Below, piece after piece: positions 1 to 64,000 of a stretch of DNA of 64,000 nucleotides (positions within the stretch are counted from its first letter, which is position 1; each line of letters starts with the position of its first letter). The DNA is from Lobosporangium transversale (lineage: Eukaryota). Location of the stretch: the NCBI RefSeq assembly GCF_002105155.1, contig NW_019028982.1, positions 1,240,001 through 1,304,000 of the forward strand. Reading direction: 5' to 3'. The position numbers were made by a program, and so were the translations under genes. The notes under the pieces are model-generated. The model searched no databases and was not told the origin of the DNA. It saw only the letters and a program-made list of their open reading frames with translations.

Positions 1-1348
1 AGTGCTTCATCTAAGATAATCTGGTCCTCAAATCCCCATGATGCCTCTGTTTCATTTTGCTCTAACTGTGGGACCTGCCTATTTTTCGTTACTTGCTGGT
101 GTGGCCAAAAGGGTCTTGTTGATTGTGAGTTTTGAGCAGATGAATGTTTAGCCTTATCATCAAAGCCCCAGGATGTATCCATTTCGGCATGCTGATGGAT
201 CACATTCATATCCATTGTGTCACCAAAGCCCAATGATGCGTTGTCCCTTTGTTGGTGGCCCAATGATGCAAATGTCTCAAAGCCCATGGAGTTTACTATT
301 TCATTTTAGTAAAGTTGATTATTTTTGGTGAGCATATCGAAACGCAAGTTAATAGAACTCATTTAGAATCATATCTCGATACATGGAACAAACCTGGTGC
401 TGCAGCATTGATATGTGGTTGAGACATACTCGGACTCTGAGTGAAAGAGGGAACGTTCTGATCCTTATGCCCTACTTCCTCGGCTTCAATATCGCCGTCA
501 TCTTCGCTACTGTCCTGCTGCATGTCTTGTTGGTCCTGCAACCAAACTTTGTGGACATGCTCGGGTGTCATCTGTCGTTGTGAAACCGAAGTATTTGGGT
601 CAAGGTAAGCTTTTACCACTTTCGAGTGTAAGATTGGGCTTTGCCGCATTCGCTCACGCAGTTTTGGTGCTACTCCACGCGATGGGGTTTGACTTTGTTC
701 ATGATGGGAAATTGAAGAGGTTGAGGATAAGGAGGATGAAGAATACTGGTAGGATTTCTGGTGCAGTTGCTGAGATTGAAATTGGGTCTGGGAATGAGTA
801 TATGACTGATGATGTTCAGAGGTTGAGGAACTATTATCGGAGTAAGATTGACTATGGCTATAGGAGCTGATATGATGTAGTTGGTCATGATGAATTTGGC
901 GTGGTTGTTGCTCCTGGGATTGGTGTTGAATCTCATGTTCAAAGTGGTGACGCGCATCTTTAGCACGATGCTGTTGTTCTTGGTTGTGGTCATGTTCCCC
1001 ATGTCTCAACTGGTATTCTTGCTGCTCTTGATGCTGAACGTCAGCAACGGGGTTGGAACGGGGCATTGGGACACGTTGGTCTGGCTGTTGCTGTTGCTGT
1101 TGCTGTTGTTGTTGTTGTTGTTGTTGCTGTTGCTGTTGCTGTAGTATGCTGTGGCCCTGAGTTGCGGTCAACTTGGGACTCTGGCGTGCCATGATAGGGC
1201 TTCGGATGATTATTGGTTCCCATGGCGTATCATCATCGCCTTCAGAAGCACTTGCAAACTCTTCATTAGAATCAGATGTCTCTCCGTTTTCATGGATTAT
1301 CTGAGGATAATGCTGAAGATGCGAATGTGAATGGCCACTTGATGCCAT
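1..1348 (-). CDS. 5' part of a Q/H-rich low-complexity protein with acidic WGF motifs; runs off the window edge
   Basis: ATG at 1348. Exon 1 ends at ~393 with donor GTTTGT, acceptor AG at ~296. Exon 2 is open to base 1 and encodes TSWGFDDK and ASWGFEDQ. Poly-Q tract at 1084-1142. Confidence 0.7.
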
Positions 1349-2212
1349 GATGCCAGATGGCTTTTTTGTCTTGTACTTTCTTTCTTTTTTTCTTTTTCTT
1401 TTTTTTTTACGTGTGAGGACGCGTTGTACGTAACGGAAGGAACAAAGGTTGGTAAAGAAAAGAAAAAAGAGACCTCTTTGGGAATGTCAACAGTGACAAG
1501 TTAGATTAAGGAGAGGTAGGGCTATGATGACAGTTGAAAGCCTATTAGGAATGAAGGCCATGATCATCAATCATTCCCTCACTCCTTACCGTTGCTCTTC
1601 ACGTGACATGTAATATAAGCCCAACCCAAATATCGAAGCTGCGACGATCCTTTCACTCTTACAATGGATAAGGTAAAAAAAAAAAAAAAAGCCTTTGCTT
1701 ATTTGCTTATTTGCTTATTGTTAAGCTTTCTCTTCTCTTGGACGGATAACATGGTATAAATATTTATACTGAATTGGTGTACAACTCTGTCTTTCGACAC
1801 CATGGAAAGAGCGAACAGTTGATTCTGTGGTCAAAGCGGAAAGGCGTTGCAATGATTGGACAATTCGCAGGTCTGCTGGCATTCACCCAGCTTGGAACGT
1901 GCATTTTGTTGGGTGGGAATAAACTTGATATTAACCATTCATCTCTTTTACTCTCTGGGAGAAAAAGAAAAAAATAAAAACTCAGCTAAACAAGCTTGTT
2001 TATGTTTGATGCAGCTCCACAAAGAAGTTTTTGCTGGGGATGAAAATATTAAAGCGGCTATCAAGGACTCTGATTAGTTGTTGGGGAAAAAAATAAATAA
2101 ATAGCCAAGGGTAATTCTTCACTTTCTCTCACTTTCTCTCTTCTTTACTGTCCTCTTTATCTCCATACTTTGTCTCCACAGCACTACTACTTTGTCTGTC
2201 TCTTCAGTATCC

Positions 2213-2449
2213 ATGATCATGTCAAAAAACGAGTCTATCCTTATTGACCTCGCCTCCAACGGTCGCTCGGATTCATTCCCGAATCTTCAGTCAAAATCAA
2301 GCTATCAGCTTCAGATGGCGCAGCTGCAATCACCTCGTTCGAAGGATACTGTTGAATCACAATCGGAATTGGCACAGGACCTCTTTGACTCCATGGAGCC
2401 TCATCTGGTGGCCCACAGAGGCAAGAATACACCTCGCTCCAAGCTGTAA
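2213..2449 (+). CDS. Small protein (~78 aa) ending in PTS1-like RSKL
   Basis: Intronless ORF with a CT-rich leader upstream and an AT-rich trailer; ends CGC TCC AAG CTG TAA. Confidence 0.5.
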   Translation: MIMSKNESILIDLASNGRSDSFPNLQSKSSYQLQMAQLQSPRSKDTVESQSELAQDLFDSMEPHLVAHRGKNTPRSKL

Positions 2450-3258
2450 AAGACAAAATATCAAAACAACAAAACAAATCAAATACCTCCTGTCCTAGGA
2501 CAGCTCCATTTCTAAATTATCTACCCTTTCTCTTTGCATATTAATCAAAGCACTCCATCTTGCTACTTTAATTTCAATTAAACCATAAAAAAAATAAAAA
2601 TAAGAAATAAAAAAGAAAAGAAAAGAAAAGAAAAGGAAAGGAAAGGAACTGCTTTTGAGGATTGGAATGGCAATGCAAGTTGCTGAATTACCAGAAAATA
2701 CCATTGTTATGGGCTTTGATTTCTATTGCCTTTGTAGAACGAAATTGCCTGACTTCACTTGAGAATGACAAGTTGATTTTCTAGAAAGAATCCTCCATGT
2801 TAATATTACACTAATAGCCACATCCTCGGAAGCATTGCTGAGGCAGCTGAAGGAGGTATCTTCAATCCTCCTTCGTTTGCTTTTTCATGGTTGATTCTCA
2901 GCAAAAGATGTCGATCAAGTAAATAGAGAAATGTGTCGTTCACCAGCCAGGCTCATATGTATAGGCTTCCCTTGCCTGCCTGCAGACGTGCCTCTTCTTT
3001 GTTCTTTTGCACATAGACGGGTTGCTTCCAGCTAAACAAAGTAAAAAATTGTTTTGTGGAGTTATTCCTAAAGCTCTTTGTTCCTTTTTTTTTTTTTTTT
3101 TTTTTTTTCAAAGCGTGGCTGAGTCGTTTCTGGTGATCAATATCCTTTTTTTTTTTTTTTTTTTTTTTTTTCTTCTACTCCAATGTCTCTACTAGAAGTT
3201 TCATTTCTTCCTTCATTGGCTCTGTCATCTAAATTTTGTCCCATGAACATTGGTTGGA

Positions 3259-3597
3259 ATGTCGACTTTTGACGGTCTCATTCGAGAATTCCCTACAGTT
3301 GCCATCGATAATTTCCGATTCCGTCCTGGTGTCAATGTTTATTTACTCTCTCATGTCCATAGTGACCATCTCACTGGACTGACAGCAAAAAATTGGAATG
3401 CACCCATCTTTTGTTCTCCCATTACAGCGAAATGGCTTCCTATGCTTGCCAGCCGCTCAAAACAGGATGCATTCGAGAAGGGGAAAGATCGTATCTTGCA
3501 GCGCAGATATTCACATCTAAAGCCTTTTCTAGTAAGTAACGTAAAGTACATGAACGTGTACCCGTTCCATGGTTCAATTGAAGCAAGAAAAATAAGG

Positions 3598-3629
<32 letters not shown>

Positions 3630-6561
3630 ATACTAACTCTATGATAACCATCTGCGCTTCATATAGCGGCCACTGGCAACAGATATCTCACATTATCTAG
3701 ACCTTGGCAATGGTAGACAAGCACGTTTAAGCCTCATTCCTGCTCATCATTGTCCAGGAGCCGTCATGTTTCTTTTACAGGATGATCGCTCCTGTATTCT
3801 CTACACAGGCGACGCAAGAAACGAGGCTACGGATCTGCAAGGATTGAGTACGATGTCCATCTTTTCCTCTTCATCCCAACCTATCGATCGGTTGTATTTG
3901 GATACTACATGCTGTCATCCAGCCTTTGAAAAACTTCCGAGCAGAGTGCGTGTTGCTGTGATGTTTTGATCTAGGAGGATTTTTCTTTCCCTCCTAATCT
4001 GAAGATTTAAAGAGTAAAGTATCCACTCCTTACTGACGACTGGATAATAATATATCTTTTCCCTAATAGGAGCTTGCAATATCGGATCTTATTACGTTTA
4101 TTCATCGCCGGCCTCGAATGGCACATTATTACATTGATGCCTGGACATTTGGCTATGAAGACATCTGGATTGGACTTGCAAAGGCATTTCACACAAAGAT
4201 CCATGTTTCACCGTACTTGTATGAACTGTACGAAGCCATTGATGAGATGATCTCCCCAAAGATCTTGCCTCATCTAACGACGGATGGAACGAGTGCTCGC
4301 TTTCATTCCTGTCGACTGGGCAAGACCTGTGGATACGGGGGTGCAGGTGGAGAGCATTCATCTGCCAGAGAACTGATTAGGATTCAACCAAACATCTCAT
4401 GGTTCTCGCCTTTGCTACGAAAGGAAAACAATCAACATCACCCTGGAGAAAATATACTGGCACAAGGAACAGTGGTTGGGCGGGCAATTTCCTACAAGAT
4501 CAAAGAGAAGCTGCCACCCACCCTTGGTAAAAAAGATGACTTGTGCTATGTAAGTTAGAAGACAAGCAAACCCTCTCCAGCATGGTAAACTCTTCTCATA
4601 TCAACTAATTTTTTTTTTTTATTTATTATTTTTTTTTTTTTATCAATTCCACAAAAACAAAGTATTTCAACTATGGTTTTCATGCATCCCTATCCGAACT
4701 CCAACAACTCGTTAAACTTGTCTCACCCCGTTCCGTTTTTCCTTGTGTCCTGCATCGCAACGCTGTTTTCCACACGTACTACCGATCCAATCGGGAAGTC
4801 CTTTCTCTACTTACTCAAAGTATGCCCCACAACGAGCGCTCGTTTCTTTTGAACACAGAACCGTACGAGGAACAATTTCGATCTCGCCTCGTAGCGGATC
4901 CTTGTCTCAAGGATGGTATTTCGACCGACTTTCAGAGCTTTTACCTTGCAAAAGGATATCATGTCCTGGACATGAATAATAAAGTTCTAGGAATAACCTC
5001 AACTGAGCTTAAGGCTGGGATTGATCCAAATGTTAGCACCTCTGTAGTGACCACAGCCTTAACATCCAAAACTACTACAGGAGGACAAGATTCAAGTTCT
5101 GTCCTGTCACCGCGGTCAAGCCATTTGCGGAAGAAGATGGAGAGACTGAAGAGGCAATTGCGAAACACAGCAAGTCTTGAAGACGAATATGGATTGATCC
5201 CAAATAATGAAGAGCAATCCTCTTTGGAAGACGGGCCTCTCTCATTGGACTTGGGGACTATTGAGCGAAAAAGAAAGTGGTGGCTTGACGCGAACCGAGG
5301 CCTGAGCACGACTCTTGAAGAACAAACCAGTGGAGAAGGGACGGAGCTATATGATACCAGCTCATCACAGATATTGAAACACCAGCCGAAACAACAGCAG
5401 CAAGGCGACAGTATTAATAAAATCCAAGGACTAATTGGTGCTCAAGAGAGGCAGGAAGAATTAAAGGATACCCGGCCGTGGCATGATCAAAGCACTCAAG
5501 AGATAGCGCTGCTGGATTTGGATTTGCCAAAAGATGGTAATAATCATGGAGGACTAAAACATAACAATACCCAGGAAGGATACGAGACCGATCAAGGGTC
5601 AATTGAGTCTACTGATAGGAGTGGATATCTCAGTTCCAGTCCGGATCCCATCACAAGTTTTGAATATTATACGACAAGTCTAGATACTTTTTCTGGATCT
5701 TCAGCTGCAGCATCATTACTCAGTCCTCCTTCAACTGATAACTCATTTGCAGTCCTAGATTCTCATGATACAGCTGTTTTAAATAAAGATGGCGGCAACG
5801 AAAATGGAATTGACAAGGATGAACATCATTATAGCGATGTACACGCAAAGGGGTGTGTTTCAAAGCCGAAAGCAAGTGCAAACATAGCTATCGCACAGAC
5901 CACTTCTCATTCCAGTGACAGCTCTCTGGTCTTATCTCAAGAGTCTCCATCACCAAAGCAGCAAAACTGTTTGGTCCATTCAGTGCCATCAATACCTAGA
6001 ACCCCGCCCGGGCTTACCACAAGTGACCCAATAGTGGCTTTGGGATCAAGTCCTTCAGATAAACAGCCACTTCCTGCTCATTTTAACCTGTCACCATTGC
6101 CTCCGGCATCAGCACCAGTCCGTGCGCTGCCCATTACCTCAGGCTTCTCCACTGTTCTTTCCTCCGCCTCTTCTTGCAGCCGACCATTGGAACCGATTTG
6201 GAATGCCTTCGCTCAATTGGCTTGGTCTCCGCCATTAAAAAAGGCTTCTCGTTATCCTAAAGCCAATCAAACAAGATCGAGGACAGATCCTCAACATAAG
6301 TCTCGCTCTTCATTAGCATTAGAGCCACACTTCCTTCTGAATCAGGCACCCAAATACGCGGGAACGGTTGTCATTGATGACGGCCAAGAATTGATTTTAA
6401 TAGAAAGTAGTAGCGAAGACGAAGGCAACAATAAGAACTACACCAGCAACAGTAACAGTAACAGTAACAGTAACAGTAACAGTAACAGTAACAGTAACAA
6501 AGACCGGTCTGTTGAGCTATTGGAGCAAAGAGAAAAAAACTTGAAGAAACGAAAACTGTAA
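3259..6561 (+). CDS. DCLRE1C: Artemis/SNM1-family metallo-beta-lactamase/beta-CASP DNA repair nuclease with long disordered C-tail (multi-exon)
   Basis: MSTFDGLIREFPTVAIDNF resembles the Artemis N-terminus. Motifs LSHVHSDHL, AHHCPGAVMFL, LYTGDAR, LYLDTT, FGYED and FHASLSEL. Introns near 3532, 3946 and 4550. Confidence 0.8.
6448..6498 (+). repeat. (AACAGT)n hexanucleotide repeat encoding (NS)n
   Basis: Tandem AACAGT units seen directly. Confidence 0.9.
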
Positions 6562-7027
6562 AATTAAAACAAAGGTATCTTCTAGAAGCTATTGTAAATG
6601 AAACTTGGAAAGAAGAGAAGGATCATGGAAACCAGGATCTGGAGTGGCTCGAGGCCCAGTGCTTGGGACAGTAATAAGTAATTACACCAAAAAAAAAAAA
6701 AAAAAAAAAAAATCAACAACAACAACCAAATGTAAATTAGATACCACTGTAGACATTTATACCATTCGAAGTATATTGATGGCCTTCAGAACCATTAAAA
6801 CTAGATATAAGGCATGTTTATTAAGATTGATTTACATCTAGCATTTCAATGTTGTTCTATTTTATTTTATTTTATTATATTATATTATATTATATTCTAC
6901 TCTATTCTATTCTATATTAACTAGGGCATTGCCATGGAAAAGGTTTGGGTAAGTGAAAAGAGACATATAACATGCCTATATACAAAAGAAAAAGAAAAAA
7001 AAAAAAAAAAAAAAGTATTGAACTGTT

Positions 7028-9446
7028 TCAAAGGGCGAGAATGCGCTTGAACTCATCTACATATTTCTTTTTCGCCACAGCATGGTCCACGATTGGCTTG
7101 GGATATCTATCATACAAACATGTAAATGAAGGTTATCATTAATTTGTTAGCCCCGAATTAAGGCTTTAAAACTTTTGTGAGGAATCTACACGCCGCAAGA
7201 AGGACTCACCCAAGCTTAGCAAAATCCTTGGGATGCAAGATATGACTTGGGTCATGAATCTGCTTATCGTTCAGTCCCCTCAATTCAGGAACCCATTTAC
7301 GGATATAAGAGCCCTTTGGATCAAACCGCTGGGACTGAAGAAGTGGATTAAAGACACGAAAGTAAGGCTGCGCATCTGTTCCAGTGGAAGCACTCTATTT
7401 TTTAAATTACAGATGATTTAATTTGACATATTCGATTGCTGTAAAGGCAATGCGGCATAAAGGAAGGAAGGAAGGAAGGAAGGAAGGAAGGAGACCAAAG
7501 TCATTTGTAGAAACCTTACCCATTGCCAACCACCATTGTTGTTTGCTAGATCACCGTCGATGAGACTGTTCATAAAGTACCTTTCTCCTAGGCGCCAATC
7601 GATGAGCAAATCCTTTACGAGGAAACAGGCCGTGATCATGCGAAGACGATTATGCATATATCCTGTAGCATTAAGCTGCCGCATGCCTTTTTTTTTTTTT
7701 TTTTTTTTTTTTGTTATTATTATTAGCATTAACCGAGAATAATCATGGTGATTGTGTGATATTAGACAGTTGATATTATACGTGACAAAACCATACTTCA
7801 CTTTTTGTAATTTTTCCCTTGAGTGAGAACTTTTACCTGCATCGACAATGGGAAATCCGGTTTTATCCTCGCACCATCTCTGGAAATGCTCCATATTATC
7901 ACTCCATTGCACTTTTTCAGTTTTAGGCTGAAATGCACGGCCCATGCACACGCGAGGGAAAGAGATTAGGATATTTTTATAAAATTCCTATCGGAAGGAT
8001 GAACGTTGCAATAAAAAAAAATAATAATAAAAAAAAGTTGGACGTAATGTCTGACATGGTTTGGCTCTAGTAAGAAGATGTTAAGAAATAATAGCTTACC
8101 TTCCATCCCAATTCTCTAATCCATGCCTTGATACCCTCATCTCCCGAGACGATCTTGTTGTTATTGGCAGCTCTAGCAATCGCCACACACTGCCTCGTTG
8201 TAACTACTCCAGATGTAAGGTATGGGCTCATTAAACTTGTTCCATCTTGCACCGGTACATCTCGTGCCTCTCTATACTTCTTGACTTTGGATTGGAGGAA
8301 AGACTTTAGTCGCTCATGAGCTGCATCTTCGCCAGCTGGGTACAGCTCATTAACCATTTTTATGTCGAGCGAATGTGGATAAGAGCCAGAAGGGACTGTT
8401 TTGAAGATATCTGCAAAGATATCCTTTGCCTCGGGTGGGTTGGCTTCAGGCGGTCCAGTCAATTCCAAGTAATGCTGCTCAGTCTCAACAAGCTTGCACC
8501 AGTTATTGTAGTAAGGGGTGAACACAGAATAGGGGTTTCCTGTCTATCGTTGTTGTTGGGAATGAAGGGACAGGATTTAGTTTATGGCATTATTACAATG
8601 GCGTTCCTTTTTTTTTTTTTTTTTTTTTTTAGAATGACACCTCCTTTTACAGTATTCTACATATCCCAAACCTACTTTTGTCTTGATATCGGCTGGGTCT
8701 ACAATGCATTCACAATTACATTCCTCAACAGCAACGCCAGGAAGCTTCATCAATGACTTTTTGACGGCGGCATCTCTTCTCTGCTCATCAATCATCAGAT
8801 CGGCGTTCCAAAAGACATGACTGATATCCATCTCTTTGACGACCTGTTCCACTAAAGTCGGGATGTCGGCTATGTCCTTTGCAGTCTTGGTGACCAAAGG
8901 GATAGCTAGCCGATCTAGGTCCTTCTTTAGGCTAGTCAAATTACGCATCCAAAAGTCGATTTTGATGGGAGCCTCGTCATGCTCCTTCCATTCATCCTCG
9001 GAGATAATATAGAGGGCGATCAGGTGTCTGGCCCCTACTTTGGAACGCATAGAGGCTTCATAAAGGGCCTTATTATCCTGAAGTCGGAGATCAGTACGAA
9101 ACCACATGAGTGTATTCCTAGTTTTAATTGAAGGGTCATGCTGATCTTGCTCTTCTTCCTTGATAAAAACATTAATATCGTTGTTCGCATTGGGATTGTC
9201 GCCTTTATGTCTACTATGACCGTTGTTTTTCTTGCTATCATTCTTCCTAGTGCCGTAGGAAAGTGGGGTACTATGGGCGATCCTGGCGGCACGTTCAACA
9301 ATGGATTCAGAGGGATATATGGGTGCCTCCTGAGGCCAACCATTGCGCTTCCTGGAGCCTTCATGTAGGGGCTCTAGTTCATCTTCTGCAGCTCTCTTTT
9401 GTAATATGGGTATGTTGTGGAGCAAAGAATGATCAAGACGAGCCAT
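7028..9446 (-). CDS. PHR1: Class I CPD DNA photolyase (multi-exon)
   Basis: [100 protein letters not shown]. Stop TGA at 7028. Confidence 0.92.
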
Positions 9447-10119
9447 GAAGAGTAAAGGGGACGAACGAACTATGTGATGTAGAGAAAGAGATTTATAAAT
9501 GAGCGGAGGCAAAGCGACTAATCGAGTTGAAGAAGAGGGCATTTGAATTAAAAGCAATATGACTCTCAATCCAGTGGAAGTGCCCAAGGCTTTTTTGGAC
9601 AGTGTAAAAGTTTAGGAAGAAGGAGAGGGATCGATCAATGGGGGCAAATTCAGCTATACTTCTTTACTTGATTATTTTTATATGACCAAGGAGAACACTA
9701 GCCTACGCAAGAAACAGACAAAAGAGCTCTTGTGCGCATCAGCGACAGTGTAGCAGCCAATCAAAATAATGGGGGCGGTTAGGGTTTCATGTTGCTGTTG
9801 GTGGCGTATACATTTGTGGCAGATATGAATGTAGGCGTGATAGAAAAAAAAAAGAGCAATCTGACGTACTTGGACAATGCGCACAGGACATGTAGAGTTC
9901 GTTTTTGTGGTTAGGTAAGTTGATTAGTCTCACTGTTAAAGAAAATGTTCACCTTGTTCCGTATCCTGAGTTGTGAGTAAAATGATCGATAATAAAGGCA
10001 ACAATGACAGAAACAAACACTAATATCTCATATTTCATATCTCAAGCTTTCATTTGTTTAAAAAATATTCATTCAATTAAACAAGATTGTAAGCATACAA
10101 TTTTTTTTTTTTTTTACAT

Positions 10120-10330
10120 GTCGAAGCTGTGTATTGCCTTCTTCCACCTTAATAACAGCTTACATCCGTTCCAGTGCACTCCTTATCAGATTGTGACAGA
10201 CCCCCATTGGCGTCTCCTCCTCTCAGATCCGGCACACTCCTTCCCAAGGTTTCGGCATGCCTCTCAGAATGGTTCCTTGTCCATGGATTTCCTTTTTAAA
10301 TATCGACCTCTTTTCAAGGAAGAGTCGCCC
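10120..10330 (-). pseudogene. Relic of a Tc1-like transposase C-terminus
   Basis: Manual translation PWEGVCRI*EEETPMGVCHNLIRSALERM*AVIKVEEGNTQ resembles the Tc1 C-terminal pattern LW..V...W..IP...C..LI.SMP.R..AVI.AKGG.T. Confidence 0.5.
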
Positions 10331-10854
10331 TGGGACCAGCCTTTCCGTTTCTTATAGTTTTTTTTTTTTAAAAAATAACACAGAGTAACGCAACAAGGTA
10401 TTTCCTGTGCTAAATCCATTTAGTTAAGCTAATCGAAATTTTCTATGCCCACTACTCGTCATTCTTGTTGCATAGAAGCATAGGAAGCATAGAATGTCCT
10501 CCGAATCCATATGAACCTTGTTGATCCGGCTCATTACGAAGAAGCGGAGATGATTAAAGATAAGAAAGACCTGTCTAGGATTCGCAAATAACTTTGATTA
10601 GCTAACGTCGATGCTGCTTATCATCGTGAAACAAGTTTTTGACTCAATCACCAAAGGATTAATTTCCAGATCAACTTCGGTGTTCTACACATCCTGAGCA
10701 GTAACGGATACAATAAAAGGGGCCCTCCCTTCCCCTGATCCTCTAAGGCACACACTCTCAACATACTTAATCAGCCACTCTTTTTTTTAATCATCATCGA
10801 AACAAAGCAACATATCCTCCGATCCCTTAACTTATCCTCATTATAAAAAAAGAA

Positions 10855-12682
10855 ATGTCACCTCCACAAAACAAGTATGGGCCTGCGAAAGCCATTGAAT
10901 TTTATAATAAAAACACGGTCATCTTCTTGACAGGTGCTACGGGCTTCATTGGCAAGGCCATCTTGGAGAAGCTACTGCGTTCTTTCCCCCAGATCACAAA
11001 GTAAGTGCCCTTTTCTTTTGCTTTTTTTTTTTTTTTTCAAGTATCAGGTTCGACTGTAAGACAAGCGTTAATGTTTTGTTTTTTTATGAAAACATCAGGA
11101 TCTACTTGCTGATCAGGGTCTCGGGGAAGAAGACATTGAAAGATCGTATTGAGAATATATTTAGCAGCAGGATTTTTGATACTGTCAAGTCCCAATTCTC
11201 AAGTGCTCAAGAGTTTCAAGAAAAGATTGTCCGCAAGGTTGTGCCTGTGAAGGGAGATATTTCTGCCAATCATCTGGGTCTCTCAGACGAGGATATGGCT
11301 ATGGCCCAGGAAGATACCACAGTTTTCATCAACAGCGCTGCCTCTATCAAATTCAATGACCCGTTGAAGACTGCCCTTGAGGTAAAATATACGAAATACA
11401 AGAGTAACAATACCTGTCAAACAACACGCAGTAGATAACTTATTTTGTTTTTCTTTTTCTTTCTTTTTCTTTCAGATAAATACAAATGGCCCTCTCCGCA
11501 TATTCGAAATTGCCAAGGGCTGCAAAAATTTAGCTGCCATCGTTCATATCTCGACTTGCTTTGTCAACGCACCCATGTTTGAGCAACATATTGACGAAAT
11601 CATCTATCCGCACCCACTTGGTGATGATCCTGAAGCCATCTATGATATGCTGTCCACCAAGATGTCCTCCAAAGAGATAAAAGATTATGAGGAATCTGTG
11701 GTCCTCAAGGCTTACCCCAATACATACACATTCGCCAAGTCCTTGGCAGAACATTTGATAAAGAGCCGATATAGGGATATGGCTCTCCCTATTGTCATTG
11801 TCCGCCCTGCCATTGTCACTGCTGCCTACAAGGAACCAGTTCCTGGATGGGTAGAAGGGTCTGCTGCAACCAACAAAGCGATTGTGGCTGGTTCGATCGG
11901 TCTAATTCAAGAATGGATCGGTAACGAGGTAATTAAGCAGAAGTCAGTAAAAAAAAAAAAAAGAAAGAAAGAAAGAAAGAAAGAGCGCTATATTTATCAA
12001 AGTCAAGGCAAATATTGATGAGTGTTTCTATGTTTTCACAATAACCTTCTAGTCCGCTAAAGCAGACCTAGTTCCTGTCGATTTTGTGGTCAAAACGACC
12101 CTTCTCTCCGCCACGACTGCTGATCGCACACTCACAGAGCCTCGCATATATCATGTCGGTACCAGCTGCATTAATCCCATCACCTGGAGTCGCTTTGGTA
12201 TGTATATGGTCGCATACTGGCGAGCGGTTGCACCACCAAGCCAGCGAGTCTCAGATGACATTCGATTCGAACTTTACCCTCCTGCAGAATTCAAATATCG
12301 ATATAATACTCGCTTTGGAGGGGAGATCCGAACTTTAGCTCGGCACAAACATGACGAGGAGCGTAAAGTTTATATCTCCAGGGCAATGGTTGTGCCTACA
12401 GTTCTCATAGCTTTTTTGCAGTCTGAATGGTTCTTTGATGTAACCAATACATTAGTCCTTGATGATGCTGCACCTGCAGAGCTCAAGAGCGAACTCAAAA
12501 GCGGTATAGATTGGGACAGATACATGGAAGACTACAATGCAGGCGTGCAAGGGTTTATTTTGTGTGAGAAGGTCGACAGGCCCATTGTAACCGATTACAC
12601 TGCTGAATTGCGCCCAGTATCAGATACAAAGAGAGAAGGAAGTGCTGAAGTAACATTTATGGATATCATGGCCAAACTTTAG
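10855..12682 (+). CDS. Fatty acyl-CoA reductase (NAD_binding_4/male-sterility family), copy 1, 4 exons
   Basis: FLTGATGFIGKAILEKLLR, NSAASIKF, YTFAK (YxxxK), IVRPAIV, EPVPGWVE, DLVPVDFVV. Ends AKL. Confidence 0.88.
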
Positions 12683-12691
12683 GTCTTTATA

Positions 12692-13028
12692 CAATACCAA
12701 GCAAAACTATGCCAATGGTCGTCCCCTTTTCGTTTCCTAGAAATCGCTTATGTAGACATTGTTCATACTTGGCGTCAATAAAGGTCCCATCACCTTCTAT
12801 ATCATTATTATTTATTAAGTATGAAACTTTCAGATCGAATTTTAATTGAAATAACCATGGAAAATACTAGCCGGGAGTTGAAGGATAGGTGAGAATCGAT
12901 TGTGGATCGCAGCACCACATTATCAGGGTATTTATTAATTCATTCTCTATGCGTGGAATTGAGATATCCTATCTATTTGATCAAATATGCAAATTTTTAT
13001 TCAAGCAGGTCTTTGGGAGTGCTATTCC

Positions 13029-13062
<34 letters not shown>

Positions 13063-14482
13063 ATTCTTTCACTAGCCATCACCCATATCAATACGAAGTA
13101 TTGCAGCCTTTAGCTGCAAAGAAAGCTTGGAGCCTATGATACATTCTCGTGATAAGACTACAGCAGTACTCTATTGGGATCCTATACCACTCCACTGAAA
13201 TTCGTTGCCACAACTCATGACAGCTTTATGCTCGTTTTGGGTGCTTTGCAAGCCATCTCTCCAGCTTGGATTACATGTGTTCAATGAGGTTGAAGTCAAG
13301 AGACTGCGCTGGCCATTCCAAAAGCGTCCTTTTCTCTTTAGTCAGGTGCACTGACTCTAAATAGCTCCTGACAACCTTTGCCATATGCTTCGGGTCGTTG
13401 TCGTGCTGATAGATGAAACCGCCTTTTACTTTATCCCATTCGTGTAGCGCCATCTCTAGATCTTCCTGGAGGATTTTGATGCAAAGCTGTGAATCCAGGG
13501 TGTCGTCAATTAATGTAATGTATCTGGGTCCTTCCCATGAGAAGCAGGCCCATACCTTAAGATTGCCCTCCTCCAAACTTGACGGCCCCCCGTCCTGATC
13601 TGCGTTCTGTGCCCCGGAATATTGTCCCAGGCGCACTGAGCGCCATCGGAACAAATACGGTTAATTTTCGACTCGTCGGGCCAAACATTCCTTCTAAAGT
13701 CCACTTCTAGTATTTCCTAGGGGAACGTAGAGGCCCCTTAACATGTTGTTTTCGCAGAGCTGGTCGGCGTACATGCCTTTTGATTATTAAGCCTGACTCC
13801 TTGAGGCGTCGTCTGATTGTCGATGCGGAGACAGCCTCCGGCAAGGACTGACTGACCTTGGTAGCGGCTTCAACGGCGGACTTGAACACACCTCGTTTCA
13901 TGTTCAGCTTGAGATACTCTGTAGTTTTTGTAGGTACTTTCCGTGGTCGACCACGCTTTCTGATCGGCATGTCCTCCTTATTCTCTGCATATATCCTAGC
14001 GACCGTTCTTTGCGAAATACTGGCGCTAGCAGCCGCTTCTCGATCAGACATACCATTTAATATCAGCCTTTTGGCATTGTTGACCTTGCTTAGTGGAATC
14101 GGCTTCATATTCAGCATAGGTATGGTGAGAAGGAAGTTGAGCAAGTATGCGTAGAGAGAGGAAGGAGAGATTTTTTTTTTTTTTTTTTTTTTTTTTTCCG
14201 GCAATACAAGAGCAAAGATCATCATGAGCAACATTCGAGACCACTCCCAAAATTTTACCAAAGACCTGTTTGAAAAAAAAAAATAAAAAAATAAAAAAAA
14301 AAAAAAAATTAGCTATTTCAATTTAAAATCGAACTGAAAGTCCATACTTAATAATAATGATGCAGAAGGTGATGGGGCCTTTATTGATGCCAAATATGAA
14401 CAATGCCTACATAAGCGATTTCTAGAAAACAAAAAGAAGATATTAGAAGAAAGGGGGTCATTGGCATAGTTTTGCTTGGTAG
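12692..14482 (-). mobile_element. Decayed Tc1-like DNA transposon with long imperfect TIRs and TA flanks
   Basis: 12692-12854 is an inverted match to ~14311-14482 (TACCAAGCAAAACTATGCCAATG...TAATTGAAATA). An inner match is 13000-13016 vs 14258-14274 (16/17). TA at 12690-12691 and 14483-14484. Confidence 0.85.
13088..14108 (-). pseudogene. Tc1-family transposase pseudogene
   Basis: RGRPRK, VSASTIRRRLKESGL, VWPDESKI, QHDNDPKH, WPAQSLDFNLIEHM*, ELWQRISVEW...AAKGCNTSY*. Contains frameshifts and stops. Confidence 0.9.
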
Positions 14483-15618
14483 TATATATATATATACATA
14501 TAATATATATATATATATAATATATTCATTGACACACATCATGCATGTATTAAATAATATTTTTCTGCAAGTTTGAATCATATCTGTGGGATTGACGCTC
14601 TCTAACGGCGAGATAATGCAAAGAAACAGTTGGTTGTCAATGCTGGGGAATTTGGGGTCGAATTGAGTGGGGATGTGGTTCTTGACGTGGTTTGTGAAGC
14701 CCATCACTTCCAGCTTCTGTGATCAAAGAAGGAGCCAGAGTCTCGACTTGTTCTAAAGGTTGTTGGATCTTCCACGTGAGCATAATAAATCCAAGACAGA
14801 TGATTACCTTTATCTAATGAGCGATCTTGCGACCTCATTGTCCAAGTAAACCAGAGGTGCTTGATCTTACACTTGTTGTAGCGTTCATTCTTAACACAGC
14901 GGAGGTGATGACATTTGGCCCTGTCTTAAGTGCCAATCATCTGTTCTTCGTTTGTATTTAATAAAGCAATACAAATTATGCATACTTCTTTATTTGTTTA
15001 GGTTGCTGCAGATTTTTCCTGGTATTCCTTTTATTCACTTGTAAGCCTAACTCTTTTGTGCACTTTGACTGGGTTTTACACTTTGTGCCTGAGTAATTAC
15101 CTTTGTGCTCTCGTCCTATTTTGCCTTCAGTTGGGCTCACTTTGATGAAAAGATGTCTGCTAGTCAAACTGTATTCATGACCAGCTCCGTCTCTCGCCCA
15201 ATGTCCATGGTAAGGTGTAGGGAGGACTGATTGGCTACATGAACACACCGAAATGATCGTCTGCAAGCAGGTTGTCGCTGTCAGCAAAGGAGCAATTTAC
15301 TTGCCACTCATATTCAATACCTACAGACCATATTTTCTTTTGGTCATGGCAAGGCATTCCGTCCATCTGCATTCTTCCTTTTTCTCATCATTCATCTATT
15401 TCATCTCTTTCCTTTTCTTCTTTCCTTTCCGCGCTTCGTTATATTCCCTTCCGTCTCCTCACCGGTGCCCCTACCCGGATTGAAAGATATCTGGCTCCTT
15501 TCCTAATCCGTACATTCCTTCAACCCTTCACATCTCCTCCACTCCTTAACTCCATGCCACGCTATTTCACCTGTTCATAATCCTACTTCAATAGTCCAAT
15601 TCCAATCCTTATCCAACC

Positions 15619-17292
15619 ATGGCTGACCAACCCACCACAACCACACGCGCCACTCCTCGCCGCACTATTTCACGCCCTATAGCCACTGGAGCCAGCACTA
15701 CTCGGGCTACTCGCACTGCTCGACCCACCAACCAGGGGTCTCGTTCAGTAACGCGTGTGCCACGGTCATCCGCCGCTGTTTCTGACCGCACATCGACACT
15801 AGCTGCTTTACCTACTTCGTCATCTGCTCCCGAGTCAGCTGGCGGCCCATCCGGCGCTGTCATCGGAGGGATTGCAGCGGGTGCAGCCATGATGTTTGCT
15901 TTAGTCGGGCTCTTGTTTTACAAAAGGCGTAAAAGGGCTACTGTCGCTACTGCAGATGTCAGAGGTGGCAGCAAGGGTGACCTTCCTACTACAAGTACCG
16001 CTCTCTCAACGAACAACACCATCTCTGGGCCAATGTCTTTGGCACCTGATGACGGCATTGAGGCTGCACCTGCTCATCGTCCTGAAGCTCACTTTAGAGA
16101 ACAGCAGCAATTCCGACCAGGCATGAGAGACGAGCTTTTTGCTCAACCTGGCAGTGCTATCCATAAAACTCTAACGGAACGCAGGGAGAACAACAGCAAT
16201 AGCGGCAATCCTAAAGAAAACGCCCTCGTTAATAACAATGGCTATCTCAACGAGAAAGAGCTCTACAGCGGCAACAAGGAATCCCTAACAAACTCGATTT
16301 ACGACCATAATCATCTTGTAGACGATTACTTTGAAGGGCCAGACAATGCTGCAGTTGCCCCATCCATTGGTGCTCAGCGACCTGCCCCACAACCCAAAGA
16401 TCCAACGCATGGTAACTTGACACCTGCACCAGAGTATTACCTTGGTAAAGAAGATATCGATCCTCGACGTGATTTGCGTGGACTAGATAAGCCTGAAGCT
16501 TATGTGAAAAAGGCATCACCTATGTTTGAACCTGATCAGGCGCAGCCATCTGGTAACCAACGTTCCTCATCTTCTTCAGACGGGGATAGTGCCTATCTTA
16601 CACTGGAGCAGGCTCAGCAGGCCCACAACAATAAGATGATGGGTCACAAACAAAGCATTGGTTCTGCCGAGGCGTTGATGGCGAATCAACATACTAACGA
16701 CCGCCTCAAGAATAATGGGAGTGCACCTCCTGACCATCTTCTCTCGGTGGCCATGACAGAGTCCACAGTATCAATGATGCCGGCGCTCTCACCTGCAGCA
16801 GGTCCGCTACCATCTCAGCGTCCTGGCCCACCTAATCGAGGCCTAGTACAGGGACCCATGTCCCCTACTTCTCCCCATACTCGAGGCAGAGAGGATCCGT
16901 ATGCAGAAAGTGCATACAGTGAAGATTATCTCGATGATCGGTCGTTAGCATCCGGAAGCTATTATAACCCACATTATGCTGGACAGCAACATTCACCACA
17001 ATACCATCAGCATCATAGTAGTCCATACTCATCACAACCCATCTCTCCTCCATATTCTCAGCAAGGATATCCTCAACAAGGATATGGTCCTGTGCCTTAC
17101 AACAATAGTTATAATCATGGTTATAGCCATGGCCATGGCTACAATAATAATGGCTATAACAGTAATGGTTACAGTGGTTATAATGGAAACAATAGATCAT
17201 ATCCAGGCTCACCATCGTTTCCCAACTCACAGCCGCTACCTCACCATGGGCCAGGAATCCAGCGTGATGGGCCTTACCAAAGGCAATACTAG
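15619..17292 (+). CDS. Single-pass membrane protein with T/S/R-rich N-terminus and long disordered Y/P/G-rich tail
   Basis: 557-aa intronless ORF. TM segment GAVIGGIAAGAAMMFALVGLLFY followed by KRRKR. Confidence 0.75.
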   Translation: MADQPTTTTRATPRRTISRPIATGASTTRATRTARPTNQGSRSVTRVPRSSAAVSDRTSTLAALPTSSSAPESAGGPSGAVIGGIAAGAAMMFALVGLLFYKRRKRATVATADVRGGSKGDLPTTSTALSTNNTISGPMSLAPDDGIEAAPAHRPEAHFREQQQFRPGMRDELFAQPGSAIHKTLTERRENNSNSGNPKENALVNNNGYLNEKELYSGNKESLTNSIYDHNHLVDDYFEGPDNAAVAPSIGAQRPAPQPKDPTHGNLTPAPEYYLGKEDIDPRRDLRGLDKPEAYVKKASPMFEPDQAQPSGNQRSSSSSDGDSAYLTLEQAQQAHNNKMMGHKQSIGSAEALMANQHTNDRLKNNGSAPPDHLLSVAMTESTVSMMPALSPAAGPLPSQRPGPPNRGLVQGPMSPTSPHTRGREDPYAESAYSEDYLDDRSLASGSYYNPHYAGQQHSPQYHQHHSSPYSSQPISPPYSQQGYPQQGYGPVPYNNSYNHGYSHGHGYNNNGYNSNGYSGYNGNNRSYPGSPSFPNSQPLPHHGPGIQRDGPYQRQY

Positions 17293-17660
17293 TAAATACT
17301 GTTGACCAGTTTAGAATAGTAAAATGTAATAAAAAGAAGAACGCGTCGAAGTTGCTCATCAATCAATGGATGCTAGTGATGACCATGTGCGTCCTCGTGC
17401 ACTAGCATGGAATTTTTATTGTTAATGAACACAAAAAGAACCAATCTTTTTTTCTTCTTCCTTTCCCTCTTCTTTCCCTCTCTCTCTCTTTTGCTTTCAT
17501 TTCACTTTCATTTCAGCTTGTCAACATTAACTGGGTTGGTTCTGTTCATTCTTATTGAAAGTCACTTCCATTCCCTTATTTTCTTCATTTTTTAAAAAAA
17601 GAAGCATTAGTTATTAAATAACCATAGACACACTTTTCTATTCCCTCTCCCTTCCTCCAA

Positions 17661-17951
17661 ATGGGCACTTTCAGTCAAGGTATTACTCTCCATTCTGCAG
17701 GGACAGCAACAGGATCTGCCACCTCCCTGTCGCATCGTTCCTCACTCAAAGCACCTGCCCAAGTACGTTGGCCTGTGAACCTCAACCAACTTGCAGCACT
17801 CTCCCTTGACGATGACTCTGACCTTGACCGGTCCTTCTCCGATGGTAACAATACCCAAACATATCAATTATCATATCTGTTCGTTCCTTGTCAATATACC
17901 ACACACCTACTTGAACACACTTGAGGCATTGGCATACTATTAAAAGCTGAC

Positions 17952-17982
<31 letters not shown>

Positions 17983-20151
17983 AAGTCTCACGCGATGAAA
18001 TAGGCTCTGTCAAATTGTTGCGGATGCTCAAGGACAGCGACGACGAGTCGACTGCGTTGGCCAGTTCACAATCAAGGCTGCGAGGGTAATGTTGATTGCA
18101 CACATTATTTCAATACTGATGTTGATCTGGTGTTGGTCCCGTTCATCGCCTCTCCCTCCCCTCTCCTCCTTTGTCTACCTCACTTCCACATTTATTCTCT
18201 CCTAGCCGGCTCTTTCACGCATTTGTCTTTTACGGCTCAAAGTAACCTAATCTCCTGATATTGCATTCTTTCCCTCCTCGCTCACTCTTTCTCATCCTTG
18301 CTTCCGCTTTAGACCAAGATTATCGTACTCAAGCTCACAAACGACTCAACAGAAGCAACAGCTCCAACAATCCCATCAGGGAGGTAGCCCTATTGCACGC
18401 TCCACATCCCTACAAGGTGTTCATGGTTATCAGTCAGGTACCAATAGTAATAGTGCTACCAATGTCCTCCGACCACCACAGAGGAGACGATCCGATAATA
18501 AGGGATCAAGTCCTGCCACAGTACTCAGTAAACGACCAACAAGCCTTCGTCATCATCAATCAGACTTGTCGTTGGCAAGTACACGACGACAAGTTGGCAT
18601 AGCTGATCGTCCAGAAAATATGGGACATATCTTTTCAGAGACTAATGTTATTGCACAGAAATCAAGGACCAGTGGTGTACCACAGCATGATAAGATTGCA
18701 AGTGGACTCCGTGGACCAAGTTATAAGAGCGGGACCGATACCACTCCATCATCATCTCCGTCCGCTCTTCGAAAACCCGGTACTATCTCCAGTCCGTTAT
18801 CTTCATCTTCAAGTATACCCTCTCCAGCACTTCAACCTAGATCTCGTCTTTCTGTCCCTTCAAAGTTGTCTTCTCTGCCTTCAACTGGCACTATCTCTGG
18901 CCTAAAACAACGTTCACCTGCTCCCGCCACTGTTATTGGTATGGGGCCGGATCTTCGACAGCGGGAGTCTCTTTCGCCACCAAGACTCTCAAGTTCATCA
19001 GGACCATCTAGAAAGATAACGGGATTACAGCAGTCGCCTCTATCTCGACCTATGACCCTTAATCATCATGCTATGGGAAACCAGTCAACTACAGCTATTG
19101 TTTCGGCCTCACCTTCGTTTTCTTTTGCACAAGAGATTACAGCAGAGAATGATGGCGAGAGCGACCAGATGATACTAAAGTTAACAGAAGAACTAGACCG
19201 CTATAGGATAGAGCTGGAAACCTATAAGCAAGAGCGAGTTGTTGCAGACAAAATGAAGAAACAAATTTCAGATCTTGAGCGGGATCTCGAGACTGCCTTG
19301 GATTCGTTGCAGACTGCAGAAGCAAAGGTGATTGAAGCCGACTCACAACAACAAGCTGTAGACTCGCGTATTTCTGATTTTGAGAAAATGATCGAAGGCT
19401 TAAAAGCGGATTTGAACATGGAGAAATTGAAAGCAGAGAAGGCGCTTGGGGACGCAGCTGCCAGCCAAAAGCAAAAGTTACAAGAGCTGGAGATTCGCAA
19501 TAGAGGTGATTTTGCAAACATGAAAACCCTCCTGCCCGTTACTTTCGCTTCCTTTCTTACAGTATGATCCTTTTAGATTTTTATTCATCATTCTTTAAAT
19601 TCCCTAATAATTATTGGCCATAGAACTGGAAACAAAGTTGACGCAGGCGCAAGATGAGATCGACCAACTTGAACTCCAGGTTGTCCCAGCAGAGCTTCAG
19701 GATGTGCATCAATCATTGTTTTCAGCTACACAGGAACTCGACGAAGAGAAAAAACGCTGCGAAAAATTAAGGACGGAATTGGCTGAAGAAAAGGCGAAGA
19801 TAGCACGTGAACAGGAAGATTCAGGGCAGCTCCTGGTCAAGATCAGTCAACTTCAGGATACTATTGCGTACGTGTGGTTTCGTTTTTCTATATTTGTTAG
19901 TACAAAGTGTGCTCAAGGAATTTATTTTTGATACATGCGCTTAAAATTCTTTTTATATATGCGCTGGTGAATAATAGGAACCATATTCGAGATAACAACG
20001 CTCTCAAAGAAGTAGTAAAAGAACATGAAAAATGCCAAGAAAATGCTGAAGTTGCAGATCATCAGTACAAGAAAGAAGTTGTCCGACTACAGGTAATCTT
20101 TTAGTCTATCATCTCCTCTTATACAACATGACATTGATGAGATGTCGAAGG

Positions 20152-20186
<35 letters not shown>

Positions 20187-21472
20187 TAAAAAAAGTTTCG
20201 TGGTTACTGATTGTCATTTCCTCACCTTTTTGTACGCTGTAGGATGAGATTTCGATTCATCAACAAAGTCTAACCGAGGAAAGAGAGCAACGCTCAAGAG
20301 TGTAAGTGTCGTAGGATTGGACATGTCCCCCTACGATGTGGCATCAAGACCATGATGAGCCTTTACTAACTTTATTTTAACAAACTGTAACTAGTGAACA
20401 AGCTCTGCAGGAGCAGCAATATCAATCCCACCAACTACAACAGCAAATTCAGTTGCAGCAAACTCAGCTCCATCAACAACAAACAGAGATTGTCAATCTG
20501 CGTGCTAGTTTGGAGGTAGAGCAGAGACAAACTGTTCTTCTTCAACAAAAACTCCAGGAGGAGCAACGGTTGAACAGCCAATACGGAAGGCGTGTTTCTA
20601 TAGATGGTGATCTCAACGGATCGTTTTTGATGGTGGAAAATAACGCAAATGGTAGCAATGGCATCAACGTTGGAGCTACTCCGGTGGTGATGACTGCTTC
20701 TTCTGATATCCCATTGAATATGATAGGCAACAACAACATGGTTTCACCTGGACCCGGCCATCCATTATCATCATCTGGCCCATTCTCGTCCATGACGACT
20801 ACAGCCACGTCATTAGCAACTGGAATTCAGCCTATTCGTGGTTTTGATGCTTCGTCATCCTCTTCATCATTGTTGTCAAACCAGATTAATGCAAGCTCAG
20901 CCCAGAGTGGCGTACAAGCTGCAGCACTTCCACCAATGGCACCTGCTATGACCCATGGAGGAATGGCCACATCGGTAGCAGGAATAGCAACCCCAGATAT
21001 CGAAGCTAAGCCTGGAATGATTCATCGTGGCAGCTCTAGTTCAATCACAGGAATCATAGCGAATGGAAACGTGGGTAATAACCGTTTATCGTTGCAAGAC
21101 TCGCTTGGATCTGCAGGGTCTTCAGCAACTACTTCAGGCGCAGCAGTGGCTGTTGGTATGCAAACTATTGAGGAATTGACAACTCAACTACAGCACCTCA
21201 TTAAGGAAAAGGAGAGGGTACGTACATAAGTGTTTTAGCATTGTTTCATTTGTACCGTGGTTCTGGAGAAATAATAATCACTTTCTTTACTTCTTTGTTA
21301 CCTACCCACTGTTCGTCCGCATCTAAATTAGCTACAAGCGGATCTGAGCAAGATCCCGATTTCAGGCGGTGGGCCGATGACGAGACGTAAGGCGGATATG
21401 CTCGAAGAACAAATGGATAAAACAGAGAGGGCGATTAGTAAGATTCGATTGAACATCCGTATGCAGTCATGA
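17661..21472 (+). CDS. Multi-exon coiled-coil protein with Ser-rich N-terminal half
   Basis: Exons join across GT-AG introns into heptad-rich segments. Last exon LQADLSKIPISGGGPMTRRKADMLEEQMDKTERAISKIRLNIRMQS*. Confidence 0.7.
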
Positions 21473-22697
21473 GACGAATGCTCTAAGTATATGAACAAAA
21501 TAAAAAAGGATAATACATAGAAGCTATCGACTTGTGCGGGCAAGATGACATGTCTGTCTGGTCTATCTCCAATCATTCTTCTTCCGTAATTAGTCCTATC
21601 CATATGAACAACTGTACTTTCGACATCGGACTTATTTGATTACTAAAATCAAATCATCGACTAGATGTACAATAGTCGAGGAACAAAATATAAAAAAACC
21701 CTTTTTTTTTTTTTTTTTTTTTTTGTTGTTGTGATGATTGAAAATGAATATCTTAATACCAAAACTAGGCTCTGGAGACTGCGCCCTCAAGATTCCAATT
21801 TATTTACTCTTATCGTACCCTTGCTGATCCAAAGCTAGCCTTCTTCGACTAAGTGATGTGTTGTTATCTTTAATGCCAACACAGTCGCCGTATGAGATCT
21901 TTGACGAGGAAACAGTGGAGGATGATAGTAGTACCAGGTAAGTCTGACACGAGCAAAAAAAAAATACTATAGTATCAGTGCAAGGGTATTTGGAATAGGA
22001 AATGATCAATATAGCCCAAAGCCCAAAGACCGCGATGTATACCATAATGCATTTTGTTTTCTACTATAGCCATTTACAGTTTTACCCTCCCACGCAGCAG
22101 CAAAATCGGATAAATCTAGGAAAAAATTGGTCGGTTCTGAATTCATCGAAAGTTCTTTGGCTCCTCCTTTCGACCAGATTGCAAAACCAAACAGAACTGT
22201 CCAGCTGTCTCTATTAAGGTTAAACGTGATCAAGAGGTCAAGCATCGAGATGAAAAAGCACCAAAGCTCACTTTTAGATCTGTTGGTTCAAAACTCACCT
22301 CTGAAAATCTCCAGCAAAGGTGCACTGTTAACTGATCCTCAAATGCCATAGACTGAATACGATAATGCCATTTATATCCAACCATTCTGGGACAAGGTAT
22401 CATGCTTGACCACAATAGATGAAGCATCATTTCTACTCCCAGCAAAGGCCACAAATGAACAATAAAAAGCTTTGGATCGAAGTGCGACCAATGAATTCAA
22501 TCAAGACCAGTTGATCAAGCACAACTCCATAAAACCAAGCGAGCTGCAGGGGTTGAGCGAACGGGACAGATTTGCTTTGTTATGCGCTTGTCGTGCCCTT
22601 GTCGCGCCAGGTGGCGAAGTTGAAAAAGAAAAGGATCATCGCATAAGAGAATTAAGGAAATCCTTCATCTGTCATCACTCATTCAGTTGTTACCGAA

Positions 22698-25226
22698 ATG
22701 ACAGAGCATCAATACCAACAATTCCGAAAGGCCGACATTATTGAAAAAGTTTGTGTCAGAATTGCTTCCACCTTTGCAAGCAATGTCAACTCGTCTTGCT
22801 ACGTAAGTTTGCAAGACATTCAAGACGTGTTTCCAGATGCATTGCGCTTCAAGTTGGACGGGGATCCCATCCCGTTCCTTATAGACCCTAATGGGAACAG
22901 GTGCGTTATTAATTATCGTGCGCCTTATCAATCGCAATTGTCTCTGAAAAAGATAAAGGAACTAAATCTGGTGTATCTCTTTATTAGAATCGAACCTCTG
23001 CGCATTGCATTTTATCCTTACAAGATCCTGGATGTCATTACAGATGTACCGCAGCCCAGCGACAGTAACAACGGCAGCAACGCCACCATTCGTTTGCCTA
23101 CATTAAAAAATTCGGCAAATCTGGTCTCTCAGGATCCTCTTTCACCATTATTAAAGTTGATTGAATGTCTCAGCTCGTTTACGCTCACCGACGCACAAAA
23201 GGAGACGATCGTCTTCAACTTTGAAAAGGCTGAAAAGTTGCTATTGGAGGCCAGCGAGAAGGATGCCAAGATTGCTCTGCTGGAAACCAAAGAAAAAGAC
23301 AACAAGCTGGTCAATCTGTTGGAGGTCAGAGAATATAATGATAAAATAGTTAGTCTGCTGTTGGAAATCAAAGAAAAGGACGATAAGATAGTTAGTCTGC
23401 TGTCGGAGGCTAAAGAGAAGGATGTTGAGATGCTCAAGTTGCAAGACAAGATGCTTGGGCTACTATCTGGGACTAGGGAAAAGGACGACAGAATGCAAAG
23501 TCAAGCCCTCAACAGACTTGCCAGCCTTCAAAAGCGTGCTCATGCTATCCTCTCCCAGAACTTTGAGCTTCACGAATGTCCATTTCCTCGATTATTTATA
23601 ATTTTGCCTGTCGACCGCCCCAGATGGGACTCAGCGGATGTCTTGAAGAACAAGTTCCGTCTCCATTTCCTTTGTGAATCTGGTGGCCACACCACAATGC
23701 CCGGCAAAAGTAGCCAGAGTCAAATCCATATTACCAAACATGACGGATACGAAGTCCGAGATTGCACAGGAATCGTCAGGAAGTATGGAAAATATATGCT
23801 CATCCTCTTACATTGGCTCAAGTTGGGAATGCCTTCGTCTGCTTCTTCAGCACCAGACTCAAGTTTAATCGATATCGGTACCGACTGTTTAATGGGCTAT
23901 ATGGATGCGCTCTCTAAGAAGCATCCGGACTTGAACAACATCAATACAATCGATGACTATGAAGGACTTGAGAGAGCTGAGCTCCGAGAGCTGAGAACAT
24001 TTCTTCGAACCAACAATGATGACAGACAAATTGACGATTTGTACAGGGTTGCGACCGGAACAGGGCATTTTAAATGGGTTTGCCTCGATCACTATCGTCC
24101 GACGTTAAAAGAGCAAGAACAGAAGGCGTTTGAAAGTGCAGTAATGGCCAATGGTGGTAAATATGACGCGTACATTGGTAAAGTGATTGTCACTTTGGAA
24201 TCCAGAACCAAAGCTGAAAAATTCTTCACGATCCTAACCAATGCAAGACGTGTTTATGAGTTGGATATCACATTCGATTGGGATTGGACCGAGGTTGAGC
24301 TTGAAGCATTTGAGAATGTCTTAAAGGTATCAAGTGTATCGATTCTCCGGCTTGGGCTTCAATGGTTTCAAGCAAGCGAAGGAAGCGCCAGCAGGGAACT
24401 ACTTTCAATATTCATGCGATATGAAATACTTGTTCGCATCATAGGACTCTGCAAGATGAAAATGATTCATATTGTTCTATCTCCGGATCTCATAAAGCTT
24501 CTCAACTTACAACCCAAAAGATCGTCACATCTCCATAGGTTATCCTTCGAGATGAGTTTTCGAGGAATTGGAGCCAGTGAATTACTAGTACTTATAAATT
24601 CACTCAAGACTAACAAGGCTTTAACTATTTTGGACTTGGGATACAACTCGATCGGGAATGATGGAGTTGTAGCGCTGTCAGAGGCACTCAAGGTTAACAA
24701 AACCTTGACCGCTTTGGACATGAAGTATAACTTTATTGGGGATGAAGAAGCTCTGGCACTGTCAAAGGCGCTCGAGACAAACACTACTTTGACCGCTTTG
24801 AACCTGGAGTGTAACTCAATAGGGAAAGAAGGAATCCTGGCACTGTCCGAGGCACTCAAGGTCAACACGACTTTGAGTACTTTGAATCTGGGGACCAATT
24901 CACTTGGGAAGGAAGAAGCTCTGGCATTAGCAGAGGCACTGACGACTAACACGGCTTTGATCTCTTTGTGCTTAAGTTGGAACCCAATCGGGAATGGAGG
25001 AGCTGTGGCATTAGCAGAGGCACTCATGGTCAACAATACTTTGACCACTTTGAACTTGGGTTTCAATGCATTTGGGACTGAAGGAGCTCTGGCATTAGCA
25101 GAGGCACTGGCGACGAACACTGCATTGACCACTGTGGACTTGAAGGGTAACTCAATCGGGATTGAAGGGGCCTTTGCACTATCAGAGGCGCTCCAGTTTA
25201 ACGTGGCTTTGACGCTTTATACATGA
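22698..25226 (+). CDS. Coiled-coil plus RNI-like 28-aa LRR protein, copy 1 (intron 22901-22987)
   Basis: 14-aa LLEAKEKDDK-type repeats, central FELHECPFPRLFIILP...FRLHFLCE...KWVCLDH domain, 7 LRRs. Confidence 0.8.
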   Translation: MTEHQYQQFRKADIIEKVCVRIASTFASNVNSSCYVSLQDIQDVFPDALRFKLDGDPIPFLIDPNGNRCVINYRAPYQSQLSLKKIKELNLVYLFIRIEPLRIAFYPYKILDVITDVPQPSDSNNGSNATIRLPTLKNSANLVSQDPLSPLLKLIECLSSFTLTDAQKETIVFNFEKAEKLLLEASEKDAKIALLETKEKDNKLVNLLEVREYNDKIVSLLLEIKEKDDKIVSLLSEAKEKDVEMLKLQDKMLGLLSGTREKDDRMQSQALNRLASLQKRAHAILSQNFELHECPFPRLFIILPVDRPRWDSADVLKNKFRLHFLCESGGHTTMPGKSSQSQIHITKHDGYEVRDCTGIVRKYGKYMLILLHWLKLGMPSSASSAPDSSLIDIGTDCLMGYMDALSKKHPDLNNINTIDDYEGLERAELRELRTFLRTNNDDRQIDDLYRVATGTGHFKWVCLDHYRPTLKEQEQKAFESAVMANGGKYDAYIGKVIVTLESRTKAEKFFTILTNARRVYELDITFDWDWTEVELEAFENVLKVSSVSILRLGLQWFQASEGSASRELLSIFMRYEILVRIIGLCKMKMIHIVLSPDLIKLLNLQPKRSSHLHRLSFEMSFRGIGASELLVLINSLKTNKALTILDLGYNSIGNDGVVALSEALKVNKTLTALDMKYNFIGDEEALALSKALETNTTLTALNLECNSIGKEGILALSEALKVNTTLSTLNLGTNSLGKEEALALAEALTTNTALISLCLSWNPIGNGGAVALAEALMVNNTLTTLNLGFNAFGTEGALALAEALATNTALTTVDLKGNSIGIEGAFALSEALQFNVALTLYT

Positions 25227-25825
25227 GGATGCCTTAAATTGATAGCCAAGAGACACTCACCATTAGCTGATCTAATTTGCGGAAGGAGAGGGGGGGGGGG
25301 GGGTTTTCTTTATTATTTGACTGATTTGATTATTAGAATAGCGTGGAAGTATTGAAGAAAATGAAGTTGGTCTAAATAAATAGGCTCACGGCAGTCAAGC
25401 GGTTACAGCAACTTTGCCTTTTGATCCTTTCGATGTTGGCTCTTCTCCTCCTTTTAGGGCAGTTCTCGCATGTCAGCGCTGTTGAAAATCCATTCATTTT
25501 AGCAATTTAGTATATCATTTTAATCGAATGAAACACCAGAGCACAGCTTTCTATTATGATAAACCATGTATGAACATCACGTAGAACAATGTAAAGTTAG
25601 CAAAGGTACTTGTTCGTAATCTCTCTTCTTGATGTTTGAAGATCATCAACGGAGGGGTCGGAAATATTCCGCCGTCAAAGGTCCATTCTTTTACTGGTGC
25701 GCTTATGCTCATATGATATGGTATTAAGAACAAATTCTAATATGTATGTCTCTCTAGTCTAAAATGAAGGGGAGATATCTCTGTCATCCAAGGGGGCGTT
25801 TCTAATTTAATACATTCTTCTGTCT

Positions 25826-39191: not shown

Positions 39192-40975
39192 ATGTCACCT
39201 CCACAAAACAAGTATGGGCCTGCGAAAGCCATTGAATTTTATAATAAAAACACGGTCATCTTCTTGACAGGTGCTACGGGCTTCATTGGCAAGGCCATCT
39301 TGGAGAAGCTACTGCGTTCTTTCCCCCAGATCACAAAGTAAGTGCCCTTTTCTTTTGCTTTTTTTTTTTTTTTTTCAAGTATCAGGTTCGACTGTAAGAC
39401 AAGCGTTAATGTTTTGTTTTTTTATGAAAACATCAGGATCTACTTGCTGATCAGGGTCTCGGGGAAGAAGACATTGAAAGATCGTATTGAGAATATATTT
39501 AGCAGCAGGATTTTTGATACTGTCAAGTCCCAATTCTCAAGTGCTCAAGAGTTTCAAGAAAAGATTGTCCGCAAGGTTGTGCCTGTGAAGGGAGATATTT
39601 CTGCCAATCATCTGGGTCTCTCAGACGAGGATATGGCTATGGTCCAGGAAGATACCACAGTTTTCATCAACAGCGCTGCCTCTATCAAATTCAATGACCC
39701 GTTGAAGACTGCCCTTGAGGTAAAATATACGAAATACAAGAGTAACAATACCTGTCAAACAACACGCAGTAGATAACTTATTTTGTTTTTCTTTTTCTTT
39801 CTTTTTCTTTCAGATAAATACAAATGGCCCTCTCCGCATATTCGAAATTGCCAAGGGCTGCAAAAATTTAGCTGCCATCGTTCATATCTCGACTTGCTTT
39901 GTCAACGCACCCATGTTTGAGCAACATATTGACGAAATCATCTATCCGCACCCACTTGGTGATGATCCTGAAGCCATCTATGATATGCTGTCCACCAAGA
40001 TGTCCTCCAAAGAGATAAAAGATTATGAGGAATCTGTGGTCCTCAAGGCTTACCCCAATACATACACATTCGCCAAGTCCTTGGCAGAACATTTGATAAA
40101 GAGCCGATATAGGGATATGGCTCTCCCTATTGTCATTGTCCGCCCTGCCATTGTCACTGCTGCCTACAAGGAACCAGTTCCTGGATGGGTAGAAGGGTCT
40201 GCTGCAACCAACAAAGCGATTGTGGCTGGTTCGATCGGTCTAATTCAAGAATGGATCGGTAACGAGGTAATTAAGCAGAAGTCAGTAAAAAAAAAAAAAA
40301 GAAAGAAAGAAAGAAAGAAAGAGCGCTATATTTATCAAAGTCAAGGCAAATATTGATGAGTGTTTCTATGTTTTCACAATAACCTTCTAGTCCACTAAAA
40401 CAGACCTAGTTCCTGTCGATTTTGTGGTCAAAACGACCCTTCTCTCCGCCACGACTGCTGATCGCACACTCACAGAGCCTCGCATATATCATGTCGGCAC
40501 CAGCTGTATTAATCCCATCACCTGGGGTGAGTTTAAAACGTATTTGAATTCATACCTTATCGTAGCTGGACCACCAAGTCAACGGATCTCAGATGACATT
40601 CGGTGCGATTTTTACCTTCCTGCAGAATTTGAACGTCGATTTGAAGCCCGCTTTGGAGAGCTGATCCGAACTTTGGATCAGCACAAAGATAATGAGAAGC
40701 TCAAGCGTCAAATCATCATGGCAAAGAATCTGATCATCGACTTCAAAGCCTTTACCTTAAACCAATGGTTCTTTGATGTGACCAATACATTGGCCCTTGA
40801 CGATGCTGCACCTGAAGAGCTCAAAAGCGAGCTCAAGAGCGGGCTCAAAGAAGGTATGGATTGGCACAGATATATGGTGTGCTACGCCTCAGGCGTGCAT
40901 CGCTTTATTCTAGGTGAGGAGGTCGCTATACCCTATGGAATGGTCGCAAAAGAAAAGATCACGGGCAGACTCTAG
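39192..40975 (+). CDS. Fatty acyl-CoA reductase, copy 2
   Basis: Nearly identical to copy 1 up to ~40525, divergent afterwards. Ends GRL. Confidence 0.88.
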
Positions 40976-40998
40976 GGTTTTATATATTTATTTATTTA

Positions 40999-41378
40999 CT
41001 AGGCAGGCGATCCGTGGCTTCGCTCACGGTCGCCCCGGTCTGGTGCTTTGATTCGTTGGGAACAGTGGTTTTTTTTTTTTTTTTAAAGGAAAATATTAAT
41101 AGATAAATAACAAAATAAAGCAGAACCGCTGGTTTTGTCTTTGCACCAACGATACACGTCCAACAATTTGCATAGTTTCTGACAATTAGATTTTGGGAAA
41201 TGTGTTGAGTCCAAGGGTTCTTACTAAATGAATTGCAGGTACTATCTGTTAATATGTAAGGCATTTAAAGTTAGTCCAGAAATTCAGGGACAAGAGATTA
41301 GGTAGAAAGGATACAGGAGACGGAAATAAACAGAACTTACAAATTCTTGTGGGTGTGCCGGCACCCAAATACTTGTGC
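40999..41378 (-). ncRNA. Candidate Fanzor omega-RNA region
   Basis: Positional inference: lies between the Fanzor stop and the element 3' end, with several hairpins. No expression evidence. Confidence 0.35.
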
Positions 41379-43020
41379 CTAGTGTCTTGCGCGCTTTGCA
41401 GCCGGAGCAGGCGACTCTTCCGTGGGCTTGTACTTTGCAGGTCTCCCTTGCCTCTCAATTTGTGCAAGACCGATTCTTGCGATGTTTTCCGCTTCTACTG
41501 CGTCACGGCCGAAGAATACCTTACATGTCCAGCAATATTTAGAGCGAGGGTACACCGCTTCTAAAAAGCTATCGCAGAGAAGTCGGGGACAGCGGGCGCT
41601 GGTGTAAAATTCGTGCGCCCCTACAGCGAAGTGTCCTCGTGCTTTGACCTAAGCGCTTCAAATGGCAGTCATTTATCAGCAAGGGTTCTATGGCTCTCCA
41701 GCTTTTTCTTATTTTTTTAAAAAAAAGCCATATCTGTGTGACAAGGTGTCTCGTTACTGCAGTGTGCTTGCTGGGAACTCCTTTACTACTTTCAAAGGAC
41801 CCTAGGCCGACGACACTCGCTGTACCGCGTAGTCGAACGTAGCTCGTTGAGCCTTTCGTAAGTCCCATTTTTTTTAGGTGTCATCTGGACTCGTAGAACT
41901 CTTGAAGCACATCCAAATTCTTTGATCCTGTCTGTGTCTAGGACTCCTCGTTCATCCATTGAAAGCACTCATTGTACGTATCCCTTCCAAATACAGGGAT
42001 GGCGCTCTCAACCTCAATCATTCCTTTTTCACGCTTCCTTTTGTTCAGCAGGTGATTGAAGTGGAGGACGGGAAGGTACAGGAACCTACTTCTCACCTTT
42101 AACGTTTGCCGCAAGTTAGGGTTGTAAGGGTCCAGCGAGGAAAACGTAAGGGCGTTAGCAATACCAGGATCGCACCCAACAATGGTTGTGGAGTTTGCGG
42201 ATGGGCATCGCTCTGGTTCGTTGAATGTGAGCTCAACGTATTCAAGCAGTTTGGAGCTCCTCTTAATCGAACGACTCGAATTATCTAGAGATCTGTAACT
42301 TAAGGGCGTCATTCGAACCCATTTGAGTTCGATATGTTCGAATCGATTAGGAGCACTGCCCGTACGCTATCGCCATGGACATGGACGTGGACAAAGACAT
42401 GAACAAACGGCTCAAATTCGACCAACTGCTGTCCCTAGCGAAGCGTTGTAAGCGTTTAGTTTTTAAACTGTCTTGCAATACATCGCTTACGATATCTGGA
42501 TACTAATGAAGAGAGTTTTGGCTTTGCAACTGGGATGTTGTCCTTGATGATCTGACAGAGCTTTGATGCTGGCCCGCCAGGAGCCTTGAGCACTTCTTTC
42601 TGACCCCAGCCTCTATTCGTTTATTCTTCCAAAAGCGCTCGAACAGCATTTCCAGAGATTCCAAGTAAAGGGACGCTTCATCATTGGATTGCAACTGGCG
42701 GAGGGTTGAGAACAAAGAGCTTTTGAAGGAGTGAGAGCATTGGAAGGATAATTTACAAAACTAAAGGTACCGAATAGGACATGAACCTTTACAGTATTCA
42801 GTTTATGATTAAACGGATATATGGTTACCTCAATTAAAGACCACCATCCCATATCCCCTGCGCATGTTTTTTTGTGGCTGCTTGCGGCACATCTGTTTAT
42901 CAACAACCTATTCCTACTCGCTATAGCCTCATCAAATAACATCGCCTTCTTCTTAGCGGAATAACGCCTCACAGTGGACGTGCTCTTTCGTAAGGCACTA
43001 CTTTGGTCCCTACACACACT
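41379..43020 (-). pseudogene. Fanzor (TnpB/Cas12-like RuvC nuclease) pseudogene with intron
   Basis: RuvC-I IVGCDPG (D 42169-42171), WDLRKAQRATFDYAV helix, VVGLGSF, RuvC-II GAHEFYTS (E 41610-41612), zinc finger CPRLLC/CWTC, RuvC-III GRDAVEAENI (D 41502-41504). Stop at 41379. Confidence 0.88.
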
Positions 43021-43240
43021 TCTTTAAGTGTTTGATAATGGTCTCTTCCTTAACGCTCGGAGTAGAGACACGCACCATTACTACTTGTCTGTCGCAAGGC
43101 AGTTATTTATTTAAGCCAAACAATTTCTCTTAAATACTCCTACACTATTTCGGTGATCAAACTAGTAAAGTAATCAAAAGAGTCAATGTTGTGCGTTTTC
43201 TAACAGTGCCAAGGCCTCTTGGTTGTCGATCAAGGCACCC

Positions 43241-45657
43241 TTATTTATAGAGAGTCAAAGCCGTGTTGGTCTTGAGTGCCCCTAACAGTGCCGAAGCTCC
43301 TTCGTCCCCAATTAAGTAGTTGTGCCTCAAGTCCAAACTGGTCAAAGTTCTGTTAGTCTTGAGTGCCCCTGCCAGCGCCAGAGCTCCTTTAGTCCCAATC
43401 GAGTTGTATTTTAAGTCCAAAGCGGTCAAAGTGGTATTAACCTTGAGCGCCTCCGATAGTATCACAGCTCTTTCATTTCCAACTGAGTTGTTCCCCAAGA
43501 CCAAAGTAGCCAAAGCTGTGTTAGCTTTGAGTAAATTTATAAGTGCTTGAAATTCACTGGCTCCAATCGATCGAAAGCTCATCTCAAAGGACAACTTATG
43601 AAGTTGTGGAAGATGTGGCGGTCTTTTGGGTCGTAAAGTGAGGAGTCTTGTAAGATCTGAAGTTAGAACAATATGAATTAATTTCATCTTGCAGAATTCT
43701 ATGATGCGGACAAGTATTTCATATCGCATAGATGGTGGAAGTGGCTCCCCGCTGACATTTTCTTGAAGCCTTCCAAGTCCAAGTCGAAGAATCGATACAT
43801 TTGACACCTTTAAGATATTCTCAAATGCTTCAAGATCAGACTCGGCCCAATCCCAGTCAAATGTGATGTCCAACTCGTAAACACGTCCTGCATTGGTTAG
43901 GACATTGAAGAATTCTTCAGCTCTGGCTTTGGATCCCAGTTTGATAACCAGTTTGCCAAGGTGGGAGTCGTATTTGGCATTATTCATTTTCACTACATCT
44001 TCAAACGCTTTCTGCCTTTTTTCCTTATACATCGAACGATAGTGGTTGTGACAAACCCATTTGACATAGCCTGTTTCGGTCGTGACCCTGTACAGGTTAC
44101 CAAGGTCCTTGTTCCCATCTGTAATCCGAAAAGATGTGCCCAGCTGTCGGAGTTCAGTTTTTTTGAGCCCTTCAAAGTCATTAATTGTGCTGATCTTGTT
44201 CAAGGCCGGATACTTCTTGGAGAGCGCTTGTAAATAGTCGATTGAATAGTCAATACCGGCATCGATTAAACTTGGGTCTGGTGCCAGAGAATCAGGTAAG
44301 GCCATTCCCAGCTTGAGCCAATGTAAGAGGATGAGCATGTACTTTCCATACTTGCGAAAGAACCCTGTGCAGTCTCGAACTTCATATCCATCATGTCTAG
44401 CAATGTGGATTTGACCCGGGTTAGGTTTGTTGGCCATCGCGGTGTAGTCTCCACATTCACATAAGAAATGGACGCGGAACTTGTTCCCCAAGAGTTTTAC
44501 TGGGTCCCACTTGGTGCAATTAAGAGGCAAAATTATAAACAAACGAGGAAATGGGCATTCATGAAGCTCAAAATCCTGAGTGAGGATAGAATGAGCATGC
44601 TTTTGATGCATGGTAAGGTTGTTTAAGGCCTGGGCTTGCATTTCATCGTCCTTCTTCTTAGTCTCCATTTCACCACCCTTCTTCCTAGCCTCCAATCGTA
44701 GTTTAAGCATCTCGTCTTGTATTTTGAGCATTTCACCATCCTTCTCTTTGGATTTCAATAGCATATTAATTATCTCGTCGTCCTTTTCCTTGAGCTCCAA
44801 TTGCAGATTAGCTATCTTTTCGTTAATCATCTTGCTGTCCTTCACTTTGGCTTCCAGTAGATTAATCTTGGCATCCTTCTCGCTGGCTTCCATCAACAGA
44901 TTAATTATCCTGTCATCCTTTTCTTTGGCTTCCACTAAATTGGTCATCTTGTTGTCCTTCTCTTTGGCTTCCAGCAGGCTAATCTTGGCATCTTTCTCGC
45001 TGGCCTCCAATAGCAATTCCGCAATCATTGCAAGGTTAGAGTTGATCGTCTCGATTTGAGCGTTGTCGGGAGTAGTAAGAAATGAATTGAGGCATTGAAT
45101 CAAGTTCGATAATGGCAAAAGAGGATCCTGTGTAGTCAGATTTACCGACTTTCTCAAAGCAGGTAAACGGATGGCGGCGTTGCTGTTACTTTTACTACTG
45201 CCTTTGCCGTTGCTGCTGCTTTTGATGCTATTGCTACTAGTGTTGCTGCTGCTGCTGTTGGTATTGGTATTGGTGTTGGCATTGGTGTTGCTGGACCGTG
45301 GCACTCCTGTAACGACGTCCAAGATCTTGTAAGGATAGTATGCAATGCGTGGAGGTTCGATTCTAATAAGGAGAGAGACACCAAATTTAGCTCCTTCATC
45401 TTTTTTTTCAGAGACAATAACAATTGATAAGGCGCACCATAATCAACAAAGTACCTGTTGCCATTAGGGTCTACAAGGAATGGGATGGGAAGTTCACCCA
45501 ACTTGAATCGCATTGCATCTGGAAACACATCTCGAATGTCTTGCAAACTTATGTAGTAGGACGAGTTGTCATTGCCTGAAAATTTGGAAGCATTCCTGAC
45601 GCAAACTGTTTCGATGACGCCGGCTCTTCGGAATTGTTGGTATTGAAGCTTCATCAT
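43241..45657 (-). CDS. Coiled-coil plus RNI-like LRR protein, copy 2 (intron 45363-45454)
   Basis: Colinear paralog of 22698-25226 with 3 full LRRs and an N/S-rich insertion. Confidence 0.8.
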
Positions 45658-46858
45658 TTCGATGGATGATGAGAGAATGAAGACTTCCTTACTTCTCTTT
45701 TGGCCGATGTCTTTTTTTTTTTTTTTTTTTTTTTTTTCAACTTCGCCACTTGGAGTGACAGGAGTGAGAGAGTACAAATTACAAACAGTAATACAGATTA
45801 GATGCGGCTTAACAAAGTTGCTGTGCTAATTAACTAGTCTTGCTTGATCGACTGGTCGCATTTTCATCTAAAGGTTTAAACTGCACATTTACAGCCTGGT
45901 TGAAGGTGAAGTGGCCTTTGTTGGGATGCTGCATCTATCATGACCACCCATAATACTTTTTCCTGCAATAGTTGGAAATATAAAAAGTACGCCTTGAACT
46001 ATTGATATGAGCAGCATAGTCGTACTCAGCGTACTGGACTTGAGAGATCACTCAACGGTTATGGTAGAAATCTCAGTTAGTCAGTGGTACGGCGGCAGGC
46101 GTCAAAAGAAGAAGAGAAGTTGTACACAGCATCCTTCAAAGATCAATAGGGTAATTGTTATCATTGATCAGAAACCCAACGAATAAACAAGCGCTCGACC
46201 AGAACCATCCCAACCAAAGAAAAAAAAGAACATTATCAGATTAAGTCACTAATCCATGCAGTGTCGAGTATGATTCCCATTCAAGAGCACCAGTTTTTCA
46301 CCGTTTTCAGAACAGAAAGCGTTTTTATCAGATTGGGTCTGGTTCACAGCAACAACGTGATGCATTCGTTTAAAAGTAATTTAGACACAACATATTAAAG
46401 GCCACAATGACGTATATTTTGCTCTTAATTGGTCCCCCTTTTTTCTCTTCTTGTTTCTTTCTTTCTTTCACACCCCAGTTGAACAACCACTCGCCTATTA
46501 TTGTTATGACGTATGTGGCTACTAACTAATCCAGGGGAAGAATGAACATTACATTCACTTACAGTACATGGTCATTCAGATCTCTGATGCGGCTCGCAAT
46601 GCCATGGCCATCACCTTTGTGTTTGATATTTTATCTGTATCTTTTCATGTTCAGCTTGACCAATCCTGATCACGAAATTAATAAAATCCAATAAACGCGA
46701 AGAATGTCGCGCGCTATTCAAACAGATTGCATGTGTTGCTTAATTGCATGCGTATTTGTGTATCTGTGAACACGTACATGTTTTCTGCCTCAAACAAGGA
46801 CATGTTCTTTATATGCTTAAAGAATGAGAAGATATTGGGTTGCAGAGTTTGATCAATA

Positions 46859-46918
46859 GACTCGAGGCGTTGTAAATAATAGACATTTGACTCGAGGCGT
46901 TATAAATAATAAACATTT
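46859..46918. repeat. 30-bp tandem duplication (2 copies)
   Basis: GACTCGAGGCGTT(G/A)TAAATAATA(G/A)ACATTT twice. Confidence 0.85.
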
Positions 46919-47424
46919 GTTTCCTTTAAAATAACGTAAGGAAAGAGAAACAGAAAGAGAAAGAAAAGAGAGAATTGGATGATAGGAGGAAAAAGAAGAA
47001 GAAGAAGAAGAAGAAAAGAAAAAAGGTGTGATTGATCAATCATTTACTTAGGTCTTTGATATGTGTTTCTTTTACTTTCTTTTACACGACACATTTCACA
47101 TTAATCATTTCGTCGCCGAAGTAAGCGCAAACATTCCATTTTTCGCACAAAGTCGATTTCCATTCGCTACTTTTATTTCCACCCACCCGAATAGTCCTCA
47201 AATGCATGTCCCAGTGTCTACCGCTGACTGTTCTTCCCTCTGTTGCTCACCAACATTCACTATCGGCAGTCCCCTCCACAAGCTGTGTCTATTTAAAAAA
47301 GACTTCTTTTTTTTAAACTACTTCTGCTAACACTTCGTTTGGTCTTTGCATACACTCCCTCACTCACCTATACAGCATAAACATATCGTGCCTCTTCCAG
47401 TCCGCTGGCGCTGGCATACAGCAA

Positions 47425-50400
47425 ATGCCTTTTCCTATCCCTTCTAATGACCTCATGGCCACTGCCATGGGTGGTCCATTACTCTCAACCACATCCAGTA
47501 ATGTCTCATCCAACAATTTAACATTAGCTTCTGCTGTGGCTACTACTTCTGCCAAAGCTAAAAAAGATGTCCGGGCAGGCTCTGGCACAGGCACTGTCCG
47601 AATCTTTTATTCTCTCAAAGAAAATCCAAATGCCATCATCTCATACACTGACCTGATCCGTCAAGAGCAGAAACGTCAACGCATGATTCAAGTTCAGTCG
47701 TCGTCTTTGCCATCTAAAAACAATGTCACACCCAATATAGCAAACTCAGCTCCGTCAACGCCCCTCAAAAATCAAAAGACCAAAGAGGGTGGCGCTACTA
47801 CTACTCAACCATCACCATCAGTATCAGCCATGGATATCGATCCACCAGAAGGTGAAGAAGCTCTTGGAGATGTGGAAGCTGATAGTGAGGCGGAAGACGA
47901 CGACGAGGCAGACGAAGACGAAGACGAAAATGAAAATGAAGATGATGCTGAGGCTGAGGAGGAGGAGGGCGACGAGGATCCGGATGAGGAAGAGAATGAT
48001 GACGACGATCTTGACTCTGCAAGACGTGGGCCAAAAGACTTTTTGGATTCCCTCACTGAAAAATATGCCGGTCTAGAAGAAGGAAATGAAGGCGAAGACG
48101 AAGACGAGGACGAGGACGAGGATGACAAGGTAAGGGAGGATGTTCACATGGTTAATCTCAAATTGCTCATTAATATGATTTAAACGATCATATTATATTA
48201 CATTGTATGCTATCTTTCTTCTTTTTACTACACATTTTTCAAAAAAAGAGTTTGAAAGTGCATGGTCACACGCGATATATTTGATCAATGAATGTGTCAG
48301 TGCACTCGCAACGTCGAGTACAGTACGCCAGCCGACAACAAATCCTAATTAAAGAATGATCTATCATTCATTAGATCTAAATCAACACGTGCTTTGTATT
48401 TCTGTTCCATATAGGGACGTGTCTACAAGCGATCAAGTAGATGGGATACAGAACACTACGACATTGAAGACGAATTTATCGATGATAGCGAGATGATGCT
48501 CGAATCCATCGGTATGGTACGGCCCAAAGTTGAAGGGTTTTTTGCGTACCGTGGCCCTGTAGAAACCACCACAGAGGATCCGTAAGTGAAGTAGCTTCGT
48601 TTATGGGATGTAGAGAATAGACAGCACCACGCTTGATTTCATTAATATGACTAACATTGACTTGTCTTTTATTTTTCACATGAGAGTAGCGATTCATCTG
48701 ATGCGGGACTACGCACAAGAAAGGCAGGAAAGAGAAAAACAGCAGCTGGTGCTTCACCATTGAGCACTGTCAAAACCAACGCATCGAAATCAGCAAAGGG
48801 ATCTAGCTTGGCTATCATGGAGAATGCCAACGATTCGACATCAGAGATGAGTGAAATGGATGAGAAGCCTAAAACTAGCAAAGCATCGTCCTCGGGTTCA
48901 GGACTAGCAAATTCTTCTACCGTCCCAGCTGATATTACAGGGGGTGAAGGAGGTATGAGCAGCGTGACAACGACTCCGACCAAGAAAAAGACAAACCTTT
49001 CAAAATCTAAGGCTTTAGCGAAGGAAACATCGAAAGATGGGACGGAAGCAAATAAAGATTCTGATAAGGAGTCAAAAGCTGGATCTAATAAGAAAACAAA
49101 GTCAAAGTTGCCGAAAGCCACCACCAGTTCGACATTAGCAGCAACTTCTGTTACTCCTATTGTTCGAGTGGATTCGCCTCCGCCTCTTGATGGGGTCCAA
49201 GATAATGGAGACAACTCAAGTCCGCCACTTCCGATGTCTCGCTCAGCATCTCCATCTAGATCGAAAGGGAAATTAAAGGCACCAGCAGCAATGGATACGG
49301 ATTCTTGTAATGCTGAAGGTTCTGTCGAGCTTGCTGGGTCACAAGAAAGCTCTTCTGGACAGAATGTATCGGAATCACAACTAGTAAAGCCGGAATCTTT
49401 GCAGGAATCGGTCACATCCACTTCAGAAGTAACTGAGCAAAGCACCCAGTCGACGGGATCAAAGGCTTTGGAGCCCCTCAATGAAATGGTACAGGAGGCA
49501 TACAACATTGTTGCTGACCTTGCTAGGAAAGGTAAAGAAGAGGCTTTATTGCTTACTGTATGGAAAGTATCACACAATCTGAAGCCATAGTCGCCCATGC
49601 TTATTACTTTTTGTTGCGCACCTTTAGAAACCTGGGAGCACAAGTCAAAGTTCCCTCCGCACATCAAGGAGCCTCTCTGGAATTGCGCAAAAATCGCTCT
49701 TCGAACACGATCGAGCGGATATATGCTCAAGGATGATTTCTTTCTCCATCTTCAAGAGGTTTTCCCTTATAATAAATTTACGCTCCGGGTAATAATAATT
49801 ATAATTTCATTAATCTTGTATATTTTGTGAATATAAATGATGAGAGTCCAAGAAATGGATCACACGGATTAAAAAGCTAATTTCTCTTGTACAATGAAAT
49901 CCGTATTAGAAACTCATTTATAAGCAAGTATTGCCAGAGTGGATAGCAGAGCTGGAGGAAGAAAAGACTAAAGCCATGGAGCAATTCTCAAAACGCGTAA
50001 AGATGATTTCTAAGGCTTACAATTTGACCGACATTGAAAACGCTCCATCAGATAAAGACGGCGATGGGGATACCAACATGAATGGGGAAGAAGGTAAAGA
50101 CAAAAAATGATTATCAGGAAGTTCTTTTGAAGATATTCATTGAATTATGCTTCATTGGGCCTATTGATTCGCATTTTTTATTTTATTTTTCTTTAATTTA
50201 TTTATTTATGAATTTATTTGGACAAATTTTTAGTCAAACGGAAATTCCCTTGGACTCAAGACCTTAGGATGCTACTATGGGAGACTATGGAAAAAATCAT
50301 GGAGATTTACTACGCGAGGCAGGAGCTCAGGACTGTCGACGATAGTGTGCCTGCACAAAACACAGACTCGAAGACTCGGAAGGATACTTATCAACTGGTA

Positions 50401-51138
50401 CGTGTGTAGGACAGCCCCGCAAGGAACCGTCTTTGAAGACAGAGGCTCATTGGAAGACATGAATAGCAACTCACCTCATATTGCATTATGCTTTAGCTTT
50501 TACAATCATTTCCTGTTGGCTGGATGACATCGTATGAAATCTCGCGTCAATATAGCCAGCTGAAGGAAAAAGTACAGAAACAAGGAAAGAAACCAGATGA
50601 TTCTGCCAACAACGGAGTACCCATTGGAAAACCCAAGCCCATACTTTCAGGGAATTCAGGACCAAGATCGTCCATTCACACCACTGCTGCGCGAAGTGCA
50701 ATCCCATCGTCATCTACGGGTGCTACTGCTGATACAACGGTGAGTCCTTCTACTGTGGCGTCGACAGGATCGAGCTCTGCCCAGAACCTCACATCACCAA
50801 CAACGGAGCTAGGATCTCCCTCAGCACCTGCGCCGGGATCATTGGCAGTCTCTGCAGCAACGGTTGGACTTGACGGACCCATTGAAAACCATCGTATGTC
50901 TAGCCCATCCAGATCACCCTTGATAACACACCGCCCTATTCAAGTGCCCGAGGCTGTCAGTCCAGTGCCCCAACATTCTCGATCTCAGCATGGCCCGTTT
51001 GCGGGAGGTCCAGCATCCAGCTCTAGTTCGAACGATATTAGCAAAAAAAGAAAGAATCTTGATGAAGGTAGGGTGATTTTTACATTACAATCTATTACAA
51101 TTGAGATAGGACGTTACATTAAGAATGCTTTTTTTTTT

Positions 51139-51182
<44 letters not shown>

Positions 51183-51897
51183 ATCTTGCTTGCTTTCAGC
51201 CTCGATCTCAATGTATGGAAGTGGATCAAGTCATGATCCTTTGTTCATTGATGAATCAGGATATGATGAGTCTCTTAATCGTCGTGGTTATCGACAGAAT
51301 AGTGGGAGCCTTACAGACTATGTACGGCCCTCCTCGTCTAGTCCGTCCATAAGTTCGATTGGACAGCCGATGTATGCTGTTCCGAATGAGAGTACTAAAA
51401 AGAAGAAGGTTGCAGATCAAAGACATGCAGTTTTATCTAGTTCCAATCATCGTGGATTGAGTACATCGTACTATCAAGAGTATACGGACTATCCGGAATA
51501 TAAAGAGTATTCAGAGTATCAGGACTATCCTGGATCTAGAGAGTCATCTATATATCAGTCGCAGCGCCACCCTGCATCGCCACCTCAGAATTACCCAGGA
51601 CATGGATCACTTGGCTATCCTGGTTCACGGGCTCAACATTCACATTATCAGCATGAAGTGCCGCCAGATCCCTATTATCATCGGCATGTTTCATCTCCAG
51701 GGTCTTCACCAGGAGGAGGAGGAGGAGGAGGAGGAGGAGGAGGTTATTCTTCATCGGCACATCCGACTAGTGCATCAAGAGCTATGCAGCATCAACAGCA
51801 ACAAGGGTCTTCATTAGGGAGTCCATCGAGTGGATCTGCATCGAAGGCAATGTCGATGAACAACCTCTTGCACCATCCTTCACATCATACGCGCTGA
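47425..51897 (+). CDS. HPC2: Hpc2/ubinuclein HIRA-complex subunit (multi-exon; start uncertain)
   Basis: HUN domain HYDIEDEFIDDSE...EGFFAYRG in exon ~48415-48581 after an acidic tract. Middle domain KFPPHIKEPL...VFPYNKFTL, KFPWTQDLR, GWMTSYEI. Confidence 0.78.
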
Positions 51898-52899
51898 AGA
51901 TGGGATTGAGGAAAATGACAACAACCCTTTTGCATTAAACACGATCAATAGTTTTTGATTTATTTAGGCATCTTGTAAGATATTCTCTCATTTAAAGAAA
52001 AAGAAAAAGAAAAAGAAAGATTGAATCAATATATTTGATGTGTACGACATGTTGAAGGATGAAAGATGGCTGGTTGTAAAAAAAAGAAAAAAAAGATTTT
52101 TTTAAATCCTCGTAAAACAACGTGAAGGATAATGTCCTAAAAGGGTATTCTAGGAAACGCGCAGAAATTTAAAGTTGTTAGTTATTTCCTTGGGAAGACA
52201 ACAGTAAAAAAAAAGAAAAAAAAAAAAATAATGAATAAAAAGCCTTTTATTAAGCAAGGGTTCAATCCCGCAATCTATCGACCTTCCAGACGTTACTTGC
52301 TTTAGAGATAAAAGTAAAAACACACACATTTATGCAAGTGTGTTGCCTTTCTTTCCAAAAAGGATTTTTTTTCTTTTTTTTACTTTCCACGTTGCGTTGT
52401 CTGACCTTCTTTTGCACATCAACGGAACAAAGTATATACCACAGATTCGTCTTTGCTTTGTTAATCGAAATAACAATTAAAGAGACTAAACAAAGCAGCT
52501 TTGTTCCCCTTTTTCTCTTTGTCTTTTTCCTTATCCTTCCTTTTCCTCTTTTGTCTTTTTCTTTTTCTTTTTCTTTTTTTTTTAAATCTTTTATTACTCC
52601 ATTTATTCCTTCCTTAAGCATCGTTAGGAGCTGATTAGTAATTTCACCATAGAAAACAAGAAAACAAGAAAACCAAAAAAAGGAAAAAAAAAAAAAAAAG
52701 TGATTCTCTCAACACCTGATCAAAAGAAAAAGAAAAAGAAAAAGAAAAAGAAAAAGAAAAAGAGTGTTGTCTGATCTTGTCTCCACATTCGACCAAACTC
52801 AATCTCATTTCACTGGGTGCTCACCATTTCCTTATTGCCAACAACTTTATATTCGTGTTCAACAGATTTAACAAAGAACACCGTAAAAAGAAACACATA

Positions 52900-55800
52900 A
52901 TGCCGCCCACGCGGAAGAAGAGCACGACAGCCAAAGGCACAGCTTCGATTGTAGAGGGACTCTCATTTGACAACAAAGAGGAGACCATGGCAGAGATCCT
53001 TGGCAGATTAGAGAACCTTAAAGACAAAAGGTACTAATTGCCACCAGTCGCTTCGACCTCCTTCCTCACACCCTCCACATTCAAAAAGAAAAACAGAAAG
53101 GAAATGTTTTTGGACGATCTCTCCGAACAATGTGGACTCTTGGGCCCTAGGACTATACACAGGCCATCTCACACTCTTTTTTTTTTTTTTTTTTTTTTTT
53201 TTTGTTGTGGTTCTACATAGTGGTCGGTCTATATCAGAACTGTTTCTGACCCTGCCAGAGCAGGAGGACTACCCTGATTATTACATGATCATCAAGTCTC
53301 CAATTGCATTCGACATGATTAGGGTATGTCTTCATTCTTGTGCATTTGCAATTGCTTTGTTCCCCCACTCTCTCCCCTTTTCTCTTTTTATTTTTTTTTA
53401 TAGTTTTTACGTGTTTTATGCCATATCTTTCTTGCCCTTTTCAAACCATGAGCTGCATTCCTATTACTATCATTACTACCATGATTATTAAACGGTGGTT
53501 ATGCCCTCCTATGATTGTCACAACCTGATTTTTACTGCATCGAAAAGTGTTGTGGAGTAAAAAAAAAAAAAAGTGTTGTACAAGCTTTTGAAATTCTAAT
53601 GCACTTTCTGTGTGATTTAGGACCGTTTGAAAGCTGGACAATATGCAGGCGACAATCTGGATGACTTTGGCAAGGATCTGAAGACGATGATCAGCAATGC
53701 CAAAACTTATAACCGCGAAGGCTCAATGGTTTATAGAGATGCCACAGTACTCGAGGTAACAATAAAAATGAAAAATAAAATTGATAAACGGATATATACT
53801 CTAATTACAACGAGTGGCAAAACTAAATTATCCTCCGTTCTTTTTTTTTTTTTTTTCCTTTTCTTTCTTTCTTTGTTTCTTTGTCAATAGAGTTATATTG
53901 ATGCTGTCATAAAAGCATTAAAGGGTGACAGTTCTCATATTAAAATAGAGGTACAAATGTTCAAGTCTCCAACACCACGGTGCTCTCTTTCACTTTTCTT
54001 GTTTAATTAATATCTAACTAGGCAACAACATCATTTCATGTTACTTTTTAGTTTTCGCCAGAGTTTTGCCAACGTGTCTTGGACACAATCAAGTATCACG
54101 AGGATAAAGAGTAAGTCGTATTCAAATATAGCCATTGTCACCAAGCTTCATATGCGTACATCTTTTATCTCCTTGACATCTTATTCGCTGTATGGTCATT
54201 ATGTGTAGTGGACGACAAGTGGCCGAACTATTTATGGAGTTACCGAGCAAGGACGACTATCCGGATTATTATGATGAGGTATAGCCACAATAAATGAGAC
54301 TATCACCCGTTGGTTTTTAATGACGGTCCTCTACCCTTCTAGGTATTAATCAATCCATGTGCCTATATTGAAATAGATTTCTAAACCAATTGCGATCAAC
54401 ATCATTGAGGAAAAAATTGCTCGGGGCGAGTATACGAAAATGGAGCTGTTTGAGAAGGATATGAACCAAATGTTTGACAACGCAAAGATCTATAACGCAG
54501 AGGGCTCAGAGGTTTATTCGGATGCAGAAACATTGCAGGTGAGCTAACAGTTTCTTTTTTCCTTTCAATATATCGATATATGTAATAGCATGATAGTATC
54601 TCTTATTTCTGCTAACTCTCTACATGAATTTTTTTTTTTTATTTTTTTTTTATTATTATTATTTTATTTTATTTTATTTTTCTAGCATTTATTTTGGAAA
54701 ACTATCGGTAAAAACGGTCGTGGGCGTCATATGAAGGGAAAGGTGCAACGGAAGCACAACACATTGCTACCAGAGATTGTTCATCAAGGCGAGACTTATA
54801 GAGTTGGTATGCATTGTTTATTTCAGGCTTGCTTGGACGATATATAGATTAATGATCGTTTCAATTATTGTTTCTAACTTTTTTTCTTTTTCTTTTTCTT
54901 TTTCTGTAGGTGATTTTGTACATATCCAAAACGATGTTGAACCATCCAAACCAACTATCGGGATTATTTTTAGTATTTGGCAAGATGATAAGTATGATAT
55001 GATTTATGACAACTTGACTGATATTAAGCCCTGTAACAAGTTTACTTTTTATTCATCATATCATTATTTTTTTTTTAAAAAAAAAAAAAAAAAAAAAAAC
55101 CAACGTTCATTGTATTTCCTTATTATAGAGGCATCAACGGGATAGACGCAGCTTGGTTCTTAAGGCCAGAACATATTGTACATCCTTATGCGAGTCGCTT
55201 CTATCCGTCAGAGGTGGTGAAATCATCGGGAACTCATGAGCATTTGGTCAGTGACATTTTAGGACGGTGCTATGTTCTTCAGACAAAGGATTATATTCGT
55301 GGACGTCCTGTCGGTTGGAAAGAAGGCCAGTATATCTATGTTTGTGAACAACGGTACAATGAATCATACAAATCAGTCTCAAAGATAAAAAATTGGGCGA
55401 ACTGTCTTCCACCCGGTCATAAACCTGGAGATATCGAACTGAAGCTTTATCCACAACCATTGGTTATAAAAAAGCTTCCTGGGGCTGCCAGGATGAATAA
55501 AACTTCCAAGAGAGGTACAAGTGAGCCAGTTTCGCGAGCTAGCTCCCCTCGGGATTATTCATCCGCATACGCAACATCCAGAGAAGCCACACAGACCCCA
55601 GAACCTGAACTTGAGCCTGAGTCTGAACCTGAACCGGAGCCTAAACCCAAACCCAAACCCAAACCCAAACTCAACCTCAATCCCAACCCCAACCCCGAGC
55701 CTGAAGCAGAACTGGAGCCAAAGCCAGAGCCTAAACCAGAACCAAAGGTGACAAAGACATCAAAGGCTATGAAACGCAAGTCAGCTCAGATGCTTGGAGA

Positions 55801-57328
55801 ATCATCACCATCAATGGCCCCTCTAGAAAAGAAAGATACTACACCAGTCCGTTCACAACCACGGCTCTCCTCCCCACCACAACATCGATACCGCTGCAAC
55901 TACTCTAATCTGTCCACTAAACTCCAGTGTGCAGCGTAAGTGGAAGGCTCTATGATAATATGATAGTATGATAGTGTTATTGGTCTACATGTTTATAAAG
56001 TTCAATGTCTTCTTACATCATATCTGGATCGTATTTGTAGAACATTCACGAGTGAAGCAGACCTTCAACAACATGTCACGGATGAACATGTGAGCACATT
56101 GTCAAATATCAATCCTGCCCCATCACTCAAGAGAGGAAGGCCCAGAAAGTCTCCATCTGATGCTGATCCGAATGCTGCGCCATCTCCTGTGCCGATGTTG
56201 GTAACAGAACCCTACCAAGCAGTGTCTACAACGATTGATCAATCTACTTATCAGCAACCTGGGTATAGTAATTATGGAGCAACAGGGCAATACCCAGCCA
56301 CTACCCCATCTCGACCAACAACCCCAAGCGATGTCCTTGCTGGTCAAAACATGTATTCAAGCGCAGTATATCCAACATCATCACAACAACAACCACAACA
56401 ACCACAACAACCACAACAACCACAGCAACAACCACAACATCAGTCAATGCAGTACATGCATCAGCAGCACCAACGTGGAATGTCATATTCTCAGCAAGCA
56501 TATGATCAATCAATTCCATCAGGATATTCCAGGTCGCAAGGTTATGCACAAACTGTGCCTCATAGTCAAGGCTACGCATATGGACAACCTTACCCTATGC
56601 AGCAGCAGCAGCAACAACAGCATTCTCCTAATCAACCATACGCCTTCAATCAGACGCAGTACTACCAGCAGAGCTATGCATCCCAAGGATATCCTTCCCA
56701 GCAACAGAATGCATACTCTTACGCTTATTCACAACCCTATAGTGCGTCGCCTCATGGCTATCCACAGCATCAAAACTACGGTCCGGAACAACAAAACCGC
56801 CATCTATCATCCTCCGTGCCATCTGACCATCAACAACAGCTTGTTCAGCAGCAACGTCTTGTTCAACAACAACAGCTTGTGCAGCAGCAGTATTTGGCTC
56901 AACAGCAACAGCTTGTACAACAGCAGAAGCATATACAGCATTCACATCAGCACTCACCTTCACACCCTGGATACCATCAACGAGGTATCTCTCAATCCTA
57001 TCCGGTGCAACCACAGCAACAACAACAGCCCTATCCATCCCAGTCACCTGTCTCTATTATTGCATCTCAGCCATATGCAAGTGTGAATCCACCATATCAA
57101 CAACAGGCCTATCTTCCACCAACGTCAGTGGCATACAATAGTGGACATGGGGCATCCTTGTCGAACGCATCATCGCATGGATCGGCCTCTACACTGACCA
57201 ATGCTATGGAGGGTATTGGTCTTGGTCTTTCGGGTGTGACAAATGCAGATCATGGAAGGGTTAGAACATCAATGGTGGCAGCAGATGGTACTGCTACGAC
57301 GTCCACCTTTAATTCACCAACCATGTAG
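52900..57328 (+). CDS. RSC1: Rsc1/Rsc2/polybromo-like chromatin remodeller subunit
   Basis: Two bromodomains (LFLTLP..EDYPDYY..IKSPI, NAKTYN; LFMELP..DDYPDYY, NAKIYN), BAH domain ([23 protein letters not shown]), C2H2-like finger, AT-hook KRGRPRK, Q/Y-rich tail. Confidence 0.82.
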
Positions 57329-57524
57329 TGTAGTACAGCATTAAAAAAGATGTTTTAATTCCAAAAAATAAAAATAAAAAATAAAAAAAAAATAAAAAAA
57401 AAAAAAAAAAAGAGAGAGCAGGCTGGCTTGATATTTCTATTCTTAATGAATGCTGTGCTGTATGTACATGTACAATGTCAAAGCCCCATGGTTCAAAGCT
57501 GTGTCATTCTTTTAATATCGAATG

Positions 57525-57561
<37 letters not shown>

Positions 57562-59180
57562 CTAGTGTAACAGTCATTACCAAAGATGATGTTGAATGTT
57601 TTTGCGTAAAGAGCGTCAATTGAAGTCATTGGAACAGCCACAGCCACAGCCAAGAGTCATCACATTGGGAGTAAGCTTTCCCGAATCCCAGTGTATGAGC
57701 ACAGAAGTAGAGAGAAAAAGCCCATGTAACTGAAATGGATAGATCCAATTACGAAGCATGGCACAAGTGTGTTGGCGTCATTGTTGGATGATGAGACAGT
57801 TTTTACACTCCTGCGAACGTTTACGTTAACGGATGATGCGAAATAGCCTTTTTAGACCATTCACTCTAGTACATGTACTTGGACTAGCTCAATACGGCTG
57901 TATTTTTTTTTTTTTTTGCCGTTGTAAATATCATCCTCTCCTATGAAATAAATTTTTTATATAATATCCATTCATTTAGGTTGGATTATGACTTTAAATT
58001 TTATTTTATTTTTTTACTTTCGTCATTTATTCACGATGACACCTCCGTATCTAATGCAGATGTGTCTCCCTGATGACCAAATGCTTGTCAAACAAATGAT
58101 GATTATAAGAGACTTTGCTACTCCTTGGTGACAACATCTCTTTTTCAGACTATGGAAACGATATAATGATCAGAAAGCGAAGATAGTAGAGAACTAGGCA
58201 TAGTATAGTAAAGTAACGTGCTGGAATGCTAGGATTAACTTTGCGCCGCTGTAGTTTATAATAAAACGCAAGCCCCTTCTCTTACCCTCTTTTTTTGCCC
58301 TGCCACTCCGCCGGCTGCTGCTCTTGTAACACCCAAGATGCGGAATTCTTTTTTACCAGAGAAAGTCAGGAAAAGTACATTAGGAGAGCATTCGTGTCTG
58401 GCTAGGCCTTGTTTGAATAACCATAAAAGGCACTTTTATCCTGCAGAGAAAAAGGCCAAAGCGAGTAATGCATTCAACAAAAATGCGAACGAGTGTTACA
58501 AATTAAAAATTAAGAAAAGTGATGAGAATATCGAGTCAAGGAAGATGGATCAAAAAATATGCGAATATGCATGAGGCATCAATGACAAACAAATAAACAA
58601 AAACCAAAAACGACGATGAATTAAGAGACCATTATTGAAAGGGATCGTCAATTTAAAAAGAAAAAACGTATTCGTTCTAGATATATCTGTCTCTATAAAC
58701 TAAAACTCACACGAGCATAATAGAGCATCATTACATCTTCATGAATCTGTCCATAAAAGACCAGCCCTTTTTCACAATCACCATAAAACCTGAATAAACC
58801 AACTCTTTTTAACCTTTCTTTCTTCGGCTCTCTCTCTCTTTTTAAGCTTTTTGCCACCATCTTGCTATTGTCACACCAACCCGTCCTTTCTTCCGCATTC
58901 CATTACATCTCTTTCTTTCATCTCTCTCTATCTTTCCAACTCTCTCTCTCTCTTTCTAACTTTCTCTCTCTCTTTCTATATATCTATATATCTCTTCCCC
59001 CCCTCTTTCTTTCCTTTCTTTCTCTCTTTCTCTCTTTGTCTGCCACTCTTGTGTTTTTCTCTCATTAATATTGCCATCCATTACCTTTCTCTCCCTTTGC
59101 CATTACACATACATCTTTTTTTTTTTTTTTTTTTTTTTCTTTTTTTACATTACTATTATCATTACCAGTAGCTTCACACT

Positions 59181-60059
59181 ATGCCATTTACATTTAGTCG
59201 TACAGAACACGCAAGACAATTGCGTGTTAAAGACCCCACACTCTGGACTCTGTTCACCATTCGCAAAATCATCTGCTTCAGTGCCATTCTATGCCTTATC
59301 CTCCAAGCCATTGGTATATTGTTGTCCGCGATGCTTGGCACAATCGCCCTTGTCACGCCCTCATTACTCTTCCTTGATCTCTGCATCATCATGGGCATGG
59401 TCGGCACCCTCTATCCTGACACGGAATTCTGGTGCCGAAGAAATAGGATCTTGGCATCGTTTACAATGACAACAGCACTCACTGCTTTCTCATATGTGTC
59501 TACTTCAGCAATCCTAAAGGACGTATATCTTCTCTCCAAAGGTGAAAAGTACCTCAGCCTCGTGGTCTGTGGGATCCATTATATGATGTGCGTCCTCTTG
59601 GCCATTGAAGGCTTTCTAACAATTCAAAAGAGGGAGGATGAAATCGAGTCTGCGCACCTCGAGCTATTGGAGCTGGGCCATGGTCAACCTCGCTGTCATC
59701 CATCGACTCAACCTACCGAGCCATCCCGGGCCTTTATCTATCAGCCAAACATCCCTCAAAGAGGTCAATTGGGAGGTCAAGGCCAAGAAGAGATTGCAAA
59801 TCAGCAAGAAAAGGAGGTTCTCCCAACATATACACGCCATCAGCCTTCTGATCAGCCAAAGTTCTGTATCATTGACATGTCGAACCAGCTGCAACAACAG
59901 CAGCAACAACAAGAGCCACATTCATTACCCGCATATGAAGAATCCAGGACAGGAAGAGCTTTAGGATCAACACCTACACAACCTACACAATCTACACAAT
60001 CTACACAACCTGTACCAGTAGCACAGTCGACATTTGAAGATGTACCACTACGCATGTAA
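59181..60059 (+). CDS. Multi-TM membrane protein with LPxY motifs
   Basis: About four hydrophobic segments; tail has YQP, LPTY, IIDMSN and LPAY. Confidence 0.72.
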   Translation: MPFTFSRTEHARQLRVKDPTLWTLFTIRKIICFSAILCLILQAIGILLSAMLGTIALVTPSLLFLDLCIIMGMVGTLYPDTEFWCRRNRILASFTMTTALTAFSYVSTSAILKDVYLLSKGEKYLSLVVCGIHYMMCVLLAIEGFLTIQKREDEIESAHLELLELGHGQPRCHPSTQPTEPSRAFIYQPNIPQRGQLGGQGQEEIANQQEKEVLPTYTRHQPSDQPKFCIIDMSNQLQQQQQQQEPHSLPAYEESRTGRALGSTPTQPTQSTQSTQPVPVAQSTFEDVPLRM

Positions 60060-60622
60060 CTTTTAGTTTCATATCACATAAAACAGATAGCCCGTCATTC
60101 TTGTACAATATATATTTATTTAAACATCGCAATCGGTCTTTTACACCCTTTTGTACTTTTACATGTGCCCTCGCTTACATTCCGCTGATATATGACTATA
60201 GGTATTCCCGGTAACATACGAGAGGCGGTGCTCTGGTTAATAAAATGGTGGAGAAGAATAAAAGTGGATTTGCATTAGGTTGCACAGCAGCATCAGGTTT
60301 TGGGAGCAAACAAAAAAGGTTCATTTCTCATGCTCATGTCAGAGCATGTACATGTAGATAATCGTCATCTGAGGACTCAACGACAGTTCGCCCTCGTCTC
60401 CATTTTTTTTCTTTTCTTTTTTTTTTTTTTTTTTTTTTTTCTTCTTTTTTTTCTTACTTTTGAACATGTACATGTACTTTTTGTTTTTTTTCCCCCCTTC
60501 CATCGTACCCAGTTCCACCCCCTGTCTTTCCGTTACCTTAGTATTATGCAAATACTCGACGCTCAATCATAGGACTAAAAAGGACCGTTCCCAAACCACA
60601 CAACCTCCTCTTCCTCCTGACA

Positions 60623-61528
60623 ATGGAGTATCAACATAATACGCCCCTATTCCCATTGCCTGTGTGGACTCTCCAGATCCCCATGGCCTCCATCCTTGTT
60701 GTTGATTTTTTTCTTCAGATTGCTTCAGGGAGTTTGATATCAGATTCTCCAGAAGGTGATGGCGATCAGGACGACTTCAAAGACATTGATTCGAATCCAA
60801 GGACTATATTTTCGATTGTTCAAATCATCGCCATCGTTGCCACTATATGCCTCTATAGTCTTTTCATATATCCTAATACATTCAGAGATGGTTATTGTTG
60901 TATTTGCACTTGTCTTCAAAAGAGAAAAGATGATGTCCCCTCGTCTCTTTTCCCTCCTATCCTCTCTTCATCTGCGACCATAACCAGTACTCCTACCCCA
61001 GAGCAGGAGATAGGGGCAAGGGCAAAGTATAAGAGGCGCGAGAATCAGCGAATATGGATAACGTTGATGTTGGCCTCCGTCTACCTTTTTTTCGTGGTTC
61101 AAACAGCTTACGATATCTGGCGCTTTGAAGGAACAGATGGAGTGATTGGATGGGTGACCCTTTTTTTGAACCTAGTCATGGTGATGCTACTGGCCTTTGA
61201 CTGTCGTTTGCAATGTCAAAACCAACAGAGGTATGATTTACAATGGCAACAACAACAACAGCAACAGCAGCAGCAACATCGGATACAGATGGACCAAGGA
61301 GACTTGCAGAATCATTACCGACATGGATATCAGCTACAGCACCGGCATCCGCATTATCCGTTGACAGAATTATGTGCCTCTGTTGGAGGTGATGCATCTC
61401 GTGCAGACACAACGATAGGAGATTTACCAAGATATGAACCTACAATCAACTCTAACAATGACGAGCGCAACAATGGAAGCGGTAGTGATAATAGTAGAAG
61501 TGGTAGAGGCAGCAACGGGGAGCATTAA
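60623..61528 (+). CDS. Four-TM membrane protein with LPxY motif; may extend to 61634
   Basis: Four hydrophobic segments, poly-Q, LPRY. Confidence 0.68.
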   Translation: MEYQHNTPLFPLPVWTLQIPMASILVVDFFLQIASGSLISDSPEGDGDQDDFKDIDSNPRTIFSIVQIIAIVATICLYSLFIYPNTFRDGYCCICTCLQKRKDDVPSSLFPPILSSSATITSTPTPEQEIGARAKYKRRENQRIWITLMLASVYLFFVVQTAYDIWRFEGTDGVIGWVTLFLNLVMVMLLAFDCRLQCQNQQRYDLQWQQQQQQQQQQHRIQMDQGDLQNHYRHGYQLQHRHPHYPLTELCASVGGDASRADTTIGDLPRYEPTINSNNDERNNGSGSDNSRSGRGSNGEH

Positions 61529-62378
61529 CGGCATCAATGACATTAATGGTGAAGACTTTAGTAACAATAGCCAGACAGAAGGACAAGCATGTTCACATCA
61601 ACCTCTTGCTCTGCCATGCTATACTCCAGAATAAAATAAGAGTATAAATACCTTATCACTAATAAACTCGTCTTGTATAATGGTTGTTGCATGATTGCAT
61701 GATCGCATGAAGAGCAGAAACAGAACAAAAGGAACAAAGAAAAGGAGAAGTATAAGAATACAAACAAAAGGCTGTTGTTTGTTAGTCCATCTTTCAACCA
61801 CACCGACAACATTGCATACACACATAAAAAGAAGGTGCTCCTTTTGAGTACATGTATATACATGTAAGTTGGTTGTTTGTAAAAAAAAAAACTCAGGAAC
61901 AGAATCGTTGTACAAAACAGTCAACAGACATTGCGCATATCAGAACAGACTTGTTTATATTTCCTAAGCGCGAAGTTTGCGTGTGTGCGCAAGGGCAGAG
62001 GAGCAACCTTTTTGCGACAAAAGAAAGTTCTGGTGGATTAGTGTAGTTGATCGACGCAAGGTGACGCGTGGAAGTTGCTGTCTGTCTTTATTGACATGTC
62101 AACATGTCAAATGCAATGAATGCCTCATGGTTTTAAAGGCCCTTTGTCTTATTCAGCAAGTGAAACATTTTTTTTTTTATTTTTTTATTTTTTTATTTTT
62201 TTAATTGTCCATTACTATGTTGTAGTTACACATCTTTCATTCTTACCTTCACTTCTTTCATTGAACTTGTCTTCTTTCCTTGAACTTGTCATTCACTCAA
62301 TCATTTCACTTTTTTCTCTTCCTCAGCACAGAAACACACATTTAAATATATATTTTCTCACAAGCTTGGCTTTGTGAT

Positions 62379-63548
62379 ATGCCCTTTCGAATCTCGCTTC
62401 CATCCCGCAACAGCGAACGCTCTGCACCACAGCAGCGTGTGAACAACCCTTCCACAGAAGGCTCCAGAGGATGGGCAAGGCTCTATCCATACCTCCGTGC
62501 ACTTCGTCTCATCATTGGTGTCCTTGCCTTGACCAACTTCTTACTCCTCGCCATTGCCCTTCGCTTTACAGACAATAATAACGACAGCGAAGACATATCT
62601 TCGACGGATTTCCAACAAATTGTCATCAACGGCGGACTCTTTATCGCTTGTCTCTATTCTTCTTTTGGAAAAGCATCCTTGTCATCCAACTACAGGTTGG
62701 TAATGATTTTCATTGTCATTGCCATGTCCCTTATCTACACTATATCACTACTGGTCAGGATTCAGAGACGAGGAGGTTGTGGCTCCAAGTATTATTCAGA
62801 AGTCGTCACTCGTTGCATCACACAGTACATCATTTCAGGGATCGAGCTCTTGTGGACAGTGCTGTTGTTTTGTGATGGTATCATCTCCTATCATCAATCA
62901 GGAGACTCGGATTGGCAACTCAGACAGCGCATGCAAGAAGAGGAGCGCACGTTGGCATCTGCGGTACGTTACCAGCCAGACTTGTCTCTCTATGGAAATG
63001 GCAACAACGACAGCAATAATAATAATAATAATAATAATGTGATCAATAACCGGGACATTGAAAATGCAGGTCCTAGCGCAGTGGAAATGGAACCATTGCC
63101 TGCATACAATCCCAGGCCCACAAAAGACCAACCTCGCATTATCGACATGTCCAACATGTCTGTTTTAGAGGAAGCACCAGATTATTATGCTCCTGGAGCG
63201 ACGACAATCCCACCGCCTGTTGATTTGTTTGCTCCTGATCTTGGATTTGGATCCACATCTGCTTCTACTTCTACTTTTACTACTTCTCCTTCATCTGCTA
63301 TCGCAGGACCTTCAGCACAGCCCAGGTCAACGATATCAGGTTCAGCCGAGACAACGGCAACAATGCCAGTGTCCATAACTACAATCCCAATCCCAATGAC
63401 AACAACAGAACCAGAACTACACCCAGCGCCAGGGTCAGAGAGAGAGTCAGAAAGAGAGTCCGAGAGAGAGAGAGAAACAACAGTTACAACGTCAATATCC
63501 ACAGAACCTGTAGTATCATCTGTCAATCTTTCTTCACATGTGCCTTAA
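62379..63548 (+). CDS. Four-TM (MARVEL-like) membrane protein with LPxY motif
   Basis: Four TM segments with a C..C loop; tail has YQP, LPAY, IIDMSN and APDY. Confidence 0.72.
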   Translation: MPFRISLPSRNSERSAPQQRVNNPSTEGSRGWARLYPYLRALRLIIGVLALTNFLLLAIALRFTDNNNDSEDISSTDFQQIVINGGLFIACLYSSFGKASLSSNYRLVMIFIVIAMSLIYTISLLVRIQRRGGCGSKYYSEVVTRCITQYIISGIELLWTVLLFCDGIISYHQSGDSDWQLRQRMQEEERTLASAVRYQPDLSLYGNGNNDSNNNNNNNNVINNRDIENAGPSAVEMEPLPAYNPRPTKDQPRIIDMSNMSVLEEAPDYYAPGATTIPPPVDLFAPDLGFGSTSASTSTFTTSPSSAIAGPSAQPRSTISGSAETTATMPVSITTIPIPMTTTEPELHPAPGSERESERESERERETTVTTSISTEPVVSSVNLSSHVP

Positions 63549-63648
63549 TTTATAAATGTATTATGTATTGTATATCCTTATTATTGTTTGTCTAGCCATT
63601 CAAACGTCCATGCCCATGTACATGTACATGTACATACACAAAGCATCG

Positions 63649-63679
<31 letters not shown>

Positions 63680-64000
63680 GAAAGAAATCCAGAGCTTGGC
63701 AAAAGAGAGGGCTATTGTTGACGCAGGCTTTGGGACATGATAATGCTCAGCCTTGATTGTCAGATAAAGAAAAAAAAAAAAAAAAAAAAAAACAAGGCTA
63801 AACAGTAAATTCGCAGTTGACGGGGCTTTCTCGTAACAGGGTTGGAAGGTTCTGGTGTGGCAATGTCTTCCTAGAATACAGGCATATACAAGGAAGATTA
63901 GCTTGCTAAAAACCCAAGGGGATTGATATAATTCATACCGACCTGACCTGATACTTGTAAAATGACTCTACGCTTCATTCACCGTTTTTCGCTCATCAAT

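What the first reader, a model, noticed from the sequence alone, without database searches (positions are those of the whole stretch)
40975..41378. Candidate omega-RNA scaffold with a guide derived from the host flank
Seen: ~380 nt of non-coding sequence between the Fanzor stop and the CTAG terminus. It contains palindrome GTGCCGGCAC (41355-41364), an imperfect hairpin AAAGACAAAACC-AGC-GGTTCTGCTTT (~41117-41142, minus strand) and the terminal GC-rich hairpin. Established: TnpB/Fanzor guide RNAs come from the element 3' end and read into the flank. Inference: the guide would start TAAATAAATAAATATATAAAAACC, which is antisense to the FAR copy-2 3' UTR (the empty insertion site). The Helitron terminator hairpin might double as an RNA scaffold.
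Basis: inference. Interest (0 to 1): 0.75.

Follow-up and report, generated by a model that had tools for sequence, protein, structure and literature searches.

The report
Fanzor guide scaffold holding intron-like end
This is the tail of a broken copy of a known fungal RNA-guided nuclease (Fanzor1) transposon: the family's shared sequence stops about 136 bases after the gene, so that shorter stretch, not the 380 bases proposed, is the likely guide-RNA scaffold, and its last 95 bases look like a spliceable intron that might switch the guide on or off.

Summary
The motifs are present, but the boundary is wrong. The gene is a 5'-truncated, broken copy of a multi-copy Fanzor1 family; one member (ORZ22893.1) is already listed as FZ1 by Saito 2023. 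Contigs from four runs show multi-copy depth only above ~41243. Other copies leave into unrelated flanks at ...ACAGATA (41243), and 41053-41226 has no multi-copy depth. The likely omega-RNA scaffold is therefore 41378-41243 (136 nt), with a guide starting GTACCTGCAATTCAT, not TAAATAAA at CTAG.

Its first stem-loop recurs at the stop of a relative (32% protein identity) with two compensatory pair changes (n=2). The GC hairpin before CTAG is real (most stable of 10,659 windows) but is shared with another high-depth sequence that does not continue toward the Fanzor. The palindrome and the middle hairpin are chance-level.

New observation: 41340-41246 fits a canonical spliceosomal intron (7 of 20,000 shuffles) ending 3 nt before the guide. 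Splicing is unshown, and the relative lacks it. This copy cannot make its own nuclease. Verdict: new member of a known kind, with one testable oddity.

The parts
41379..42264 (-). Fanzor1 pseudogene, C-terminal ~60% only: RuvC-I GCDPG, RuvC-II HEFYTS, zinc finger, RuvC-III RD; two in-frame stops, a frameshift, a short deletion, a broken intron donor, 5' truncation
   Evidence: homology to family proteins reaches 42249-42263 and no further; junction 42264 read by eye
41649..41733 (-). 85-nt intron inside the Fanzor frame; begins AT instead of GT in this copy
   Evidence: family proteins join ...LVTQ to V/IKARG; one X5 contig of a diverged copy joins exactly across it (loose end behind 41650)
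41243..41378 (-). Family-conserved 3' end, 136 nt: likely omega-RNA scaffold (5' start inferred; it may begin inside the ORF)
   Evidence: depth rises 60- to 130-fold over single-copy level above ~41243-41256; loose ends of other copies pile at 41243/41264
41339..41376 (-). Conserved stem-loop: inner helix UGGGUG/CACCCA (41367-41350) inside ACAAGU/AUUUGU
   Evidence: same motif pair once in the window and once in L003, at the Fanzor stop in both; 25 of 26 cells paired, 2 pairs with compensatory changes, n=2; L003 version z -4.44, window version z -1.49
41246..41340 (-). 95-nt spliceosomal-intron-like stretch: GTAAGT donor, 79% pyrimidine tract, GACTAAC branch (A at 41271), ACAG acceptor 3 nt before the element end
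   Evidence: splicing not shown
41243..41250 (-). Family terminus ...AACAGATA; AACAGA can pair with UCUGUU at 41334-41329 as a stem closing at the guide
   Evidence: loose-end strings; MFE; 6-bp terminal stem in 112 of 5000 shuffles
41228..41242 (-). Predicted 15-nt guide of this copy, GTACCTGCAATTCAT (host flank)
   Evidence: inferred from the boundary and the 14-15-nt extension of published Fanzor RNAs; no other match with <=2 mismatches in the window
41053..41242 (.). Single-copy DNA between the Fanzor end and the GC hairpin; not part of the family
   Evidence: X1 flat at 108.7 from one contig with 0 differences; X3 <=9.6, X4 <=1.9, X5 0 in bins 41053-41226
40998..41050 (-). GC-rich hairpin ending CTAG-T; shared with a separate high-depth sequence (Helitron-like 3' end, or an organelle/other repeat)
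39133..40975 (+).

Best explanation
The stretch is the right end of a broken Fanzor1 transposon copy whose family-shared sequence ends at 41243, so the 136 nt between the stop codon and ...ACAGATA likely encode the omega-RNA scaffold and the next ~15 nt of host DNA would be the guide. Shown: the gene is a dead Fanzor1 copy, the family ends at 41243, flanks beyond it differ between copies, and a stem-loop at the stop is kept in a distant relative. Inferred from the published Fanzor1 systems: a transcript runs through the end and is trimmed to scaffold plus guide; the 6-7-bp first hairpin docks on the RuvC/TNB surface; a short stem closes at the terminal UA; and an intact Fanzor from another copy would cut the empty site next to a TAM, helping the element persist by repair. 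This copy makes no nuclease and has lost its left end, so at most it would act like a 'ghost' RNA locus. The CTAG hairpin 200 nt further on is a piece of a different repeat.
For:: in X1, six contigs (2+3+1) with long unrelated flanks leave at 41243-41267. X3 shows five, X4 six and X5 three, with heavy overlap between runs. The printed loose strings for 41264, 41267 and 41278 carry the same TATCTGTT/ATCTGTT terminus. No run has multi-copy depth at 41053-41226; stem-loop shared with L003 with two compensatory changes; estimated chance of the motif pair near the stop ~3e-5 (post hoc); the MFE of 41378-41243 gives stem-loop, short linker and a stem closing 2 nt before the end, the layout described for SpuFz1 (PMC10432273 section 10). 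Xu 2024 reports a 7-bp first stem-loop in all three solved Fz1 RNAs, lengths 75-150 nt, and little constraint beyond it (PMC11423790 passages); family member ORZ22893.1 = P0024 is labelled FZ1; 15 of 25 family proteins keep all three catalytic motifs.
Against: No RNA was seen. The 136 nt are not unusually stable (z +0.43), and the terminal stem is weak (112 of 5000 shuffles) and drops out of the fold when three more 5' bases are added. Covariation rests on two sequences; the shuffle control is reached by 124 of 500. L003 shows no detectable similarity beyond the stem-loop (score 46.5 vs shuffle mean 38.9, max 61), and its own end is unknown. Only 24 of 74 loose-end rows and 40 of 87 variant rows were visible. 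The left end, TAM and transposase type are unknown.
Confidence: 0.7

Rival explanations
1. The last 95 nt are a working spliceosomal intron that governs the guide RNA: splicing either destroys the scaffold (an either/or switch as in bacterial IStrons) or produces the mature RNA (stem-loop, AUA, guide). This shares the boundary with the best explanation and differs in how the RNA is made.
For: Strict donor-branch-acceptor pattern in 7 of 20,000 shuffles. There are only 3 strict hits on both strands of the window (1 in the reversed window as null). Of the other two, 48582-48689 opens a frame when removed (0 stops vs 6) and 20302-20394 nearly does (1 vs 4). Pyrimidine content of 79% is reached by 191 of 23,848 windows, which would also explain the weak fold. 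The loose strings keep the donor and acceptor words in other copies. The partial gene model P0020 stops at the codon just before the donor (weak).
Against: No spliced form was seen; one search lists no such joint, though a 3-nt distal side would not appear as one. L003 has no canonical donor at that place. The donor GU and acceptor CAG also sit in the predicted stems, so RNA structure could create them. Two Parasitella omega-RNAs hold CAG-GTAAGC and AACAG about 22 nt apart, too close to splice (PMC10432273 supplement 5). The spliced form folds without a clean terminal stem. The descriptor was applied after the pattern was noticed.
Confidence: 0.2
2. The scaffold is much shorter or lies further 5': the conserved stem-loop is its last element, part of the RNA lies inside the ORF, and the rest of the 136 nt is only transposon-end DNA or an ordinary 3' UTR intron with no role in guiding.
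For: Similarity to L003 ends right after the outer stem. In L003 the stem-loop overlaps the stop codon. One DNA contig in X1 and X4 keeps the stem-loop and GTAAGT and then continues with other sequence (loose end before 41347).
Against: A guide starting inside the element would be the same in all copies and could not target empty sites. Published Fanzor1 scaffolds run to the element end, including the target-site duplication.
Confidence: 0.07
3. One reading: a Helitron carries the Fanzor, its ~380-nt tail is the scaffold, the terminator hairpin is part of the RNA and the guide starts after CTAG.
For: The hairpin plus CTAG-T fits the HLE1 3' end (PMC11417382 passages) and is the best such site of 464. 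An X5 contig shares it and differs right after CTAG-T. Fanzor1 in Helitrons is known from Chlamydomonas.
Against: 41053-41226 has no multi-copy depth; Fanzor copies end at 41243; hairpin-bearing contigs in X3 and X4 leave at 41041 into other sequence. 380 nt exceeds the 11 Fanzor1 RNAs listed (about 70 to 230 nt by their coordinates). No helicase or other family in the six frames of 42265-43035. At most a one-off neighbourhood or capture.
Confidence: 0.03

Closest known systems
Fanzor1 omega-RNAs of Spizellomyces punctatus (SpuFz1), Parasitella parasitica (PpFz1) and Guillardia theta (GtFz1); PMC10432273, PMC11423790
   Same: Non-coding stretch from the ORF end to the element end, conserved among copies with variable flank; first hairpin of 6-7 bp followed by an A-rich linker; end in ...UA as in SpuFz1; length within 75-150 nt plus guide.
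   Different: No TATCC/TTCC leader before the hairpin (GTATT here); an extra outer helix; a long unstructured pyrimidine-rich middle with intron signals; no terminal inverted repeat or transposase identified; RNA not observed.
Lobosporangium transversale Fanzor1 ORZ22893.1 (FZ1 in Saito 2023, supplementary file 3) and its paralogues
   Same: Same family (P0024, 77% identity to the window piece; 25 of 27 hits carry this species label, 63-93% identity).
   Different: This copy is truncated and broken. I found no description of the family's RNA end in the passages and supplements searched.
IStrons (group I intron plus TnpB; PMC10690162)
   Same: If the intron is real: a 3' splice site next to the scaffold-guide junction, so that splicing and guide function would compete.
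   Different: Spliceosomal rather than self-splicing; only the last 95 nt, not the whole element, would be removed; acceptor 3 nt inside the end; untested.
HLE1 Helitron 3' ends and the Chlamydomonas Helitron2-Fanzor elements CRe-1/2/3 (PMC11417382, PMC3627910)
   Same: Hairpin plus CTAG followed by T at 40998-41035. The window's Fanzor copy is 5'-truncated with an intact 3' end, as CRe copies often are.
   Different: The hairpin is not the Fanzor family's end; no RepHel or 5' TC end was shown; the Fanzor end has no terminal GC hairpin.

Membership tests
Fanzor1 protein | DPG signature at RuvC-I | tested here: met
   GCDPG in the window frame; catalytic D kept in 23 of 25 family proteins; feature from PMC10711439 passage
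Fanzor1 protein | Catalytic E six residues before the zinc finger, then C4 finger and RD | tested here: met
   HEFYTSARC...C...CWTC...RD; PF07282 hit in P0008 above cut-off, weak in the window piece (E 0.0055); feature
Fanzor1 protein | TDG motif in the WED domain | tested here: inconclusive
   TNG/TDG in relatives; region lost from the window copy
Fanzor1 protein | Placement in the Fz1 clade | tested here: met
   P0024 = ORZ22893.1, labelled FZ1 in the published table; no tree built here
Fanzor1 protein | Intact reading frame (working nuclease) | tested here: not met
   stops, frameshift, deletion and truncation in this copy
Fanzor1 omega-RNA (41378-41243) | Conserved among copies up to a sharp end, variable flank beyond | tested here: met
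Fanzor1 omega-RNA (41378-41243) | First stem-loop of about 7 bp | tested here: met
   6 bp in the window, 7 bp in L003, two compensatory changes; only two sequences
Fanzor1 omega-RNA (41378-41243) | Double-stranded stem closing at the guide junction | tested here: inconclusive
   6-bp UCUGUU/AACAGA in one MFE, absent in another; 112 of 5000 shuffles
Fanzor1 omega-RNA (41378-41243) | Small RNA extending 14-15 nt into the flank, bound by Fanzor, guiding cleavage next to a TAM | not testable with these tools
   only assembled contigs were available
   no multi-copy depth at 41053-41226
HLE1 Helitron 3' end (40998-41050) | Subterminal hairpin, CTRR, then T | tested here: met
   T follows CTAG in the window and in the X5 contig (2 of 2)
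HLE1 Helitron 3' end (40998-41050) | 5' TC end after A, empty site, or RepHel partner | tested here: inconclusive
   no Pfam family at E<0.05 in 42265-43035; paralogue 3' ends do not give an empty site; rest of the window not scanned for RepHel
Spliceosomal intron (41340-41246) | GT donor, CTRAC branch site, YAG acceptor, pyrimidine tract, 60-130 nt | tested here: met
   the consensus used is recalled fungal intron knowledge
Spliceosomal intron (41340-41246) | Spliced transcripts | not testable with these tools
   no run on record as RNA; no such joint among the rows shown
Spliceosomal intron (41340-41246) | Kept at the same place in relatives | tested here: not met
   L003 reads GTCTTT at the donor position; one relative only

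The most novel reading that the evidence does not exclude
This Fanzor1 family carries a spliceosomal intron inside its guide-RNA scaffold, with the 3' splice site 3 nt from the guide, so the host spliceosome decides whether a transcript becomes a guide RNA: a eukaryotic counterpart of the IStron switch, or the first spliced omega-RNA.
Probability: 0.2. Interest if true: 0.78.

Novelty: new member of a known kind. Interest (0 to 1): 0.4.

Why it matters
The corrected boundary gives a testable scaffold and guide junction for a young, multi-copy Fanzor1 family (at least 38 annotated proteins under one genome's locus tags) from a Mortierellaceae clade whose RNA end I did not find described. That is useful but expected. 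If the intron is spliced and controls guide production, it would bear on an open question, how eukaryotic omega-RNAs are cut out of polymerase II transcripts, and would show host splicing wired into an RNA-guided transposon nuclease.

Tried and rejected
No genome held for the window, so copies could not be aligned directly. No RNA holder listed: not evidence on expression; X5 is only guessed to be RNA. A second, narrower laying of contigs over 40960-41300 was not obtained, so 50 of 74 loose-end rows and 47 of 87 variant rows stay unseen. Rfam: 0 matches. Viral contigs: no Fanzor relative among 38 candidates, no exact hairpin match, no stem-loop descriptor match. Prokaryote genomes and plasmids: no match to the GC hairpin; this excludes only exact or close copies. 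Metagenomes gave 4 loci from 31 candidates; 3 of 4 stop before the C-terminus. An organelle origin of the hairpin could not be tested: the paper search found nothing and the recalled paper was not held. PDB sequence searches with P0001 and P0029 gave nothing significant. My first pair count used a misplaced outer helix (corrected in 76) and my first terminal-stem test missed the observed stem by an index error (corrected in 79). The FAR paralogue is no empty site: similarity ends near 40925. Literature on a spliced or intron-bearing Fanzor RNA: none among the listings (top 15-25 rows each), and none in the passages shown from PMC10432273, PMC10530073, PMC10711439 and PMC13565253. One supplement of PMC10432273 (file 2) was unreadable; supplements of PMC11423790 and PMC3627910 were not opened. 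Earlier scan notes for this place and for P0008: none.

Full report
Setting. No genome is held for this window. The stretch lies between two convergent host genes: a plus-strand gene ending at 40975 and a minus-strand leucine-rich-repeat gene ending near 43241. On the minus strand, 42264-41379 encodes the C-terminal part of a Fanzor. A search with its longest open piece gave 27 hits, 25 of them labelled Lobosporangium transversale at 63-93% identity; one cluster holds 14 further members. P0024 is ORZ22893.1, which the supplementary tree table of PMC10432273 labels FZ1. The window copy keeps the three catalytic motifs but has two in-frame stops, a frameshift, a short deletion and an 85-nt intron that begins AT. 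No family protein matches above 42263, so the copy is 5'-truncated and dead.

All are at the stated places; the guide is misquoted by one base. The palindrome is chance-level (408 of 1000 shuffles), and the 41142-41117 hairpin is not the preferred local fold. The GC hairpin before CTAG is strong: first of 10,659 windows and first of 464 CTRR-T sites. The whole 406 nt fold at z -1.61.

Where the family ends. Contigs of four runs were laid on 40850-41700 at 80% likeness. One X1 contig covers 40850-41324 without a difference, so the junction is real. Summed depth is about 60 to 130 times the single-copy level from the 41256 bin upward in X1, X3 and X4, and stays at single-copy level or below at 41053-41226 in all four runs. 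Summed depth is not a copy number. Loose ends pile up at 41243 and 41264: six contigs in X1, five in X3, six in X4 and three in X5 among the 24 of 74 rows shown, largely the same copies across runs. The strings printed for 41264, 41267 and 41278 contain the same terminus, TATCTGTT or ATCTGTT on the plus strand, preceded by unrelated flanks. The family therefore ends at 41243 (...AACAGATA on the minus strand), 136 nt after the stop. Whether the final TA is a target-site duplication cannot be told without the left end.

The CTAG hairpin. Positions 40998-41050 are matched by other contigs: about 25 times single-copy depth in X3 and X4, only 1-2 extra in X1, and one 1014-nt contig at depth 526 in X5. 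In X3 and X4 they leave at 41041 into different sequence; in X5 the flank differs right after CTAG-T. This fits the 3' end of a separate Helitron-like repeat (hairpin, CTRR, T; PMC11417382 passages). The uneven depth between runs that match the window's flank without a difference also fits an organelle or other variable-dose sequence. I put these at roughly 50% and 35% and could not separate them. No exact copy was found in viral contigs, prokaryote genomes or plasmids. Either way it is not the Fanzor's end.

Structure of the 136 nt. One of four metagenome loci, L003 (32% protein identity), runs past the C-terminus. At its stop it has the same ACAAGT...ATTTGT pair that occurs once in the window, at 41376-41339. 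On the pairwise alignment 25 of 26 cells pair, and the inner helix shows two compensatory changes, G-C to A-U and U-A to C-G. With two sequences the shuffle control is not passed (124 of 500); slid partners give no such changes. The L003 hairpin folds at z -4.44, the window's at -1.49. One search shows that most family depth carries letters closer to L003 at 41378 and 41346, so the window copy has decayed. Published Fanzor1 RNAs have a 7-bp first stem-loop, differ freely beyond it and measure 75-150 nt (PMC11423790 passages). SpuFz1 has a 75-nt scaffold of two stems, the second ending at the guide (PMC10432273 section 10 and passages). The MFE of 41378-41243 has that layout, but its z is +0.43, the closing stem is matched by 112 of 5000 shuffles, and it is lost with a slightly longer 5' end. 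Beyond the hairpin L003 is not detectably similar.

The intron-like end. From 41340 to 41246 the minus strand reads GTAAGT, a 56-nt tract of 79% pyrimidines, GACTAAC and ACAG, leaving only ATA before the flank. The strict pattern appears in 7 of 20,000 shuffles of the stretch. It occurs three times on both strands of the window and once in the reversed window. Of the other two hits, one opens a reading frame fully when removed and the other nearly. The pyrimidine tract is in the top 0.8% of windows. Against it: the test is post hoc, L003 lacks the donor, the GU and CAG are also stem residues, two Parasitella omega-RNAs contain similar words too close to splice (PMC10432273 supplement 5), and no spliced form was seen. 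I rate a real intron at about even odds, and an intron that matters for guide production at about 0.2. The bacterial precedent is the IStron, where splicing and guide maturation exclude each other (PMC10690162 passages). I found no eukaryotic case in the searches listed under Tried and rejected.

Mechanism. Shown: family, boundary, variable flanks, conserved hairpin, dead gene. Inferred from SpuFz1, GtFz1 and PpFz1: read-through transcription, trimming to scaffold plus about 15 nt, binding by an intact Fanzor in trans, cleavage of the empty site beside a TAM, and repair that restores the element. For this copy the guide would be GTACCTGCAATTCAT. Its left end is gone, so it is at best an orphan RNA locus.

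Papers. PMC10432273: passages, section 10, and searches in its supplements. PMC11423790, PMC3627910, PMC13565253, PMC10690162 and PMC11417382: passages only. PMC10530073 and PMC10711439: passages and supplement searches; the first lists no Lobosporangium or Mortierella, the second lists a different L. transversale protein.

Verdict. Observation partly confirmed, interpretation partly supported with the wrong end and guide. New member of a known kind; interest 0.4, carried mostly by the testable intron-in-scaffold reading.

Noticed in passing
P0029 residues 1-330; P0017, P0041, P0044 N-termini: Long proteins of this Fanzor1 clade start with a domain that the Atlas feature search places with XPG_N/XPG_I and Pox_G5 nucleases (score 0.94-0.96); Pfam and PDB sequence scans missed it. 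Full-length members may be FEN1/XPG-like nuclease-Fanzor fusions; 'XPG' does not occur in the main text of the four Fanzor papers checked.
   Followed up: partly
loose end behind 41650 in X5: A contig of a diverged family copy joins exactly across the 85-nt intron of the Fanzor frame: a spliced transcript if X5 is RNA, otherwise an intron-less copy.
   Followed up: partly
loose end behind 41332 in X4 and X5: On the minus strand the loose letters read like a RuvC-I motif of another Fanzor type (KVLGLDLGQ; motif identity recalled), joined to the last ~90 nt of this family and giving a GTATGT donor-like word at nearly the same place: a chimera or a shared end.
   Followed up: no
window 42265-43034: 770 nt of unknown origin between the truncated Fanzor and the 3' region of the LRR gene, with clustered TTCGAA/TCGA words near the junction; no Pfam family at E<0.05 in six frames.
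   Followed up: partly
window 41093-41105 and 41243-41255: 13-nt inverted repeat (92%) between the Fanzor terminus and the flank; AT-rich, probably chance.
   Followed up: no
window 10795-12575 vs 39133-40925; 22623-25252 vs 43216-45722: Two pairs of paralogous host genes: a direct pair at 92.6% and an inverted LRR-type pair at 70-80%.
   Followed up: partly
joint 41345-41416 in X1, X3, X4: One family copy has this stretch replaced by 38 other letters, which removes most of the conserved stem-loop; it matches the tail of P0020.
   Followed up: partly

What the first reader, a model, noticed from the sequence alone, without database searches (positions are those of the whole stretch)
41379..43020. 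Hidden Fanzor (eukaryotic RNA-guided TnpB-like nuclease) inside a Helitron-ended element
Seen: minus-strand fragments join in the expected order. They read TTIVGCDPGIANALT (RuvC-I D), LYLPVLHFNHLLNKRK, LQEFYESR*HLKK/WDLRKAQRATFDYAVQ and VVGLGSFESSKGVPSKH. An ATG-less exon at 41648-41379, absent from the ORF track, reads VKARGHFAVGAHEFYTSARCPRLLCDSFLEAVYPRSKYCWTCKVFFGRDAVEAENIARIGLAQIERQGRPAKYKP..., giving RuvC-II E, a four-Cys zinc finger and RuvC-III D. Established: the D...E-zinc finger-D layout is that of TnpB/Fanzor, and Fanzor1 proteins ride in diverse eukaryotic transposons including Helitrons. This copy is dead: stops at 41938 and 41881, a frameshift in the A-run near 41870, an apparent deletion and a broken donor. 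Inference: intact relatives elsewhere in the genome may define an uncharacterised programmable nuclease family.
Basis: partly seen in the sequence, partly recalled or inferred. Interest (0 to 1): 0.92.

Follow-up and report, generated by a model that had tools for sequence, protein, structure and literature searches.

The report
Dead piece of flap-nuclease-fused Fanzor
This is the broken tail end of a many-copy jumping gene in a soil fungus, whose full-length relatives join a Fanzor-type DNA cutter (predicted to be RNA-guided) to a FEN1/EXO1-like second nuclease that would likely trim the cut ends, a pairing I found in no paper I could search.

Summary
The motifs and lesions are real, but the Fanzor piece spans only 41243-42264. 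It is a dead, 5'-truncated copy of a multicopy family whose closest proteins are named Lobosporangium transversale. Its RuvC half matches SpuFz1 best, and one paralogue is already in a published Fanzor1 table.

The Helitron reading is not supported for the family. Other copies end at 41243 on TA with different flanks, 200 bp before the Helitron-like end.

Full-length relatives (about 1,000-1,500 aa, seven Mortierellaceae genera) begin with a FEN1/EXO1/XPG-type 5' nuclease with intact acidic residues. L. transversale gene models tile the same fusion. It likely cuts empty sites by RNA guidance and trims the ends for copy-back repair; this is untested.

The predicted guide-RNA region also carries a full set of splice signals ending three bases before the element end. 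No RNA test was possible.

I found no paper on the fusion. This scan noted it before on other DNA, in smut fungi. The locus is debris; the family is a new Fanzor1 variant.

The parts
41734..42264 (-). Remnant of the penultimate exon of a Fanzor1 gene: RuvC-I Asp (42171-42169), two stops, a frameshift near 41870 and a 31-nt deletion near 41814. It is cut off at its 5' side at 42264.
   Evidence: X-bridged read-through is 84% identical (gaps counted) to P0008 residues 179-453
41649..41733 (-). 85-nt intron with a dead donor (AT for GT) and an intact TAG acceptor
   Evidence: GT in another copy; same position in L001
41379..41648 (-). Last coding exon: RuvC-II Glu seven residues before the first Cys, four-Cys zinc finger, RuvC-III Asp, stop codon
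41243..41378 (-). 136-nt non-coding tail from stop codon to element end; predicted omega-RNA scaffold region
   Evidence: Repeated in other copies up to 41243; position matches SpuFz1 as described in PMC10432273; expression not tested
41350..41367 (-). 6-bp hairpin with a 6-nt loop, candidate stem-loop 1 of the omega RNA
   Evidence: Pair probabilities 0.80-0.96 without flank, 0.11-0.19 with this copy's flank; z -0.94, not significant
41246..41340 (-). 95-nt candidate spliceosomal intron in the tail: GTAAGT donor, ACTAAC branch motif (41275-41270), CAG acceptor three bases before the element end
   Evidence: One of 3 such strict sets on both strands of the window; donor and acceptor kept in diverged copies seen as loose ends; no RNA evidence
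41243..41250 (-). Right end of the family: AACAGA followed by TA, likely a target-site dinucleotide
   Evidence: Depth step at 41240-41249 and other flanks behind the same motif
40999..41041 (-). Separate Helitron-like 3' end (GC-rich hairpin, CTAG, then T) in the 3' flank of a fatty-acyl-reductase-like gene; not part of the Fanzor repeat unit
   Evidence: Fold z -2.46; shared with other loci only over about 43 nt (loose ends at 41041 and 40998)
42265..43103 (.).

Best explanation
This is a dead, 5'-truncated copy of a multicopy fungal Fanzor1 element whose full-length gene encodes a FEN1/EXO1-like 5' nuclease fused in front of the Fanzor, and the intact protein would likely cut transposon-free sites under RNA guidance and likely trim the cut ends so that the cell copies the element back in.

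Shown: the lesions; the multicopy unit and its right end; the Fanzor1 fold; the fused FEN-like fold with its acidic residues; and overlapping L. transversale gene models that run from the FEN-like start to this exon.

Inferred from known Fanzor1 biology: the tail from stop codon to TA is the omega-RNA scaffold, the next 15 or so flank bases are the guide, and the target motif ends in TA.

Inferred by me: the FEN-like domain resects or removes 5' flaps at the break, which favours homologous repair over end joining. Long-range movement likely needs a transposase supplied in trans.

More tentative: the tail can be spliced. The unspliced form fits the known stem 1 / linker / stem 2 / TA / guide layout, so splicing would compete with guide-RNA formation.

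Odds by step: dead Fanzor1 fragment 0.97; fusion is the family's full form 0.9; both sites active in intact members 0.7; FEN-like domain serves break repair or homing 0.5; tail intron really spliced 0.6.
For: Family and copy number: 23 relatives, all named L. transversale, 61-93% identical where aligned, except 51% coverage for one. DNA-run depth is 4,313-12,049 over 41206-42277 against 109-127 in the flanks (run X1; depth is not a copy number). Sharp end at 41243 with other flanks.

Fanzor1: profile A5 hits SpuFz1 at E 1.9e-8, ahead of Fanzor2 at 5.1e-7. The P0008 model hits SpuFz1 at E 5.7e-9. A paralogue sits in branch FZ1.

FEN-like domain: profile A4 hits Rad2, XPG, FEN1 and EXO1 from E 1.8e-9. 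The P0045 model, pLDDT 91, hits FEN1 at E 4.9e-11. 17 of 23 aligned proteins keep all seven acidic positions; 6 of these also keep D-E-C4-D.

Fusion: 21 of 22 fetched proteins of 900 aa or more hit both profiles. P0184 runs from the FEN-like start to this exon, and P0064, P0065, P0181, P0182 and P0008 overlap at 72-92%.

Precedent: restorative homing (PMC13565253, passages); poxvirus G5, a FEN1-like enzyme used in break repair by recombination (PMC5499597, passages), was the top Atlas hit at 0.95.
Against: No activity, RNA or empty site was seen. The FEN-like half is absent from this window, so its link to this copy rests on gene models from elsewhere, and those models are themselves fragments.

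The 21-of-22 count is biased, since the proteins were found with a fusion as query. P0190 (919 aa, partial) has the C-terminal part with no FEN-like hit, and long Mortierella FZ1 proteins with other N-termini exist.

Single-sequence Pfam support for the N-domain is thin: 1 of 19 proteins passes the XPG_I cut-off and 0 of 6 had any XPG hit. Structural TM-scores to Fanzors are only about 0.4, on a model with 134 of 454 residues under pLDDT 50.

The tail folds no better than shuffles (z 0.54, 0.84, 0.24), and this copy's flank disrupts both stems in the predicted fold. The left end and any transposase are unknown.
Confidence: 0.7

Rival explanations
1. The fusion protein is its own mobiliser: RNA-guided cutting plus 5' trimming or flap removal drives copying of the element from its 3' end into new sites without a separate transposase. 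That would be a new kind of eukaryotic mobile element.
For: This copy keeps its 3' end and is cut off at the 5' side. No transposase family was hit in the 25 family proteins scanned with Pfam. Both active sites are kept across proteins only 20-50% identical. 3'-anchored, 5'-truncated Fanzor copies are described for CRe-1/2/3 (PMC3627910, passages).
Against: Flanks differ between copies, which simple homing to a guide match does not predict. One truncated copy is not a pattern. The TA end fits a DDE transposase acting in trans, as for Spu-1, which has no transposase between its ends either. The left end was not seen.
Confidence: 0.15
2. One reading: the family is a non-autonomous Helitron carrying Fanzor1, ending at the hairpin-CTAG at 40999.
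For: A Helitron-like end lies 244 bp downstream on the same strand. Fanzor1 in Helitrons is known. The 2.1 kb between the two host genes is a patchwork that a Helitron could have captured.
Against: 41042-41242 is single-copy, and other Fanzor copies leave the window sequence at 41243. Other holders of the Helitron-like end share only about 43 nt with this site. The family's own end has no subterminal hairpin or CTRR.
Confidence: 0.07
3. The spliced tail, not the unspliced one, is the guide RNA: removing 41340-41246 joins stem-loop 1 to ATA plus flank, so guide formation needs the spliceosome.
For: The acceptor lies three bases before the end. The chance of a strict signal set ending in a given 6-nt stretch is about 1.4e-4, with criteria chosen after seeing the site. 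The segment is 66% pyrimidine and laid out like the 93-nt candidate intron at 20302-20394. The region beyond stem-loop 1 is said not to be critical (PMC11423790, section 5).
Against: The spliced scaffold would be 41 nt with no second hairpin, while all three solved Fanzor1 RNAs have one. PpFz1 omega RNAs carry similar GTAAG and AACAG words only about 20 nt apart inside the mature RNA, so these words can be structural.
Confidence: 0.2
4. The FEN-like domain acts on RNA or on the R-loop (maturing the omega RNA, or clearing the displaced strand) and has no role in break repair.
For: Some XPG_I-family enzymes act on RNA, such as herpesvirus UL41 (PMC5499597, passages). The omega RNA must be cut out of a longer transcript.
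Against: The best structure and profile hits are DNA 5' nucleases. Fanzor1 proteins without this domain obtain their RNA in yeast.
Confidence: 0.2

Closest known systems
Fanzor1 of Spizellomyces punctatus (SpuFz1, element Spu-1; PDB 8GKH, 9CEU; Bao and Jurka 2013, Saito et al. 2023)
   Same: Best profile and structure hit. RuvC D...E-x6-C4...RD layout; short non-coding tail between stop and element end; end on TA; many copies with no transposase seen.
   Different: SpuFz1 is 633-638 aa in one ORF with 30-33-nt inverted repeats. This family is about 1,000-1,500 aa with an N-terminal FEN-like nuclease, has a coding intron and splice signals in the tail, and its left end is unknown.
FZ1-branch entries from Mortierellaceae in Saito et al. 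2023, supplementary file 3 (ORZ22893.1, KAG0216617.1, KAG0243527.1, KAG9072621.1)
   Same: ORZ22893.1 matches P0019 of this family by eye. Several long entries begin with FEN-like motifs by eye.
   Different: They are listed mostly as hypothetical proteins. 'XPG' and 'PIN domain' occur 0 times in that file, and 'XPG', 'exonuclease', 'flap' and 'fusion' 0 times in the main text.
FEN-like 5' nucleases (FEN1, EXO1, XPG/Rad2, poxvirus G5)
   Same: Fold, helical arch region, H3TH-like segment and seven acidic positions.
   Different: About 12-15% identity; fused to a TnpB-family nuclease in a repeated element and not a housekeeping gene; activity untested.
Helitron-borne Fanzor1 CRe-1/2/3 of Chlamydomonas
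   Same: Intron-containing Fanzor1; copies intact at the 3' end and often cut off at the 5' side.
   Different: CRe ends match Helitron2 ends with hairpins. This family's end has no hairpin and is separate from the nearby Helitron-like end.
IStrons (IS605/IS607 TnpB elements with a group I intron; PMC10690162, abstract only)
   Same: Intron and omega RNA share the element's 3' end, and splicing and guide formation compete.
   Different: Bacterial, self-splicing and shown by experiment. Here the signals are spliceosomal, cover only 95 nt of the tail, and are only predicted.

Membership tests
Fanzor (TnpB family) | C-terminal motif D-X(125-275)-[TS]-[TS]-X-X-[C4 zinc finger]-X(5-50)-RD (PMC3627910) | tested here: met
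   11 of 23 paralogue models keep all four motifs
Fanzor (TnpB family) | [quoted passage not shown] | tested here: met
   HEFYTSARC at 41615-41589: six residues lie between E and the first Cys
Fanzor1 | Closer to Fanzor1 than to Fanzor2 or TnpB by profile, structure and tree | tested here: met
   paralogue placed in FZ1 in a published table; I built no tree
Fanzor1 | Multicopy, in a eukaryotic transposable element with a defined 3' end | tested here: met
   5' end not seen
Fanzor1 | Expressed omega RNA from the 3' end, with a flank-derived guide | not testable with these tools
   No run on record as RNA was listed; folds are inconclusive
Fanzor1 | RNA-guided, TAM-dependent DNA cleavage | not testable with these tools
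   Needs a bench assay; this copy is dead
Helitron (family vehicle) | 3' hairpin plus CTRR (or Helitron2 hairpin) at the end of the repeated unit | tested here: not met
   Unit ends at 41243 with no subterminal hairpin; the Helitron-like end is 200 bp beyond, across single-copy DNA
Helitron (family vehicle) | 5' TC end and RepHel gene or autonomous partner | tested here: inconclusive
   No RepHel hit among 26 of the window's ORFs scanned; no genome held
Tc1/mariner-type non-autonomous element | TA target duplication and terminal inverted repeats | tested here: inconclusive
   TA at the right end in most flanks shown; left end missing; the window's Tc1-like element has different ends
FEN-like 5' nuclease (N-domain of full-length relatives) | FEN/XPG PIN fold with helical arch and H3TH | tested here: met
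   absent from the window copy
FEN-like 5' nuclease (N-domain of full-length relatives) | Seven Asp/Glu metal ligands (PMC5499597) | tested here: met
   17 of 23 aligned proteins, including L. transversale P0064
FEN-like 5' nuclease (N-domain of full-length relatives) | 5' exonuclease or flap activity | not testable with these tools
   Needs a bench assay
Spliceosomal intron in the 3' tail | Donor, branch point and acceptor in usual spacing | tested here: met
Spliceosomal intron in the 3' tail | Spliced transcripts | not testable with these tools
   No RNA holder listed

The most novel reading that the evidence does not exclude
A distinct class of fungal mobile elements encodes one protein with two nucleases, an RNA-guided Fanzor and a FEN1/EXO1-like 5' nuclease, that cuts and resects to drive its own copying. 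A spliceosomal intron overlapping the guide-RNA scaffold switches the transcript between messenger and guide. That would be a natural cut-and-resect gene drive enzyme and a eukaryotic counterpart of IStrons.
Probability: 0.2. Interest if true: 0.9.

Novelty: new variant of a known kind. Interest (0 to 1): 0.62.

Why it matters
What Fanzors do in their own hosts is still open. A Fanzor that carries its own intact 5' nuclease points to break processing and homologous repair as the job, and makes this testable with two point mutants in one protein. Engineers fuse such nucleases to editors (PMC12386499, search listing only), so a natural fusion is of practical interest. Candidate intact members exist in ordinary soil fungi (P0027, P0120, P0179). 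The splice signals in the tail may reveal how a eukaryote makes or limits an omega RNA from a spliced transcript. The locus itself is only a fossil.

Tried and rejected
No whole genome is held, so copies could not be aligned and the left end, target duplication and empty site were not seen.

No RNA holder listed. Run X5 is only guessed to be RNA; it showed no joint at 41340/41246 among the rows shown, with 35 joints and 465 loose ends not shown. I draw nothing from it.

DNA of relatives' 3' tails could not be obtained. The metagenome scan gave 2 loci that stop before the tail. Viral scans gave nothing except one weak zinc-finger match, L004, not followed up. Prokaryote scans gave nothing. So conservation of the tail intron across species is untested.

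A single-protein PDB search with P0027 gave only low-complexity hits. The six-sequence profile gave SpuFz1 and EXO1 only at E 0.05 and 0.15; deeper profiles were needed.

The Helitron hairpin motif in viral contigs gave one match inside apparent coding sequence, rejected as chance. A strict hairpin-CTAG scan missed the bulged hairpin at 41041-40999 and flagged 41379 on the plus strand. I rejected that one because family proteins end in RARR, which would remove the T after CTAG.

The shared GGGTGC...ACCCAC words with the SpuFz1 RNA were set aside: by my count they fall mostly in the part shown to be dispensable.

42265-43103 stays unidentified: no Pfam hit for four ORFs, no family match, no match in the window beyond the neighbour's 3' UTR. 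The Atlas did not answer for it.

The idea that the LRR gene upstream was truncated by the insertion was rejected; it aligns with its paralogue past the stop.

The last homologue search added only 2 new proteins, so the range outside Mortierellaceae is poorly sampled.

Full report
1. Observation. Contigs of other copies confirm three of them from outside: two more A in the run near 41870, 28 letters bridging 41815 to 41813 (a net 31-nt loss here), and GT at the donor that reads AT at 41733. Metagenome locus L001 has a 94-nt GT-AG intron at the same codon boundary. The last exon alone hits PF07282 weakly (E 0.0055). It finds 23 proteins among 103 candidates, all named Lobosporangium transversale, so the window likely comes from that species.

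2. Extent. The window holds only residues 179-453 of paralogue P0008. Other copies continue upstream of 42264 with the family's INW codons, and this one does not (loose ends at 42264). The stretch 42265-43300 matched none of 186 fetched proteins. In run X1, depth is 4,313-12,049 over 41206-42277 and 109-127 on both sides; the tool warns that this is no copy number, and one run may be the window's own source. In 10-base bins depth in X3 goes from 9.6 to 201 at 41240-41249. Loose ends there show the same terminal motif followed by at least four other flanks; 12 of 29 rows were shown. The family therefore ends at AACAGA-TA, 41250-41243.

3. Helitron. A bulged GC-rich hairpin followed by CTAG|T lies at 41041-40999 (z -2.46, 3 of 200 shuffles as good). 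Other loci share only about 43 nt of it. The 200 bp between it and the Fanzor end are single-copy. It is a separate element end. This one copy could sit inside or have been captured by a Helitron, but the family is not Helitron-ended.

4. Fanzor1 membership. A 50-sequence profile of the C-terminal part hits SpuFz1 at E 1.9e-8, then mimivirus Fanzor2 at 5.1e-7. An AlphaFold model of P0008 (mean pLDDT 72.5) hits SpuFz1 at E 5.7e-9 and PpFz1 at 1.3e-6, with TM-scores near 0.4. The Glu lies six residues ahead of the zinc finger, as in Fanzors. Saito et al. 2023 list ORZ22893.1, the same sequence as P0019 by eye, in branch FZ1 (supplement). The family is thus catalogued, though not described.

5. 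The fusion. A search for longer relatives gave four proteins of 998-1186 aa. A library-wide search with P0026 gave 832 hits, of which the best 150 were listed. Their N-terminal 330 residues form a FEN-like nuclease. A 28-sequence profile hits Rad2, XPG, FEN1 and EXO1 from E 1.8e-9. A model of P0045 at pLDDT 91.4 hits FEN1 at E 4.9e-11 and EXO1 at 1.4e-10. The Atlas puts poxvirus G5 and viral XPG-type clusters first (0.95, 0.94), which is a lead and no proof of origin. Of 22 fetched proteins of 900 aa or more, 21 hit both profiles; the query biases this count. Named fusions or near-complete fusions come from Mortierella, Linnemannia, Entomortierella, Dissophora, Actinomortierella and Benniella, with unnamed ones on 4-5 kb contigs. 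Of 23 aligned proteins, 17 keep all seven acidic positions, and P0026, P0027, P0098, P0120, P0171 and P0179 also keep D-E-C4-D. In L. transversale, P0064 is the FEN-like half, P0184 runs from the FEN-like start to the exon seen in the window, and six models overlap at 72-92% and together tile residues 1-1181 of P0026. No full-length model from this species turned up, so the family may be dead there. Against universality: P0190 and chytrid relatives show no FEN-like hit, though they may be partial.

6. The tail. Between stop and end lie 136 nt. They hold a 6-bp hairpin, then GTAAGT at 41340, ACTAAC at 41275 and CAG at 41248-41246. Only 3 such strict sets occur on both strands of the window (13 with a loose donor; resampled mean 2.3), so one ending within a given six bases has a chance near 1e-4 to 6e-4, with criteria set after the fact. 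Diverged copies keep GTAAG and the CAG, and one has a shorter gap between branch motif and acceptor; an element end would be conserved anyway. Without flank the unspliced tail folds into stem 1 and a second stem that closes just before TA and covers both splice sites (pair probabilities 0.6-0.96). That is the layout of solved Fanzor1 RNAs, with the target duplication inside the scaffold. But the folds are no better than shuffles, a 6-nt complement is expected 0.09 times by chance, and the flank breaks both stems. I favour unspliced as guide, with splicing competing, as in IStrons; the reverse stays open.

7. Mechanism. Known: TnpB cuts the empty site and gene conversion restores the element; Fanzor1 is an RNA-guided nuclease. 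Known from general biochemistry (recalled): 5' resection commits a break to homologous repair, and EXO1 and FEN1 act on such ends and flaps. Inferred: the fused domain supplies this step at the cut. Movement to new TA sites likely needs a transposase in trans; the Tc1-like element in the window has other ends.

8. Literature. Searches of the held library: Fanzor+Lobosporangium 0; Fanzor+Mortierella 0 (41); Fanzor+FEN1 3, none on this by listing; TnpB+XPG 2, one listed, unrelated; no Fanzor paper among the 30 listed of 2,494 in a broad search; searches showed no paper on a fusion or a spliceosomal intron in an omega RNA by listing. What I saw: PMC3627910 passages and sections 5 and 12; PMC10432273 passages and term searches of supplements (file 2 unreadable); PMC10530073 passages, with supplementary file 2 not searched, which may hold domain associations; PMC10711439, PMC10691335, PMC13565253 and PMC5499597 passages or term counts; PMC11423790 passages and section 5; PMC10690162 abstract and outline. 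Repbase and most subscription journals were not searchable. This scan noted FEN1-like plus Fanzor fusions in two smut-fungus windows and a spliced Fanzor tail elsewhere; these are unchecked notes, and I had reached both ideas before reading them (notes).

9. Verdict. The locus is a fossil of a catalogued Fanzor1 branch. The family's two-nuclease architecture is well supported and appears undescribed; its function and the tail intron are untested. Interest 0.62; new variant of a known kind.

Noticed in passing
window 10795-12575 and 39133-40925 (+): Two copies of a fatty-acyl-CoA-reductase-like gene (NAD_binding_4, Sterile), 92.6% identical over 1.8 kb and 28 kb apart. Each has a transposon end just after its stop codon.
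   Followed up: partly
window 12688-14488: Tc1/mariner-like element with long inverted repeats (79% over 180 nt) and a transposase fragment at 13707-14312 (HTH_Tnp_Tc3_2, E 5.6e-6, below cut-off).
   Followed up: partly
window 22656-25226 (+) and 43241-45442 (-): Two paralogous intron-free genes with coiled-coil and C-terminal leucine-rich repeats, about 74% identical, differing in repeat number; many more copies by depth.
   Followed up: partly
window 42270-42345: Short hairpin-rich repeat (z -1.95) with short inverted ends between two TA dinucleotides, abutting the 5' break of the Fanzor piece; possibly a MITE linked to the truncation.
   Followed up: partly
window 42346-43103 (-): Single-copy DNA with several 50-136 aa open stretches that look like a decayed gene; no family found.
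   Followed up: partly
window 43115: An exact-match contig of run X5 ends here with 23 unaligned letters, near where 3' UTR similarity between the two LRR paralogues stops (43104); it may mark a transcript end if X5 is RNA.
   Followed up: no
PMC10432273 supplementary file 3: Other long Mortierellaceae FZ1 proteins (1,300-1,800 aa) have different, non-FEN N-termini, and L. transversale has a second subfamily (XP_021884711.1).
   Followed up: no
PMC10432273 supplementary file 5, rows 58-59: PpFz1 omega RNAs carry GTAAG and end-proximal AACAGA words like those in this family's tail.
   Followed up: partly
window 7418-9611 (-), 27867-33187 (+), 36487-36924 (+): Ordinary host genes: a photolyase/cryptochrome-like gene, a UDP-glucose:glycoprotein glucosyltransferase and a Cnl2/NKP2 protein.
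   Followed up: no
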